Of a DNA stretch of 64,000 nucleotides, positions 1 to 64,000 are shown in pieces. Each line of letters begins with the position of its first letter. Position 1 is the first letter of the stretch. The notes under the pieces are model-generated. The model made no database searches, was not told where the DNA came from, and was given only the letters and a program-made list of their open reading frames with translations. The translations under genes and the position numbers were made by a program. The DNA comes from a virus. The stretch spans positions 1-64,000 of the IMG/VR virus record IMGVR_UViG_3300035698_035364. The stretch is one strand, 5' to 3'.

Positions 1-591
1 ATGTTTTTTATCGTTAATAAGACATCTGGTAGAATTACTATGAATGACCTGGGGGAAAAGGGGGTTACACTAGGGCCTCGTCAAGCCGTTGATCTCGATG
101 CAATTGGTGTCCCAAGAGAATTATCAGATAAGTCCCATCATCTTAAAACTGCTAAAAAAAGGGGGGAAATAGAAGTAAAAGTAAAAACAGAAGAGAAGAA
201 AAGAAAGCCTCAAGTTATACGAGAGGTTGCTGCTCCTAATAATGATTTGAAAGGCATACAATCTGATATTAGGGATCTAAAAGGGACATTACAAGAGATG
301 TCCCAACAAAAGAATGAAGGAGTGGGATTATCTAAAGAAGATTTGGCAGTATTCGCTAAGCAGATTATTGAGTCGATTCCTGCTTCTTCAGAGACAGTAG
401 TAATAAGAGAAAAAGGAGTAACAGATGAGGTGGAAGTAGAAGTAGATGAAGATCTTTTGGTGGATATAAATGCTCGCACGGTAGAGAATAAAGTAAAAAA
501 TGTTGAAGTGAAGTCAGTTAGCTATGAAAAGAAGAAGGTGACTGATACCGTAAGTAAAAATGTAGATGAACTAGAAGACCTTTTTGGTTAA
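1..591 (+). CDS. Hypothetical protein: small N-terminal globular domain, coiled coil, acidic C-terminus; candidate actin partner
   Basis: 196-aa ORF starting at base 1 (upstream context not visible); heptad-like segment NDLKGIQSDIRDLKGTLQEM; ends DELEDLFG. Confidence 0.6.
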   Translation: MFFIVNKTSGRITMNDLGEKGVTLGPRQAVDLDAIGVPRELSDKSHHLKTAKKRGEIEVKVKTEEKKRKPQVIREVAAPNNDLKGIQSDIRDLKGTLQEMSQQKNEGVGLSKEDLAVFAKQIIESIPASSETVVIREKGVTDEVEVEVDEDLLVDINARTVENKVKNVEVKSVSYEKKKVTDTVSKNVDELEDLFG

Positions 592-617
592 AGAAAAGTC
601 AATTCTTAGGTCGATTA
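589..617 (+). promoter_or_regulatory. Possible sigma28-like promoter (TAAA-N17-GTCGATTA) for the actin gene
   Basis: Resembles FliA/SigD TAAA-N15/16-GCCGATAA; a similar motif lies on the minus strand at 63329-63356; AAGGAG RBS follows before ATG 653. Confidence 0.35.
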
Positions 618-652
618 TATAGTTAGTGACAATAGTTTAAGGAGATTTAGTT

Positions 653-1699
653 ATGAGTAAAGTGTTGGGCATCGATGTCGGCACGATGTTTTTTCAGACT
701 GCGGAGAATGCAGCAGATGGAACTACTGAATTTAAAAAGATACGAAATGCTTTTGTAGAGTTAGAAGCTTCTGAAGATATTGAACAGGCATTGGAACAGA
801 ATAAATGGCAATATGTGGCTGATGGTAAGAAATACTATGTTATTGGAGAGGATAGCATGAGAGTTGCCCGTATGTTCCCTGGTAGAGTGGAACTGAGAAG
901 GCCTATGCAAGATGGGGTGTTGAATAAGGGGGAAGATAAAAAAATGTTGGTTCTAGCTAAGATGATAGAAGATTCTATTGGTAAAACTTCAGATCCTTTG
1001 TCTCTTATTTGCACTAGTGTTTCTTCTGATCCGGTGGATGATGCAGTAGATAATGTATTTCATAGGGCCAGATTAGAAGGAATGTTCAAGAGATTGGGAT
1101 GGAAGGTTAAGATCATTGAGGAAGGCCATGCCGTAGTATTGGCAGAGAGACCTGTTATTATTGAAGATGGAGAGGAAATACCTTACAGTGGGTTGGGGAT
1201 GTCTTTCGGAGCAGGAAAAGTAAACTGCGTTTTAGCTTATCGAGGGTTGTCAGTAATTGGTATGAGTGCGGCCAGAAGTGGTGACTGGATCGATAAAAAG
1301 GTGTCTGAGCAGACAGATACCCCTGTGTCTCAAGTGACTAATATTAAAGAAACTAAGTTAGATTTTGACAATATAGATCTGGACGATGATGTAATTTTCG
1401 CTCTTGATGCGTATTATGGGACTATGTTGCAATATGTGTTTAAGAATTTTGCTAATAAGTTTGCTAAAGTAAAGAGTCAATTTGAGACTCCTATTGATAT
1501 AGTAATAGCAGGAGGCACTTCTTTGCCGAAGGGATTTGTTAATAAGGTCAGGGATGTGGTTGGCGGATTGGAATTGCCGTTTGAGATTAAAGAAATTAAG
1601 CATTCTGAGGATCCTACTAATTCTGTGGTTAAGGGCTGTTTGACTCAGGCTATTATTTCTCAGAAGAAATTAGAGAAGAATGAGGGGCTATTCGGTTAG
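653..1699 (+). CDS. Actin-like ATPase (MreB/ParM/FtsA superfamily), volactin-like subfamily
   Basis: All five actin-fold motifs: phosphate-1 LGIDVGT, connect-1 IIEEGHAVV, phosphate-2 GMSFGAGKVN, adenosine IVIAGGTSLPKGF, connect-2 DPTNSVVKG. RNAF, RRPMQDG and ARSGDWID match volactin-type actins as I recall them. Confidence 0.9.
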   Translation: MSKVLGIDVGTMFFQTAENAADGTTEFKKIRNAFVELEASEDIEQALEQNKWQYVADGKKYYVIGEDSMRVARMFPGRVELRRPMQDGVLNKGEDKKMLVLAKMIEDSIGKTSDPLSLICTSVSSDPVDDAVDNVFHRARLEGMFKRLGWKVKIIEEGHAVVLAERPVIIEDGEEIPYSGLGMSFGAGKVNCVLAYRGLSVIGMSAARSGDWIDKKVSEQTDTPVSQVTNIKETKLDFDNIDLDDDVIFALDAYYGTMLQYVFKNFANKFAKVKSQFETPIDIVIAGGTSLPKGFVNKVRDVVGGLELPFEIKEIKHSEDPTNSVVKGCLTQAIISQKKLEKNEGLFG

Positions 1700-1709
1700 A
1701 TAATAAAAT

Positions 1710-1741
1710 AGAGGTTTTGCATGTGTTTTTAGGAAGTTATA
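1710..1741 (+). promoter_or_regulatory. Putative phage promoter AGAGG-N18-GAAGTTATA (copy 1)
   Basis: Same bipartite motif, with an 18-19 nt spacer, in five intergenic regions. Confidence 0.65.
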
Positions 1742-1771
1742 TTTAAGATAAATATAGCTTCTTTTTTTTTT
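1733..1771 (+). terminator. Intrinsic terminator-like hairpin plus T10, overlapping the promoter -10-like box (copy 1)
   Basis: GAAGTTATATTTA-aga-TAAATATAGCTTC (13-bp stem, one G-U) followed by 10 T, then GGAG. Confidence 0.7.
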
Positions 1772-1780
1772 GGAGTTAAG

Positions 1781-3547
1781 ATGAACATAAAAGAATATAT
1801 TAATAAATGGGCCGAATTGCCTTTTAAACAATCCGCTGAGTCTTATTGGGACGATGATCCTATCCCTCCTGCACAACCTGACCCTACTGAACAACCTGCT
1901 CCTGTCGTGCAGCCCGAACCTGTTGCACAGCCTATCCCTAAGGGAGCAGGCAATACATACCCTACTGGTTTTAGCCAATGGGAAATGGAACAACCGAAAG
2001 GACAATGGCAAAAGGAAAATACAGAGGGAGAGTTAGAGGATATATCGAAGGAAAAGAGCAGGGGCACGAAGGGTTATTATATAAATATTTTTGAAGTGGT
2101 AATGGATTCCGATGTGGCGGTAGCTTTAAAGGGAATGAAATATAAATACAAAGAGTGGGGTGATAGAGGCCCTAATTTCGGCAAATTTTTCAATACTCCG
2201 GGGGCTATGGCATTAATAAAACAAGAGTTGGACCAACTTGGACAACAACTAGGTTGTGAATTCACTGATCAATGGATGGTTGAAGCTGAAGAGTTCTTTA
2301 ATAAAGTTGACGGCACATCATCCGATTCTTCTACACAAGTTGAGCAAATAGTAGAAAGTATTCTTGGAAGTGGAGATTTAACTGTTGAAGCCAAAGAGGA
2401 GAAGTTAAATGTTTTTATACTTGACAAGATAAAAGAACTTTCAAAGATGACTGATGAAGCTTCTAAGCAGCAAGTTATAATGGATTTTCTTTCAATGAGT
2501 GATAAATTTCATACTTATAGTTTTGTTAATAGAATCCTGATGTTATTACAGAATAAAAAGGTTGGGAGATGTGTGGCCGGGGAGAAAGCATGGGAGAAGG
2601 ATAATTTCAAAAGAAAAGTTCGAGAAGGTGAAAAACCTATGGATATTTTTGCCCCAGATGTGCCTTCAGTCCGTCTATCGGTAATCAAGGAGACAATAAG
2701 GGCGTTAGAGGAAAAGATGGCAACATATGGAGGCTCTAACGCAATGACGCTCAAGGAAGTATGGAAAGGGACACCTTATTCTGCTGGGGCATATATTCGT
2801 CATGTTTTTAATCAAAGTAATCATACCTTGGAAAATGTTATTGGTATAATGCAAGATACTGTTGACGACGCTACTGTTAAAAATATACCAGATCACCAAT
2901 ATATCAAGTATAGTTCATTCAACAAGAAATTTAAGATAGTTCCAGTTTTTGATATTAAGCAAACTGATCCAACAGGACCAGATTCTTTTGAGGAGACAAC
3001 TTTAGAGAATGATTTATGGCAGGCAGATAATCAACCAGATGAGAAAGCAGTTACGTTAACGGGAGCATTGGTGGAGTGGGCGGCAACAGCGACTTACGGT
3101 TTCGGTGCTGGAAAGAAAACAGGGATTATAATAAATTTGAAGGAAAAGCTTGACCCTTCATTAGGTGGGTATTCATCGGGGGCCGCTGTTGCTATTAATT
3201 CTATGTCAGAGGGATGGAGACAATTTTCAACTGTTGTCCATGAGGTCGCACATTCTTTATTGCATTTTGAGGAGAAATATAGAGATAACGCAACCAAAAT
3301 GCAAAGGGAAATAGAAGCGGAAGCTACAGCGTTTGTAGTTTTAAGTAAGTTTGGGTATCCAAAACCTGCCCTTGCTGGTAATTATCTAGCATTGCATAAA
3401 GCTACATCGGATGATGTGATAAAGAGATATAAGCAAATTGATATATCTGCTAAACAAATAATTAAGGGGATAGAGCAAAAGTTGGGAGGCAAGCAAGCTA
3501 GTGGTAATTGGTTTAAAAGGATGAAGATAGCATCAATAACTAAATAG
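1781..3547 (+). CDS. ArdC-like polyvalent protein: ArdC-N ssDNA-binding domain plus zincin-like HEXXH domain, Pro-rich N-terminal extension
   Basis: FHTYSFVNRILMLLQ...VAGEKAWE...RKVREGEKPMDIFAP and VPVFDIKQT (ArdC-N-like); TVVHEVAHSLLH...REIEAEATAFVV (HEXXH plus downstream E). Confidence 0.8.
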   Translation: MNIKEYINKWAELPFKQSAESYWDDDPIPPAQPDPTEQPAPVVQPEPVAQPIPKGAGNTYPTGFSQWEMEQPKGQWQKENTEGELEDISKEKSRGTKGYYINIFEVVMDSDVAVALKGMKYKYKEWGDRGPNFGKFFNTPGAMALIKQELDQLGQQLGCEFTDQWMVEAEEFFNKVDGTSSDSSTQVEQIVESILGSGDLTVEAKEEKLNVFILDKIKELSKMTDEASKQQVIMDFLSMSDKFHTYSFVNRILMLLQNKKVGRCVAGEKAWEKDNFKRKVREGEKPMDIFAPDVPSVRLSVIKETIRALEEKMATYGGSNAMTLKEVWKGTPYSAGAYIRHVFNQSNHTLENVIGIMQDTVDDATVKNIPDHQYIKYSSFNKKFKIVPVFDIKQTDPTGPDSFEETTLENDLWQADNQPDEKAVTLTGALVEWAATATYGFGAGKKTGIIINLKEKLDPSLGGYSSGAAVAINSMSEGWRQFSTVVHEVAHSLLHFEEKYRDNATKMQREIEAEATAFVVLSKFGYPKPALAGNYLALHKATSDDVIKRYKQIDISAKQIIKGIEQKLGGKQASGNWFKRMKIASITK

Positions 3548-3577
3548 AGGGTTTTAAGGATTTTGACAGAAGTTATA
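3546..3577 (+). promoter_or_regulatory. Putative phage promoter AGAGG-N18-GAAGTTATA (copy 2)
   Basis: Same boxes and spacing as copy 1. Confidence 0.65.
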
Positions 3578-3609
3578 TTTTAGAGAATATAGCTTCTTTT
3601 TTTTTGGAG
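3569..3609 (+). repeat. Direct repeat of the 1733-1775 hairpin/T-tract/RBS element (terminator-like copy 2)
   Basis: GAAGTTATATTT-N-AATATAGCTTC-T9/10-GGAG at both 1733 and 3569; essentially only the loop differs. Confidence 0.85.
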
Positions 3610-3622
3610 AAAGGCATACAGA

Positions 3623-4345
3623 ATGAGCAGAAGGCACACATATAAACATGTCGAACAATATTTCGCAGACAACGGGTGTGAATTATTGGAGGAAGACTAC
3701 GCGAATTCTGTGACCAAGATGAGATATGGATGCTCTTGTGGCAATATCAGTGAAATAACTTTCGGGAATTTTCAAGCGGGGAAGAGGTGCATGGAGTGCT
3801 CAGGCAATAAAAAATTCACATTTGAATATGTGTTTAATTCTTTTAAAGACAAGGGCTGTGAGTTATTAGAGACTAAATACGAAGGCATAAAAACATCAAT
3901 GAGGTATAGGTGTAAATGTGGGAATATAGACAAAATTCGTTTTGATGATTTCAAGAGAGGTAGTTTTTGTCATAATTGTGCTATAAAGAAAAGAGCAGGT
4001 ATTAATCATTATAATTACAATCCTGATTTAACGGACGAGGAAAGAATAACTAACGACACTAGGGTTCATCAAATTGAATACAGAGAGTGGAGAAAAGGAG
4101 TTTTTAAAAAAGACGGTTATAGTTGTCAGAGATGTTCTACAAAGGGGTGTCGTTTAAATGCTCATCATATTAAGAATTGGGCAAGTGATGTTGAAGGTAG
4201 ATATAAGACATCTAATGGTATTACTTTTTGTGAGAATTGTCATAATGAATTTCATTCAAGATATGGCAAGAAGAATAATAGTGAAGAACAGGTTAATGAG
4301 TTTATTCATACTTGTTTAATAGGAGTTGGAAATGGGATATTGTAG
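3623..4345 (+). CDS. Free-standing HNH (homing) endonuclease with two N-terminal Cys-rich repeats
   Basis: Repeats GCELLEEDY..MRYGCSCGN..F..GKRCMEC and GCELLETKY..MRYRCKCGN..F..GSFCHNC; C-terminal CQRC..LNAHHIKNW..NGITFCENCHNEFH. Confidence 0.9.
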   Translation: MSRRHTYKHVEQYFADNGCELLEEDYANSVTKMRYGCSCGNISEITFGNFQAGKRCMECSGNKKFTFEYVFNSFKDKGCELLETKYEGIKTSMRYRCKCGNIDKIRFDDFKRGSFCHNCAIKKRAGINHYNYNPDLTDEERITNDTRVHQIEYREWRKGVFKKDGYSCQRCSTKGCRLNAHHIKNWASDVEGRYKTSNGITFCENCHNEFHSRYGKKNNSEEQVNEFIHTCLIGVGNGIL

Positions 4346-5069
4346 CGAGGAGGACATTGTAAAGACAATTGCTCAAACATTGACATCGGCTACTACTCAG
4401 ACTGTAGATGGGTTAAATACCTATGCTAATTTGATCAATGTAGGCAATGTTATGGACAAAAATTTAGTTACTACTGAGAATGTTAATTACTATATTCAGT
4501 TAGCAGATAGTGAAATAGATGCCATCCTTAGTGAATTATATAAGACTCCTTTTTGTGAGAGAGTTGATTTTGAGACAGTGATGTTTTCTGGCCTAGATGA
4601 ATATAATAATTATATTGTGTTGGAAAAACCATGCCCGTTAGCTGCGGGAGATATAGTGATGTTGAAATATACCACTACTACTACTGACACGGAAGAACGA
4701 CATGTTATAGATGAAGTAATAAGTAGCACTGTATTCTCCACTGTGAGTGAGATACAGTTTGAATTCCCAGAAGATACCAGGATTTTAAGACTTGTTTATC
4801 CTCCTCCTATTAGATTTATCTCAGCTAGAATAGCTTCAGCAGTTATATATGATAAGTATTTCTCAGCAGAGAGTTCTCCTAATAAATCAGGTTTTGGAGA
4901 GACGTTAAGAGGTTTGGCACAAGACCGTTTAAATGATGTTTTGAATGGAACTATCATATTACATGGTGCTACGAGAATTGGTCGTAGATTCTATAATCCT
5001 AATCTTGTTGATCAATATGCATTGCCATCAGGCGGAACCATATCTAAAGAACAAAGGCAGATTAAATAA
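4332..5069 (+). CDS. Head-to-tail connector/adaptor (Mu gp36/DUF1320-like) with an inserted beta domain
   Basis: MGYCSEEDI, IQLADSEIDAILSELYKTPF, PPPIRFISARIASAVIY, AQDRLNDVLNG. Start moved from TTG 4326 to ATG 4332 because AGGAG lies at 4321-4325. Confidence 0.7.
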   Translation: MGYCSEEDIVKTIAQTLTSATTQTVDGLNTYANLINVGNVMDKNLVTTENVNYYIQLADSEIDAILSELYKTPFCERVDFETVMFSGLDEYNNYIVLEKPCPLAAGDIVMLKYTTTTTDTEERHVIDEVISSTVFSTVSEIQFEFPEDTRILRLVYPPPIRFISARIASAVIYDKYFSAESSPNKSGFGETLRGLAQDRLNDVLNGTIILHGATRIGRRFYNPNLVDQYALPSGGTISKEQRQIK

Positions 5070-5329
5070 TGGGTAAAGATAATTGGAGCGATTTTTTGGG
5101 AGATTTAGTGGGGAAAGTAAAGAGTTTGGATGATAAAGAGGTGGGAGCAGATATGCAGTCTGCTAAAATAAGACTAGCCAAAGATGCAAGAGGGGCAGTA
5201 GTTAATGCACTGGCGGATGAGTATTTATGTAAAGAAAAGAAAATAGATCCTCCAAAAGAGATGGAGATTCAGGAAAATGAAGTGATTTTTGAACTTGTTG
5301 ATAGAGAAATCGAAAAGGCATTAGAGTAA
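5069..5329 (+). CDS. Hypothetical neck-region protein
   Basis: 86 aa; TAATG overlap with the connector gene; lies between connector and terminator. Confidence 0.5.
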   Translation: MGKDNWSDFLGDLVGKVKSLDDKEVGADMQSAKIRLAKDARGAVVNALADEYLCKEKKIDPPKEMEIQENEVIFELVDREIEKALE

Positions 5330-5335
5330 TTTACT

Positions 5336-6247
5336 ATGGCAATGGAAGAAGTTTTAGATAGTGTTAGAAGGATAGTTTATAAGTGGGTTAATACCTCTAG
5401 CCGAATAAACGAAGATCTTTTCACGGGAGATAGTATAGTCTGCACAAGGAGTCCTCGAAGATTCTCTGTGGGTGACAGCGTAATGATAAGAGATGATAGA
5501 AATCTGTATGAAACAGGTCTTATAGTAACAGAAGTTGATTTAGATACGGGTGATGTTTCATTGGACAATGCTATATTGAATGACTGGGCCACTGCCAACA
5601 ACTCACTTTTAATTAAGACTATTGATGATCAATTTGTTCAGGGGATTTATCTTGGAGAGCCGGATGTTATTTCTCATTATCCAGCAATTACTGTTAATGG
5701 GATTAGTAGAGGGTCAGAATGGCTTACTTTAGAAAGTACTAAAGAAAGATATGAGATAGAAGTGGGTGTTTTTGTGAAGTCTTCGAGTCATGAAAGAGGA
5801 TATCGATTTTTACTTAGGTTGGCGGACACTATTCAAAAAGGGTTAAAAAGGAATATTCAACCTTTAATCACAGATTATAATATTGTTTCTTTAACAGAAG
5901 ATATTACTAGTGGGGATGTGAATATCAGGCTTAATAATAGAGAATTATTAACTAGTTATAGGAGAATTATTATTGAGGACGCTTTTGAGTCACATGAAAA
6001 TTGGGTGACACATTTATACACTGAAGATAGCGTTACTGCTAGGGTACAAGCACCTGTATGCTTCGATTTTGACATGAATGAAACGTCGATAATTATACCT
6101 AAAAGGTTCGTTTTCAACTCCTGGCCTTCAGATATTAAGTATGGAACTATCCATAAGGGAGAGTTATTGAAGGCAGCCACGATCAGTTGGTTTGCGGAAG
6201 AGGAAGAAATGCAGTTCTTCCGTAGAGATGAGCTAAAATTAACATAA
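5336..6247 (+). CDS. Putative tail terminator/completion protein with inserted beta domains
   Basis: YPAITVNG..SEW...YEIEVGVFV...LLRLADTIQKGL core typical of gpU/gp37-like terminators; located before the tube gene. Confidence 0.55.
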   Translation: MAMEEVLDSVRRIVYKWVNTSSRINEDLFTGDSIVCTRSPRRFSVGDSVMIRDDRNLYETGLIVTEVDLDTGDVSLDNAILNDWATANNSLLIKTIDDQFVQGIYLGEPDVISHYPAITVNGISRGSEWLTLESTKERYEIEVGVFVKSSSHERGYRFLLRLADTIQKGLKRNIQPLITDYNIVSLTEDITSGDVNIRLNNRELLTSYRRIIIEDAFESHENWVTHLYTEDSVTARVQAPVCFDFDMNETSIIIPKRFVFNSWPSDIKYGTIHKGELLKAATISWFAEEEEMQFFRRDELKLT

Positions 6248-6279
6248 AAATAGACAAATAGACAGAGATACAAAAAAAA

Positions 6280-6310
6280 AAAGGATAAATAAAAAAAGGA
6301 CAGAAGTATA
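6280..6310 (+). promoter_or_regulatory. Putative phage promoter AAAGG-N18-GAAGTATA (copy 3)
   Basis: Same motif and spacing in an A-rich 139-nt intergenic region upstream of the 6387 and tube genes. Confidence 0.6.
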
Positions 6311-6386
6311 CAGATAAGGAATGGAATATTAGAATAAAACTAACTTGAGTGGTTAGGACCTTGATTAGGTATAAGGAGAATTTAGA

Positions 6387-6827
6387 ATGGCACAAATTGA
6401 TACCAATTTATATACTACTATAGCATATGAATACGCTTCTATCTGGAGTGCTTTGTTGACTCTTGATGATGGGGCGTTGAATTCGGTAAATGCTATCGTG
6501 GATGTGACAACTACAGCATATCCCACAGATGGGACAGCATCAGCAGCCGCAGCTAGAGAAATTGAGTTGGCATTGCTGAGTGTGTTTAATGGGGCGTATA
6601 ATAACATGGTTAATATGTCAAACAGCACAAGTGCTTTGTTGGAAGCTGTAAGGGCTGTAAATGACCATGTGATTAACAACTCTAGTTTTGATGGGACAGC
6701 CACAGAAAAATTGACAGATTTTGTTAATACTGATGTCGCATGGTATGACCAGATGGTTCCTATGGGGTGGTGTGAACTATCTTCAGATGCTGGTTATACC
6801 GTGACATTATGGAGATGTGGAACTTAA
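6387..6827 (+). CDS. Hypothetical Ala-rich helical protein, probably a virion component
   Basis: 146 aa; strong AAGGAG RBS; between a promoter and the tube gene. Confidence 0.6.
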   Translation: MAQIDTNLYTTIAYEYASIWSALLTLDDGALNSVNAIVDVTTTAYPTDGTASAAAAREIELALLSVFNGAYNNMVNMSNSTSALLEAVRAVNDHVINNSSFDGTATEKLTDFVNTDVAWYDQMVPMGWCELSSDAGYTVTLWRCGT

Positions 6828-6888
6828 TAGAATATAAAGAATGAATATAAAAATAATAAAAACACTAGATAGAATGGAGATATAAATC

Positions 6889-8013
6889 ATGGCAGCACAA
6901 CCTCCACATGGTTTTTATAAGAACCCTCCCGCTTATATGGGATTTGTTGGGTTTGTGAGATTGAATGCAGGAATTATCAAAGGTGATGAAGATTTCAATC
7001 CTGGTTCAATTATAAATCACGTACCTTATCTTATTAGGGCGACAACAGCTAATATTAATATTACTCAGGAAATTAGCAAACCTGACGTAGTTGATAGCCG
7101 TTATGACAAGTCAGTGTATCAGTTAGGGCCAAAGTTGGTGGACGGAACCTTAGAATTCCCGGCTGTGTATGATAGACCTGCAACTGCTACTGTTAGTGTG
7201 TTTGAAGTACTTTATCGTTATGCCGTTACTAGACAGCAAGATGGTAATTTAAGTGATTTCAGTTTAGATGTGAAATATGCAGCTTCTAATACTTTCCCTA
7301 ACCAGGCTGAGTTTACCTATGGTGGCTGTATTGCTAATACATTCCAATTTTCTGTTACCCAATCTGATGTGGTAACTTGCTCTATTGGTATTATAGGTCT
7401 AACCCGTGACTATTTCGGGCAAATTGATCCTCCTCTTCGTAGAGCAGATGATGACTCTTGTGCCTTGAAAGGTAGTGGAGATCCGGTAGAAAAAGGAGAA
7501 GTGGGTAATACGAGAATCGTTACGTGGAACGATGCTAGAGTAGAAATAGCAGGTGGTAGATTACCTAGTACTATCGGTGGTCAGTATGTGAGAACTTTTG
7601 AAGCAAATATCAATAATGATGCTGAAAGATTCTATACCTTAAACACTAAGTTGTTTGCTCAGGCCATTGCTCCTAGAAAAAGAGATGTTGATGGTAGTTT
7701 GACTCTGATGGGTCGTCATTTTGACTTATCTCAGTTAGCATTGTCTAATGAACAACAGTGTTCAGAATCCGTTAATGTTAAGTTTGGTTTTGAAGTGGCT
7801 GCTACGGGTGAGGCATGTTCATCATTAGACTCATTCGGTGTGACGGTCCCTAACTGCATATTCGAGATTGAAGAATTAAGTCTAACTAGTGATATATTTG
7901 AAAGCACAGTCAATTGGCATGCTCTGCCTGCCTCTGGAACTGGTGTTTGTGATCCGATGTTAACTACTATTGGTGGTACTACTTATGAATATCCTGCCCA
8001 AGGTGAAAGTTAA
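6889..8013 (+). CDS. Major tail tube protein, apparently two tandem tube domains
   Basis: Beta-rich; VRTFEANINNDAERFYTLN...PRKRDVDGSLTL resembles siphophage tube proteins and is echoed by NINITQEISKPDVVD...GPKLVDGTLEF; followed by a terminator, chaperones and tape measure. Confidence 0.8.
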   Translation: MAAQPPHGFYKNPPAYMGFVGFVRLNAGIIKGDEDFNPGSIINHVPYLIRATTANINITQEISKPDVVDSRYDKSVYQLGPKLVDGTLEFPAVYDRPATATVSVFEVLYRYAVTRQQDGNLSDFSLDVKYAASNTFPNQAEFTYGGCIANTFQFSVTQSDVVTCSIGIIGLTRDYFGQIDPPLRRADDDSCALKGSGDPVEKGEVGNTRIVTWNDARVEIAGGRLPSTIGGQYVRTFEANINNDAERFYTLNTKLFAQAIAPRKRDVDGSLTLMGRHFDLSQLALSNEQQCSESVNVKFGFEVAATGEACSSLDSFGVTVPNCIFEIEELSLTSDIFESTVNWHALPASGTGVCDPMLTTIGGTTYEYPAQGES

Positions 8014-8042
8014 CCGTTATAGTTAACCCATAGAATAATTAC

Positions 8043-8076
8043 GGGGAGAGCAGTTCTTTGCTCTCCCCTTTTCTTT
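8043..8076 (+). terminator. Rho-independent terminator after the tube gene
   Basis: GGGGAGAGCA-gttctt-TGCTCTCCCC (10-bp perfect stem) followed by TTTTCTTT. Confidence 0.9.
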
Positions 8077-8149
8077 CCTTTCCTAATGAGATTTCCCTGT
8101 TTTTTTCGATAGTAAATAGAGATGAATTATATTCTTAAAGGAGAAAAAT

Positions 8150-8599
8150 ATGTCTTTACTAGATGAACTGATGGATATTGATGTGTATTATAAGCATATC
8201 AAGGTAGAAGGTAGAAGGAAATTAGTGGTAATTTCAAAAGAGCAGGCCGATGAGATGTTGGCTGATGAGACCAAGAAAGATGAGGTAGGATCACTTAAAA
8301 CTAAGTGGAGTAATCTTAGTTGGGAAGAGCAGAACACTATTATGGCTTCTTCTTTTAAAGCTGGTGTTCCTGTGACTCAGGGTAGAGAAGGACCTCCACC
8401 AGCACAACAATTTGATTTTATCAAGTACAGAGATGTGGTGGTGAAGAGTTGCTTAAAAGAATGGGATTTAGAAGTAAAAGGACAACCAGTTCCTGTCACT
8501 CCCCAATTTATTAACAAATTGCCCGCTATTATTGTGGCTAATTTGTTTAATCAGTTTGAGAAAATTACTTCGTATACGGAGGACGACTTGGGAAACTAG
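8150..8599 (+). CDS. Tail assembly chaperone (gpG-like)
   Basis: Between tube and tape measure; CLKEWDL..G.PVPVTPQFINKLP motif; ends on slippery G GGA AAC TAG. Confidence 0.8.
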   Translation: MSLLDELMDIDVYYKHIKVEGRRKLVVISKEQADEMLADETKKDEVGSLKTKWSNLSWEEQNTIMASSFKAGVPVTQGREGPPPAQQFDFIKYRDVVVKSCLKEWDLEVKGQPVPVTPQFINKLPAIIVANLFNQFEKITSYTEDDLGN

Positions 8600-8631
8600 C
8601 GATGGCCGTGGCAGATTTGGCACGCGGCCGT
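8578..8631 (+). promoter_or_regulatory. Programmed -1 ribosomal frameshift signal
   Basis: X XXY YYZ heptamer GGGAAAC at 8590-8596; GGAGG at 8578-8582; hairpin ATGGCCGTG (8602-8610)/CGCGGCCGT (8623-8631); the next ORF is in the -1 frame with no intervening stop. Confidence 0.85.
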
Positions 8632-8862
8632 AGAATTATGATAGATCCTGTTCCGATAGAGATCCAATGGTTTTTACTGGCAAGAGAGTTTCACTGGACT
8701 CCTCAGCAATGCAAAGAACTGACTGCTAAAGATATGCAAGCGATGCTTCATATGTTGTCGATATATAATAAAGTTCAAAATCAAGGACCGACTTCGGAAC
8801 CGGGAGTGCCAAAAATAACCACCAAAGGTGGTAAACAGTTTATGACTACCTCTTATGGGTAG
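8596..8862 (+). CDS. Frameshift extension of the tail chaperone (gpGT-like C-terminal part; fusion about 237 aa)
   Basis: -1 frame reads CTA GCG ATG GCC...; LAREFHWTPQQCKELT resembles gpT-like extensions; ATG 8602 lies inside the hairpin. Confidence 0.8.
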   Translation, partial: LAMAVADLARGRRIMIDPVPIEIQWFLLAREFHWTPQQCKELTAKDMQAMLHMLSIYNKVQNQGPTSEPGVPKITTKGGKQFMTTSYG

Positions 8863-8891
8863 GAAATATATTATTCCAATAGGAGATAAAA

Positions 8892-9308
8892 ATGCAGAAT
8901 TTATTTATTCAAGAAGAAGACGAATTTGTAGTAAAATTTTCGGTTGCTGTTACTAAGAGTGGAGATATGTACTCAGATCTTAGTTTTGATGATTTAACAA
9001 AAATGATGGATATTATGAAAACAAAGTACGAGATAGAGGAACATGAAGTTGTGTTCCAATACCCTACTTTCAAAGATACAGTAGATCTATCAAAAGGGAT
9101 TGCTACTGATGGGACAAATATTCAGTTGAATATTTTAGAAGATAATTATGGAAGAATGGTTCAGTTGATAAAATCATGGAGCTTTAAGGACAAGGAAGGG
9201 AAAGTCATTCCTGCTACTAGGGAAAATATCAATAAATTAAATCCTGTAGTGGCAAAAGCGATATTATCACAGTTGGACCTGAAAATAGGTAATATTTTGA
9301 ATGTTTAA
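8892..9308 (+). CDS. Second tail assembly chaperone paralogue
   Basis: LIKSWSFKDKEGKVIPATRENINKLNPVVAKAILSQL aligns with CLKEWDLEVKGQPVPVTPQFINKLPAIIVANLFNQF of the 8150 protein; own AAGGAG RBS. Confidence 0.7.
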   Translation: MQNLFIQEEDEFVVKFSVAVTKSGDMYSDLSFDDLTKMMDIMKTKYEIEEHEVVFQYPTFKDTVDLSKGIATDGTNIQLNILEDNYGRMVQLIKSWSFKDKEGKVIPATRENINKLNPVVAKAILSQLDLKIGNILNV

Positions 9309-9335
9309 TCTTGGGGGAAATATCATTTATGGAAT

Positions 9336-9366
9336 AGAGGATAAAAGGGGAAAAGTCGTAAGTATA
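9336..9366 (+). promoter_or_regulatory. Putative phage promoter AGAGG-N18-TAAGTATA (copy 4), upstream of tape measure
   Basis: Same spacing; one mismatch in the -10-like box. Confidence 0.55.
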
Positions 9367-9412
9367 TAGTAAATGTAAATGTATATGTTTATAACTATCT
9401 TGGAATATATAA

Positions 9413-12400
9413 ATGGCAGATGATGAAGCTTTATTAATTAAGCGAATCCAGTTAGCGATGGAGGAAACGGGGATGGAAGAGACCGCGGCCAGAATCTCTC
9501 ATTTGGTCGAAGTTCTTGATAAAGCCGAAAACAATTATGAGGCTGTGCTAAAAGCTGTTCAGAATTTTAGGGATGAGGCGGTTGCCGCTGGTGATGATGT
9601 CGAGAAGGCAACAAAGAAACAATCTAAGCACCAGAAAAAATATAATGCGACACTGAAACAAACTAATAAGCTTCTTAAAACAGTTGGTAAACTAGCGACA
9701 GGAATAATCCCATTTTCTTCGGTTAAAGTTTTAGCGGAATATAATAAAGTAATAATTAGTGCTTCTGTTTCTATGGGGAAATATGGTAAATCTTCTGCTC
9801 AAACTATTAGGAACTTGGAAAATCTATCCAAAAAACTAAAGATGACCAGAAAAGATGTTGCTGGATTGTTCACGGCATATGAAAAACAGGCTGTCAAGTT
9901 CAGTGAGGATGGGTTTAACGCGATTCAGACAAGATTGACTGCGATATGGGGACCAAATCCAGAAGCACAAAGACAAATGCAATCTAGTTTGTTAGGTATT
10001 ATGGATAAAATCCCAGAGATGCAACATTTGATTGAACAAGCAGGATCTGGTTATGGCCCTATGTTGGCAGCTCAGGCAGAGGTGCTTTATCTTACTGGGG
10101 AAATTACTAGAGAAGAAGAAAGGATGTTACAAAATTATGTTGTAGGCAGGGGCAAGATGTCGTCGGAGGACAGAAAACGAGAAGCTGAACAATTAAAACT
10201 TGCTGGGTTGATGGAGCAAATGAATAGGAATGCGGAAACTATCGGACTTTCGATGGCTAGGATACTGCAACCAATTATACAACGTGTTGCTGATTGGGTG
10301 TCAGACAATGAAGATACGATAGAGAGAGTTTTTAATACCGTTGCAAATGTTGCAGGTGTATTTGCTGATAATTTAGAATATGCGTTGATTGCTTTGTTAG
10401 GTATTAAGAGTGCTTTATCGGCTTTGAACTTTTATGCTCTCTTAAAAGTAACTGGAGCAATGGGGATGTTGACGAGTGGAGGTGTTGCTGTTGGTGGAGG
10501 TGCTGCTGCCGCTGGTGGAGGTGCGGCTGTCGCTGGTGCAGGTGGGTTAGCTCTGGGGGCCGGTGTACTAGGGGGTCTGACTGTGGCTATAACTGGAGCA
10601 ATTGCAGCAGGATATGCCTATAACGCAGGAGCCGGTGTTGCGGAGAAAGAGGGGTGGAGCGATCAACTTACTCCTTGGTCCATCAACCCATGGGCTGAAG
10701 GTACCAGGAATCGTCTAGGAGAGGGGATTGGGACTTGGTATGGGGATAAATATAATAGAAAAGAATATAGTGACGAAGAAAATGAAGATTATGCCTTTTC
10801 TCAAGAGTCTTTGAAGCGTAGGAGAGATCTAACTAGAGAAGCCGTAGGAAAGGGCAATTATGAACAGTATGGGAGTATGGCCGCGGAGACTATTTTAAGT
10901 GATAAGGCTATTGCTGAAATGGAAGACAGAATAAGAAAATCCACTAATAAGTTAAAAATGGAGTTTGACAGATCAGATCTAGATATTACTCCTCAAGAGA
11001 GAGCGGCGGAAAATCTTGCCATAACACAAAGAGAATCAAATAGAGATATTTTAGCGGATGCTGATAAGACTAGGCGTATATTAGAAGCTCAAACAACTGA
11101 AGTGCAAGCTCAGACAGGACTTTTAGATGTTTTGTTGGCACAATATCAGTTGAGTGGTAAAAGTATAGCGGAAAGTAGACAACAAGCATCTCTAATGGTG
11201 GAAGCGTTAGAAAAACAAAAAGCTTCTGCCGGTGATATGATATCAAATGCTGAGAAACTTCTGAGCAATGCAAAAGCCATATATGCCCAAAGATTAGCAG
11301 AGGGTGCTAAGGGTGAAGAACTAAAGATGTTATATCAAACACAAGCTAAATATACTGCTGAGATTGTTAAACACAAGCAAACACAAGTTGGAATTGATAA
11401 CCAATTACTAGAATTAAATATGAAGTTGGTTGAAGCTGCTTATGCCCCTCATTTAGAATATACAGAATTAATAGCACAAAAAGCGGCTACTTTGGTTCAA
11501 TTAGCTGATAATTATGCTATCGGTGTTGGTGCTAGTGCAGAAATGCGTATGCAAGAGTATAAGGCAATAGGTGATCAACTTTCTTTACTGGAGAGACAAA
11601 CCGCTGAGTTGAGAAAGACAGCAGAATATCAACGGGGAGAGCAGGCATATATCAATGCAGTCGTAAATAAAGAAAATCAGAGATTAAACTTATTAACAAA
11701 ACAAGCATCAGTGACAAAATCTTTGAGAGATGCGTGGGTATCGGCTATTAGTGCTATGAACGTTGGAGCCGATGGTTTTGCAGAAATTGTGATGAATGCA
11801 GAGCAAAATACTGCTCAAATCATGAGATTGGATGGGGCAGTAAGATCAGCATCTAGTGGTGCATTTGCCATGAGAGATGCTTTTGGTCAGATGGTAGAAG
11901 ATGTAGGATTTATGGGTTCAGAAAAAATGACCCAGTTTGGAGAAATAACAGCTAGGGGTGGTAGAAGCATGTATGCAAGGGCATACGATACTGGAACCGA
12001 AGAAAGAATGATTCCTGGAGGTTTTAGAGGCCCAGAAGCCAGAATGAAAACGGATGTAGAAAGAGCAGCGGCGGGTATGGGAAGAAGTTCTTCCTATGTT
12101 GCTGGAGGGGGCTTTGCAGGTCATGCAGTTGGGGCTAATGAAATGCTGAAAGGCACTGTGACGGAGAGAGGAGGGGCATATGTTGAGCCTGAGACTAAAG
12201 CCCCTGCGACATTGCCTACTGGGTCAACTGCTGTTCCTGGGTCATTTCCTTTCCCTGAAGGCCCTCCTGCTGCGAATAGGCAACCTACGGGTGGTGGTAC
12301 TTCAGTGGCAGTTACCTCTGGATCTACTCCGGTTACAATAGTTGCTCCTATTCCTATCCCTGTATCAATTGTCTCAGCATCAGCAAGTGCTATCCCTTTG

Positions 12401-14590
12401 AATGTGAATGTTGCTTCTCAAGCGGCTAATGTAGCAGTTAATGTGCAGGATAATAAAAATGTTCAGGCACAAGCAGAAGCAACTCTGGCAGCCGCACAAT
12501 CTGTGGCAAATATAGCAGGCCAGGGGGCAGATAAGCCCCCATCGGCTGTTGAACAGACGGCTCAAGAATCGACGGGATTGAAATTTTTAGATTCTATCAT
12601 AGCTAAAGGAGGGACTATTCCAACTTCTTCTCCTTCTCCTATTAGCCCTGAGGAACAACGCAATCTTCAAGAATCTACGATGGGACCTGGAGCATACAAA
12701 GAAATGTATGGACCAAATCTTTCAGAGCTAGTATCTTCGTTAAAAGCGTCATCAGCAATGGCAGAAAAGGCAGAGGGATGGTGGAATAACGAGATGGATA
12801 GTCGTGATGCATTCCAACAGACTATTAATGACACGATTGGTAGGATTGAAGGATTGGAAGCCGGGGTTCAGAAGGATCTGGGTTATACTCCGCAAGGGCA
12901 AATACCTCTTGGAGCGTTGAATCAAAATGAGATGCAACAAGTTCATTTGGATATGTTCTCTGTAGTTAATTCTCTGGATAAATGGGCATCAGCACAAGAA
13001 ATTCAACGAGAAGGGAAAATAGACCCGTATACTCAGGATGTTGCTGCAAGCATGTCGAATTTGATGAAACCAATAGAAAAGTTTTCTGGCCGCAAAGTTT
13101 CTATTAATAAAATGAGTGATGAAGATCGGTTAGCTCAAGTCGGTGGTAAGGATATGAGCTATTCTGCCAATTTCCTAAATGAGATGGGTAGTTCATTTTC
13201 TGGGCCTTTATCTTATGCTAGAACTCTGGCAGAAAGAGAGGGGTTGGATCCAGAGGTAGTTAAGGCATTAGCGGACATAACGGCTCAGAAGGCGGAATTT
13301 GATGATCGGTTTTATAGAAGATTCGATAAAAAGGGCAATAGCGTACTTCAGGCAATGCCTGATTTGACGAGAGATGATGAGGGATATATGAGGGTGCAGA
13401 CTGAGGCTGTCGCAGATAGCTTGTCTCCTATACAATCTGCTGTATTTGCTTTAATCAATCAGATGGAACAGCGTGAGTTTGACCCTATGACAGGCCAAGA
13501 GGTGATGCCTGAAAATATTAAGGGAGAACAAAAGTTTATAGACGTGTTGTATAAGATGGAGCAAGGGCTGTCAGGTCAAACAGGGAAAACTTATGATGTA
13601 GAATTGACTAATCCTCCTGAAGAGAAAGCTGGTGGTGCTGCGGTAACGACTGTGCCTACCTCAGATCCTAACACTGCTATTTTGGACATAGGATCTGCGG
13701 TAGCGGCAATAGCAACTAACCCTATGTTAGCGGCATTAACTGCTGCTACTGTGGTAGCATCTGATATGGCTGCGACTGCTCTTTCTTCTGAATCTGCACC
13801 TGCGACACTTCCTGCTGCTGAAGAACTGGCTGCTGACAATAAAGATAGTCAGTTGGACTTAATGCAACATAGTCAGGCAAATATGCAAAAGGAAATAAGC
13901 GGGATAAATGCTAACATACATGAAGTGGATAAAGGAGCAATAGCTGCGGGAACTGATGACCCTACTTCTCTTGTCAGCCCAGGAGACTTACCTTCTGGTC
14001 CTTCTGATCGTCTTTCTGTTCTTGCTGCTGCTGCACTTCCTTCTTCTCCTAAAGATCTTGCGGGATCTGCTAATCCTAATTTTATTGTGCCTGAGAGCGT
14101 CCCTGCTAATATTCCTGTTCCTCCTACTTCCTCGCCTCCTAAGAAGGAAAGTTCTTGGTGGGATTGGATCCCTGGCACTACTGGTGTTGGGCAAGCTAGT
14201 GCAGCTTCATATGCCGCTATGAAAGCTTCCTCCACTGTTGCCGGACTTCCTGCTGCTGTCACTCCTGTTTCTACTGGAATGCCTGCTACTGCTGCCCCTA
14301 TTGCTACTGGAATTCCTGCTGCTGTTGCCCCTGTTTCTGTTCAACCTGCTGTTCCCCCTCCCGTTCCACAAGCAGTTATGCCTGGTGGAGGCTACTCCAC
14401 AACGGATACTCCTCAATTATCTCCTGCCGGACAAGGCAAGTTTGATGTGAGTGTTTCATTACCGTCTATTAAGGTGGAGTATAATGATGCTGATCAATTT
14501 GTAAGAAAAGCGGCTGTTGCAATTACTAATAATCTTACCCCTGTGGTACAAAAGGTGGTAGGAGAAATTCTAACACAATACCATGCTTAA
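9413..14590 (+). CDS. Tape measure protein with long Pro/Ala/Ser/Thr-rich C-terminal regions
   Basis: 1725 aa following the chaperones; helical Ala/Gln/Glu-rich N-half; hydrophobic Gly/Ala stretch around aa 320-400. Confidence 0.85.
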   Translation: MADDEALLIKRIQLAMEETGMEETAARISHLVEVLDKAENNYEAVLKAVQNFRDEAVAAGDDVEKATKKQSKHQKKYNATLKQTNKLLKTVGKLATGIIPFSSVKVLAEYNKVIISASVSMGKYGKSSAQTIRNLENLSKKLKMTRKDVAGLFTAYEKQAVKFSEDGFNAIQTRLTAIWGPNPEAQRQMQSSLLGIMDKIPEMQHLIEQAGSGYGPMLAAQAEVLYLTGEITREEERMLQNYVVGRGKMSSEDRKREAEQLKLAGLMEQMNRNAETIGLSMARILQPIIQRVADWVSDNEDTIERVFNTVANVAGVFADNLEYALIALLGIKSALSALNFYALLKVTGAMGMLTSGGVAVGGGAAAAGGGAAVAGAGGLALGAGVLGGLTVAITGAIAAGYAYNAGAGVAEKEGWSDQLTPWSINPWAEGTRNRLGEGIGTWYGDKYNRKEYSDEENEDYAFSQESLKRRRDLTREAVGKGNYEQYGSMAAETILSDKAIAEMEDRIRKSTNKLKMEFDRSDLDITPQERAAENLAITQRESNRDILADADKTRRILEAQTTEVQAQTGLLDVLLAQYQLSGKSIAESRQQASLMVEALEKQKASAGDMISNAEKLLSNAKAIYAQRLAEGAKGEELKMLYQTQAKYTAEIVKHKQTQVGIDNQLLELNMKLVEAAYAPHLEYTELIAQKAATLVQLADNYAIGVGASAEMRMQEYKAIGDQLSLLERQTAELRKTAEYQRGEQAYINAVVNKENQRLNLLTKQASVTKSLRDAWVSAISAMNVGADGFAEIVMNAEQNTAQIMRLDGAVRSASSGAFAMRDAFGQMVEDVGFMGSEKMTQFGEITARGGRSMYARAYDTGTEERMIPGGFRGPEARMKTDVERAAAGMGRSSSYVAGGGFAGHAVGANEMLKGTVTERGGAYVEPETKAPATLPTGSTAVPGSFPFPEGPPAANRQPTGGGTSVAVTSGSTPVTIVAPIPIPVSIVSASASAIPLNVNVASQAANVAVNVQDNKNVQAQAEATLAAAQSVANIAGQGADKPPSAVEQTAQESTGLKFLDSIIAKGGTIPTSSPSPISPEEQRNLQESTMGPGAYKEMYGPNLSELVSSLKASSAMAEKAEGWWNNEMDSRDAFQQTINDTIGRIEGLEAGVQKDLGYTPQGQIPLGALNQNEMQQVHLDMFSVVNSLDKWASAQEIQREGKIDPYTQDVAASMSNLMKPIEKFSGRKVSINKMSDEDRLAQVGGKDMSYSANFLNEMGSSFSGPLSYARTLAEREGLDPEVVKALADITAQKAEFDDRFYRRFDKKGNSVLQAMPDLTRDDEGYMRVQTEAVADSLSPIQSAVFALINQMEQREFDPMTGQEVMPENIKGEQKFIDVLYKMEQGLSGQTGKTYDVELTNPPEEKAGGAAVTTVPTSDPNTAILDIGSAVAAIATNPMLAALTAATVVASDMAATALSSESAPATLPAAEELAADNKDSQLDLMQHSQANMQKEISGINANIHEVDKGAIAAGTDDPTSLVSPGDLPSGPSDRLSVLAAAALPSSPKDLAGSANPNFIVPESVPANIPVPPTSSPPKKESSWWDWIPGTTGVGQASAASYAAMKASSTVAGLPAAVTPVSTGMPATAAPIATGIPAAVAPVSVQPAVPPPVPQAVMPGGGYSTTDTPQLSPAGQGKFDVSVSLPSIKVEYNDADQFVRKAAVAITNNLTPVVQKVVGEILTQYHA
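14249..14347 (+). repeat. 3 x 33-nt degenerate coding tandem repeat in tape measure
   Basis: PAAVTPVSTGM / PATAAPIATGI / PAAVAPVSVQP; units start at 14249, 14282 and 14315. Confidence 0.8.
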
Positions 14591-14602
14591 TAAGACATAT
14601 CT

Positions 14603-17600
14603 ATGGCTACTTTTGATAATAGAGGAACATTTTTATGCTACAACAACTCTGATTTGATAAGAGATGGTTATATCTATTCCATCCTTACCAAAGAGTATGT
14701 TCCCCTTGGTTCTTTTAACCAAGATAGATTAAATAGGAATCCTCCTAATGGCACATCTTATACTGTTGTTAGGGACGAAGCGGGGGCTATCACACAGATA
14801 TTTGAGCGTAGAAAGTTACTTCCCGCCACAAAAATAAAAATAGAGATAGATTTTAGTAAGGTGATGAGAAGTGCTTTAAATTTCCCTTTTTCCCCTGGTG
14901 AGTTCTCTTTCAGTCCGTTGGCTTCTCTAATAGCCACTCCTATGATGGCGATGTTGGGGATGGGTGGTATTACTTCTGGCACTACTGAAATTACTTTTCA
15001 AATAGTAGATGCAGAGACAAAAATAAATCAACCTGTTACTGTTACTCAGGAAATGATTGATACTAAAATTTATGAGTTTGAAGATTATCCTTTGTCTGTT
15101 TTTGGTATTGTAAAAGAGCATTCTGAAGTGATAGAGGAAGAAGAGACGGATCCGGAAACGGGAGAAACGACTACTAATACTAGAAATATTAATGTTGGCC
15201 TTGATTTCACTGATGAACAGTTGCAAGTAATAGGTAAGTTTAATGATGGAGTATGGCAAGGGTCTGCTAGAAAACGTATAGATGGGAATACGGATAGTGC
15301 TGGTTTATTCGGGATGAAGGAGACGGAAGTAAAGTTTGAAGACGTAAGATATTTTGATCAAGAGCAGTTATTTGTGAAAATAGTGAGGGACACTAGGAAG
15401 TTGAAGTTTAGAGGGGATAATTATGATGCTACAGGAGAAAAAGAGTATCCGCCTAAAATAGTGGGTTCCAAGTCGGTAGATGCTACTGATAGACAGATAA
15501 GAATTAAAACAGATGATTTAGTAGTAGGAGATAAAATTTACCTTACTTATTCTATAGCATCTAATAGACATGTGAGGCAGAACTTAATTCATAAAGGATC
15601 TATTGCTCAAGGGAATACTATTGGAGTAGGGGGTTTTATAGGAACTGTGAGCACCGAGACAGATGCTTTTGACTATCAGATAGCAGATTGGAAAGTTCCT
15701 GCTTTACCAACGGAAGTGACGGCAGAAGATACAATAGAAGATATAATAGAAGATAATTACACTTCTGATTCTGATTACAAATTGACTTCTAGACAGTATG
15801 CGGTAATAAAAGCTTATGAACAATTGCCTTCAGAGCAGAAAACAGAGGAATTGGACGCTTTATTTGCTCACGACACAATAGAGGGGTGGAGATTGTCGGA
15901 AGGGGTTAACCACAAAACTAAAAGATTTTGGGCCGGAGATTATCGGGGGATTATGTTGGTAGAGTTTCAGGAGATTATAGAAGCACCTCCTGAAAGAAAG
16001 TTGTGGGAAACTTATGTAGTGACATATACTCCTACTCGCTATGGCAATGCCAAAGCTACTTTAGTCATCCCCAGATCCAATATAAGAGATCAAAGTTGGT
16101 TTGACGAGTATTTGCAGGGGTTAGATTTTACTTTCCCTACAGGCCAAAATGGGACGTATTTACCAACTGATTTAGAACAGAAGATAGAAGAAAATATAAA
16201 TTTGGATGATGAAACTGGATTTTTGTTTGATCTTAGTGAAGTTACTAATTCTTTATTGTTTGACAGGGAGAAAGTCCCTTACTATAGACCTTTTGCTAAT
16301 GCTATAAGGCTTATGTTATCTTATAATGCGGAGAGTAACACTTCAGGGGTGGGAGTTATTAACCTGGATCTGTTGAAGACGTTGGACGACCAATATCATA
16401 ATTTAGCCCTTTATGATTTATCTTTGGCTACTTTTGCTCATGCTAATGCCCAACCTTCTAAATCTTTTTCTTGTGAAGAAGAATATACCATATTGCCAGA
16501 ACATTATTTCTCAGCAAGTTATGAGCCTAATGTTAGTGATGGGACAAAGGTATGGTACGATAGAGATTTTTTATTGAATGACGTGCTGGGATGGAAACCG
16601 AGTGGTAGTAGCATAGAAAGCTATTGGAAAGTAGAAACTCCTTATTTTTGTGGCAACTTTACTAGATCTACTAGGATTTATATAGAAGATATAGGAGGGA
16701 CATCTATAGATAATTATAGTAAGATTTATGTCGATACTGATCCATATATCCCCCATAATATTTCTTTGGATCGTAGTGATTTTAGAAATGCTGCCGTTGT
16801 CGTATCCCGTGATGAGAATATGCATTTTGGGTTGTCGTATGATTTTCTTACAGACTCTTATTTTGAATCTTATTATTCTGATTTAGAACTAGACACGACG
16901 AAAAACCATACCCGTGAATCGTATGACCATAGCAAAGATTTAATTATGGGGCAGAATAGTATTCTGGGAGATGCTCCTAGTTATAGTAATGGGATCCCTA
17001 TAACAGATGATATAATCAGAATATGTCATGATGGGTTAGGAGAGAAGTTCTGGTTCAACCGAATATTATATGTACCAGAACAAGAGGCTGGGTTTAAATT
17101 AGATTTTAATGATACTCCTCCTAAGATTACTTTGCCGCGAGATTGGTTTATTAAGGAAATGTATATAGAATATACGTTAGATGGTGGTGCTTCTCTTACA
17201 GAACTGGATAGGCAAATATCATTTTATTTTGAAGCTACAGATAGCTCTATTAGTAATATTAGAGTGTCTAATTCGGATAAGGATGTAAAAACTAATAAAT
17301 ATTCTGCTAAGATATTTTTTAATTATTATTATGGCGGTCCAGTGCAGTTTTTAGGTGATTTCTGGAAAAAGGCTAATATAACATATATAAGTGGCAGATT
17401 TACTAGTCCTAGTAATCCTGATAGTGATGTGAGTTTAAATCTATTAGAATACAAACTTGATTCTGGCCAAAGTGCAGTTGTTTATGATCTTATGCAAAGG
17501 TTGATGGTATTTTATGCTAATAGTGAAACAGGGAATTTAGATGCAGCGGTCTCTGGGGATAATGGAGAGACATGGATTACCTATCCTAATATGATTAGAT

Positions 17601-18721
17601 TAATATCGGGAGAAACAGCGACTTTACCTTTTATTATTAAGGATGCTCCTGGATCTCTAGGTAGTCATTATGTTCATTTATATTATGTTTTGAATGATCA
17701 ATATTTGATGTATAAAAGAATTAATACTGACTCTTTTGTTCTTGACGATGCTTTTCAGGAACAGAAAGCCCCTACAACCTACGAAGATGGGGATTATAAC
17801 CAAAGTTTAGAGGATCCGGAGAAGGAATATTGGGGGGTTTTATCAGATCCAGGCAATTTACAAAGAAGAGAGGCAAGTTTTTTTGTTGTGGGGGACAGTG
17901 AAACAACATATTTTCAGAAGCAGATGGAGATTAACTCTGATCTGGCCGTGTCTAATGCAGTCATAACGGACAATAATAAGAAGCAATATCCTAGATTTGT
18001 ATATTCTGGGGATATAAATAATCTTAATGATAAATTCGATGGAGAGCCTTATACTATTTTTATGGATAAGCAGGGAGTTATGCGTTTATTTTTAACACAT
18101 AACGGGCAGATGTCGATTAAAAGAAGTAATGATTTACTTAGTTGGTCTTATGATATAGAAGGTGTAAGCATCCATAAGAATTATCGGGACGATGATTTAA
18201 ATAAAGGAGCTACCTTTGAAATACATAATATACAATTAGTAAGAAACCCCTATAATAAAGAAGAGATTTCTCTTTTATATATATATAATGGGATGTTATT
18301 TATCAGGCATTTTAGTGCTAAGAGATTGCTTCCTTCTTACGATGCAGATGGAAATCCCCAGACTGAGAATGTAAGAGAATATTTAGAGCTAGATGAGAAC
18401 ACTACTAATAGGCCGATATTTTTAGTGGGGAATATGCCACAAAGCATAAGAGATTTGAGAATATCTGAAATACAGCAAGGCATTGATACTTTTTCCCCCA
18501 ATTCTGCTTTACTTTTTATTATCCCATATAGGGCCGATGAAATAGCAGGATTTGATGAAAATTTTGCAATAGATGAGAATACTCAGGTTTATTCTTATGT
18601 TATGAGGACAGGTGTGGCAAGAGTATTTTATAAGGATAGTTTGGGGTTTTTGAATAGTTTGATAATTTTTGCTCCGGGGTCATCGATCCCCGAAGTATGG
18701 CTAAAAGTGAAAGAGTCTTAA
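14603..18721 (+). CDS. Large tail-tip protein with C-terminal Asp-box/BNR-like propeller elements
   Basis: 1372 aa directly after tape measure; VSGDNGETW and RSNDLLSW Asp-box-like motifs. Confidence 0.55.
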   Translation: MATFDNRGTFLCYNNSDLIRDGYIYSILTKEYVPLGSFNQDRLNRNPPNGTSYTVVRDEAGAITQIFERRKLLPATKIKIEIDFSKVMRSALNFPFSPGEFSFSPLASLIATPMMAMLGMGGITSGTTEITFQIVDAETKINQPVTVTQEMIDTKIYEFEDYPLSVFGIVKEHSEVIEEEETDPETGETTTNTRNINVGLDFTDEQLQVIGKFNDGVWQGSARKRIDGNTDSAGLFGMKETEVKFEDVRYFDQEQLFVKIVRDTRKLKFRGDNYDATGEKEYPPKIVGSKSVDATDRQIRIKTDDLVVGDKIYLTYSIASNRHVRQNLIHKGSIAQGNTIGVGGFIGTVSTETDAFDYQIADWKVPALPTEVTAEDTIEDIIEDNYTSDSDYKLTSRQYAVIKAYEQLPSEQKTEELDALFAHDTIEGWRLSEGVNHKTKRFWAGDYRGIMLVEFQEIIEAPPERKLWETYVVTYTPTRYGNAKATLVIPRSNIRDQSWFDEYLQGLDFTFPTGQNGTYLPTDLEQKIEENINLDDETGFLFDLSEVTNSLLFDREKVPYYRPFANAIRLMLSYNAESNTSGVGVINLDLLKTLDDQYHNLALYDLSLATFAHANAQPSKSFSCEEEYTILPEHYFSASYEPNVSDGTKVWYDRDFLLNDVLGWKPSGSSIESYWKVETPYFCGNFTRSTRIYIEDIGGTSIDNYSKIYVDTDPYIPHNISLDRSDFRNAAVVVSRDENMHFGLSYDFLTDSYFESYYSDLELDTTKNHTRESYDHSKDLIMGQNSILGDAPSYSNGIPITDDIIRICHDGLGEKFWFNRILYVPEQEAGFKLDFNDTPPKITLPRDWFIKEMYIEYTLDGGASLTELDRQISFYFEATDSSISNIRVSNSDKDVKTNKYSAKIFFNYYYGGPVQFLGDFWKKANITYISGRFTSPSNPDSDVSLNLLEYKLDSGQSAVVYDLMQRLMVFYANSETGNLDAAVSGDNGETWITYPNMIRLISGETATLPFIIKDAPGSLGSHYVHLYYVLNDQYLMYKRINTDSFVLDDAFQEQKAPTTYEDGDYNQSLEDPEKEYWGVLSDPGNLQRREASFFVVGDSETTYFQKQMEINSDLAVSNAVITDNNKKQYPRFVYSGDINNLNDKFDGEPYTIFMDKQGVMRLFLTHNGQMSIKRSNDLLSWSYDIEGVSIHKNYRDDDLNKGATFEIHNIQLVRNPYNKEEISLLYIYNGMLFIRHFSAKRLLPSYDADGNPQTENVREYLELDENTTNRPIFLVGNMPQSIRDLRISEIQQGIDTFSPNSALLFIIPYRADEIAGFDENFAIDENTQVYSYVMRTGVARVFYKDSLGFLNSLIIFAPGSSIPEVWLKVKES

Positions 18722-18725
18722 TAAT

Positions 18726-21700
18726 ATGACATCAGCTAGAGATGTTTATAGTAGAACATATGATACTCCCGATTTGTATCGGGAGGACATACGAGAAGTA
18801 GTTGCCCGATGGAATGATCCTACACATAATTTGTTTAGGGGTAATCCTGATGCGACATGTCAGGGGCAGACAGCGGCTATTAATGCTGGTATTGTGGAAT
18901 TAAGATGTTTTATTAATAACACTTGCCCGTTCTTTTTTAGCAATTATCAGGAAGAAACTGTTATTTTTAATGATAGAACTTTAGCCCGTATTATGACGGA
19001 TTTCCCCGATGAGGCTAAAACTGCGTTGACTACTACTAGTGGAGTGGAGGGGTTGTTTTTTGGGCCTAAGTATGTGTATAGAAATAATTATATTTATCAG
19101 CTTAAACCAGAAATAATACGGAATGGTTTTAATGTTGGTTCAGATGTGTTGCAAAGTAATACTAGTAGTAATATTTTAGGTTCTTCTTTTAGTAGATACT
19201 ATGATGAAGTTATACAACTAGGCCACACCACTGCTACGGTAGGTGCTGATCATACTAGATATAGGGATGAACAATCATGGGTTGTAGAGCCTAGTGTATT
19301 TGATGGGTATTGTGATTTGTCGGGGGTCCCAGAATGCGATGATAAAGTGACATGGACTTATAATGATCATCCTGTATCGGAATCTGACGTAACAGAGGAA
19401 GATTTGCAGCTAGATTATGATGGGCAGTATTATATAGATTATAAAAATGGGGATACAAATAAGATTCAGTCCAAACATGTTCAAGTGCCAATTCAGAGGA
19501 GAGCATATTCTGATGATGGGCAGAGCGTTCATTGGAGACTGAAGAAAAAGACTCCTCTTTTCAAAGGAGAAGACTTTTTTATTAGATTTTTCAGAGGGGC
19601 GGAGGCTACTACAGTGAGTCTAAATGAGGGAGCCACTACTCCTGAGTTTTCTACTCCTGATTGGGGATATAAAGCATTAGACATTCACAACACTAATGAA
19701 GTTGTTTATGGTTATGATTCTAGTGGCTCCCCAAAGAGCCTTCCTATTAATTTCGCTGTTCGATCTCCTTCTAAGACAACATCTGGAGAAGGAGATCAGG
19801 ATAGTTCGCCATCGGAATCAGAAACTTTTAACTTTTATACGCAAGCATATTATATCGTTGAGTTGGGATATCAGGATCCTAGTGAAAGATATTTTATCAT
19901 AATTTGTCAGAGAAGTGATCCTATTTTTGTTAATATACAAAATGGCATTTCTAAAACGCTTTCTGTTTATGGCGGTGAAGGGTCTGTCAGTGGGAATAGT
20001 TTAATTAATGCCAAAGATTTCACGATGACAGTAAGAAATCATTTAGGAAAAATAGTTGTTTATTTTAACGTAGATGGGGAAGATAAGACTCCATGGATTA
20101 TTAAAAGAAGAGATTGGACGTTAGAATGGGATGATACGGCTGATGAGCCAGTTATAGAAGATAAATTTAGAAAGATGTTTGTCCCTGAAGGACGTATGTG
20201 TATTTGGGGGGGGAATGTATTATGCGGATTTAATTTTGGTCCTTTACAATATCATTCTCATGCTGTATCTTTTCTTTACCCTCCTGGAGGGGCATTGACT
20301 TACTTGGGCGGTTATGATGCTTTTTCCAATGCTAGTCCAATTGCTCTTAACTCGACTACGATGAAAGGAGCTTTTAAGACTAATCCATTCTTTTTGCCTT
20401 TTGGGGCCGATCATCATATTCTTTTGTCGTCATCAGATATTTATATTGAGGATTTGACTTCTGATGTTGTTTTTGTCCCTGGAGAGGCGTTAATTAAGCA
20501 ACCTTTGTTTACACAAGATGCTCAGTTTTATAGGGATTATCATGAAGTTAACGGGGCTACTTGGAGAACTCCTTTTAGATATGGAGGTTTTTTCTACGGA
20601 GAGACTTTGAAGGGATTCCCTGATTATAGTCCCGTAACTTATGCTCGTAAGTCTGCTTTAAGTGTGAAAAAGTATAAGTATCTTAACCATGAAAAAACAA
20701 GAAAACAAGCATTTGATTTAGTTATAGGGATGGAGACAGGGGACCATATTTTTACGGGGAGATCCGGAAGAGGTCTTTCTAGTAGTGTAGCAAGTGAGTT
20801 TAATGAGAAGCTTCAATATGGAGAGGCCGATAATAGATGGATTACTTTAGATGATAGCGAATGGTTAGTGGCACGTTGTAAAACTCCTATTCTAACTTCT
20901 TTAAGGTTAATTGCTGAACCTAGCCCTATAACTAGATGGCCGGACGGTTCTAGTATAGATCTTGGAGTGGCTTCTACTCCTTTCCATGGAATGAGTCCTT
21001 ATTTCTTAGATGCTACAGATAATGTGTTGAGTTATGGGGATAGTTGGGGTGCTAGTAGTTGGTATGAGATGGAGCATACTGGTAATATTAATTTCCTAAT
21101 TCATAATCAAATGAATGTGGAGAATAATGTTTCTGCTGCTTTGTTGTCTATGCAAAATAAAAGTTTTTATATAGAAGTATGGGCTGGTTATAGACCTTGT
21201 AGTTACACTAATGTTGTTGGCTTTTATAAGTTATTTACAGGATTATGCCATGGAGGGAAAGTTAATTATCAATACGGTAAAACTATAATGTCTTGTAAAT
21301 TAGAAGATTATACTACAGTTCTGAAGAGTATGAGATTTTTTAATTCTCCATGGTTTGATGGGCTGAAAGATATTAATGCTATTAATGAAATTGTGGAGAT
21401 GGCCGGGTTTAGAAATAAAGGCAAATATGATCCTGGCCGTTTAATTAAGAACTTATCTGACGCTGCTAGTAGACGCTTACCCCAAACCTTATTCCCTCAT
21501 TTTGATGGACGTTCTTTCTTAATGGAACCATATGCTTTGCCAAGTGGGTATAGCAGGCTAGAGCAACCGGGATTCAAATTCACTGATGGTGAGCCTTTAA
21601 TTGATGCGATTAATAAGATTTGTCAGAGATCTGGTAAGGTGTTCTATTTTGATCAGTTTGGTATAGCACATTATGAGGATTTGCAAGATAGAATAGAAAA

Positions 21701-22187
21701 AGATTATTTGGGCAAAATTAAAGTTGCTCCTATTTATGCTTTCACTACCAACCCAGATTATTATACAGGCCAGTTAGTTTTTAATGAGGTGGAGAGGGGT
21801 TATGAAGTTGAGGGCATTACTAACCATATTAAAATTCTAAGTAACACTCCTGATTTTCATCTTTTAATACAGGATGATTTAAATTGGAGTTCTATGGATA
21901 ATCCTGCCGCAGAGGGTTTTTTGGGTTATTTGAAAACATTTTATCAGCAAGAAGGTATGTTTGGATCAATAGAAGCTGTTAAGGCAGCAATAAGAAAATA
22001 TAGAGTAATGTGGCGTCCCAAAGTTAATTTGACTTTTGAAACTTATGGGATCCCATTAAGAGCTAACGATATTGTTTCGTTAGATGGTGAGATAGTAAGA
22101 GTAATGAATGTTAGTCATAGTATTGACGCTGAGAAACAAGAATGGTGGATGGAAGTAGAATGTATGAGATACCAAGCTGTTCAGTAA
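18726..22187 (+). CDS. Baseplate hub/Tal-like protein (gp27/gpD-like C-terminal half)
   Basis: KLFTG...CKLEDYTTVLK...GEPLIDAINKICQRSGKVFYFDQFG...TNHIKI...LRANDIVSL...VMNVSHSI pattern of hub proteins. Confidence 0.7.
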   Translation: MTSARDVYSRTYDTPDLYREDIREVVARWNDPTHNLFRGNPDATCQGQTAAINAGIVELRCFINNTCPFFFSNYQEETVIFNDRTLARIMTDFPDEAKTALTTTSGVEGLFFGPKYVYRNNYIYQLKPEIIRNGFNVGSDVLQSNTSSNILGSSFSRYYDEVIQLGHTTATVGADHTRYRDEQSWVVEPSVFDGYCDLSGVPECDDKVTWTYNDHPVSESDVTEEDLQLDYDGQYYIDYKNGDTNKIQSKHVQVPIQRRAYSDDGQSVHWRLKKKTPLFKGEDFFIRFFRGAEATTVSLNEGATTPEFSTPDWGYKALDIHNTNEVVYGYDSSGSPKSLPINFAVRSPSKTTSGEGDQDSSPSESETFNFYTQAYYIVELGYQDPSERYFIIICQRSDPIFVNIQNGISKTLSVYGGEGSVSGNSLINAKDFTMTVRNHLGKIVVYFNVDGEDKTPWIIKRRDWTLEWDDTADEPVIEDKFRKMFVPEGRMCIWGGNVLCGFNFGPLQYHSHAVSFLYPPGGALTYLGGYDAFSNASPIALNSTTMKGAFKTNPFFLPFGADHHILLSSSDIYIEDLTSDVVFVPGEALIKQPLFTQDAQFYRDYHEVNGATWRTPFRYGGFFYGETLKGFPDYSPVTYARKSALSVKKYKYLNHEKTRKQAFDLVIGMETGDHIFTGRSGRGLSSSVASEFNEKLQYGEADNRWITLDDSEWLVARCKTPILTSLRLIAEPSPITRWPDGSSIDLGVASTPFHGMSPYFLDATDNVLSYGDSWGASSWYEMEHTGNINFLIHNQMNVENNVSAALLSMQNKSFYIEVWAGYRPCSYTNVVGFYKLFTGLCHGGKVNYQYGKTIMSCKLEDYTTVLKSMRFFNSPWFDGLKDINAINEIVEMAGFRNKGKYDPGRLIKNLSDAASRRLPQTLFPHFDGRSFLMEPYALPSGYSRLEQPGFKFTDGEPLIDAINKICQRSGKVFYFDQFGIAHYEDLQDRIEKDYLGKIKVAPIYAFTTNPDYYTGQLVFNEVERGYEVEGITNHIKILSNTPDFHLLIQDDLNWSSMDNPAAEGFLGYLKTFYQQEGMFGSIEAVKAAIRKYRVMWRPKVNLTFETYGIPLRANDIVSLDGEIVRVMNVSHSIDAEKQEWWMEVECMRYQAVQ

Positions 22188-22197
22188 GGAGTAAATT

Positions 22198-22443
22198 ATG
22201 AAGCATACAGGAAGACATATAGGTGCGAACCTGATAGATAATTCTTTCAGGAAGATGTTTAATACAAATAGGGATTATATTTATCAGGAGATATTTAGAC
22301 ATGGGAGTGTGGAAGCCCGTTCTCCTGAATATAGGAGAAATGGCAATATGGATTTCCATGGTTTGCAACTTACTAATTTCTCATCTGATTCTGATTTCGC
22401 AGGCTTCGGAACTTCTACTGCTTCTACTACTGTAGGGAGATAA
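22198..22443 (+). CDS. Small hypothetical tail protein
   Basis: 81 aa; AAGGAG RBS; fills the gap between hub and fibre-like gene. Confidence 0.55.
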   Translation: MKHTGRHIGANLIDNSFRKMFNTNRDYIYQEIFRHGSVEARSPEYRRNGNMDFHGLQLTNFSSDSDFAGFGTSTASTTVGR

Positions 22444-22446
22444 GTA

Positions 22447-25400
22447 ATGGGAACAACCAGATATTATGGCCTAGCCTTTTTTGATTTTAGTGATCAGTTA
22501 GATACTTCGCTAAATATCCAAAAAGAAATAGATCGTTTTGTTGTTATAGATAAACAGTTGTATGGAATGTACAAAGTGTTTGGCAATGGAGTTATTGAGG
22601 GATGGAATGTTTTAGATGCTGGGTTCCGGGATGGGGAAGGTATCACTGTCTCTATCTCCGAAGGTATTGGTATTATTAAATATTTGGCGGCAGAAACTAA
22701 CCTGCCAGGAACTCTTACAGGACTGCCTCCTAATAGTTTAATAGATATATATGTTACTTTAACAGGAACTACTTTATTAGATCGGGTTGTTGATTTTACT
22801 GCTTCTACTAGTGATATTTCTGTAGAGTTCGCTATTAGGATCGCACAGGTGGCTACAGGGGCCAATAGCATCCTTTATATAGATAATACGGTGAGGGATT
22901 TAATTGGTTTTGACGAGATTATACAAGACGCAATAGATGAGCATAGACACAGAGGGACTCCATCAAAAATTGATTTAGAGGGTGAAGTAAAAAATCAGCT
23001 ACCTGGAGCCAGAGTTGCCGATATTGATGCTTCTAAAATTACTAGTGGGACGTTTGGTATTGATAGGATCCCGTTAATTGATCATAATAATTTAGAAAAC
23101 AATGGGTTGCTTACTCATGCTGCGTTAGACTCTTTTGTTAAGACACTTTCTCAGAATAATAGAGAATTGTTGGGAGAGATATCTAGCACCAATTTGCTTA
23201 AGACTATTATATTCCTAAAATATCTTTATTCTAATGTGGACGAACAATTTGTCAATGAGTTGGCGATAATACCTGGAATCTCTCCGGATAGCTTTATTGA
23301 TTTTGATGCTAGTACTGCCAATATTAGTTTGACGGACCAGTGCATAAGCGGGATCCCTGCTCAAACAGGGTTATTTACATCGGTTTATTGGAATAACACT
23401 TTTTCTTTCAACAATTATTATAGTGAAAGTAATACCGTTATAGCTGATGATACAGTATCGTTGGAGAGGTCTGGCCAAAATATAGAAGTAGTAATGGATT
23501 TCAGTGATGGTCAGATTGGATTCGAGCCAGAGTTAATTGTAGTGAATGATGCTATGCAAGCGGTAGTGAGAGTGGAAGATGGTAATTTCTTAGGTAGGAT
23601 GGGTGGTGGCGGCACTCTTAACTATTTCTACAGAAGAAATTTTGCACAGGGTAAAAACTGGGATGGAACATATGATGAATTGGTTATAAAAGTAAAAACC
23701 AATGAACAGTTACATAGCCCTGTATATATGTATGTAGTGAATGGCTCTAATATTGATACTAGTGATCCTAATTCGTATGGGACTGTTGAGGACAGTAATA
23801 TAGCAGGGACAAAAAAACCCGCTACTTCTTGGATTATATTACAACAAAATGAGTTTATGGGAGATCTTACGGAGAAAGTGTTTGATATATCTAATCTGGG
23901 TTTGACTGATGTTACTCAAATTACTATTTATACTACAGATGATTTTACTTTTGATATTGATGATATATATGTGAGAAGAACTAATTTGATAGCTGATAGT
24001 GGAACTATTAGGTATAGATATCAAACAGAAGCAGATGTAGTTTTTCATTCTGTATTCTATGATGCTACTTCCCCTGATGATACAGGGATTGCTATTAGAG
24101 TTAAATCTGCTAGTTCTACTAGTTTATTATCTAGAGCAGCTTATTCTTTGCCGTTGGTGTCTGGGGATGTTATAGCCTTTTCTGGCACAGCAGTAGAAAT
24201 AGAAGTTCTTATGACTACTAATACTGAGAAGACGTTATCTCCTGCTCTGACCAACCTGGAATTAAGAATGCTTGTGGACTCTAGTTTCACAGGGTTTACT
24301 ATTGATACGGATACTGAATGGATTAGAGGGACATTAAATAATATAGAGACGGAATCTGCTTCTGAGGTGGGATATGATAATATAGTTATTTCCACTCCGA
24401 TTAATGTAGGTGGAAGGTATTTTGCCAAAAGTAGTTCAGTGAGTGAGATTAATGATGCGAATATAGGTGTTTTTGGATTTAGCGGTAATTTAATGCCTAT
24501 TGCTCCTAATCAGGCCAGGAATTGGACTATTTCTTCTTCACGGGGATTTGATAAGGTCTCTTCAGTCGTGAGGAAGTATGACAAAAACTATTTGATTGCC
24601 GACATGAACAATAATAGAGTGTTGGAGGTTGATAGTGGAGGTAATTTTATTAAGGGATTAGGATCCACATATTCTATTGACACTAATTTCTATCCTTTGT
24701 CGGCGGTGTACAATGCTACTACCCAAATGTTAACTCTTGTTTTCACTAAAGCAGCGATTGTAAGTGATATTACTAAAATAGCTTTTTATATTGGATCATC
24801 TAAATTGTCTTTGACTACTGACGATACTATCCAGACTCAGGACAAGGCAGGTAGAAAAGTTTTGGAGATTTTACTAGACGATGATACTGCTGTTCAATTA
24901 GTAGGTGTTACTACTGATTTATCGGTGAATTTCGATAATGGGGCATTTACTGAGACGCTTAATGTGAGTGCGGGTATGACGGCGGAGGGGAATAGTATAT
25001 TCAGCACGTTAAGAGGCCTAACTTGTTTCATAGGTGATTTCACCTTTGTTGATAATATCCGTCATCCTGTTTTTGTAGGGGAAACTAGTCAGGATAATTG
25101 GGTTGTGGCTAATTCGTCTATATTTTTTGGGGGAGTAGCGACTGGGGAAGAAGAGACTACTGTTCCTGATATAGTGGAGATTGATCCAGATGATGTCAGT
25201 AATACAACTGATAAACTTATTTCGACGGATATAAAGTTTTCTGATTATTCATTAGGTGGTATTTATGAGTACGAGGATAATAGATTTTTAGTAAGTGGTA
25301 TTGCGTCTTCTAACACTACACTTTCAGGTATCTCTGGGGAAGATTTATTGAGTGCATATGCAGATAGAGTCGATAGTGAAGGGAACTCTATCCCTGTTCC

Positions 25401-25713
25401 TGATAATGTGGTATTTAGAGCGGCAGCGATTGATGACTTGGCTAGTTATGCTGGTAGAGTGATGGTCTTAGACAGGGTAAATAATAGGAGTCAAGTGTTT
25501 TATACTTCTCCTGATGGGTTATATCCTTCGGATGTAGACGAGTATGCTAATGGGGATATTTTAGTGCCGGAGTCTAGTTTTGCAGACACTTCTGGCAGAT
25601 TGGTTAAGTTGGATAGTTTTGGTAATGTTACCTGGAATTATGGAGCTGGAACTTTCAACATAATTAATGATGCTAAGGTGCTAAGTGACGATAAAGTTAT
25701 TGTGAGCGTATAA
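22447..25713 (+). CDS. Tail fibre/appendage protein with N-terminal anchor and C-terminal NHL-like propeller
   Basis: N-terminus paralogous to the 45275 protein (GVIEGW); HRH and IDASKITSGT fibre motifs; YLIADMNNNRVLEVD blades. Confidence 0.65.
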   Translation: MGTTRYYGLAFFDFSDQLDTSLNIQKEIDRFVVIDKQLYGMYKVFGNGVIEGWNVLDAGFRDGEGITVSISEGIGIIKYLAAETNLPGTLTGLPPNSLIDIYVTLTGTTLLDRVVDFTASTSDISVEFAIRIAQVATGANSILYIDNTVRDLIGFDEIIQDAIDEHRHRGTPSKIDLEGEVKNQLPGARVADIDASKITSGTFGIDRIPLIDHNNLENNGLLTHAALDSFVKTLSQNNRELLGEISSTNLLKTIIFLKYLYSNVDEQFVNELAIIPGISPDSFIDFDASTANISLTDQCISGIPAQTGLFTSVYWNNTFSFNNYYSESNTVIADDTVSLERSGQNIEVVMDFSDGQIGFEPELIVVNDAMQAVVRVEDGNFLGRMGGGGTLNYFYRRNFAQGKNWDGTYDELVIKVKTNEQLHSPVYMYVVNGSNIDTSDPNSYGTVEDSNIAGTKKPATSWIILQQNEFMGDLTEKVFDISNLGLTDVTQITIYTTDDFTFDIDDIYVRRTNLIADSGTIRYRYQTEADVVFHSVFYDATSPDDTGIAIRVKSASSTSLLSRAAYSLPLVSGDVIAFSGTAVEIEVLMTTNTEKTLSPALTNLELRMLVDSSFTGFTIDTDTEWIRGTLNNIETESASEVGYDNIVISTPINVGGRYFAKSSSVSEINDANIGVFGFSGNLMPIAPNQARNWTISSSRGFDKVSSVVRKYDKNYLIADMNNNRVLEVDSGGNFIKGLGSTYSIDTNFYPLSAVYNATTQMLTLVFTKAAIVSDITKIAFYIGSSKLSLTTDDTIQTQDKAGRKVLEILLDDDTAVQLVGVTTDLSVNFDNGAFTETLNVSAGMTAEGNSIFSTLRGLTCFIGDFTFVDNIRHPVFVGETSQDNWVVANSSIFFGGVATGEEETTVPDIVEIDPDDVSNTTDKLISTDIKFSDYSLGGIYEYEDNRFLVSGIASSNTTLSGISGEDLLSAYADRVDSEGNSIPVPDNVVFRAAAIDDLASYAGRVMVLDRVNNRSQVFYTSPDGLYPSDVDEYANGDILVPESSFADTSGRLVKLDSFGNVTWNYGAGTFNIINDAKVLSDDKVIVSV

Positions 25714-25732
25714 ACAATAACAGAAGTAGTAT

Positions 25733-26830
25733 ATGAACAAAATAAAACTTAATTACGCAGCATTTATGAATCAAAGTGGGTATTCCCAGGCCGCACAAAA
25801 TTATATTTTGGCACTGGATAAGAGTGATAAATATGATATAAAATTAAGAATTTTTGGGGATAGGCCATCTAAACCCGCTATAAGCGACAAAAAGTATGAA
25901 CTTTTCATGAGCATGGTGAATAAGGATGATGATCCAGAAAGAATTTTAATATATCATTGTATTCCATATATACAGAAAAGAATAAAAGCGAAGGGGAGGA
26001 ATATAGGATTTGCTACTTTTGAGACGTTCAACCCTCCGGAAAAATGGATAGAAATCCTTAATTCTAATGATGCTATTATAGCTCCCTCTAAGTTTAATTA
26101 TAAGATTTTCTCTCATATGAAGATAAGAAAACCTATATTCTATTTACCCCATTGCATTGATATTAATGTGTATAATGCGGAAGTACAACCATTGAATAGT
26201 TACGATAGGTTTACGTTTTTGTTTATGGGTATTTGGAGGAAGAGGAAGGGATATAGGCAGTTGTTAGAGGCGTGGTTCAGAGAATTCACGGAGCAAGATC
26301 CAGTGCAACTGCTGATTAAGACAGATAAACCCAAACAAGCTCAGGGATATATTGACAAACTTAGGAAGGAAATGGGAATTAACAAAGGATTTGCCCCTAT
26401 TTTAATAGAAGATAAAATATTCGATGAAGAGACTTTGCCAAAGTTTATGAAGTCAGTGGATTGTTTGGTGTCTCCTACTATGGGAGAGGGATTTGGAGTG
26501 CCAGGGCTACAGTGTATGGCAATGGAAGTTCCCGTAATTATAACTAATTTTTCTGGCTGTCAGGATTATGCCAATGAAGAAACAGCAAATCTTCTAGAGC
26601 CAAATGGCTTTACTTTACAAAGCGATATGGATGGCATCCCTCAGTTCAGGAGTAAAAAATGGGCGTTTGTAGAGGTTAAGCAGATACAAAAGGTAATGAG
26701 ACGAGTATTGAGTCATCCTATGGAAGTAAAAACGAAGGCAAGAAAGGCATATACTTATGCCAGAGATAATTTTAATTATAATAGAATAGAAAATTTATTT
26801 TCTGAAATGGTAGAAGAGTTGTATGGCTAA
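25733..26830 (+). CDS. Glycosyltransferase, GT-B fold, family 4-like
   Basis: SGYSQAA; FTFLFMGIWRKRKG..LL.AW..EF; DCLVSPTMGEGFGVPGLQCMAMEVPVIIT (EX7E-like, second E replaced by Q). Confidence 0.92.
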   Translation: MNKIKLNYAAFMNQSGYSQAAQNYILALDKSDKYDIKLRIFGDRPSKPAISDKKYELFMSMVNKDDDPERILIYHCIPYIQKRIKAKGRNIGFATFETFNPPEKWIEILNSNDAIIAPSKFNYKIFSHMKIRKPIFYLPHCIDINVYNAEVQPLNSYDRFTFLFMGIWRKRKGYRQLLEAWFREFTEQDPVQLLIKTDKPKQAQGYIDKLRKEMGINKGFAPILIEDKIFDEETLPKFMKSVDCLVSPTMGEGFGVPGLQCMAMEVPVIITNFSGCQDYANEETANLLEPNGFTLQSDMDGIPQFRSKKWAFVEVKQIQKVMRRVLSHPMEVKTKARKAYTYARDNFNYNRIENLFSEMVEELYG

Positions 26831-29800
26831 GTTAATATTAAATCCTCAGTTTGGAACTATCAAAGATGCCAAATCTTTGAAATTCGAAGTGGATGGGCTT
26901 TCTCAAGGTAAATACAGCGTTAGAATAGAGAATGCCACTCATTCTGTGGATGGTGATGTAGATGGGTTTGAGGGGGTAGGAGGGGTAGTGAATCTTAACA
27001 TCCCTGAGGAGGCATCTCATTCTGCTATTTCTGTTTTTGCTCATATTCAGCAGAGGCAGGATGATGGCATATATAAAACTATTGAGATCTGCCCTACTAT
27101 TTTTAATGTTAAGGAAAAAGTTGGTAAAAAGTTTCCAGGTGATTTTAATATCAATCCTGTTTTTGCCAGCCCCAAAGATGTGTGTTCTATAAAAATTCAA
27201 TCTTCTTCTAATAGTAAGAGTATATTTTCTATTAATGATAAGAGATTCCCTGTGTTTACTGATGATAATGGGAATGGTTCTATCCATTTTAAGGGGAATG
27301 ATATCCTGGATAAGGATATAGGTTCGGTCCAAAAGTTTCCAGTTTATTTCTATACATCAGATGATAATTATGTAAGAAAGAATTTTTCCGGCTCGTCTCT
27401 GAGCATTCTACCTGAAGAAATCGCTATTCATCAAGAGGTTGATCCTAGATGTTTAGAGGCAGATTACTCTCCCGGATCTTGGACTATTCCTAATGAATGT
27501 TTAGAACAACCTGAGGTCACTATAGTAGTTCCTATTGCTCCGTATATTGATCCGTTAGGTATTCCTACTTCTTGTAAAGAGGGGAATATTACTATGGATG
27601 AAGTATGCCGTGTTTATAGTTCTTCAGCCACAATGTTACCTAATGGGGTTGTAATACATGCCTATACTAATTCTGATGTAGATGACGCTAATGATACTGA
27701 TGCTGAGGGATACAATAAGAATAAAGTATTTATCTCTAAGAATGAGAGCACATTGGATGTCCAGGCGATAACTAGAAGAGATGTTTCTATCGCCCCTAAA
27801 GAAAGAACTGAGAATTTTGAGATATATGTAGACCAAGATGTATATGAGGCGTTAGAAGGAGTGGCCGACATCTCTGCAAATGATATATTTGTAATTCTGT
27901 ATAACTCAACTATCGGATACCAACCAATAGAAATTATTGGAAGGGAGATGGACGACTATTTAGGTGACTACAAGTTAATTGGAGATGTAGGGGATACAAA
28001 TGTTAAGATAGATACTTGGCTATTTTGTGTGAATGCTGTGTTTTATCATGCTAATGAGGCTCCTAATATCGCATTTACCGCTACCGATACTGATACTATA
28101 TCTTTGCCGCATATTTTCAACCCCTCTGATAGCACTGAGATATTGCAGGTCTTGAATGTGTCAGTTACAGCTAATTCTAATTATGTTCGCAGATATGAGC
28201 CGGTTTATATTTATGTGGTGGCGGAAGTGTATCTGGGTGGCACGAATCAACTTTTTATGTATAATTTTAAATTAGATAAAAATACATATTTTGATAGCTC
28301 TGATACCTCAAAAGCATATGGATGGGTGCAATTAACATCGGTTGGGAATAATAAAAATCCTAAAATTAATATTGACTATGATGACACTTTACATGTGTTA
28401 TGGGAAAGTGATCGAAGCAATTCTAATCAGATATACTATGGAGTTTTAGGCAGCAATTATTTATCGTTAGGAAATACTACATTTTCATCTATGTTAGATA
28501 AAAATTCTGAGTCTTTAGAGCAGGAAAATAGATCGTTTACTGGTATATCTGCATCTTTATTAAGTAGGGTTATAGGAAGTGAATATGCTCCTATCCCAGA
28601 ATATGATACAGAAAGTTTAATTCCTGGATGGATGCTTCTGCAAAATGGTGGTGGGACGATATTGGAGACTGTAGGGAGTAAATATTTAGATGATCTATCT
28701 TTAACTGTTACTCCAGTTTCTCAGGGTGCTATAGCATTTGCTCAGTTGCAGATTGTTGCAAATGAGGATAATCAGCCAGAGAGTATGCCTGTGCCTTATC
28801 AGCAGTTTAATTATCAAATTGCTTTTAATATGGATGTAACGATTACTCAATCTAGTGATTTGATGATAGCATGGGATGGGACTGTTTTAGATAGTAAAGA
28901 GATAGATAATTTGTATAAAGAGTGGGAAATGGAGTATATAAGGGAGGTAAATGCGGAACTATCCAATACTCCTGTTTATGTTAAAGATTTTAATAGATTT
29001 ATCATAGGGAGAGATGATAGCATATATGATAAAATCATTCCGTTTGTAGGTGCTTATAATGGTAACAATCCTTCTATGGGTGATTTTCAGATCAACATAT
29101 TGAAGAATGATAATAATCTGAAAGATTTTACTTTTGGGCTAATGTTAGAAAAAACATATTTTAAGGCCACTAATATTCAGAGTGCTTTGGAATTTGCTGC
29201 AATTAATCCGGGGACTGGCAAGACATATGTTGCTGAAGAAGTGCATACTTTATATACGGGTAGGGCTAAATTAGTGGCGTTAGTTAAGACTGAAGACGTA
29301 AGCGATGACAGGTCTAATTATAAAGTAATCAAAGAGTTTCCAGAAGCTTTTAATATCACTATCCCTTCTAGTTATAAATTTGTAGTCACTTATACTAGTA
29401 TTGATTCTGGAGAAGTAAGGAATTTGTTGGGAAAAGAAGAAGGAGATTATCCTGGCCGATTTTTGGGAATGGTAACTTTACTAATAGGTGGAATAGAGAA
29501 ATTTTCTACTTCATTTATATCTAATCTTACTAATGACTATAACTATTTTGACATAGGTTTGGGAGTTCCGTCTGGGGGGTATTATACTGCTGATAATATG
29601 ATTCCTAGTGCAGTATCTCTCTATGATGATGTGTCTGTGAATATCCAATATAGTGATGTGACTATTACATCTCCTGAATACACTTACAATAGTGATATTT
29701 TAATGCTTCCTGATATAACTAAAGATATGACTAAGTTGAGGGTGGCATCTGAAAGTGATATTTCTGATCCTTCATGGATGTTCCCGACTTCTGAAATAGA

Positions 29801-30839
29801 CCCTTTGTTGAGTTTAGAATATAGAGCAGCCGCCAGAATATTATATACGCATAGTGATGGAGAAGAGTCAGGTTCCGGAAGAAGTTATGCTTATGATGTT
29901 AGTGATATAGATTTATTGACTGTAGACTTTGCTACTAAAAGTAGTACTGGGAAAATTACGATAGAGGATGCGGGAGGGGCATCTCTATATGATACGGGTT
30001 TTATCACTACTGGGACGGAAGAGGCAGTTTGTACTATTCTAGGAGGAGTTCATAACTGTATGTCATTTGATTTGGATGTGAGCCAATATGATAATATAAC
30101 TTTCACAGTGACAATGGCTAATTTTACTTCATCTTGGTATTTTGGGATAGAATTTAAAAAAGTGTATGCTACGACCAATTTTTTACAAATTCCTATTACT
30201 TTAGAAGGCATTAATCAATCTTTGGATGTGTCAAGGGGCATATGTAACGATGTGCATGTAGCGTGGCAATCTAATCAAAATAAATATTGGAACATTTATA
30301 ACACTAGTTCAGAAGATAAGTTGAGACCGTTTAGGTTTGATACTAGGATTACTAATACTGATAGTAATAGTATTGTGCCTGCTATTTCGGTTTGTAGGAA
30401 TGGAGCTAGGATGATCGTATGGCATGACAATAAAAATGGGGATTTTGATATATATGCGGCCAGATCCTTAGAAGGTTATACGTGTAACGAATCTAAATGT
30501 GCGACTAGGGAGTTGGCGAAGTATAATGAGCAAGTAACAGAAAGTACGTTATTGTTTAACCATACTGCTGCTACTGCGGGTACCCACGATTTTGCTATTT
30601 GGTTTTATACTGACAATGGTTTGTCAGATTGGTATAAAACTATTGCAATGTCAGATGGTGTCGAAGGATGGACTGTTAATGGGGTGGCTTTAGCAGATAT
30701 CGTGGTATACGATGGGACAGATATAGTAGGCATATTGCTAAGTTCGGGAGAAGAAGTAATAGTGGAATATACTCCAGATAAAAATGATGGTATTTTCGAT
30801 AGAGTTTTATATGTTACGTTAGTGGCAACGGTTAGTTAG
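26823..30839 (+). CDS. Large virion appendage protein (Ig-like modules, H-V-x-W-x-S propeller blades, C-terminal YHFR-type module)
   Basis: LHVLWESDRSNSNQIYY, VHVAWQSNQNKYWNIY, MIVWHDNKNGDFDIY; overlaps the GT4 stop by 8 nt. Confidence 0.55.
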   Translation: MAKLILNPQFGTIKDAKSLKFEVDGLSQGKYSVRIENATHSVDGDVDGFEGVGGVVNLNIPEEASHSAISVFAHIQQRQDDGIYKTIEICPTIFNVKEKVGKKFPGDFNINPVFASPKDVCSIKIQSSSNSKSIFSINDKRFPVFTDDNGNGSIHFKGNDILDKDIGSVQKFPVYFYTSDDNYVRKNFSGSSLSILPEEIAIHQEVDPRCLEADYSPGSWTIPNECLEQPEVTIVVPIAPYIDPLGIPTSCKEGNITMDEVCRVYSSSATMLPNGVVIHAYTNSDVDDANDTDAEGYNKNKVFISKNESTLDVQAITRRDVSIAPKERTENFEIYVDQDVYEALEGVADISANDIFVILYNSTIGYQPIEIIGREMDDYLGDYKLIGDVGDTNVKIDTWLFCVNAVFYHANEAPNIAFTATDTDTISLPHIFNPSDSTEILQVLNVSVTANSNYVRRYEPVYIYVVAEVYLGGTNQLFMYNFKLDKNTYFDSSDTSKAYGWVQLTSVGNNKNPKINIDYDDTLHVLWESDRSNSNQIYYGVLGSNYLSLGNTTFSSMLDKNSESLEQENRSFTGISASLLSRVIGSEYAPIPEYDTESLIPGWMLLQNGGGTILETVGSKYLDDLSLTVTPVSQGAIAFAQLQIVANEDNQPESMPVPYQQFNYQIAFNMDVTITQSSDLMIAWDGTVLDSKEIDNLYKEWEMEYIREVNAELSNTPVYVKDFNRFIIGRDDSIYDKIIPFVGAYNGNNPSMGDFQINILKNDNNLKDFTFGLMLEKTYFKATNIQSALEFAAINPGTGKTYVAEEVHTLYTGRAKLVALVKTEDVSDDRSNYKVIKEFPEAFNITIPSSYKFVVTYTSIDSGEVRNLLGKEEGDYPGRFLGMVTLLIGGIEKFSTSFISNLTNDYNYFDIGLGVPSGGYYTADNMIPSAVSLYDDVSVNIQYSDVTITSPEYTYNSDILMLPDITKDMTKLRVASESDISDPSWMFPTSEIDPLLSLEYRAAARILYTHSDGEESGSGRSYAYDVSDIDLLTVDFATKSSTGKITIEDAGGASLYDTGFITTGTEEAVCTILGGVHNCMSFDLDVSQYDNITFTVTMANFTSSWYFGIEFKKVYATTNFLQIPITLEGINQSLDVSRGICNDVHVAWQSNQNKYWNIYNTSSEDKLRPFRFDTRITNTDSNSIVPAISVCRNGARMIVWHDNKNGDFDIYAARSLEGYTCNESKCATRELAKYNEQVTESTLLFNHTAATAGTHDFAIWFYTDNGLSDWYKTIAMSDGVEGWTVNGVALADIVVYDGTDIVGILLSSGEEVIVEYTPDKNDGIFDRVLYVTLVATVS

Positions 30840-30847
30840 GATCAGGT

Positions 30848-33616
30848 ATGGCGTTTAATGCAAGAATAACACATAGAGTTCAGGAGGGGAGGGGATATAT
30901 CCAATATAGGTCTGGTAGTTTGGGTCACCACGTTGGGCCTGATGAGACCAGACAATCTATGACTATCAGTTTCAGTCCTAGCTATGATAACCGTTTCTAT
31001 GATGCAACTCCTGCTACAGGATGGGTAGTCTCTGGATGGCAGGAAGTGCCTGAGGCTGGTTCTGATAGTATAGGGTTTGATTCTGGAGGAGACATTAGTA
31101 GTAGGAGATGGACTTGGCAGCCTCAGAATGCAACTAGTAATATTAATACTACTCTTTATGTGTCGTTTTCTCACCCTGATGTTAATCTGACTTTAAGTGT
31201 AACTGGGTCAGTGGGAGGTTCTATTAGAACAGTTACTCCTATTCCAGGTGCGATTATTACTACTTCTGGCACAACATCTATAGTGCTGGATGATGTGGGG
31301 AATGCTAGAGTAAGAGCAGTTCCAGATCCTAAATATGCTGTTGCTGGGTGGACTCTAGATGGAGTGGATCAGGGAAGTACAGATGAATATTTAGAGTTTA
31401 ATCTTACTGAAGGATCTAATACTATAAGTAGGTCTGTAGCAGTGCAGTTTGTTGAATTGCCTTGTATCCTAAATGACTTAGTAGTGGATATTAAAGGAAA
31501 AGGTTCAGTTTCTCCTCCGTCTGGGGGGTATTGCGACTATTCTACTTTAGCGTTAAGCCCAGTTCCGGCCAGTGGGTACTTTTTCAAGCAATGGGAATAC
31601 GATGATGGTGATCTTACAGAAAATGATTTATTATTATTAGTCCCAATGGGGGTGAATAGGTCAGTGACGGCCGTTTTTGAGCCTGTTCCTACCGTGGCAG
31701 GGGAAGTTATCCCAACAGCGTTTTTATTTTATTCTCCTTCAGAAGATTATAAGGTTAATGTGGTTTCGATAAGTACGGAAGGCCTTCTACCGGAAGGTAC
31801 TTTTCATTTTAGGGTGAATGTATATTCGGACGTTGCTAAACAAAATTTAATCTATTCATCTTTTTCTCTTACAGGAATTAAGCGATGGTATTATGATGAC
31901 GGAGAAATTTTAGCGATGCCTGATGGTGGGCTTTATTTGAGTGATGGTCAGGGAGTTAATATTCTGTATGATCCTGAAGTGTTGCCTTTTAATATGATAG
32001 AGACGCAGAAGGAACATGTGATTAACAGCACTGAGACACAACTTACTTGTGGCTCCTCTTATTACGTGGATGTAGAGGCATATAAACCTGGCAATAATAA
32101 GACTTTTTCTATGGGGACAGTTTTGTTATTTATTAGTTGTGAAGATGTAGGAAACTGGGAGAGATCTTATAATGGGGATAAAAATAATTGGATTTGCAGC
32201 GGTCAGGGTCAGTCTGATTTAAAAGTGGCTGATGGCAATAATCAGTCACTATTTGCAGATATAGATTCTAATATTTTTGGGTTATTCCAGTTAGTGTGGC
32301 AAAGTAACAAAGGAACAGGGAATGCTATTTATGGGGCTGCTTGGGACTCTGTCCAGGATCTGTTATATTCTTCTGGTCAAGGGCTATATGATGAGCAGCA
32401 AATAAATATGGGTTATAGACCTATTGTTTTAGCGGATCCGGCTAGTAATTTTTATATTTCCTCTCATACTAGAGACAATATTAAATATAAGGCATGCCCT
32501 TTACCTGTAGGTAGTTCTGATCCTCCTGTTGAGACTGAGGACAGTATTTTTGAGAAGTTCTGTTATCCTGGTCAAACTACCCTTTTGTCATCTGCTTATG
32601 GAGATATCAATGTTAGAGTTTATAACGAAGATATTGATTCTTCTTTGATAGTTAATAAGGATAAGGTAGTCCCAGTTTTAACTAAACAAGAGATAAGGTT
32701 AGATATTAATGGTATAGATGGAGCATATGCTGTTAGGTTGAGAAATAGTGAGGATGCGGTATGGGGAGATTGGATAAATATAGATAATGACTTATATTAT
32801 GAGGCAGGAGAAATCCCTACTACTCAAGATGTTTTATTTGATGCTTATCGGATAGACAATTCTAGATTCATTGCTCCATGGAGGATGGAAAGGATAAACG
32901 GTTTAAGAAGAATATGTTGTCAGATATTAACTCTATATGGTATTAGTAGGATATTCTGTCTAGATGTATTTTTGAATATGGACATAACTCAGTATACTTT
33001 TAAATTTTATGAAGATGATGCTTATGCCACTCCTATGCCTATATATAATGGTTCTTATATCCTGACTGAGAAAAAAGATGATGATGGGAACGTTGTTGGC
33101 GATGATGGGGATATGGTTACCGATGATGGCACTACAATTTATTTTAAGGTTGTGTTCAGCGAGGATCAAGTCTATGGGAATGTAGGCAGTGCTACGGCTT
33201 TGTTCTTTAATGTAATTCAGCAAGGAATAGATGATATATACAATTTGCCGTTGAGTAAGATCGATTCTCAAACTTATGGAGGGCAGTTCAAAGTTCATAA
33301 GCATGATGGTATTTTTAATAAAGATGGTAAAGGTTTTATACAAGTGGTATTCCCTGACTCAGCAGAGTCTACAGCGTGTTTATCGGATGTTATTGTGGGT
33401 GATTTGAGTAAGATATCTAATGCTGATAGTTTTAATCTTGTGCTTAATGCAGATGATGCTGGTCGTTACAAAGATCTTAATCCAGAGGAAGTTTATGAAG
33501 AATTTAGAACAAGTAAGATAGTTAAGACTTTAAGTGTTGGTTCGTTTAAACAGTATTATGACCAAGATGATGAGAATTTCCAATTCGGGAATCCACAGGT
33601 TTTTAGGGATAACTAA
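30848..33616 (+). CDS. Virion appendage protein with divergent InlB B-repeat-like domains and a YHFR-type module
   Basis: AVPDPKYAVAGW and PVPASGYFFKQW...NRSVTAVF repeats; GTFHFRVNVYSD. Confidence 0.6.
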   Translation: MAFNARITHRVQEGRGYIQYRSGSLGHHVGPDETRQSMTISFSPSYDNRFYDATPATGWVVSGWQEVPEAGSDSIGFDSGGDISSRRWTWQPQNATSNINTTLYVSFSHPDVNLTLSVTGSVGGSIRTVTPIPGAIITTSGTTSIVLDDVGNARVRAVPDPKYAVAGWTLDGVDQGSTDEYLEFNLTEGSNTISRSVAVQFVELPCILNDLVVDIKGKGSVSPPSGGYCDYSTLALSPVPASGYFFKQWEYDDGDLTENDLLLLVPMGVNRSVTAVFEPVPTVAGEVIPTAFLFYSPSEDYKVNVVSISTEGLLPEGTFHFRVNVYSDVAKQNLIYSSFSLTGIKRWYYDDGEILAMPDGGLYLSDGQGVNILYDPEVLPFNMIETQKEHVINSTETQLTCGSSYYVDVEAYKPGNNKTFSMGTVLLFISCEDVGNWERSYNGDKNNWICSGQGQSDLKVADGNNQSLFADIDSNIFGLFQLVWQSNKGTGNAIYGAAWDSVQDLLYSSGQGLYDEQQINMGYRPIVLADPASNFYISSHTRDNIKYKACPLPVGSSDPPVETEDSIFEKFCYPGQTTLLSSAYGDINVRVYNEDIDSSLIVNKDKVVPVLTKQEIRLDINGIDGAYAVRLRNSEDAVWGDWINIDNDLYYEAGEIPTTQDVLFDAYRIDNSRFIAPWRMERINGLRRICCQILTLYGISRIFCLDVFLNMDITQYTFKFYEDDAYATPMPIYNGSYILTEKKDDDGNVVGDDGDMVTDDGTTIYFKVVFSEDQVYGNVGSATALFFNVIQQGIDDIYNLPLSKIDSQTYGGQFKVHKHDGIFNKDGKGFIQVVFPDSAESTACLSDVIVGDLSKISNADSFNLVLNADDAGRYKDLNPEEVYEEFRTSKIVKTLSVGSFKQYYDQDDENFQFGNPQVFRDN

Positions 33617-35184
33617 TGGCTAATATTTTTGATATTTTATCTGATGCTCCTACTTTGGAATACCCAAATGGAGGAGAAGTTTTTGCAGATGGGATAATCA
33701 CTATTCAATGGAGAGAACCTTCTGTAATTCGTGGCAATCACTTAGTATGGTACGAGATTTTTATAGCTGAATCTTATGATAATAGCAAAAAACTTGAATG
33801 GGTGCAGGTTGCTAATATCCCGTCTGGAAACAGTTCTTTTGTTTATAACATACATAAGAATATAAAAGGGAATAAATGTAGAGTAGGTATTCAGGCCGTT
33901 CTTCATACAGGTCAAAGAAGTGAGTTGTCGGTTTCAGCGGATAATTTTAGTATTATCAATAAAAAGTTACCTAATCCTGCGTTGTTAGAACCGTCTCCAT
34001 CGGAAACATACTTCTCTTATATCCCGTTTGTTTTTGATCATGGAGCTATCCTGGGAAGATGTTCTCAGAGATCTTTTTATCAGATTTATTATAGCTCTGT
34101 GAGTCAGAATATAGATTGGACGTTAGTAAGAGGAGATATAATGGTTGGTTCAGATCCAATCAATATAGATGTGAGTAATTTTGCCACTGCTACCGATTAT
34201 CTATTAAAAGTTGAATTAGTAGATGGCGATAACGTCTCTGAGCCGGTGTTTATTAATGATATTACTATTAATAATATTAACTATTTTTTGATAGATACTC
34301 TGCCTCCTAAAGGGCTAATCACGGTTCAGAATAATACAGAATATACAAAGGAGAGAGATTTAATAGTTAATCTGGAGGCATTTGATGCCACTACTGCTGT
34401 GCAAAATTACAGGATAGAACAAATGAATATTCGGCCTGCGGGGAATACGGTCGAGACAGGTTCTTATTCTGGGATGACTAATTTGGCTACATGGTATATT
34501 GTAGGGGAAACCGTTGGAGAAGAAGAATATGTAGATGGAGTCAAACTTATACAGGCAAAGTATAGAGACTATGCTGGTAATGTGGTGGCAGAGGGGGATG
34601 GAGAATATTTTAGGACATATAAGAGTAGGGATAACGAAGAGGTTACGGCATTTTTATATAACAATGGTGATTTGTGGATCGCTTTTGGAAGCCAAAATTT
34701 AAGTGTTGACAATCCACAGATATATAAGAACCAAACTCTCATTTCTACTTTAGATGGTGATGCCACTAGTTTAGTGATGTTTAATAACGTTTTATATATA
34801 GCTATTAAAGATGATGAGAATAAAGGTATATTACAAAGGTATTCGGGAGGGGTAGTTGAATCGGTTCGTGATAATGAAGAACAATACACTGATACAGAGG
34901 AGACAACGTTGAATGTGTTGTATAAAACTGATTCAGTTATTAATACGATGGAGGTTTTTGATAGTAAGTTATTTTTGGGTCTTCAGAATGGAGATCTATT
35001 GAGCTTTACTGGATCTGTCGTATCTACTGAAAATAGTTCTTATGAGGATAGGAGGAGTATCAATTATATTAGGACTGATGGGAACATGTTGTATATATTT
35101 TTTGAGAATACTACAGAAATAATGGTAATGACCAAAGATGCTAGTAGTAATTATACTTTTTCTACAATCGATACAGGAAGTTAA
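33616..35184 (+). CDS. Ig/FN3-like appendage protein with four C-terminal propeller-like blades
   Basis: PTLEYPNGGE Ig start; DTLPPKG..I..NNTEYT module; blades VTAFLYNNGDLWIA, ATSLVMFNNVLYIA, INTMEVFDSKLFLG, INYIRTDGNMLYIF. Confidence 0.6.
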   Translation: MANIFDILSDAPTLEYPNGGEVFADGIITIQWREPSVIRGNHLVWYEIFIAESYDNSKKLEWVQVANIPSGNSSFVYNIHKNIKGNKCRVGIQAVLHTGQRSELSVSADNFSIINKKLPNPALLEPSPSETYFSYIPFVFDHGAILGRCSQRSFYQIYYSSVSQNIDWTLVRGDIMVGSDPINIDVSNFATATDYLLKVELVDGDNVSEPVFINDITINNINYFLIDTLPPKGLITVQNNTEYTKERDLIVNLEAFDATTAVQNYRIEQMNIRPAGNTVETGSYSGMTNLATWYIVGETVGEEEYVDGVKLIQAKYRDYAGNVVAEGDGEYFRTYKSRDNEEVTAFLYNNGDLWIAFGSQNLSVDNPQIYKNQTLISTLDGDATSLVMFNNVLYIAIKDDENKGILQRYSGGVVESVRDNEEQYTDTEETTLNVLYKTDSVINTMEVFDSKLFLGLQNGDLLSFTGSVVSTENSSYEDRRSINYIRTDGNMLYIFFENTTEIMVMTKDASSNYTFSTIDTGS

Positions 35185-35185
35185 G

Positions 35186-36196
35186 ATGGCCGATATTAAA
35201 TTATATTTAACTAGTTTAGAGCCGAACATGAGCCAAACTATATATTCTCAATCTATAGGAGGACATCCTAGTAATTCTTTAGTTTATCCCGAAACCACTT
35301 TGGCAGCTACTATTGGTTTATACGATACCTCTTTAACTTTACATACTCCTGCTTCTGGTAATTGGACAGAGTGGATAGGAAAAGAATATATTAATATTGG
35401 AAATGAAATGATTAAAGTCTCTCCTATCGTTAATGGTTCTGTGACAGTGGTTGAGAGGGGTTATAATGGCATAGTTAATATGCATAAAGCAAGGGATATA
35501 GTGAGAGTATCTTCTGCTAAAGAATTATTCAATGATGTTACTGATAGTTATAAACAATATAGATGTATAACAGCCAAAAATGATTCTTCTTTGAATGATC
35601 CTTCGGCGGAAGCATCGGCTCATAATGTATCAGTTTATCTAAAACAAGATAGTAGGAATAGCGATTCTTCTATTAAAATAGCTTTAGAAAGGCCTTCGAG
35701 CCAGTATCTTTTACGTACTTCGACAAGTTGGACTTCTTCGAGTTTAGTGGATACTTCTTTAATTGGGGTATATGGAGATGACTATTTTAAGGATGCTTAT
35801 TTAAGAATTCTTAGTGGAGCCGGGACGGGGCAGGGAAGATTAGTAAGTGATTATATTTCTGCAACAGGATCTTTTGTGTTAAGTAGTGCGTTTTCTTCGT
35901 CATACGATTATACCACTAATGTAGATTATGAAGTGTTACCTTCTCCTGCTCAACGGGTGTTAACGGGGACAGTATCCCCTGCTATTACATCTAATATGAC
36001 AGATTTTTATTCTGCGACTGAAGCAAATCCTTTGTATTTGAGTTTATCAGGGGGAGCTAATGTTAGTATGACCGAGGATGATATATATAAGCAAGATTTG
36101 TTTTATATATGGATAGAAAGAACTTTGCAGAAGGGATCCGCATCGTTTGATGATAACGATGTTGTAATTAATATCAACTATAATACGAGTGTGTAA
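35186..36196 (+). CDS. Hypothetical tail/baseplate structural protein
   Basis: Start moved to ATG 35186, 1 nt after the upstream stop; TLAATI..TSLTL..YINIGNEMI..VERGYNG resembles phage baseplate modules. Confidence 0.55.
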   Translation: MADIKLYLTSLEPNMSQTIYSQSIGGHPSNSLVYPETTLAATIGLYDTSLTLHTPASGNWTEWIGKEYINIGNEMIKVSPIVNGSVTVVERGYNGIVNMHKARDIVRVSSAKELFNDVTDSYKQYRCITAKNDSSLNDPSAEASAHNVSVYLKQDSRNSDSSIKIALERPSSQYLLRTSTSWTSSSLVDTSLIGVYGDDYFKDAYLRILSGAGTGQGRLVSDYISATGSFVLSSAFSSSYDYTTNVDYEVLPSPAQRVLTGTVSPAITSNMTDFYSATEANPLYLSLSGGANVSMTEDDIYKQDLFYIWIERTLQKGSASFDDNDVVININYNTSV

Positions 36197-36198
36197 TT

Positions 36199-37182
36199 AT
36201 GTATTTAAATGCTTTTAAATTATTGCTAAAATTTGAAACTACTTCTCTATATGAGGAAGTTAGCCAAAGTTATATGGAAGTAGTGGGGACAGATGTGGAC
36301 GCTCAGGTGCTATCTGGGGGGATTGGTTATGTTATGCAGAATGATCAATATCTTTACGGGGATGGTAATCTAGGAACAGGATTTTCACTATCCGTTAGCA
36401 ATGCTTTTACGTTAGGTTTTTGGCTTTATCCAGTGAATCCTGGGCTGGCTACCAATGAAGTAAGTGGTGACGCGGAAGCAATTCAGATGCCGGTTTTAGA
36501 TCTAATTGATGGAGTGGATTCTGTTATTAGGATAACTGAATCGACTACAGAAAGTGAAACTAATTTTCTAACAGTATCAATAGATGATAACACCTATATA
36601 GCATCTTCTGAGACTTATGCTCCTAGTTTGTGGCATCATTTTTGGATTAGTTATGATGGAAGTAATCTCTATATATATGTGGATGGCAAGTTACAGACAT
36701 TACAAAGTATAAGTGGCTCTTTGCCTGCGTCAGTTAGTGGTTCTTTGATGGATCTATATATTAATCATAATTTAGATGGTTATGCTTATAATTTTGCAAA
36801 AAACTATGGGTATATAGATGATATATTTATCTTTAATCAAGCTATGACTGCTGACAGAGATATTCAGAGAGTTATCAATTATGGGATAGATTATGTGGCG
36901 GATAATACGTACACGGATGTTAATATCGATGGATATAATATATATTTCAATGATCCATCTACTATTACAGTCAGTTCTACTATAGATGATATGGGGTATA
37001 CTTATCTAGGAAGAAATGATGGGAAAATATTACGAGGTTCCCCGTTATTATGGGAAAGTAGAAAAACATATTCTGAGAGCAAAGAGGCTGATTTGTTGAC
37101 GGATATAACTACTAATCCTGATAATGATAATAATATATCGGGGGGATTCCTAAAGATTAAAAGCACTGTTATAAGGTTATAG
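36199..37182 (+). CDS. LamG/concanavalin A-like lectin-fold protein
   Basis: FTLGFWLYP...WHHFWISYDGSNLYIYVDG...GYIDDIFIFNQAMT. Confidence 0.8.
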   Translation: MYLNAFKLLLKFETTSLYEEVSQSYMEVVGTDVDAQVLSGGIGYVMQNDQYLYGDGNLGTGFSLSVSNAFTLGFWLYPVNPGLATNEVSGDAEAIQMPVLDLIDGVDSVIRITESTTESETNFLTVSIDDNTYIASSETYAPSLWHHFWISYDGSNLYIYVDGKLQTLQSISGSLPASVSGSLMDLYINHNLDGYAYNFAKNYGYIDDIFIFNQAMTADRDIQRVINYGIDYVADNTYTDVNIDGYNIYFNDPSTITVSSTIDDMGYTYLGRNDGKILRGSPLLWESRKTYSESKEADLLTDITTNPDNDNNISGGFLKIKSTVIRL

Positions 37183-37184
37183 GT

Positions 37185-39284
37185 ATGGCGTTAGAACTTT
37201 CTTTACAATTAAATAATCAAACTATTGAAGATTATGGTACTCCTATTAGACTATCAAATCCCTATCCTGTTTTGAACTGGGATTTTAATCTTGTAGGAAG
37301 AGTTTCTATTGATGAGTATACTGGCATTGTGACTCAGCAGGGAGAATATGGTCAGCTAGGCTATCAAATAAGAATTTCTACTTCTAGCATAAACATTGGC
37401 ACAGAACAGTTCGTGGGGAATAGGATACAAACAGGATTTGTTAATAGTCAGAATCGTTTTTGGTCTTATGCTGGAGTCCCTTTAGAAAGAGGAGTGATTT
37501 ATTATGGTCAGATTCAGGTAGCAGATGAAGTTGGCAGACAGAGTGAATGGACTACATTCTCTTTTCAGTATAACCTGTTACCTTATGTTGTCAGCGTTCT
37601 GGTTTCTCCTGCTCAGCCGTCTGTTAGCACGGATTTGCAGTTGGGTTATAATTTTTATGACGATGACGGAGATGTTGAATCGGGCACAATTATTAGGTGG
37701 TTTAAGAATGGTGCTTATCAGAAGCAATTTGATAATTCTGTTTTGATTCAATCTGATTTTTTGCAGAATGATGATATATGGATGGCCGATGTTTACCCTT
37801 CTGATGGGTTGGAGTATGGAGTTAGGGTTTCCTCTCAGCAAGTGCAGGTAACTAGAACAGCGGTGACGGTATCAGGTGTGGCAGTTTTACCTGCTGATCC
37901 TAATGAGAATGATATTTTAAAAGCCGACTATTTGACTAGTGACGAATTAGAACAAGAGAATGTTTTAATTAGGTGGTTCCTGAATGATGGTTTATTATCT
38001 AATTTTAATAACGAGCAGTTTATTAGACCATCTATGTCTGCTGGAGATGTAGTTAGATTTGAAGTTAAACCTAACAGCGGGAGTGCTTACGTCTCGTCAG
38101 CAGAAGTAACGATAGCGTATAGTAATTTTGTAGTAACTGATATTACGGTAGATGGAAGAAAAGAGCCTTTGGATGTCTCATCTGTTACTCCATCGGTGAG
38201 GTGGAGATCGTTTATCCCATCTGGCAAAGAGATTAATTATGTGTCGATTAGGATAGGTACTTTCTATGGAGCATCTAATGTCTATTCAGCAGTATTCGAT
38301 TTTAATAGGGAAACTTTTACGATCCCATCGAATTTATTAAGCAGAGGAAGAGATTATTATTTGTCAGTTGCGGCGAGTGACACTCAGACGTTTAGCAATT
38401 ATGCTTCGACTCATTTTAGAGTTCGAGGTTCTAGATGGGAAGAGTTTTCTAGTAACTCTACTGGATGGACGATAGAGGCATCTTTTATTGTAAAGGGAGA
38501 GGGGACTACGTATAAAGATTATCATGTTCTAAGAATTAACGATGGAAGTAAATTTGCGGAAATACGAATTTATAACGGGAAAATATCTTTAATCTCTGGC
38601 AGCCAAGTAGATTATGCTGTGGCAACACAAGATCTGTTTCATGTGCTAACTGTGGTGGGCCAAAGTGATGATATCAAAGTTTATTTAAATAGAGAACTTA
38701 TAATAGATGGAACAGGAGCCTTTACTCAAATTGCCACTACTCAGAGGCTAGAATTGGGTTCTCCGAATGATGCGGGATTTGAGGTTAACTATAAATATTT
38801 GTTCTATACTGTCTCAGGATATTATTTACCGGGAGTTTCTGGCGAATATAGTAATTTGCAATTCCACTCTTTGTTGCAATTTGCTGACAGCGAGATAGTT
38901 GCTTTAAATGACTATATAAATGGAAAGAAGGTTTTTGGAGTAAATCCTGACAATACTAATGATGGTAGTTCTATTTATGCTTTAGTGGCTGGTGGGTCGT
39001 ATAAAAATAGCACTGTTAGTAGAACTTTCGCTCCTATCAATAGGATTAATAAGTCTCCTGATGATAAATTAGTAGTTTGCTCTCACACTAAGGGAGCTAC
39101 TGTTATAACTGGCTATTTGATTGGTTCTTTTGATGAAGAGTTGGTTTTTGTTAGCGATGCTGGGGTAGTTGATGATACTTTGCCAGATGGCAACGGATGG
39201 AAACTAGTTCAGGATATAGGGTTTGATGCGGGATATTATGATAGTGACGGTTTCAATATAAATACTGTAAATGACAATTTATAA
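37185..39284 (+). CDS. Multi-Ig/FN3 appendage protein with A9-like Ig repeats and a lectin-like domain
   Basis: FN3-like YQIRISTS...LERGVIYYGQIQVAD..G..SEW; YNFYDDDGDVESGTIIRWFKNG; SNSTGWTIE...INDG. Confidence 0.6.
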   Translation: MALELSLQLNNQTIEDYGTPIRLSNPYPVLNWDFNLVGRVSIDEYTGIVTQQGEYGQLGYQIRISTSSINIGTEQFVGNRIQTGFVNSQNRFWSYAGVPLERGVIYYGQIQVADEVGRQSEWTTFSFQYNLLPYVVSVLVSPAQPSVSTDLQLGYNFYDDDGDVESGTIIRWFKNGAYQKQFDNSVLIQSDFLQNDDIWMADVYPSDGLEYGVRVSSQQVQVTRTAVTVSGVAVLPADPNENDILKADYLTSDELEQENVLIRWFLNDGLLSNFNNEQFIRPSMSAGDVVRFEVKPNSGSAYVSSAEVTIAYSNFVVTDITVDGRKEPLDVSSVTPSVRWRSFIPSGKEINYVSIRIGTFYGASNVYSAVFDFNRETFTIPSNLLSRGRDYYLSVAASDTQTFSNYASTHFRVRGSRWEEFSSNSTGWTIEASFIVKGEGTTYKDYHVLRINDGSKFAEIRIYNGKISLISGSQVDYAVATQDLFHVLTVVGQSDDIKVYLNRELIIDGTGAFTQIATTQRLELGSPNDAGFEVNYKYLFYTVSGYYLPGVSGEYSNLQFHSLLQFADSEIVALNDYINGKKVFGVNPDNTNDGSSIYALVAGGSYKNSTVSRTFAPINRINKSPDDKLVVCSHTKGATVITGYLIGSFDEELVFVSDAGVVDDTLPDGNGWKLVQDIGFDAGYYDSDGFNINTVNDNL

Positions 39285-39302
39285 TTTTGGTAAATAAGAA
39301 AA

Positions 39303-42300
39303 ATGGCAACTAATAAATTTGGATTAGGCGAATACGAATCACTAAGATCGGGTAGTTGGTACTATACTCATAACAAACCAGGAACAAAATGGTTTGATGA
39401 GGTGGACAACGCTAAGGGGTGGACGGTAGATTTTAATTTGCAGGTAGTAGGTATAGAGAATAGTGACTGGATCCTTAGTACTGACCCAACTAAAGGAGTT
39501 GGTATATATGTTAATGACGGAGATAGAAGAGAAGTTATAAACTTCTTTACCCAGGAAATAATTTTTGCTAATGCTGATAAATCAGTTGTTTATGATACAA
39601 CGGCAGAAACCGATTATCGTTTGATTGGCCAGAAAGATAGTCTTAATTTATATGCTAAAGCTTTAGGTAGTGCTTCTTATACGAATATAGCTCAAATTAA
39701 TTTTGCTGCTAGTGCTTTAAAAAATGGGAATGCCTTAAAACCGTCTGTTTTTGAGGACTCTGACGGTGATTTGCATGCTGTATGGTGGGATGATGGGAAC
39801 GGTGCAGGATTCGTTTATTACTCTAAATATAGCGAGGAGAAGTGGTCGGATCCAGAGGAAGTGATAACCTCAGATAATGGAGTGCAATTCCCAGATATAG
39901 GGGTGGATGGCGATGGGCTTGTCTACGTCGTGTTTGAGGAGAAGAAGACTGAAGGCAGTATAGTAGGTCTAGTTTATAGAAATAATATAGGATGGAGCAC
40001 TCCCTATTATACAGGAGTCGGAATTGGAGAATGTAAATATCCTAAGTTAATTTTTGATAGTAGTTATAACGTCGCAGTGGTTTGGGAAGATAGCCGTAGA
40101 ACGCATCCTTCTGTATATATTGATATATTTTTGAAGGATGGAGTCTCATGGAGAGGGGAAGTGAGATTGTCGAATAATGATTACGGGTCTTATAGACCAT
40201 CTATATCTTCTTATATGGATAACATATATGTATCTTGGACTAAAAAGGATGATGACACTAACACTTCAACTATCGAAGTTATTAGGTATTATGCCGTTAC
40301 TGGTGATACGTCGAGTTCTATAATAGTGTCGTCTGTTGGCGGCCAGGCAGATCACTCTAATTTATTAGCCAATGTATCGGGGAACTTGTTTGCAGCGTGG
40401 CATAGTAATGTTTCTGGAGAATATAAAATTTATCTAGCGGTCATAGCTCCTGATTTAAGCGTGGCGTCCGGAGAAAATAAAGTGGTTGATGGCAATGGGG
40501 GAGCCAAATATCCTGTTTTGTCTGAACATACGACTACAGGGGATGTCCATATCGTGTGGCAGGACTATAAAGATAGTTACACGGAATTCGTGCCAATGAC
40601 TGAATATCAGGCGTTAGAACCTTATAGAGATACTTCTTTGCAGCAGAGAAAGCCTTTGAATTCTGCTCTGTTTACTGCTGTTTACAGAGATGGAGCGTTT
40701 TTATCTAGTGGTTTTAATAGTTTCGATGTTAGATTTTCTTTCAGCGATGATAGGAATGCCTATTATCCGGCAGTACCTCCTTTTTTTAGTGCTGAGTTGC
40801 CTGTCTTGTATGAGTCTTTGTCTTTGGGAGAATATGATTTTACTAGTTTCTTTTCTCAGGCAAGATGTGCTTTTTACAACTTGTCAAGAGGCAGAGAAAT
40901 CACTTCTATTAACTATGGGGTATCCCTTGATGAAGCGTATGGTATTGATAGAGATCTTTTGTTGAATACAGATGCTTTGACGAAAGAGATTAGGTTCGGT
41001 GATTTTTCTAATGTTATAAATGCACATTTTATTTTCAAGAATTTTAAGTATTACACTAGCGATGCAGTAGAAGCATATAACGTTAAAGAGATACAAGCAG
41101 GTGATTTTTTAATAGACTCTTTAAGTTCGATGGACGCGGTGATTAATAATTATGGGGATGTGTGGATCGTGGGGACCTGTGGGATGGTTTATTATATTGA
41201 TAGATATAATAGGCTGGCTGGAGTTGGCCCTGGTGAAGAGATTCTGGGACTAGATTCTGTAGATGCTAGTGGGAATCCTCCTGCTACTTTACAGGAAATT
41301 TCTGATGAAGAAGCGACTCTTAAAGGATTTCGTGCTATAACTTTTGATAAAAGTAACACCATATTTATTGGAGGAAGAAGTGGAGTTAGATATAGCCAGA
41401 AACATATAGAAGGGTTTAAACAATTAAAGAATAGTGAAGATGAAATAATTGGGGAAGAAGTTACTGCGTTGGTGATAGACTCGAATAACAACCTTTTTGT
41501 AGGAACAGGTCACGAGTCCACTTCTGATGACAAATATAGTTTGCAAATTTATACTTTGACAGAAAGTGGAGGAGTTATAGTTGCTGCTCTGGTATACGAT
41601 TCTTTAAAAACTGCCACTAATTATCCTATTAACCAATACGTTAGTGCTTTAGAGGTAGATTCTAACGGATGTGTATGGATCGGCACAAGAAATGGTATAT
41701 ATCGGTTCTATAAAGGCAAATTTTTGCATTTTACTACTGTGCATGGCTTATCTTCCAACAGAGTTAATGATATTGCTATAAGAAATACTGCTATTAGATA
41801 TGTTGCTACTTCTAACGGCATTAATAAGATGGTTGGTTTGAATTTTGATGATAATATACAGCCTAATGACGGAATTTGGAATGCTAATGTTAAAAGCGTC
41901 ATGTGGAAGGATCCTAACTTATTAGTTGCTGGCACAATGTCTAAAATCAACCAAATCTTAGTGGACGACGTTGATAACACCTATTCTGTCTCGTTTTATG
42001 AACCAAACTTTTCTTTCGCGACAGATAAAAATGATTTACAAACGTTTTATATCATTCCGGCAGAAGGAAAAGCCATTAATGACGACGATATTGTAGAAAT
42101 TTATATTAATGGTAATTTAGTTCCTTATGGCTATGACATTGGATATGATAAAAACATTAACGATCAGAAAATCATTAGATTTCAGACTCCTTTGCATAAT
42201 GATGATGTAGTTGAGGTGGTGGTAAGAGAAGATATGGAACAAGTAGCCACTTTTGCACAAACTCTAGCCGAGAAAGAGAGCATTGGACAGCAAATAATAC

Positions 42301-45272
42301 GGATTAAAGATTTTGCTACTCATATCGACACTACAGGGAATAATCTGTTATATGTAGTTACAGAAGGTGATGAAAATGAGGTGAAGGTCAATGATAGTAA
42401 TAGCAGATTGCCCTTTGATAGGATCCATTTAGACACCACCCCTCCTTCCTTCCTGAGCGGGGATAATAGCCGAGTAAAAATTGCCGAACAAATAGATAAA
42501 AGTATAGTTAAAGTCAGTGTGACCGGGGCAACCGATAATAGCTATGATAGTAGCGGTAATATATTAGATACTGGATCCGGATTAGATAGGATGATAGTTT
42601 CTAACTATACTAATTTTACTACTAATGGGACTGTAGATAAGCCGTCTATTCCGTTTTCTACTTCAGTTAATCATTATCTGGGATTATCTTTAGAGGACGT
42701 GGTAACAGAGTTGGCGTTTGCTTCTGGTTCGGGGAGTGTAATCAATTACTTCTCTGATGTGAATGAGTTGTATGCTTCTACTTCTCTCCCTGCTGTGCTT
42801 TATAAATATAATTGGACGGAGGAAGAATGGGAAGTTCTATATTCCTATGAGACTGATGAGTATATCGATTTTATAGCGAAATACAATGATAAATTATTAG
42901 TGAGTGTTGGACATGCCACTAGCAATGCAAAGATATATACTTATGATTATGTCTATACTGGTTCTCAGACCACAGGGTTGCTATCTAGTGGTATTCTATC
43001 TTTTTCTGAATCTAGGGCGTATTGTTTTTATGAACTGGATAGTAAATTTTATATTGGCACAGGGGCGGGCACAGGAGATGAATATTCAGAGGGGATGGGG
43101 GATGGAGGAGCGTTGTATTTATATGATGATGGGACAATCCAGAATATAGATCCTTATTTGTCTAAGGTCGTAGAGGGTGTTGATAATGATATCTATTCCC
43201 TAACCAATGTTACTGGTAGTTCTAATTTATTAGCGGCTACTGGATCTGATGGGTACGTATATGAAATAGATATAGATAATCAAGCTGCGTTTATTATTCA
43301 TAATGATGCTGAATCTTTGATTGCTATTAATTATTTAAATAGAGATGGAACAGGTTTTGTGTTCACAGGGGGAGACTCTAATGGTATGATTCGTCGTTCT
43401 ATTACGGGTAATAATTCCTATGACATATCGTTTAGAACTACTCCAAAAACTGTTAGTACTTTGAAAATCTTTCCTGTAGTCACTTCTTCTACTACTACTT
43501 CTTATTCTACGGTTTATGCTGCGGTTGGTGATGTGATATATTATCTATCGGAAGCGGGTAGTTGGGTGTGGAAATATACTCATAGCGAAGACATAACAGA
43601 TATGACATTCAACGAGAATGCTAGTACTTTATATATGACTTCAGCTTCGGGGATTACGAGAATTAATCCTCTATTACAGAACAAAAGTATTTATTTGAAG
43701 CTTATTGATAGGGCAGGAAATGAATCTGAGTTGTATGAAATTGTTAATGATGCAGCACAGGTTAAAGATAAATTTACTGATAGTATAACTATTGCTGAGT
43801 TGGTTGATTTCGTTAACGAGAATAGAATATTTGAGGTAGATGAGTTAGGAAATATAACTTATAACTTACAAGGTGATAAGAGGTTTTTCTCTGGCGATAA
43901 AATAGAAGAAGAAAAAGGCGTATACTTCAGTGAGGTATTCAACGGAACTAACGATTTAGTGAAGTGGGAGTCTCTGACTTGGGAAGTTACAGAACTTTTT
44001 AATACTCAAGTCTTGATGTATGTAAGAACATCTACTTCCTCTAATGATATTTTAACTGCTGATTGGGTAGGCCCATACACTAGCACACAATCATCGGGTA
44101 TTGATTTGAGTTCTATGGTTGGCCAATATATGCAGTTTAAGGCTGAGTTGATTAGCACTGAGAAAGGAATTACTCCTTCTTTTCATAGGGCTACTATAAG
44201 AGCTATTACTAGTGAGTCAATTCATTTCTTTACAACTAATTTTGCTATGCCTCAGAAAGTGTTAAAAGGTGTAATAACTAGTCAAAAGGTACTTCCTGTA
44301 GCTGCCGATATCGTGTTCGGGATTAACACTACTAATTCGATAGATTGGAATGAATATCAAGAAGTGGACGAAAACAGATTGTTTAATGTAGATCAGGAGG
44401 GGCAGAACTTTAGAGTAGGTATTAAACTGATTAGCCCTAATCGTGCTATAGTGGATACCACAGCTTATGATGAGTATGGCCCATATAATTCTGATTTATT
44501 TGTGAATACTATTGAGTTTGCTTTACAAAACAATACTGGCACGACAAATAACTATCATTTTAGAGTTAGTTTATATAGTGATGTGGGCCTTACAAACCAA
44601 GTATTTTCAGCGTACTCTTCAGATAGCCCTGATGGATTTAGCGTAGATGGAGCTGCGGTTCCTGCGGGAGGATCGTCAATTGCTCCTACTGATTCTGCAA
44701 ATGTGTTGTTTTCAGTCCCTGGTTCCGCTAATATTACATGTAATACTTTTTATTTTGTGAAGGTTGAGTATATTTATGATGCTAGTTTTGTGACGTTTTC
44801 GGAATCGGATTCATTTGTCGCTAGTTGTACTTCTTCTTTCATAGATACTATTGATTTTAACTTTACCAATAATGAAACATATGCTACTTATTACCATTTT
44901 AGGATTACTTTTTATGAGGATTTAGAAAGAACAACAGAGCATCTAACAGTATTTAGTGGGAATAATAGATCGGGGTGGTTTGTAGATAACGTGCAGGTTC
45001 CAGAGGAGGGAGCATTAACGGATACTGCGGAGACTGTTAATGTGGTTTATAGACCTACCCCTGCTAGTTATGATACAGGGAAAATATATTATATAACTAT
45101 TGATGCTCATGATGGTTCTAACTATGTGTTCACTACAAACTCTTACACTTTCCAGATTAGGGACGTGGCAAGTTCGGAGGCTTGTGGAGGATATAGTGAT
45201 GTGCCAATAGTCAAGAACTTTGGTATTATGGTTGAATTAGACGACAATGAATTTGTAACTTTGAATATTTAA
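39303..45272 (+). CDS. Giant multi-propeller appendage protein (BNR-like, Reg_prop-like, two YHFR-type modules)
   Basis: 1989 aa; LHAVWWDD, VAVVWEDS, VHIVWQDY blades; VSALEVDSNGCVWIGTRNGIYRF..GLSSNRVNDI; YMQFKAELIS..TPSF module. Confidence 0.65.
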   Translation: MATNKFGLGEYESLRSGSWYYTHNKPGTKWFDEVDNAKGWTVDFNLQVVGIENSDWILSTDPTKGVGIYVNDGDRREVINFFTQEIIFANADKSVVYDTTAETDYRLIGQKDSLNLYAKALGSASYTNIAQINFAASALKNGNALKPSVFEDSDGDLHAVWWDDGNGAGFVYYSKYSEEKWSDPEEVITSDNGVQFPDIGVDGDGLVYVVFEEKKTEGSIVGLVYRNNIGWSTPYYTGVGIGECKYPKLIFDSSYNVAVVWEDSRRTHPSVYIDIFLKDGVSWRGEVRLSNNDYGSYRPSISSYMDNIYVSWTKKDDDTNTSTIEVIRYYAVTGDTSSSIIVSSVGGQADHSNLLANVSGNLFAAWHSNVSGEYKIYLAVIAPDLSVASGENKVVDGNGGAKYPVLSEHTTTGDVHIVWQDYKDSYTEFVPMTEYQALEPYRDTSLQQRKPLNSALFTAVYRDGAFLSSGFNSFDVRFSFSDDRNAYYPAVPPFFSAELPVLYESLSLGEYDFTSFFSQARCAFYNLSRGREITSINYGVSLDEAYGIDRDLLLNTDALTKEIRFGDFSNVINAHFIFKNFKYYTSDAVEAYNVKEIQAGDFLIDSLSSMDAVINNYGDVWIVGTCGMVYYIDRYNRLAGVGPGEEILGLDSVDASGNPPATLQEISDEEATLKGFRAITFDKSNTIFIGGRSGVRYSQKHIEGFKQLKNSEDEIIGEEVTALVIDSNNNLFVGTGHESTSDDKYSLQIYTLTESGGVIVAALVYDSLKTATNYPINQYVSALEVDSNGCVWIGTRNGIYRFYKGKFLHFTTVHGLSSNRVNDIAIRNTAIRYVATSNGINKMVGLNFDDNIQPNDGIWNANVKSVMWKDPNLLVAGTMSKINQILVDDVDNTYSVSFYEPNFSFATDKNDLQTFYIIPAEGKAINDDDIVEIYINGNLVPYGYDIGYDKNINDQKIIRFQTPLHNDDVVEVVVREDMEQVATFAQTLAEKESIGQQIIRIKDFATHIDTTGNNLLYVVTEGDENEVKVNDSNSRLPFDRIHLDTTPPSFLSGDNSRVKIAEQIDKSIVKVSVTGATDNSYDSSGNILDTGSGLDRMIVSNYTNFTTNGTVDKPSIPFSTSVNHYLGLSLEDVVTELAFASGSGSVINYFSDVNELYASTSLPAVLYKYNWTEEEWEVLYSYETDEYIDFIAKYNDKLLVSVGHATSNAKIYTYDYVYTGSQTTGLLSSGILSFSESRAYCFYELDSKFYIGTGAGTGDEYSEGMGDGGALYLYDDGTIQNIDPYLSKVVEGVDNDIYSLTNVTGSSNLLAATGSDGYVYEIDIDNQAAFIIHNDAESLIAINYLNRDGTGFVFTGGDSNGMIRRSITGNNSYDISFRTTPKTVSTLKIFPVVTSSTTTSYSTVYAAVGDVIYYLSEAGSWVWKYTHSEDITDMTFNENASTLYMTSASGITRINPLLQNKSIYLKLIDRAGNESELYEIVNDAAQVKDKFTDSITIAELVDFVNENRIFEVDELGNITYNLQGDKRFFSGDKIEEEKGVYFSEVFNGTNDLVKWESLTWEVTELFNTQVLMYVRTSTSSNDILTADWVGPYTSTQSSGIDLSSMVGQYMQFKAELISTEKGITPSFHRATIRAITSESIHFFTTNFAMPQKVLKGVITSQKVLPVAADIVFGINTTNSIDWNEYQEVDENRLFNVDQEGQNFRVGIKLISPNRAIVDTTAYDEYGPYNSDLFVNTIEFALQNNTGTTNNYHFRVSLYSDVGLTNQVFSAYSSDSPDGFSVDGAAVPAGGSSIAPTDSANVLFSVPGSANITCNTFYFVKVEYIYDASFVTFSESDSFVASCTSSFIDTIDFNFTNNETYATYYHFRITFYEDLERTTEHLTVFSGNNRSGWFVDNVQVPEEGALTDTAETVNVVYRPTPASYDTGKIYYITIDAHDGSNYVFTTNSYTFQIRDVASSEACGGYSDVPIVKNFGIMVELDDNEFVTLNI

Positions 45273-45274
45273 TT

Positions 45275-48200
45275 ATGCCTTTCAAAACACAACATTATCA
45301 ATTACAAGCTTTTCAGTTCGGTGATATCTATTCTGCTAGGGTAGATAAGAGGAGATTCACCATCATAGATAATCAGTTGGCTTTTTTAGCTGACCAGATT
45401 ACTGATGGGGTTATTGAGGGATGGACCATAACTGATAACGAAGATGGAACCATTTCTATATCTGCTGGCATGGGGATGATCAGTCAGAGAGTGATACAGA
45501 CTTTTGGCATAGTTGACTATATATTAGAATCTAATTCGGTTAAGTACCTATATATGAATGCCAAAACGGGGGAAGTGGGGGGCCTGAGTGGAGGCTCTAA
45601 TATATCTAGTGTAGAAGGTATTGATGTAACTGCTCCTTCTCCTCCTACAGGGATACAACAAATATCAAGTATAGCAATATACTTAGCTTCTTTATCTTCT
45701 TATGATGTTAATTTACTTACATACCTAAGGAGGTTGCTGGGATTACATGACGAAGATGATGCTATAGAATTAATCCCATATAAACAGATTGCTTTTCAGT
45801 GGGATGCTAATACCGAAGTTGATTTTAGCCATTATCAGGTCACTCGTATTGATGGTAGCAATGTGGAGACCCTTGGCACTACTGTTGAGACGGTGTATGC
45901 GGATATCGGTCTGCAACAGGACTATACATATACTTATCAAATTGTGGCCATAGATTTAAGTGGGAATGAAAGTGCTATTGGTGAAGTCCAATTCGCTACT
46001 GCCGAAGATACTAGAATTCCTGCTTCTCCTTTGTTTGTTCAGACTTATCCTAGTAATGAGGCGTTGGAAGTTATATGGGACCATTCCCCTTCTGATAATG
46101 TTATCTCTTATAGGGTGAGTATTCAGCCGTTAGATAGTAATTATAATTCTGATGGAAATGCCACAGTCGCTACCGTGAGTTCTGTTGGAGATGACCCTTT
46201 CAGTTCAACATATATTATTTTTGAGAATTTAAATAATAATACTAATTATGAAGTTACCGTTTATGCTGTTACTGCGGCTGGTCTTTTGTCAGAAGGCATC
46301 TCTACTAGAGAATATGTTCAATTTTTGGCTGGTGCGGGGGAAATCAATAATATTGATATAGAGTTTGCAACTGTAAATAGACAAATCAATGAAGCACAAA
46401 GCACAGGTTTGAGAGCTAATCTTACTTGGAGATATCGACAAGATCCTTATCTGCCTTTTGTAGATAAGTTTCTAATTACTTTTGTAGAGAATGGGACTCG
46501 CACATCAGAAGTAATAGAGTTGTTGGGATCAGAGGTAGATGTCCCATGTTCTTCAGGAGCAGTTGATGATATATGTTATAGCCATAGTATAGATTACTTA
46601 CCTTATATTGTTGAGGGTAGAATAGAATATGAGTCTATTAAAGAATATACTCCTTATTTAGTAACCATTCAAACCACAGATGAGGATGAAAATGCTAGTA
46701 ATGGGATCGTGACTAGGGTTAATAGAACTCCGGTTACTGATATTCTTCCATCTGTTACTGATTTTAGTATTGAAAAAAAGAACGATAATAGTTTGTTCTT
46801 AAAGTGGGTGAACCCTATTGAATCCCACTTTTCTTATAATCGTCTAACAATCACTATTACTAATTTAGGAGGGACTATTAACGACCCTTCGATTTTTGAA
46901 GAAACAATTTATATAAATGATCAGAATACAGGCAAATCTGATAGTTTTACAATCCCTTCAGATCAGTTTGATGTAAATTATAGGTATAATGTGGAGATCA
47001 CTTCATATAATATATTTAACACACAGGGTTCAAGATTGGAGACTTTTGAACAATTCACCGAGGCGGCTGACAATTTAAGGCCTGATGCTCCGTTAAATGT
47101 GGAAATTTTTTCTGGAGATAGTCAGCTATATTTACAATGGGAGCCGGATGTTAGTGGAGAGCTAGAGTTTTATAAAATATATAGAGCAGAATATCAGTTG
47201 TATTTAGATACAACTAATTTTGCTGTTATCGCTACCATCCCGGCTAGTTTAGATAATTTTACTGATTATTCAGTGCCTAACGGCACAGCTTATACTTATT
47301 TTATAACTTCAGTGGATGTATATGGGAATGAATCGTTAAATCCTGATGACGACACTCATTTACCTGTTTTGTCGTTTTCTTCCACACCTGCGGAAATGCT
47401 CTCTTTATCTCCTCCTACCAATTTAGAAGTGGGAGCCAGTAGTAATGAACATGATGCTCAATTAGTATGGGACGCCACTCCTGGGTTATTTGATGGTTAT
47501 GAGATTTTAAGATCCGAAGGGAATAACTATTCTTTCCAAGTTATTGCTCATACTCCGGTGTCTCAAGTTACTTATATAGATCAAGATGCTCTTCTAAAAG
47601 ATAGTGTCATTTACTATTATATTGTAAAGAAGTATAAGAATGAGTCTTCGTTGTATGTGACTAGCTCTGCTGTGTCTTTGTCTAATTCAGTGCATATAGG
47701 TATTGTTACTACTTCCAATGGCATTCAGAATGTTAGTATCGATCTTTCTTCGGTAATCGATTTAGAGAATTATCAAGATCCTATTACTACGAAAACTAAT
47801 AATTTAATATTAACACATGATCATAAAAATACAGAGAATGTGGATAAGCGTATAGAATTACGTGCTCAGGTATTTGTTACTGATTGGGCAACCACTGATT
47901 ATCAAAATTATACTACTACCGAGGATATCGAAGGTGCAGGGAGTTATATCCTAAGTATTAGTGGCACAATTAATGAAGAATATTTTAAGGATACTCAGGG
48001 GAATACTGATGTCGCTAGGTTAAGACAGGCACAGGCACGAGAATCCCCTGTGCTATATGAAATAGATGAAGAAAATGGGAAGATAGTTTTCAATGAGCCT
48101 TTATATGTAGATGCGACGACAATAGATATTCCTGGTTTGTTACTTACTTTTGATTCTAATGTGGTCACTCCTTATTCTGATATCCCTGTTGTCTCGTTGG

Positions 48201-51187
48201 GGCTTACAGGGGTTTCGGAAGTTGACGGTTTGTTGCCTGTAGATAAATTAGGGAATTTAAGTGCGACACAGTTTACTACGGGCCAATTAACAACAGCACA
48301 AATGCCAGGTGTCCGTCATGAAGGAAGAATCGGGGAAAGGTTGCTGCCTTTACTTCTTCCTTTAAGAACAGTAGATAATTTTGTATATGATTTAGCTGCA
48401 ACATATGATGATGAAGATAGAAATAAAATGGGTGATGCTGTTACTTTTTATGATGTTATCAATAGTGAAGATGCTGATGATTTATTAGCAGCTACTAGTA
48501 ATGGGATATGGTTGAGTCGTAATTATGGGAATGATTGGAGTCAAGTATCGACTTTTAATACCGCAGTTCATAGGTTATATAAATCTGTGGCAGGTGATTA
48601 CTATGCTATAACTAATTATAGTGTGTATATTAATGACGGCACAAGCTTCCGTTCATGGACTCAAATGGGTGGGTTAGAATATGCAAAGGTTATTAGAGAT
48701 ATCACTGAAGACAGTGATGGTAATTTATATGTTAGCACGGATCTAGGAGTGTTTAAGCTCAATAGCGTATCAGTGCCATATATAGAGGATACTTGGGAAA
48801 AGATGCCAATCTTTGGTCCTCGTAGTTCAGAGGCATATGCTATTATTTATGATGATGTGTCAGATAGAGTTTTAGTTAGTAATGAGCTTGGGCTTCTTGC
48901 ATCTAGTGATCAAGGGTTAAGTTGGGTTTATATCACGGAATTAGAGTCATTAGTGAAAATATGGGACTTCAAAAAAGAAGATGGTTATATCTTTGCTTTG
49001 TCTGTTACTGATTTATATAGGCAAGAAGCAGGAGTAGGAGATTTTGTTAAGGTCTCAGAGATTAGTGCTAATAAATGTAGAAGAATGGTAATTTTTGATG
49101 ATGAGATTTATGTAACTACTGATGTAGGGCCACAAATTTCGGTATCTGATGATATATACACCGATACGGATATGAGTTTTGCGGGGATATGGTCTTTAAT
49201 TAATGTTAATAATAACAAGTTAGTGGTTTTCTCTTTAAATACTATCGGTAACGATTTATTTGTTGGGACGGATAGGATGCTATATTTGTTTGACATAAAC
49301 AAAAAGTTATGGCTGCAATATGAACAGAAAAATACAGTCATTCCTACTTTTTATGTGGATAAGGTCTTACAAAAATTAGGGTTTTATTATAATAATGGAG
49401 AGGGCACTTATAATATTAGTTTTGATGATTTAGTTGATCAAACTGCGTTGCTAGAAGTCGCTAATAAATATGATGTTTATATATCTGAGTTTGGAGGATG
49501 GGCACATAATAAGTATGACGCTTCATTTGTTGTGTATAGGAATAGTTTTCAGTTCGGAGAGTCACGGTCATCTATAGTTCTTGATTTGAACGAATTTATT
49601 GATATTACTTATCCTACTTATACCGATAGCACTGCTCATGAGATAAAAGCGGATGAGTACAAAGCTCAGTTGGAGGCACAACTTAGCACTTTAACAGGTG
49701 CGTCTGCTCCAATCGGAGATGATTTGACGATATTAATTAGTGACATATATGAAAGTTTTGAACTGTTTTTATCTCAGATATATGAAGATGCGAGAGTAGT
49801 TGTGGATGATGATGGGAATACAGTTGATTTCGTGTTGCCACCGATTACTACTGATTTAATTAATCAGGTTATAAGCGTTTCTAATTTTGGGGTAGTAACT
49901 ACTACCGAAGAATCTGTATACGCTACTATAAATGATTTGAAGAATACTGCTTACACAGTTTCGATCAACACGGTTAACGGGGTTTGTGTATTTGGAGTCG
50001 CTTTCGATAGATATGATGAATTAACCATGGATATTTATGAAGTGACAGTAAAAAATATAGGAGACAATACTCATAGGCAAATAGAAGATAGTTTTGAAAC
50101 TATCTATTCGGGGTTCCCATCGTATTTGTCACAGGTGCAGCAGATTAATATTGCTAAGTTGGGTATTTTCACGGAAAGACAATGGCCTAATCAACAGGCT
50201 TCTTTAAGCCCTCATACTCAGATGAAAAGTATTATCCCTGTTGATGATAGTTGGTACGATACTTTGAATTCTACTATTAATTATACAGAGGAGAAGAGTC
50301 ATGGAACAGTTCCTTTATCTATTAATTATCCGTCTACAACCTTTTATAACTATGGTGCAGGCAATATTCTGGTAGGGGGCCAGGGAGGAGTATTATCTAT
50401 TGATGAAGATACTCTTGATATAGAAGAGGTATCTGTTGGAGATATTTCTGACCAGATGGTAAGAGATATTTTTGAGTATAATAACAATATATATGTGGTG
50501 ACGGAAAAGGAAATTTACATATCAGAAGATTATGGGATTACTTGGAGTGAGTTTAATAGGAGCGGGTTGCCTAATCAAATATATGTTATGGGAGTGGCCA
50601 GTAATAACCTGTTGATCGGAGCTTCGGACGGGGTGTATGTGAGGTCTTTTGATTCTCCGTTAATTGATTGGGAGAAATCGATTTCTACTACCAATCCTGT
50701 TACGGTGATGTTATCTTCTAATATCGTATTTGTAGTATTAGATAAGAAAGTTAACATTACTAGTAATGGTTATAGTTTCTCTGATACCGATATAGGAGCT
50801 AATCTTGATATCACTAAAATAGAAAGATATGGTTTCACTAATACGTATATCTCTACTAATCAGGGGTTATATTCTGATAATGGAACTTTTAACAGCACAA
50901 CTCCGGTGTTGGAAGAAATAGATCTGGGTCTTTTGGTTAATGAAATAGATGTTATTACAGTTAATGATGTGCATACGAATGATACCGATAAAATAGTAGT
51001 GGGGGTTAGTAGCGGAAGCTATGGATTAATAGAAGGTAATGCTTTGAAAGTGAAAGAATTTACTGCTCTAGATACTATACATAAAGTTTTGGTAATTAAT
51101 GATAATATATGGTTGTTCGGCGGGAATAGAGTTAAAGTGTCTTATTTGGATTATCCTATAAGATTATCTACTGGCTCTCCGTTATAG
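45275..51187 (+). CDS. Giant tail fibre/appendage protein: shared N-terminal anchor, several FN3 domains, BNR/VPS10-like propellers
   Basis: 1970 aa; FN3 YTYQIVAIDLSGNES and YTYFITSVDVYGNES; Asp-boxes SRNYGNDW, SSDQGLSW, SEDYGITW. Confidence 0.7.
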   Translation: MPFKTQHYQLQAFQFGDIYSARVDKRRFTIIDNQLAFLADQITDGVIEGWTITDNEDGTISISAGMGMISQRVIQTFGIVDYILESNSVKYLYMNAKTGEVGGLSGGSNISSVEGIDVTAPSPPTGIQQISSIAIYLASLSSYDVNLLTYLRRLLGLHDEDDAIELIPYKQIAFQWDANTEVDFSHYQVTRIDGSNVETLGTTVETVYADIGLQQDYTYTYQIVAIDLSGNESAIGEVQFATAEDTRIPASPLFVQTYPSNEALEVIWDHSPSDNVISYRVSIQPLDSNYNSDGNATVATVSSVGDDPFSSTYIIFENLNNNTNYEVTVYAVTAAGLLSEGISTREYVQFLAGAGEINNIDIEFATVNRQINEAQSTGLRANLTWRYRQDPYLPFVDKFLITFVENGTRTSEVIELLGSEVDVPCSSGAVDDICYSHSIDYLPYIVEGRIEYESIKEYTPYLVTIQTTDEDENASNGIVTRVNRTPVTDILPSVTDFSIEKKNDNSLFLKWVNPIESHFSYNRLTITITNLGGTINDPSIFEETIYINDQNTGKSDSFTIPSDQFDVNYRYNVEITSYNIFNTQGSRLETFEQFTEAADNLRPDAPLNVEIFSGDSQLYLQWEPDVSGELEFYKIYRAEYQLYLDTTNFAVIATIPASLDNFTDYSVPNGTAYTYFITSVDVYGNESLNPDDDTHLPVLSFSSTPAEMLSLSPPTNLEVGASSNEHDAQLVWDATPGLFDGYEILRSEGNNYSFQVIAHTPVSQVTYIDQDALLKDSVIYYYIVKKYKNESSLYVTSSAVSLSNSVHIGIVTTSNGIQNVSIDLSSVIDLENYQDPITTKTNNLILTHDHKNTENVDKRIELRAQVFVTDWATTDYQNYTTTEDIEGAGSYILSISGTINEEYFKDTQGNTDVARLRQAQARESPVLYEIDEENGKIVFNEPLYVDATTIDIPGLLLTFDSNVVTPYSDIPVVSLGLTGVSEVDGLLPVDKLGNLSATQFTTGQLTTAQMPGVRHEGRIGERLLPLLLPLRTVDNFVYDLAATYDDEDRNKMGDAVTFYDVINSEDADDLLAATSNGIWLSRNYGNDWSQVSTFNTAVHRLYKSVAGDYYAITNYSVYINDGTSFRSWTQMGGLEYAKVIRDITEDSDGNLYVSTDLGVFKLNSVSVPYIEDTWEKMPIFGPRSSEAYAIIYDDVSDRVLVSNELGLLASSDQGLSWVYITELESLVKIWDFKKEDGYIFALSVTDLYRQEAGVGDFVKVSEISANKCRRMVIFDDEIYVTTDVGPQISVSDDIYTDTDMSFAGIWSLINVNNNKLVVFSLNTIGNDLFVGTDRMLYLFDINKKLWLQYEQKNTVIPTFYVDKVLQKLGFYYNNGEGTYNISFDDLVDQTALLEVANKYDVYISEFGGWAHNKYDASFVVYRNSFQFGESRSSIVLDLNEFIDITYPTYTDSTAHEIKADEYKAQLEAQLSTLTGASAPIGDDLTILISDIYESFELFLSQIYEDARVVVDDDGNTVDFVLPPITTDLINQVISVSNFGVVTTTEESVYATINDLKNTAYTVSINTVNGVCVFGVAFDRYDELTMDIYEVTVKNIGDNTHRQIEDSFETIYSGFPSYLSQVQQINIAKLGIFTERQWPNQQASLSPHTQMKSIIPVDDSWYDTLNSTINYTEEKSHGTVPLSINYPSTTFYNYGAGNILVGGQGGVLSIDEDTLDIEEVSVGDISDQMVRDIFEYNNNIYVVTEKEIYISEDYGITWSEFNRSGLPNQIYVMGVASNNLLIGASDGVYVRSFDSPLIDWEKSISTTNPVTVMLSSNIVFVVLDKKVNITSNGYSFSDTDIGANLDITKIERYGFTNTYISTNQGLYSDNGTFNSTTPVLEEIDLGLLVNEIDVITVNDVHTNDTDKIVVGVSSGSYGLIEGNALKVKEFTALDTIHKVLVINDNIWLFGGNRVKVSYLDYPIRLSTGSPL

Positions 51188-51197
51188 GATTAGATAA

Positions 51198-53168
51198 ATG
51201 GCATTTACTTTATCATATGAGAGAACCTACACAAGATGCTATGATGTAGACATCGACGGCAATTTTGCTATCGGAGGATCAGACGCAAATATTACTACTT
51301 TCCTATTTTCCAGGCAAGTAGATGGGACATGGTTAAAGCATACTGTTTATAACACACATAAGGGGGGATCGGCTATAGAGGATGTGTGGGCTGTTAGTGG
51401 GTTGACTCTTGGCAAGGATGGTAGAGGAGAAGTATTCGTTTTTTATAGGGATGAGAATGATACTTGGGATGTTTACAATGCTGCTTCCAGAAATCCTTCT
51501 GATCCGGAAGATGGGAAATCGTTGGTTGCCGAAGATGGTCTCTTGGGTGATCAATTTGGAATTGATGTTAGTATCAAGAACACTATTATAGCTATCGGGG
51601 CACAAGGGAAAGATTCAAATAAAGGGGCTGCGTATATATATAAGAAAGATGGAGAGTTTTGGGGCCAAAGTGGAAGCACTATCTATCCTTTGATAAGCAC
51701 AGCAGATGATTACTTTGGTAATACTGTTGCTTTGAGTGATGATTTTTTGGTGGTGGGGGCCAAAGGTGACAATAGTAGTCAAGGTGCAGTGTATATATTT
51801 GAAGAAGACGAGGATACAGGAGAATGGGAACAAGTAACTAAATTATTAGCATCTGATGGAGTAGAAAACGATCAATTTGGAGGGGCAATATCTATCGATG
51901 GAAATTATATCGTCATTGGGGCGAAAAATAAAACTTCAGATGCAGGAGAAGCATTCGCAGGTGCGGCATATATATTCAAATATGATGGCAGTAATTGGTA
52001 TGAAATAGAAAAGATAATAGGAGTGGGGGAAACGATTTATGAGACAAACTATTTTGGATCTTCGGTAGATATCGATGGAGATTATGTAGTTATTGGTGCG
52101 ACAGGTGCGAAAACACATGGTACGGTGGACGTATTCTCTAAGAAGAGAAGTTGGGGACAATTAGTTAAATTAACTGGAGATCTGGGAGCCGGTGGTGGAT
52201 CAGGGGATAATTTTGGATATGGAGCAGCCGTATCTGGTTCTATTATTATAGTTGGGGAACCTAATAAGCCTAGTATACAATCTACTTACTTTTTTGAAAA
52301 TCCTGCTTCTCAAGTTAGATTAGCACAGGAATTTGAAGTTGATGCAGCATACGTGCCTTCAAAAGCTACTGTTTACTTGAAAAGGGTAGGGGCCAATGTA
52401 AGTAATAATTGGGAGATTTATAATAACCAAAGAACAGTTATAGATGCAACGAATTTTTCTACTATTACTCAAGGAAGAAATAAAGTCATTTTTTCAGATA
52501 CAATATCAGACTACACAGGAAATGGATATATGATATTGTTAAGTGAAGCATATAGCTCCTATAGTATTATCAACTATCCGGTTAGGGCAGTGATAGACGA
52601 CACTTTTGATTTGTGGTTGAGGTATTATGCATTTGGAACTTCTATTTTAAACGTTGATATTCTATTGGACGGTGTAACTATAGCAACTATAGAATCTGAG
52701 TTAACGGATCCATCATTAAATTTGTGGGATTGGCTATCGACCAGTCTCACTTTGCCTGATACAAGTGAGCATACGTTAGGAATAAAAATAAAGGATAGTG
52801 ATTGTGCTGTGGATAAGATATATATAGCCCCAGCGGGTAGTGCTTCTCCATATGCGGCCGGACCATCTTATAGTGTTAGCCCTTATTTAACTGCACATAT
52901 GCAAGTGTATACTTCTAATGGGTCTCCTGATGAAATGTTATATATATATGATTACAAAAATACTATTACAGAAATCGTTCAAGATGATTGGTACAACTTT
53001 AATATTAATGTTGTTAGTAACGATTATGGTTATTTAGTTAAAGAGAATTTTGTGGGGAATTACTATTTAGTGATGTCATGCTCTGGGACAGACAACGATA
53101 ATTTTATTATTTGGGATATGGCAAATAACGATGAATATCAATCACTGCCATCTGCTATTAAAATATAG
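51198..53168 (+). CDS. FG-GAP (integrin-alpha-like) beta-propeller protein with a C-terminal CBM-like beta-sandwich
   Basis: Five clear repeats: DQFGIDVSI..IAIGA, DYFGNTVAL..LVVGA, DQFGGAISI..IVIGA, NYFGSSVDI..VVIGA, DNFGYGAAV..IIVGE, several followed by GAAYIF-type motifs; YTGNGYM...WDW...HTLGI. Confidence 0.85.
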   Translation: MAFTLSYERTYTRCYDVDIDGNFAIGGSDANITTFLFSRQVDGTWLKHTVYNTHKGGSAIEDVWAVSGLTLGKDGRGEVFVFYRDENDTWDVYNAASRNPSDPEDGKSLVAEDGLLGDQFGIDVSIKNTIIAIGAQGKDSNKGAAYIYKKDGEFWGQSGSTIYPLISTADDYFGNTVALSDDFLVVGAKGDNSSQGAVYIFEEDEDTGEWEQVTKLLASDGVENDQFGGAISIDGNYIVIGAKNKTSDAGEAFAGAAYIFKYDGSNWYEIEKIIGVGETIYETNYFGSSVDIDGDYVVIGATGAKTHGTVDVFSKKRSWGQLVKLTGDLGAGGGSGDNFGYGAAVSGSIIIVGEPNKPSIQSTYFFENPASQVRLAQEFEVDAAYVPSKATVYLKRVGANVSNNWEIYNNQRTVIDATNFSTITQGRNKVIFSDTISDYTGNGYMILLSEAYSSYSIINYPVRAVIDDTFDLWLRYYAFGTSILNVDILLDGVTIATIESELTDPSLNLWDWLSTSLTLPDTSEHTLGIKIKDSDCAVDKIYIAPAGSASPYAAGPSYSVSPYLTAHMQVYTSNGSPDEMLYIYDYKNTITEIVQDDWYNFNINVVSNDYGYLVKENFVGNYYLVMSCSGTDNDNFIIWDMANNDEYQSLPSAIKI

Positions 53169-53179
53169 GGACATGAGTA

Positions 53180-56100
53180 ATGTCGATTAATTTAATTGAA
53201 TATTATAAAGCAGCTAACACTGAGTCATCTCTTGCAGCCGGTGTATGGAATATTAATTACGATAAGAGGCATTTATTCAAAGTTTCTAGTGATTATGACG
53301 CTGTGAATGAACATTTGGAAATAATTTCTTTACCACCTTCTAATGAGGCTACAAGTAATGTTAGTATTTTTTCTGGCCAGTTAGATCAGAAGCTCGACAA
53401 TACTAAGATTACATCGTTAAGTGCTAGGGCAGAAAAAGTAGAGCTAGACTTAGATGATAGGATAGTAACTGTTATTATTGATCAAAGTGGTAGTATGACA
53501 TGGAATGATAATGGAAATTATCGACATCAGTTAGCAAAGAATTTGGTTGATAAGATAGAGTTTAATTATCCAGGAACTGTAAATTATAATCTGATTAAAT
53601 ATGACTCTGCATTAGCTAGTATGTTGTTTTTTGGTCTTATTGAGCAAGAAGGCTTAGATATATATGACTTCAACAGTTTGGCTAAATTAATGTTGGCCGA
53701 TGAAAATGCTAATTTTGCTGGTATAAGGGTCATTAGGAATGCAAATCGTTATCCAACTTCTATTGTTGATGGAGAGTTAGTCTCAGATGGGTTTATCAGT
53801 GCAATATTTAATACAGATTTAACTGAAAATAGCACCTATTATTATACTGTTTATACATATGATAATGACTTAAAATTCAGTGAAGGGGCAAGAATAAAGG
53901 TCACTCCTAGAACAAGGAATGTGCCTAGAGGTATTTTCTTATTTAATACTGTAGTCGATTCAGATGATTTGAGCAAGGGCAATCCTTTTGTGGGGAAGGG
54001 TGTTAATAACGATGATAATGTTACAGGGTTGTGGCATTTTAATGAAGGGGAAGGGCAGAACTTATATGATTTTAGTGGATCCGATGTTATACTAACTATT
54101 GATGATCTTTATCCTACATGGTATGACCAAATTTTTACTCCTGCTGGTGACTCTGCTTTGTTTTTTGATGGAGATACAGACAGAGCGTACTATTCTGATA
54201 CCGGCAACGATTTAAGGTTGTTTCATAATGATGATAATAATCAAATAACTATTATGGGGTGGATATTCCCTTATGATCTAGAAGACTCTGCTATTGTAAC
54301 AAGAGAAAGTGCTGGTGGGGGTGAGATTAACTATACCTTAGGTATTCAGTCTGGCCAGTTGGCATTTCATAATGGAAGGAATTCTACTACTACTAGTTTA
54401 TCTTTAACAGCACATAAATGGCAGCATGTGGCAGTGACTTACAACATAGATGCTGAGCAAATTACGTTTTATATTAATGGTGTAGCCCAATCTCGTAATT
54501 GGATAGGAGATGCTTCTGTCCCTGACTCTACAGACAGTATGGAATTTGTTGTTGGACTGTCTAACTCTTCCTTCTTTTCGGTTCCGTATAGAGGGAAGAT
54601 AACAGAGCTTAGTATCCATAATACTGTTAGATCTTCGGAATATATTAATGCACAGATTATAGATGCTACTATTTATGGAGATAATAGTCTAGCGATAGAT
54701 ACTGAAGCGACTGGGTTGAAGGATGATAATGGAGATCGATTAGTTGTTTTGAAATATGAGATTCCTTTAGATTACAATTTCGCTGGTGGTGAAGTTGTAA
54801 TAGTAAGAAACACTGAAAGAATACCTACATGGGAGGAAGATGGGGACATTATCCATCAGCAAGTTCCATCAGCGGGGCAGAATTATGTAATTGATTCTGA
54901 TGATTTTGTTTTTGGGGAAAAATATTATTATAGAATATATTCTAAAAATTCTTTGGGGAACTCTAGTTTTTCTTCGGACTCTCCTTCTTTAGAAGTAACT
55001 ATACCTACCTCACCGACAACAGATTATTTTCTATCTTTAGGTGAAACATTAGCTTCTCCTGAATCTCCTTTGAATAATTTACCTTTAATTACTCCAGGTA
55101 ATACCAAAGTATTTTTAAGATGGAAAAATGTTGCTCCAATAGACTCTAGGATACAGAGAGTCAGAGTATATTATTCTTCTATTGGATACCCTACTGTTGA
55201 TAGTAGTGGTGGGTCAAATAGTCAATTAGTATTTTCTGGATTGCCAACAGATGAAAAGTTTGTTCATAGAGATCTAGTTAATGGATCCAATGCCTACTAT
55301 ACAATAGTTAATGTAGATAAGTATGGTAGGGCTTCTAATTATGACGCTGATGGTGACCAGGTAGAAGATTTTTTACAAGCTGCAACTGTCCCCTCTGCTA
55401 CTGCTGATGAAAGTATAATTCCTCTACTAGATGTAGAGAACTTACATTATGAGTTGATAGATGGTAACTCTGTTAGCGTCAAATGGGATATGCCAACGAA
55501 AAACCCTGAAAATATTGAGGCATATTTCGATCAGACTATTATTATTTATGCTTCTATTACTGATGAGTTTGGGCAAGCAATATCTGACGACGCTTTGACT
55601 AAAATGTATATTAGTGCCTCTATCTCTCAGGAAGAACAGGCAGAGGATGTTTTTGGAGCAGCGGATACAATAGATTTTGTAGATGTGGACTCTTATACTT
55701 TCTTTGTTTCTAAGACTAGTGATGGTATTATAAAAGCAGTTTTAAAGATGTCGTCTAATCCTTCTATCATGTCTCAGATTAAAGGAGCATCTTTTACTAT
55801 ACAAGTTAAAACCTATATTCCTAAGGAAGGCTATGTGGCTCCTGATGTCACAACTGCATCTACGACAGGATTAGAAGAGTATGCCACTTTAATTGAGACA
55901 CTAGCCGGGGGAGAGCAACAGGCATCGACAACATCATCTTCTGATAATGTGTTTGAATATTTTTCAAAACCGTTAACTGTGAATTTCACTAATCCATGGG
56001 AAGTTGAGTTAGAGAGTAGAGATAATCAAACAGTTGATCAAAGATGTTATATCCAAAAAGTAGATTCGGTTACTGGCAATACTCAGTTGCAGGTAGTTAG

Positions 56101-59100
56101 GGAACACTTTGATGGTGTCTATATGAAGGCATCTGCTCCTTTTGTAGCTAGGGCCAAATTAAAATACAAAGGAGAGCCTATTGACGCAGGTTCTATACAG
56201 ATAGCGGTTTGGGATGCTGAGTTTGATAATCTTTGTGCTAATGCTGGTTCTCCCGGATCGGGTGGATTTGAGGGGCCAAAAATACAGGTTAGCTCAACTG
56301 TTTTACCTCCTGATAATAGAATGGATATTTTGCAGGGGACAGAGCAGGGGTTGGGGAGCGACGGATTGTCCACCGACATACCTATTTCTTATGTTGATAT
56401 CCCTTTGTATGCTCCTGATATGCCTCATGCAGTTAGATTGTTTGTTAAGGGAACTAAATCAGGATATTCTTCTGTTAAAAATATGTATGTTTTATTCCAG
56501 AGTATTTTACGGATGGATATACAAACTGATAGTCCAGTGGTGGATGGCCATGATGTATCCGAACAACAAGCTAATGCTTTTTTGATTAACCCTGATTTTC
56601 CTAATTATGAGGTTAATGATTCAGATAAGTCTTTAATCACTTACCCTACTGACAATACGGTAGTTCAATGGTCTATTGAGAGATTAGTAGGAGATATAGA
56701 TAGAACTATTTATTCTATTGATAATGTTCCTATTGCTAATGGAGTTTATTCTTATACTAGAAATGGGCTTGCCAGGAATGTATTTTTAGGGCCTATACAG
56801 AAACCAGATAAAGAGATAAATGAGACACATGAAATTAAAGCAGTAATCGTTTATAACGGGCTAACTGCTGTAGCACGACAATTTGTAAAACTTAAGTTTA
56901 ATCCACGCGAATATGATAAGTTCGGTGCTAAATTTTTAATGGAAATGGATGGAGGATGGAGAGGAATAGGAGATACCTTATCTTGGAGAGGATCGGGATG
57001 GTTAACAGCAGGTACATATCCTTTATGGGCAGATGGAACTGACTACAAGCGTGTTAAAATAGCTCGCGACCCTCAGAACGTCATTGACTCCGAGTTTGGT
57101 GCGGGGCCTTGTTTTAGAACATGTGCTACTCAAGATGGTTCTCAGGTGTTTGAATTAAATTCAGGTCAAGTGGTCCATATCCAGAGTGAAGATCCTGATA
57201 TAGAAATATTGCATGGAGAAATATACGAAGATTTAGATCCTTATACTGGCACTTATACTCTCAGGCAAGGGGAAGATGGATTCTCAGATAATGGGGAGGC
57301 ATTTGTATCTTTAAACAGCGAGACGGAATCTGATATCACTTATTTTTATATTAGGGCTAATAAATTCACTCCAACTTCGGGTCAGAGATGGCATACTAAT
57401 TGTGACAAGGCAGAAGCTATTAACGAGTGTAAATGTTTGGGGTCGAATCCTAATATTGGCTTGACTGATTGTGACACTCCAGGATGGACCCCTGTTATAT
57501 ACTTATCTGGCTCAACTACTTTATTTGTGGATGATCAGCCTCTAGTATTAACTGGAGGTGGTGATTTTGAAACAGGAGTGCCACCTTGTCCTGTGTGTTT
57601 AAAAGAGCCTTTAACTACTTCTACTATTTCTCGCACTATAACTGATTATTATTACAGAGAGAATCTTATTAATCCGTCTCTATCGGGTATGACTGGAGTT
57701 ACCTCTGAAGTCGATAATAATAATTTCTTAGGGCCAAATGGCGATGATGCCCTTATCCGATATACAACAGATATAGATATTAGAATGAAAGTATTATGGA
57801 GAGGGTCTGCTGTTCCAGATAATACTCCGGTGTATATCTCTATTGGCAATAATGACGGCAATACATTTTTTGTGGCAAGTAGGAATATATATTATACTCA
57901 GACTGATGAAACAACTGTTCCTCCTCATAGCTACGTAGATATTAGGATAGGCACTAGAAAGCCTCCTACTGCGAGGGTCACTGAGTTGGTATACGCTTAT
58001 ACTAATTATGATGAAAATGGGCAGACTACTAGAGAAGTTGGAGAAAGATACTCACTAACTTTAGATCATACTGATATCCCTAAAGATATTGTTGTTAGGG
58101 AAGAAGAGCAAGAGCCTGAGGTTCCTCCTACTACTCCTGAACCAACTGCATTTTCAGCTACTATAGAAAGATATAATATACTGTCTAATGAGTGGGACAC
58201 TGTTAGTTCGATGCAGGATGGCAGAGGAAATCTATTTGCCGGTGTAGTTAATGATACGATATATGCGATGGGAGGGTTAAAGAATAATAGCCTTGATCTA
58301 TCATCTAGAAATGAGATTTATGACCCTGTAGATGATGTATGGTCAGATGGGGCCATAATGCCTACTCCTAGAATGGCTGGTGCTGCTGTAACTATAGGTA
58401 ATGATATTTACACAATAGGAGGAATAGGAGTAGATGATGTGATAGGGAATGGAGGATTCAATGTGGATTCAACCGTAGAAGTATATCATACTGATACGGG
58501 TACATGGGAGACTCTAGCATCTATGCCAATCATCAATGAAGGAGGAGTTTATGAGGAGAAGTTGGGAGTTGCTTTTGGAACTGCTCAGCATATCGTAATA
58601 GCAGAGGGAAGTTTAGAAAGAGACTATATCTATATCTTAAGTGGAATTAATACTGTTAATTACACTGGTGAATTATTTTTGGCCGAGAAATATAATGAGA
58701 GAGTATTACGATACTCTGTGCAAGATGATGCATGGGAATATTCTGAAGTTTTAAGAAGTGATGAGTTAGTCGCTTATCAAAGAGTAGCACCTTTGTCGTT
58801 GGCATACAACGATAGGATTGTTGTGTTTAATGGAGCAATAGAAACTGAAGGGGCATTTATTTATCCTAAAGAAGATTTTAGTGTTACTATAGAGGAGGAT
58901 TTTGCTAAGTCTGTGGGGGCTGAATGGTTGCAATTTGGCAGTGGATATTTAGAAGATTTCCCAGAGCCAAAATTCCAAGCATCTCTAGTGAGATATGATT
59001 TAAATCCTTCTACCGATCATTCCGATTATTATATTTTCGGAGGGTATAACAAAGAGTCGCAAAATCTAGATATTGTAGAAAGGTTAACTACTCATGTGTC

Positions 59101-59299
59101 TGAGTTCGTGTATGAAAGTAGCTATGAAGGCAATCCATCTGCAAGATTAGCATCGTTGATATCTTCTAAGCATGGCATGTCGGCTGTTTTGTGTAATGCT
59201 CCTGATGGCTCTTTAGGAGATTTCCCTTATGTCTATTTAATAGGAGGATATGTGACAGCCAGGGATAATAACTATGTAGATATTGGTTTTGATATATAA
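53180..59299 (+). CDS. Giant adhesin-like protein: N-terminal half vWA (DxSxS), FN3-like, LamG and Ig-like domains, C-terminal Kelch propeller
   Basis: VIIDQSGSMTWND; GLWHFNEGEG...ITIMGWI...WQHVAVTY...FYING...GKITELSIHN; Kelch IYAMGG..EIYDPVDDVW..MPTPR..IYTIGG. Confidence 0.8.
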   Translation: MSINLIEYYKAANTESSLAAGVWNINYDKRHLFKVSSDYDAVNEHLEIISLPPSNEATSNVSIFSGQLDQKLDNTKITSLSARAEKVELDLDDRIVTVIIDQSGSMTWNDNGNYRHQLAKNLVDKIEFNYPGTVNYNLIKYDSALASMLFFGLIEQEGLDIYDFNSLAKLMLADENANFAGIRVIRNANRYPTSIVDGELVSDGFISAIFNTDLTENSTYYYTVYTYDNDLKFSEGARIKVTPRTRNVPRGIFLFNTVVDSDDLSKGNPFVGKGVNNDDNVTGLWHFNEGEGQNLYDFSGSDVILTIDDLYPTWYDQIFTPAGDSALFFDGDTDRAYYSDTGNDLRLFHNDDNNQITIMGWIFPYDLEDSAIVTRESAGGGEINYTLGIQSGQLAFHNGRNSTTTSLSLTAHKWQHVAVTYNIDAEQITFYINGVAQSRNWIGDASVPDSTDSMEFVVGLSNSSFFSVPYRGKITELSIHNTVRSSEYINAQIIDATIYGDNSLAIDTEATGLKDDNGDRLVVLKYEIPLDYNFAGGEVVIVRNTERIPTWEEDGDIIHQQVPSAGQNYVIDSDDFVFGEKYYYRIYSKNSLGNSSFSSDSPSLEVTIPTSPTTDYFLSLGETLASPESPLNNLPLITPGNTKVFLRWKNVAPIDSRIQRVRVYYSSIGYPTVDSSGGSNSQLVFSGLPTDEKFVHRDLVNGSNAYYTIVNVDKYGRASNYDADGDQVEDFLQAATVPSATADESIIPLLDVENLHYELIDGNSVSVKWDMPTKNPENIEAYFDQTIIIYASITDEFGQAISDDALTKMYISASISQEEQAEDVFGAADTIDFVDVDSYTFFVSKTSDGIIKAVLKMSSNPSIMSQIKGASFTIQVKTYIPKEGYVAPDVTTASTTGLEEYATLIETLAGGEQQASTTSSSDNVFEYFSKPLTVNFTNPWEVELESRDNQTVDQRCYIQKVDSVTGNTQLQVVREHFDGVYMKASAPFVARAKLKYKGEPIDAGSIQIAVWDAEFDNLCANAGSPGSGGFEGPKIQVSSTVLPPDNRMDILQGTEQGLGSDGLSTDIPISYVDIPLYAPDMPHAVRLFVKGTKSGYSSVKNMYVLFQSILRMDIQTDSPVVDGHDVSEQQANAFLINPDFPNYEVNDSDKSLITYPTDNTVVQWSIERLVGDIDRTIYSIDNVPIANGVYSYTRNGLARNVFLGPIQKPDKEINETHEIKAVIVYNGLTAVARQFVKLKFNPREYDKFGAKFLMEMDGGWRGIGDTLSWRGSGWLTAGTYPLWADGTDYKRVKIARDPQNVIDSEFGAGPCFRTCATQDGSQVFELNSGQVVHIQSEDPDIEILHGEIYEDLDPYTGTYTLRQGEDGFSDNGEAFVSLNSETESDITYFYIRANKFTPTSGQRWHTNCDKAEAINECKCLGSNPNIGLTDCDTPGWTPVIYLSGSTTLFVDDQPLVLTGGGDFETGVPPCPVCLKEPLTTSTISRTITDYYYRENLINPSLSGMTGVTSEVDNNNFLGPNGDDALIRYTTDIDIRMKVLWRGSAVPDNTPVYISIGNNDGNTFFVASRNIYYTQTDETTVPPHSYVDIRIGTRKPPTARVTELVYAYTNYDENGQTTREVGERYSLTLDHTDIPKDIVVREEEQEPEVPPTTPEPTAFSATIERYNILSNEWDTVSSMQDGRGNLFAGVVNDTIYAMGGLKNNSLDLSSRNEIYDPVDDVWSDGAIMPTPRMAGAAVTIGNDIYTIGGIGVDDVIGNGGFNVDSTVEVYHTDTGTWETLASMPIINEGGVYEEKLGVAFGTAQHIVIAEGSLERDYIYILSGINTVNYTGELFLAEKYNERVLRYSVQDDAWEYSEVLRSDELVAYQRVAPLSLAYNDRIVVFNGAIETEGAFIYPKEDFSVTIEEDFAKSVGAEWLQFGSGYLEDFPEPKFQASLVRYDLNPSTDHSDYYIFGGYNKESQNLDIVERLTTHVSEFVYESSYEGNPSARLASLISSKHGMSAVLCNAPDGSLGDFPYVYLIGGYVTARDNNYVDIGFDI

Positions 59300-59300
59300 T

Positions 59301-62300
59301 ATGGCTAATGAATATAAAATAATTAAATGCAAGTTAGATGGTAAGCAGTCGGTATCTGTCCCTATTGATATTAAGCAGAATGGGAGATATGTCGAAGAGA
59401 GGGTTAATGTACAAGTACAAGGATTTTTGAAGTTCAGTGAAACTGCTGCTCAAGAATCTCAGGTGAATGATAAGACTGCTATTTAACCAGTGCTGTTTAC
59501 TTCCAATCAAGTTGCAGTTAGTGGTGGTCGAGTGGTTATTACTTTGCTCCCTCGATCTGAGGATTTTTTCACAGATAGCAGCACATTAGCTGCCAGAGAT
59601 CCTGTTCAAATGGCTAATGTTGTTTCTCAGGGAGGTATTAGTGCTGATGAGCAAATAACCCAACCGACAAAGGAACCTGTATTTATTAGAATAGAAACAG
59701 GGCAAATCCGTAATCCATATAAGATTTCTATTGGGGTATCTATTACTCCGGAGAGTGCCGGTGGGCCTGAAGGTCAGACTGTTGATAGGGGAACGGATCC
59801 GGAGATAGAAGTGCAAGAAGATGTGAACTCTTTATTCCAGAAAGAAAAAAGTAGAGCAGCAAGTAATTTAGTTATTGATTGTTATAATGATGATGATTGG
59901 ATCCCGGTGGTGGAAACTATTCTAGGAGACAATAACGGAACACGATCACAAATAAATCAGGAGTTGGATGATATGGCCAATTCTACTCCTTTTGGTGCTT
60001 CTACGATGTATGATGCTGTAGTAAAAGGAGCCAGGTTATTATCTGATACTGCTTTAGATGGAACAAGGAAGTTAATATATTTGCTTACGGATAATGAAAC
60101 AGCCGCTTCTCTGGCCACGGTGGATCAATCTTTGGAAGAGGTTAATGCTATTGATGGGGATAAAGAAGTCCCTATCTTAATAGCTAATATGGCTATTGTA
60201 GATCCTCAAACATTATCAGTAAAGATCAATAGTTCTGATACAAGGGATATTAATAAGTTAGCGTTTCTAACTGATGGGCAAAGTGTGACTGTTGATAGCG
60301 AGAGTTATTTAAATGATGTGACTGCTATATTCTATCATGAGGCAGCAGGATCATTAGGATATGGTACTTACGAATTTACAATGGATCTGGGAGAAGAAGT
60401 ATTAGTCAATTATATAACGGCTTATTTTGATGTGGTCTCAGACAATTCTAATGCTACGTGGTCTATTGAAACAAGCACAGATGGATATAATTTTACAGTC
60501 ATAGATGCTACTAATGATTATGATGAGACTGTTGATTATAATGAATTATTTGCTAGATATATTAAGTTTAAAATTATATTAGTTACTGGTTTTAATACAG
60601 TGGAAGACGAATATGGGGCATATCCTGAATCTCCTGCTTTGACTTCTGTGGTTGTTGTATATAACACGTCTAAAGTAGCATACTTATATCTGAATAAAGA
60701 AGAGGAGGAGATTCCCCCTTACCAAATGACGTTAGCGGTGAATGCCAATGAAATTAATGAGGATCAAATAAAAATTGGTGTGGCCAAATCTGATTCCCAT
60801 AATTGGAGTGATTTTTCTACAGATTCTCAACCGTCTGTTAGCCAGAATGGTAAGGTTGTTATCCCAATAAGATTTTCTCAAGATATTACGGAGTTTCAAC
60901 AAGAGCCTTTGAAAAAGGTCAATAACCATATTTTAAAGACGGAGTATGGCAGTTGGGATTCTTATGCTACTGTGTTGTTATATGATGATAATGATGAGGT
61001 TATTCCTACTACCTATTATGTGCTGCAACCAAGAGAAGGGATAGTGGTTTTTAACTATGCTTTGCCAAATGCTTATGTCGATGGGGATTATAAAATTGGT
61101 GTTTTGAATGGCACTAATTATAAGGTTGGTTTGAAACTTACTAATAAAACGGAAGCTGCTACGTTGGATATTTATGGGGTAGGTTATCTTTACACAACTG
61201 GTAGAAATTTACTTCCTCCACTCTCTAAAGCGTTGCCTGAAGTAAGAAGTGCTATTATCACTAATGAAGATCCAAATAGATTTAGCCCAATAACAATCTC
61301 ATATATCTATTTTGATGCTAATTTTGATCAAGAAGTAACAGCGTCTCGTATAATCAGGTGGTTCATTAATGGGAAGCAAATTACTTACCTGGATAATTTG
61401 ATTAGTTGGAATGATATCGATGACCCTCAAGATCCTTTGTATGAAAATACTTCTTTGTCTTATCCTAACACAGAAGACCTGGATGGAGACACTATAGATG
61501 AATGGGCCAGGAAACAAACTGATTCTATTTTGCAGCCAGGAGATAAACTTCATTTTGAAATACAGGTTAGTGATGGAGAATTTTTAAGTCTAACAGGGAA
61601 ATCTAATATAGTTGAAGTGGCTGAGTCTGTGCCAGTGTTGGATGGGATATTTGTAAAAGCGAAAGATGAAAATAATAATATCATTGATAGATTGGCCACT
61701 GATAACCAAGCAGTGATATATCCTTCTATTGATACTATATTCCATTCTGACGGATCTGATAATGCATCAGAGATAGTGTGGTATGTAAATGATGAGGTAT
61801 TTAAGAGAGGGACATATGGGCAGGAAGTTCTTACTGGTCAACCTCCTATCCATGAAATATGGATCAATGAAATAGGTCAAGTGAATTACTTAGATTATGG
61901 TTTAAGAATATCTAATGCTATTTTTGTTCAGGTTACTCCTAGAACTTCTTCATCAGTAGGGACTCCCGTGACAAGTCCGGTAGTGGTTGTAGAGAATGCT
62001 TTGCCTAGAATTTTTAATGTGAATTATGCTACTACTAGTTATGTAGCAGGTAGAGACTTGGTTTTGGTGTGGGACTTCTTTGATTTTGAGATTAATGAGA
62101 TAGGCAGTTTAGATACAACTAGTCAAACAGATCAAACTAGTGTTAAATGGTTTAGGAAGAATCCTGGGGGGATCTTTGAAGAGGTGTATGTATATAACGA
62201 TCATACTACAACTACTTTGGATGAGGTATTTAATGATACAGATTATCAGGGGCATATATCCACTAATTTAGGCACTCATGCTTCTACTGTCGATGGTAAT

Positions 62301-62414
62301 GTTATAGTGACAGGGCAACAATGGTATGCTCAGATAATACCTCACGATAGTTTAGATGAAGGAGCAATTGTTACTAGTGAGATTATTACCGTTACTGCTA
62401 GTAGCAATGTATAA
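59301..62414 (+). CDS. Protein with C-terminal half vWA and A9-like Ig repeats, interrupted by an in-frame TAA at 59484-59486
   Basis: Track ORFs 59283 and 59490 share a frame, separated only by TAA CCA; ATG 59301 sits 1 nt after the upstream stop; PFGASTMYDAV, KLIYLLTDNE, INKLAFLTDGQ. Confidence 0.7.
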
Positions 62415-63142
62415 TGATACATCAAATAAGAACAACGAAACCTCTTATTGACATCATTCTATTAACTCATAATAACCTGGAAAATACGAAACAATGTATA
62501 GATGCATTATATCGTTACACGGGTGATTTTGGATTAATTATCTTAGATAATGCTTCTACAGATGGGACGAAGGCATATATTAAGGATTTAGCGGGGCAAC
62601 GTGACAATATCTCTTGCATGTTCGAGAAGACTAATACCTATATTGTTGAAGGACGAGGTTTTGCCTACGAAGTGTGTTTATTGTCTAAGCACCAATCAAA
62701 ATATGTTATGTTTCTGGATGCGGATCAATTCTGTTCAGATGGATGGTTTGATAGTTACTTAGAGTTATTGAAAGATTATGATATCGTGGGAGCAGAAGCG
62801 TGGAGCATGCGGCCAGATGATTTCTATCCTTGTGCTAAAGTTGAATCTAAGGGTGAGATATTTAATTACGTGGGAGTAGGTGGGATGATGATGAGGCATT
62901 CGGTAATAGACCATATAGGTCTATTTGATCCTAGATTTAAGAAATTCTACTTTGAAGATCCTGACTTTTGTTGGAGGGCACATCAACAAGATTATAAGAT
63001 AGGTTGGAATAATTCTGGTAAAATTGTGCATAAACCTCATAAACTTTTAGTTGATGCAGAGAGAAAGAAGTTCTTCTTTGACAATTGGAAGAGGTTTCAG
63101 GAGAAATGGGAAGGTCACAAAATCCCGATGTTTATTATGTAG
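62414..63142 (+). CDS. Glycosyltransferase, GT-A fold, family 2-like
   Basis: IDIILLTHN, IILDNASTDGT, MFLDAD (DxD), GLFDPRF..YFEDPDFCWRA; TAATG overlap with the upstream structural gene. Confidence 0.93.
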   Translation: MIHQIRTTKPLIDIILLTHNNLENTKQCIDALYRYTGDFGLIILDNASTDGTKAYIKDLAGQRDNISCMFEKTNTYIVEGRGFAYEVCLLSKHQSKYVMFLDADQFCSDGWFDSYLELLKDYDIVGAEAWSMRPDDFYPCAKVESKGEIFNYVGVGGMMMRHSVIDHIGLFDPRFKKFYFEDPDFCWRAHQQDYKIGWNNSGKIVHKPHKLLVDAERKKFFFDNWKRFQEKWEGHKIPMFIM

Positions 63143-63296
63143 CGACTTCTTCTTCCCTTATTCTTTTTAGTATTAATTCTCGCAGAACTACGCTCATATT
63201 CTTTTCTTCTTTCTCACAGATAATCTCAAATCTTCTGAATAGGGATGGAGTTGTAACAAACTGAACTATTCTAGTGTTTTTTTCTTTCTTGGCCAT
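63135..63296 (-). CDS. Ribbon-helix-helix (CopG/Arc-like) DNA-binding protein, 53 aa, absent from the ORF track
   Basis: Manual translation MAKKEKNTRIVQFVTTPSLFRRFEIICEKEEKNMSVVLRELILKRIREEEVAT; AAGGAG 6 nt upstream of ATG; strand-helix-turn-MSxVLRELI pattern. Confidence 0.75.
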   Translation of the reverse strand: MAKKEKNTRIVQFVTTPSLFRRFEIICEKEEKNMSVVLRELILKRIREEEVAT

Positions 63297-63328
63297 GTTT
63301 TTCTCCTTAAATAAGTATACCTATATAT

Positions 63329-63356
63329 TCATCGGAATTAATCATTATCATCTTTA
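63329..63356 (-). promoter_or_regulatory. Possible sigma28-like promoter (TAAA-N16-TCCGATGA) for the RHH gene
   Basis: Minus strand reads TAAAGATGATAATGATTAATTCCGATGAATA, just upstream of the RHH RBS. Confidence 0.45.
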
Positions 63357-63374
63357 ATTTTTCCAAAGAATAAA

Positions 63375-63407
63375 AGAGGATTTCCCATATAGTTGTCAGA
63401 AGTTATA
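63375..63407 (+). promoter_or_regulatory. Putative phage promoter AGAGG-N19-GAAGTTATA (copy 5)
   Basis: Same boxes as copies 1-2 but no hairpin; divergent from the RHH promoter. Confidence 0.6.
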
Positions 63408-63442
63408 TATATGAATTAATGATAATTATAAGGAGATTAGTA

Positions 63443-63622
63443 ATGATTAGAGAAAATGAGCGATTGTTGAGTAGTCTATCCAAGTATTTTTTAGAGGAAA
63501 GAGATTTGGACAAGGCGTATATTAAGACAAATAGAGTGATAAGACGATTGCATAATGCAGGAAAAGATATACCTATGAAAGAAATTCAGAGTTATGCTTA
63601 TCAGTGCGAGGAGGGCAAGTAA
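63443..63622 (+). CDS. Small hypothetical protein (59 aa)
   Basis: AAGGAG at 63430-63435 favours ATG 63443 over 63419. Confidence 0.55.
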   Translation: MIRENERLLSSLSKYFLEERDLDKAYIKTNRVIRRLHNAGKDIPMKEIQSYAYQCEEGK

Positions 63623-63623
63623 A

Positions 63624-64000
63624 ATGGATCAGGTGTGTTTGTATTGCAATGGAGAATTTTCAGGTCGGAAGAAAAAATATTGTTCTAATCAGTGTGGGAC
63701 ATTCCACTGGGAAGATAAAAATAGAGAAAAAAGGAAAAGGTATAAAAAGGTATATCGTCAAGAAAATAAAGCCACTTTGCAAAAATATAATGCTGAATAT
63801 CATCAAAAAAATAAAGATGCGTTAAATGAGAGAGTAAAAATATATAATAAAAATAACAGAGATAAAATAAAAGCATATAACGATAATAGAAAAGGAGTTT
63901 ATCAAGAATATTATCAAAATAATAGAGATAAGATATTGTCATTCCAAAAGATTTATTATAAAGATAATAAGGGAAGATTATTGGCCTATGGAAGGGGATA
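63624..64000 (+). CDS. Partial gene running off the window: zinc finger plus Y-x3-N-K/R helical repeats, typical of homing-endonuclease N-termini
   Basis: Manual translation MDQVCLYCNGEFSGRKKKYCSNQC...YRQENK..YHQKNKD..YNKNNRD..YYQNNRD..YYKDNK with no stop; GAGGAGG RBS at 63608-63614. Confidence 0.7.
   Translation, partial: MDQVCLYCNGEFSGRKKKYCSNQCGTFHWEDKNREKRKRYKKVYRQENKATLQKYNAEYHQKNKDALNERVKIYNKNNRDKIKAYNDNRKGVYQEYYQNNRDKILSFQKIYYKDNKGRLLAYGRG

What the first reader, a model, noticed from the sequence alone, without database searches (positions are those of the whole stretch)
53460..60350. vWA/MIDAS domain split between two genes: metal-dependent adhesion site completed in trans
Seen: the 53180 protein has only the first vWA elements (strand IVTVIIDQSGS with DxSxS at 53480-53494, helix YRHQLAKNLVDKI, strand VNYNLIKY), then about 1900 aa of FN3/LamG/Ig/Kelch. 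The next gene, in a different frame, has the missing remainder (helix RSQINQELDDM, PFGASTMYDAVVKGARLL, strand KLIYLLTDNE, helix VDQSLEEVNAI, strand VPILIANM, DINKLAFLTDGQSVTV; about 59940-60350) but no DxSxS strand. Established: MIDAS needs DxSxS plus a later T/S and D in one Rossmann fold. Inference: two large virion proteins clasp each other by rebuilding one vWA domain, acting as an assembly checkpoint or a metal-gated receptor sensor. I know of no described example in a phage tail.
Basis: partly seen in the sequence, partly recalled or inferred. Interest (0 to 1): 0.88.

Follow-up and report, generated by a model that had tools for sequence, protein, structure and literature searches.

The report
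vWA/MIDAS domain split across two genes
Two neighbouring giant tail-region genes of a huge phage each encode one complementary piece of a single metal-binding vWA adhesion domain; in all relatives the pieces lie in separate genes or more than 1,500 residues apart in one chain, so the domain must be rebuilt from two distant parts.

Summary
The 2039-aa protein (53180..59299, gpA) carries only the first vWA elements: strand 1 with an invariant DxSxS, helix 1 and strand 2. The next gene (59301..62414, gpB) carries the rest, from about strand 3 on, with an invariant Ser and Asp at the other two MIDAS positions.

- **gpB alone:** its model matches solved vWA domains (Z about 12) but lacks their first 45-50 residues.
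- **gpA alone:** the fragment does not fold.
- **Together:** ipSAE 0.87 against 0.01 for the best control. gpA strand 1 lies beside gpB strand 4, as in a vWA fold. Halves of a known fold can pass from memory.
- **Gene boundary:** it is real, with 39 of 49 related loci split and 10 fused.

The reading needs reframing. In all 81 relatives with both pieces in one chain, they lie 1545-2857 residues apart. The domain was therefore probably discontinuous before the genes separated.

"Assembly checkpoint" and "receptor sensor" remain untested. All evidence is computational. I rate it a new variant of a known kind, of moderately high interest.

The parts
53180..59299 (+). gpA, 2039 aa: N-terminal vWA fragment, then FN3-like, LamG (aa 349-489), further beta domains and a Kelch propeller (aa ~1657-1790+)
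   Evidence: ORF; translation; Pfam
53453..53626 (+). vWA part A (gpA aa 92-149): strand 1, DxSxS loop, helix 1, strand 2. This is the stretch that touches gpB in the complex model.
   Evidence: VWA_2 profile 2-48/107; interface residues 92-127, 129-130, 134-147, 149
53480..53494 (+). MIDAS motif D101-x-S103-x-S105
   Evidence: D 151/152, S 150/152, G 151/152, S 151/152 across the family; invariant
59297..59303 (+). gene junction TAA-T-ATG: gpA stop, one base, gpB start, with a frame change
   Evidence: equivalent tight stop/ATG junctions (-1 to 15 nt) in 38 of the 39 split loci; in L055 no ATG was found
59301..62414 (+). gpB, one gene of 1035-1058 aa in relatives; here it reads 61 aa, TAA, then 974 aa in the same frame
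59484..59486 (+). in-frame TAA at codon 62 of gpB, where the 28 relatives read at this position have Tyr or His; GTG follows 3 nt later at 59490
   Evidence: TAA also ends gpA, so it is not recoded
59889..60359 (+). vWA part B (gpB aa 134-290 counted from GTG 59490; add 63 for read-through numbering): about strand 3, helices 2-3, strands 4-6 and the C-terminal helix
   Evidence: AF2 model; Foldseek; VIA-align Z 11-12 over model 138-290; interface
60000..60002 (+). S171 (in 'FGAST'), at the MIDAS Thr/Ser position
   Evidence: S 215/218 plus T 2/218
60090..60092 (+). D201 (in 'LLTDNE'), the MIDAS Asp after strand 4
   Evidence: D 217/218
51198..53168 (+). upstream neighbour, 656 aa with four FG-GAP repeats (integrin-alpha-type propeller). 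It keeps this position in relatives, and its C-terminal half is fused to the front of gpA in some.
   Evidence: Pfam; tblastn and ORF coordinates

Best explanation
One vWA (von Willebrand A) domain with a complete MIDAS metal site is built from two sequence pieces that are never adjacent. Part A (gpA aa ~93-145) supplies strand 1 with DxSxS, helix 1 and strand 2. Part B (gpB aa ~134-290 from GTG 59490) supplies about strand 3 and everything after it, including the MIDAS Ser171 and Asp201. In the likely ancestral form, both parts sit in one ~3000-aa tail-region protein. There the vWA domain closes a loop of ~1500-2900 residues (FN3, LamG, Ig-like domains, Kelch propeller) inserted at the strand 2/strand 3 hairpin. 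In the window's clade a gene fission inside that insertion left the two parts on two translationally coupled gene products. These must then associate by fragment complementation, and the metal site lies at their interface. Shown: complementary content, conservation, co-occurrence, a real gene boundary, and models. Inferred: that the parts really fold together, that metal binds, and that the proteins are virion parts.
For: (1) Complementarity. gpA matches VWA_2 profile positions 2-48 only. Homologues P0116, P0135 and P0143 match positions 1-53. The gpB model aligns to integrin I domains, vWF A1/A3, ITIH1 and others at Z 11-12 (rmsd 2.1-2.9, ~130-140 residues). The target ranges start 45-50 residues into the domain, for example alphaM 178..318 and vWF A3 974..1110; Foldseek E 1e-5. 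(2) gpA 1-260 alone leaves aa 142-157 and 168-176 below pLDDT 50 and forms no sheet at strand 1. (3) Complex model of gpB 110-292, Mg and gpA 85-182: ipSAE 0.87/0.88/0.87, best of 3 controls 0.01. That mark was reached by 58 of 80 solved complexes and 2 of 110 mismatched pairs; these counts hold only roughly, because my own alignments and a ligand were used. The runs share at least 73% of contacts, and partner pLDDT is at least 63. gpA 96-99 pairs with gpB 196-199 (strand 1 beside strand 4), and gpA 136-139 touches gpB 144-145 and helix 150-158. gpB pLDDT is 74-77 with gpA against 50-51 with decoys; gpA pLDDT is 63-68 against 34. (4) All five MIDAS positions are near-invariant over a family diverged to ~25% identity: D101 151/152, S103 150/152, S105 151/152, S171 215/218, D201 217/218. 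(5) The parts always travel together. They share one ORF or adjacent ORFs in 12 of 12 IMG/VR loci and across the metagenome loci. In 81 proteins holding both, the gap is 1545-2857 aa and never short. (6) The split is genuine: 39 split and 10 fused junctions.
Against: There is no experiment; everything rests on sequence and predicted structure. Two halves of a well-known fold can score high in a complex predictor by likeness to solved vWA domains, so the pass shows compatibility, not binding. gpB shows no vWA signal by sequence profiles. The gpB-alone model is moderately confident (pLDDT 70.6) and places an extra strand (aa 127-131) that might partly stand in for strand 1. In this window gpB carries a stop at codon 62, so this copy may not make the full protein.
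Confidence: 0.72

Rival explanations
1. The same two parts pair between different molecules rather than within one gpA-gpB pair. Part A of one subunit would complete part B of the next, so vWA closure links giant subunits head-to-tail into a ring or chain on the tail, even in the fused relatives.
For: Repeated fission at several points of the insertion shows that chain connectivity is dispensable: part B sits at aa ~180, ~330, ~530, ~750 or >2000 in different proteins. In the split form complementation is intermolecular in any case.
Against: Nothing distinguishes 1:1 pairing from swapping. No oligomer model was run, and translational coupling (TAA-T-ATG) fits either.
Confidence: 0.14
2. The two pieces are independent. 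Part A is a small conserved module or vestige with its own role. gpB carries a truncated vWA-like domain that is stable alone, using its own strand at aa 127-131 in place of strand 1.
For: The gpB-alone model has four strands and pLDDT 70-90 over the domain. There is no sequence-level vWA hit for gpB. The ~1250-aa family P0183-P0202 shows part A without part B in the same protein.
Against: This cannot explain invariant DxSxS on one piece together with invariant Ser and Asp on the other. It also does not explain strict co-occurrence, the unfolded part A when modelled alone, or structural alignments that start at gpB 138-139, not at the 127-131 strand. P0183-P0202 end with the 'GGGG..PP..L.EPL' motif found at about aa 1480 of gpA. 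So they look like a further fission product whose partner may lie downstream.
Confidence: 0.12
3. The two-gene arrangement is an assembly or sequencing artefact (a frameshift near 59299) of a single fused gene.
For: Fused relatives exist, and the window does carry one likely point error or mutation, the TAA at 59484.
Against: 39 independent loci have a stop followed by ATG within -1 to 15 nt (no ATG was found in one, L055). They use TAA, TAG or TGA and varied frame relations, with a conserved '...FDI*' end and 'MA..' start. The window sits in a 70-row all-split clade.
Confidence: 0.02

Closest known systems
Integrin alpha I domains and vWF A domains (canonical vWA/MIDAS, Pfam PF00092 and PF13519)
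   Same: Same fold for the part that can be compared (Z 11-12). Same five metal-ligand positions: DxSxS, Ser/Thr and Asp.
   Different: Canonical domains are one contiguous ~190-residue stretch. Here the first ~50 residues and the remaining ~150 lie on different proteins or 1545-2857 aa apart. Ser replaces the usual Thr at the fourth position.
Nested-domain adhesins: the integrin beta I-like domain inserted in the hybrid domain; pilus tip adhesins RrgA, SpaC and PitA; ITIH1
   Same: These are vWA/MIDAS adhesion modules in multidomain surface proteins where one domain is inserted into a loop of another. SpaC, PitA, ITIH1 and integrin beta chains are among the structural hits.
   Different: In those proteins the vWA is the inserted (contiguous) domain or carries short arms (from my own knowledge). 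Here the vWA is the interrupted host domain, the insert is about ten domains long, and the chain has been cut inside it.
Natural split genes reassembled by fragment complementation (for example split subunits in phages and bacteria)
   Same: Gene fission with adjacent, translationally coupled halves; fused and split forms coexist among relatives.
   Different: Usual fissions fall between domains. Here the fission leaves a single small domain and its metal site shared between two chains. I found no paper describing this for a vWA domain.

Membership tests
vWA / MIDAS domain | Alpha/beta fold with a central sheet flanked by helices | tested here: met
   gpB model 138-290 aligns to vWA structures at Z 11-12, rmsd 2.1-2.9, 130-140 residues; Foldseek E 1e-5. 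The missing strands 1 and 2 are supplied by gpA in the complex model, ipSAE 0.87 against 0.01 for the best control. These are predicted structures only.
vWA / MIDAS domain | DxSxS motif at the end of strand 1 | tested here: met
   gpA D101-Q-S-G-S105; 150-151 of 152 family members keep each residue.
vWA / MIDAS domain | Thr (or Ser) metal ligand before helix 3 | tested here: met
   gpB S171 in 'FGAST': S 215/218, T 2/218. The following residue (T172 here) is variable.
vWA / MIDAS domain | Asp metal ligand after strand 4 | tested here: met
   gpB D201 in 'LLTDNE': 217/218.
vWA / MIDAS domain | Pfam model match above the curated cut-off | tested here: inconclusive
   gpA scores 17.1 bits against a cut-off of 27, covering profile 2-48/107 only. 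gpB has no hit at E<1. Homologue P0116 reaches 27.6 bits with the same partial match. A partial match is what a fragment should give.
vWA / MIDAS domain | Domain formed by one contiguous stretch of one chain | tested here: not met
   The parts are on two proteins here. In all 81 single-chain relatives they are 1545-2857 aa apart. This is the point of difference, so I file it as a variant, not an ordinary member.
vWA / MIDAS domain | Binds a divalent cation at the MIDAS | not testable with these tools
   Mg was included in the complex job, but ligand contacts and coordinates were not returned.
Phage tail or virion protein | Located in the structural module, or detected in virions | tested here: inconclusive
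   A Phage_tube_2 gene lies at 6889-8010, followed by an unbroken same-strand run of giant ORFs with adhesion-type domains. There is no family hit for gpA or gpB themselves, and no proteomics.

The most novel reading that the evidence does not exclude
The MIDAS metal site is a lock shared by two polypeptides. Divalent-cation binding would drive or stabilise the joining of part A and part B, possibly between neighbouring subunits, so that giant tail proteins are closed or chained by a metal-dependent fragment-complementation clasp. This would be a natural split-protein system in which an adhesion domain serves as an assembly joint and still presents a ligand-binding metal.
Probability: 0.2. Interest if true: 0.8.

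Novelty: new variant of a known kind. Interest (0 to 1): 0.62.

Why it matters
vWA/MIDAS domains are among the best-studied adhesion modules and are treated as self-contained units. If this holds, it shows three things:
- The fold tolerates a ~2000-residue, multi-domain insertion at the strand 2/strand 3 hairpin.
- The fold can be divided between two gene products with its metal site at the interface.
- Huge phages use it to close or join their giant tail-region proteins.

It would provide a natural split-vWA pair for protein engineering. It would also give a concrete structural hypothesis for an uncharacterised, widespread family of huge-phage proteins: 114 cluster representatives at E ≤ 0.001, all giant or fragmentary. 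For annotation, domain-by-domain HMM scans miss such domains, because neither half passes a cut-off.

Tried and rejected
- **Phage databases:** INPHARED (DNA and protein) and an IMG/VR single-protein scan found no relatives. Relatives came from the large protein collection and metagenome contigs instead.
- **PDB sequence search:** the gpB family profile against PDB sequences gave no vWA hit at E ≤ 1.
- **P0135's full Pfam VWA hit:** this hit (aa 2104-2290) first looked like proof that the gpB part is a complete vWA. BLAST showed it is an extra domain inserted upstream of the homologous segment, so it was rejected.
- **hhalign:** parts A and B against that single extra vWA sequence gave nothing usable.
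- **Context of the ~1250-aa part-A-only family (P0183-P0202):** the IMG/VR scans found nothing or returned only ordinary gpA relatives.
- **Promoters and terminators:** promoter-like sites in 51-64 kb were at chance level, and no terminator-like hairpin separates gpA from gpB.
- **Recoding of TAA:** rejected, because TAA also terminates gpA.
Full report
**What is in the sequence**

The window is the first 64 kb of a 103-kb IMG/VR virus record with an estimated completeness of 21%. That implies a phage of roughly half a megabase. A tail-tube gene (Phage_tube_2, 6889-8010) is followed by an unbroken same-strand run of giant ORFs.

- **gpA:** 53180..59299, 2039 aa.
- **Junction:** the gpA stop TAA (59297-59299) is followed after one base by ATG 59301, in another frame.
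- **gpB:** the frame opened by ATG 59301 is closed by TAA at 59484-59486. It reopens three bases later at GTG 59490 and runs to 62414, giving 61 aa plus 974 aa.
- **Relatives of gpB:** they are 1035-1058 aa long. The 28 whose N-termini I read have Tyr or His where the window has TAA ('DKTVVYPVLF' against 'DKTAI*PVLF').

So gpB is one gene that here carries a single-base nonsense change or a sequencing error. TAA is a normal stop in this genome, since it also ends gpA.

**The observation**

The DxSxS lies at 53480-53494 as stated.

- Pfam VWA_2 matches gpA aa 97-144 to profile positions 2-48 of 107 and then stops (E 0.009, below cut-off).
- After that come FN3-like, LamG and other beta domains, then Kelch repeats.
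- Homologues give the same truncated match at better scores (P0116 27.6 bits, positions 2-53).
- gpB has no Pfam vWA hit at E<1, and its family profile finds no vWA among PDB sequences.
- gpB does carry 'FGAST', 'KLIYLLTDNE' and 'LTDGQSVTV', which resemble the middle and end of bacterial vWA domains.

**Structure predictions**

gpB aa 64-480 alone (79-row alignment, pLDDT 70.6) forms an alpha/beta unit followed by a jelly-roll.
- Foldseek puts vWA domains first: 4fx5 at E 1e-5, then integrin beta I-like domains, ITIH1 and SpaC.
- VIA-align gives Z 11-12, rmsd 2.1-2.9 and 130-140 aligned residues for model residues 138-290.
- The matched range in every classical target starts 45-50 residues into the domain: alphaM I domain 178..318, vWF A1 1323..1459, vWF A3 974..1110, alpha2 I 189..335.
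- gpB therefore lacks strand 1, helix 1 and strand 2, and begins at about strand 3.

gpA aa 1-260 alone (35-row alignment) gives a confident helix 1 and a confident FN3. It leaves aa 142-157 and 168-176 below pLDDT 50 and builds no sheet around strand 1.

**Complex prediction**

The job held gpB 110-292, Mg and gpA 85-182.
- ipSAE was 0.87, 0.88 and 0.87, and the best of three controls scored 0.01.
- That mark was reached by 58 of 80 solved complexes and 2 of 110 mismatched pairs. The counts hold only roughly here, because my own alignments and a riding ligand were used.
- The runs share at least 73% of contacts, and partner pLDDT is at least 63.
- The lowest-error contacts are gpA 96-99 with gpB 196-199, which places strand 1 beside strand 4 as in a vWA sheet.
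- gpA 136-139 (strand 2) touches gpB 144-145 and helix 150-158.
- Each fragment loses confidence without the other: gpB 74-77 falls to 50-51, and gpA 63-68 falls to 34.

Caveat: these are halves of a fold with many solved examples. The pass shows that they are jointly compatible with one vWA fold, not that they bind.

**Conservation**

Across 152 part-A and 218 part-B sequences, down to about 25% identity, all five MIDAS positions are essentially invariant.

| Position | Count |
|---|---|
| D101 | 151/152 |
| S103 | 150/152 |
| S105 | 151/152 |
| S171 | 215/218 (plus 2 Thr) |
| D201 | 217/218 |

W108 and D110 in gpA and G169 in gpB are equally fixed. A vestigial fragment would not keep this pattern.

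**Relatives: split and fused**

- Close relatives are split as here, and the two genes share contigs.
- Of 49 loci that cover the junction, 39 have a stop. In 38 of these an ATG follows within -1 to 15 nt; in L055 none was found. They use all three stop codons and varied frame relations. The other 10 loci are one open frame.
- The boundary is therefore a real, conserved gene boundary and not a frameshift artefact.
- More than 40 more distant relatives are single proteins of 2900-3450 aa that cover gpA and gpB end to end and keep both motif sets.
- In all 81 proteins that hold both parts, the gap between them is 1545-2857 aa (median 1989). No contiguous version exists among the sequences recovered. 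That set includes a scan of 1.84 billion representatives, which found only 114 relatives of part B, all in giant proteins or fragments.
- Parts A and B co-occur in 12 of 12 IMG/VR loci.
- On a FastTree of the gpB part, the split/fused label needs at least 3-5 changes.
- With the most distant group as outgroup (eight fused rows plus one split row), parsimony makes fused ancestral, and the window sits in a 70-row all-split clade. The root is an assumption and the tree is a quick one.
- Part B also occurs at about aa 330, 530 and 750 of shorter proteins, so fission has happened at several points of the insertion.

**Interpretation**

The simplest account is a discontinuous vWA/MIDAS domain. A very large multi-domain insertion sits at the strand 2/strand 3 hairpin. 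The domain closes that loop in the single-chain form and joins two chains in the split form. Three metal ligands come from gpA and two from gpB.

What the metal site binds is not addressed by any result here. It could be a host surface ligand or a partner in the virion. 'Virion protein' itself rests only on position downstream of the tail-tube gene.

Whether pairing is within a pair or between neighbouring subunits is open. I found no paper describing a split or discontinuous vWA domain in phages.

**Limits**

- No experimental data were available.
- The earlier first-stage notes had already flagged the TAA and the FG-GAP neighbour. I verified the former and partly verified the latter.

Noticed in passing
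window 59484-59486: In-frame TAA at codon 62 of gpB, where the 28 relatives read at this position have Tyr or His; GTG 59490 follows 3 nt later with no obvious ribosome-binding site. It is either a sequencing or assembly error, a real nonsense mutation, or a case of reinitiation. No stop at this position was seen in the related loci.
   Followed up: partly
window 51198-53168; L059, L061, L064, L065 near 9000-10250: The upstream 656-aa protein has four FG-GAP repeats (integrin-alpha-type propeller). The gene order 1970-aa protein, FG-GAP, gpA, gpB, GT2 is kept in nearly all loci. In the ~3250-aa relatives, the N-terminal ~270-aa extension in front of part A is homologous to the C-terminal half of the FG-GAP protein. 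So FG-GAP, gpA and gpB can all be one chain, an integrin-like pairing of propeller and MIDAS domain.
   Followed up: partly
P0183-P0202 (about 1250 aa), alignment A4: A family carrying part A (strand 1 to strand 3, then FN3) at aa ~200-270 but no part B. It ends with 'GGGG..PP.F..L.EPL', a motif found near aa 1480 of gpA. It is probably a further fission product of gpA, but its genomic context could not be fetched.
   Followed up: partly
P0135 aa 2104-2290: One fused relative has an additional, complete and contiguous vWA domain (Pfam VWA positions 1-160/174, E 7.8e-9). It is inserted between the gpB N-domain and part B, so a normal vWA and the discontinuous one coexist in one protein.
   Followed up: partly
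window 653-1699: A 348-aa protein matches Pfam Volactin (PF25216) at E 1.8e-61 over its whole length. This is an actin-fold protein of an archaeal-type family encoded by a huge phage, just upstream of the tail module.
   Followed up: no
window 25733-26830 and 62414-63142: Two glycosyltransferase genes (GT4/GT1-type and GT2) are embedded in, or end, the run of giant structural ORFs. The GT2 follows gpB in 46 related loci. This may point to glycosylation of these proteins.
   Followed up: no
window 39303-51187: Two consecutive ~1980-aa proteins have weak Reg_prop (two-component regulator propeller) matches; one also has an FN3. Otherwise no family is assigned.
   Followed up: no
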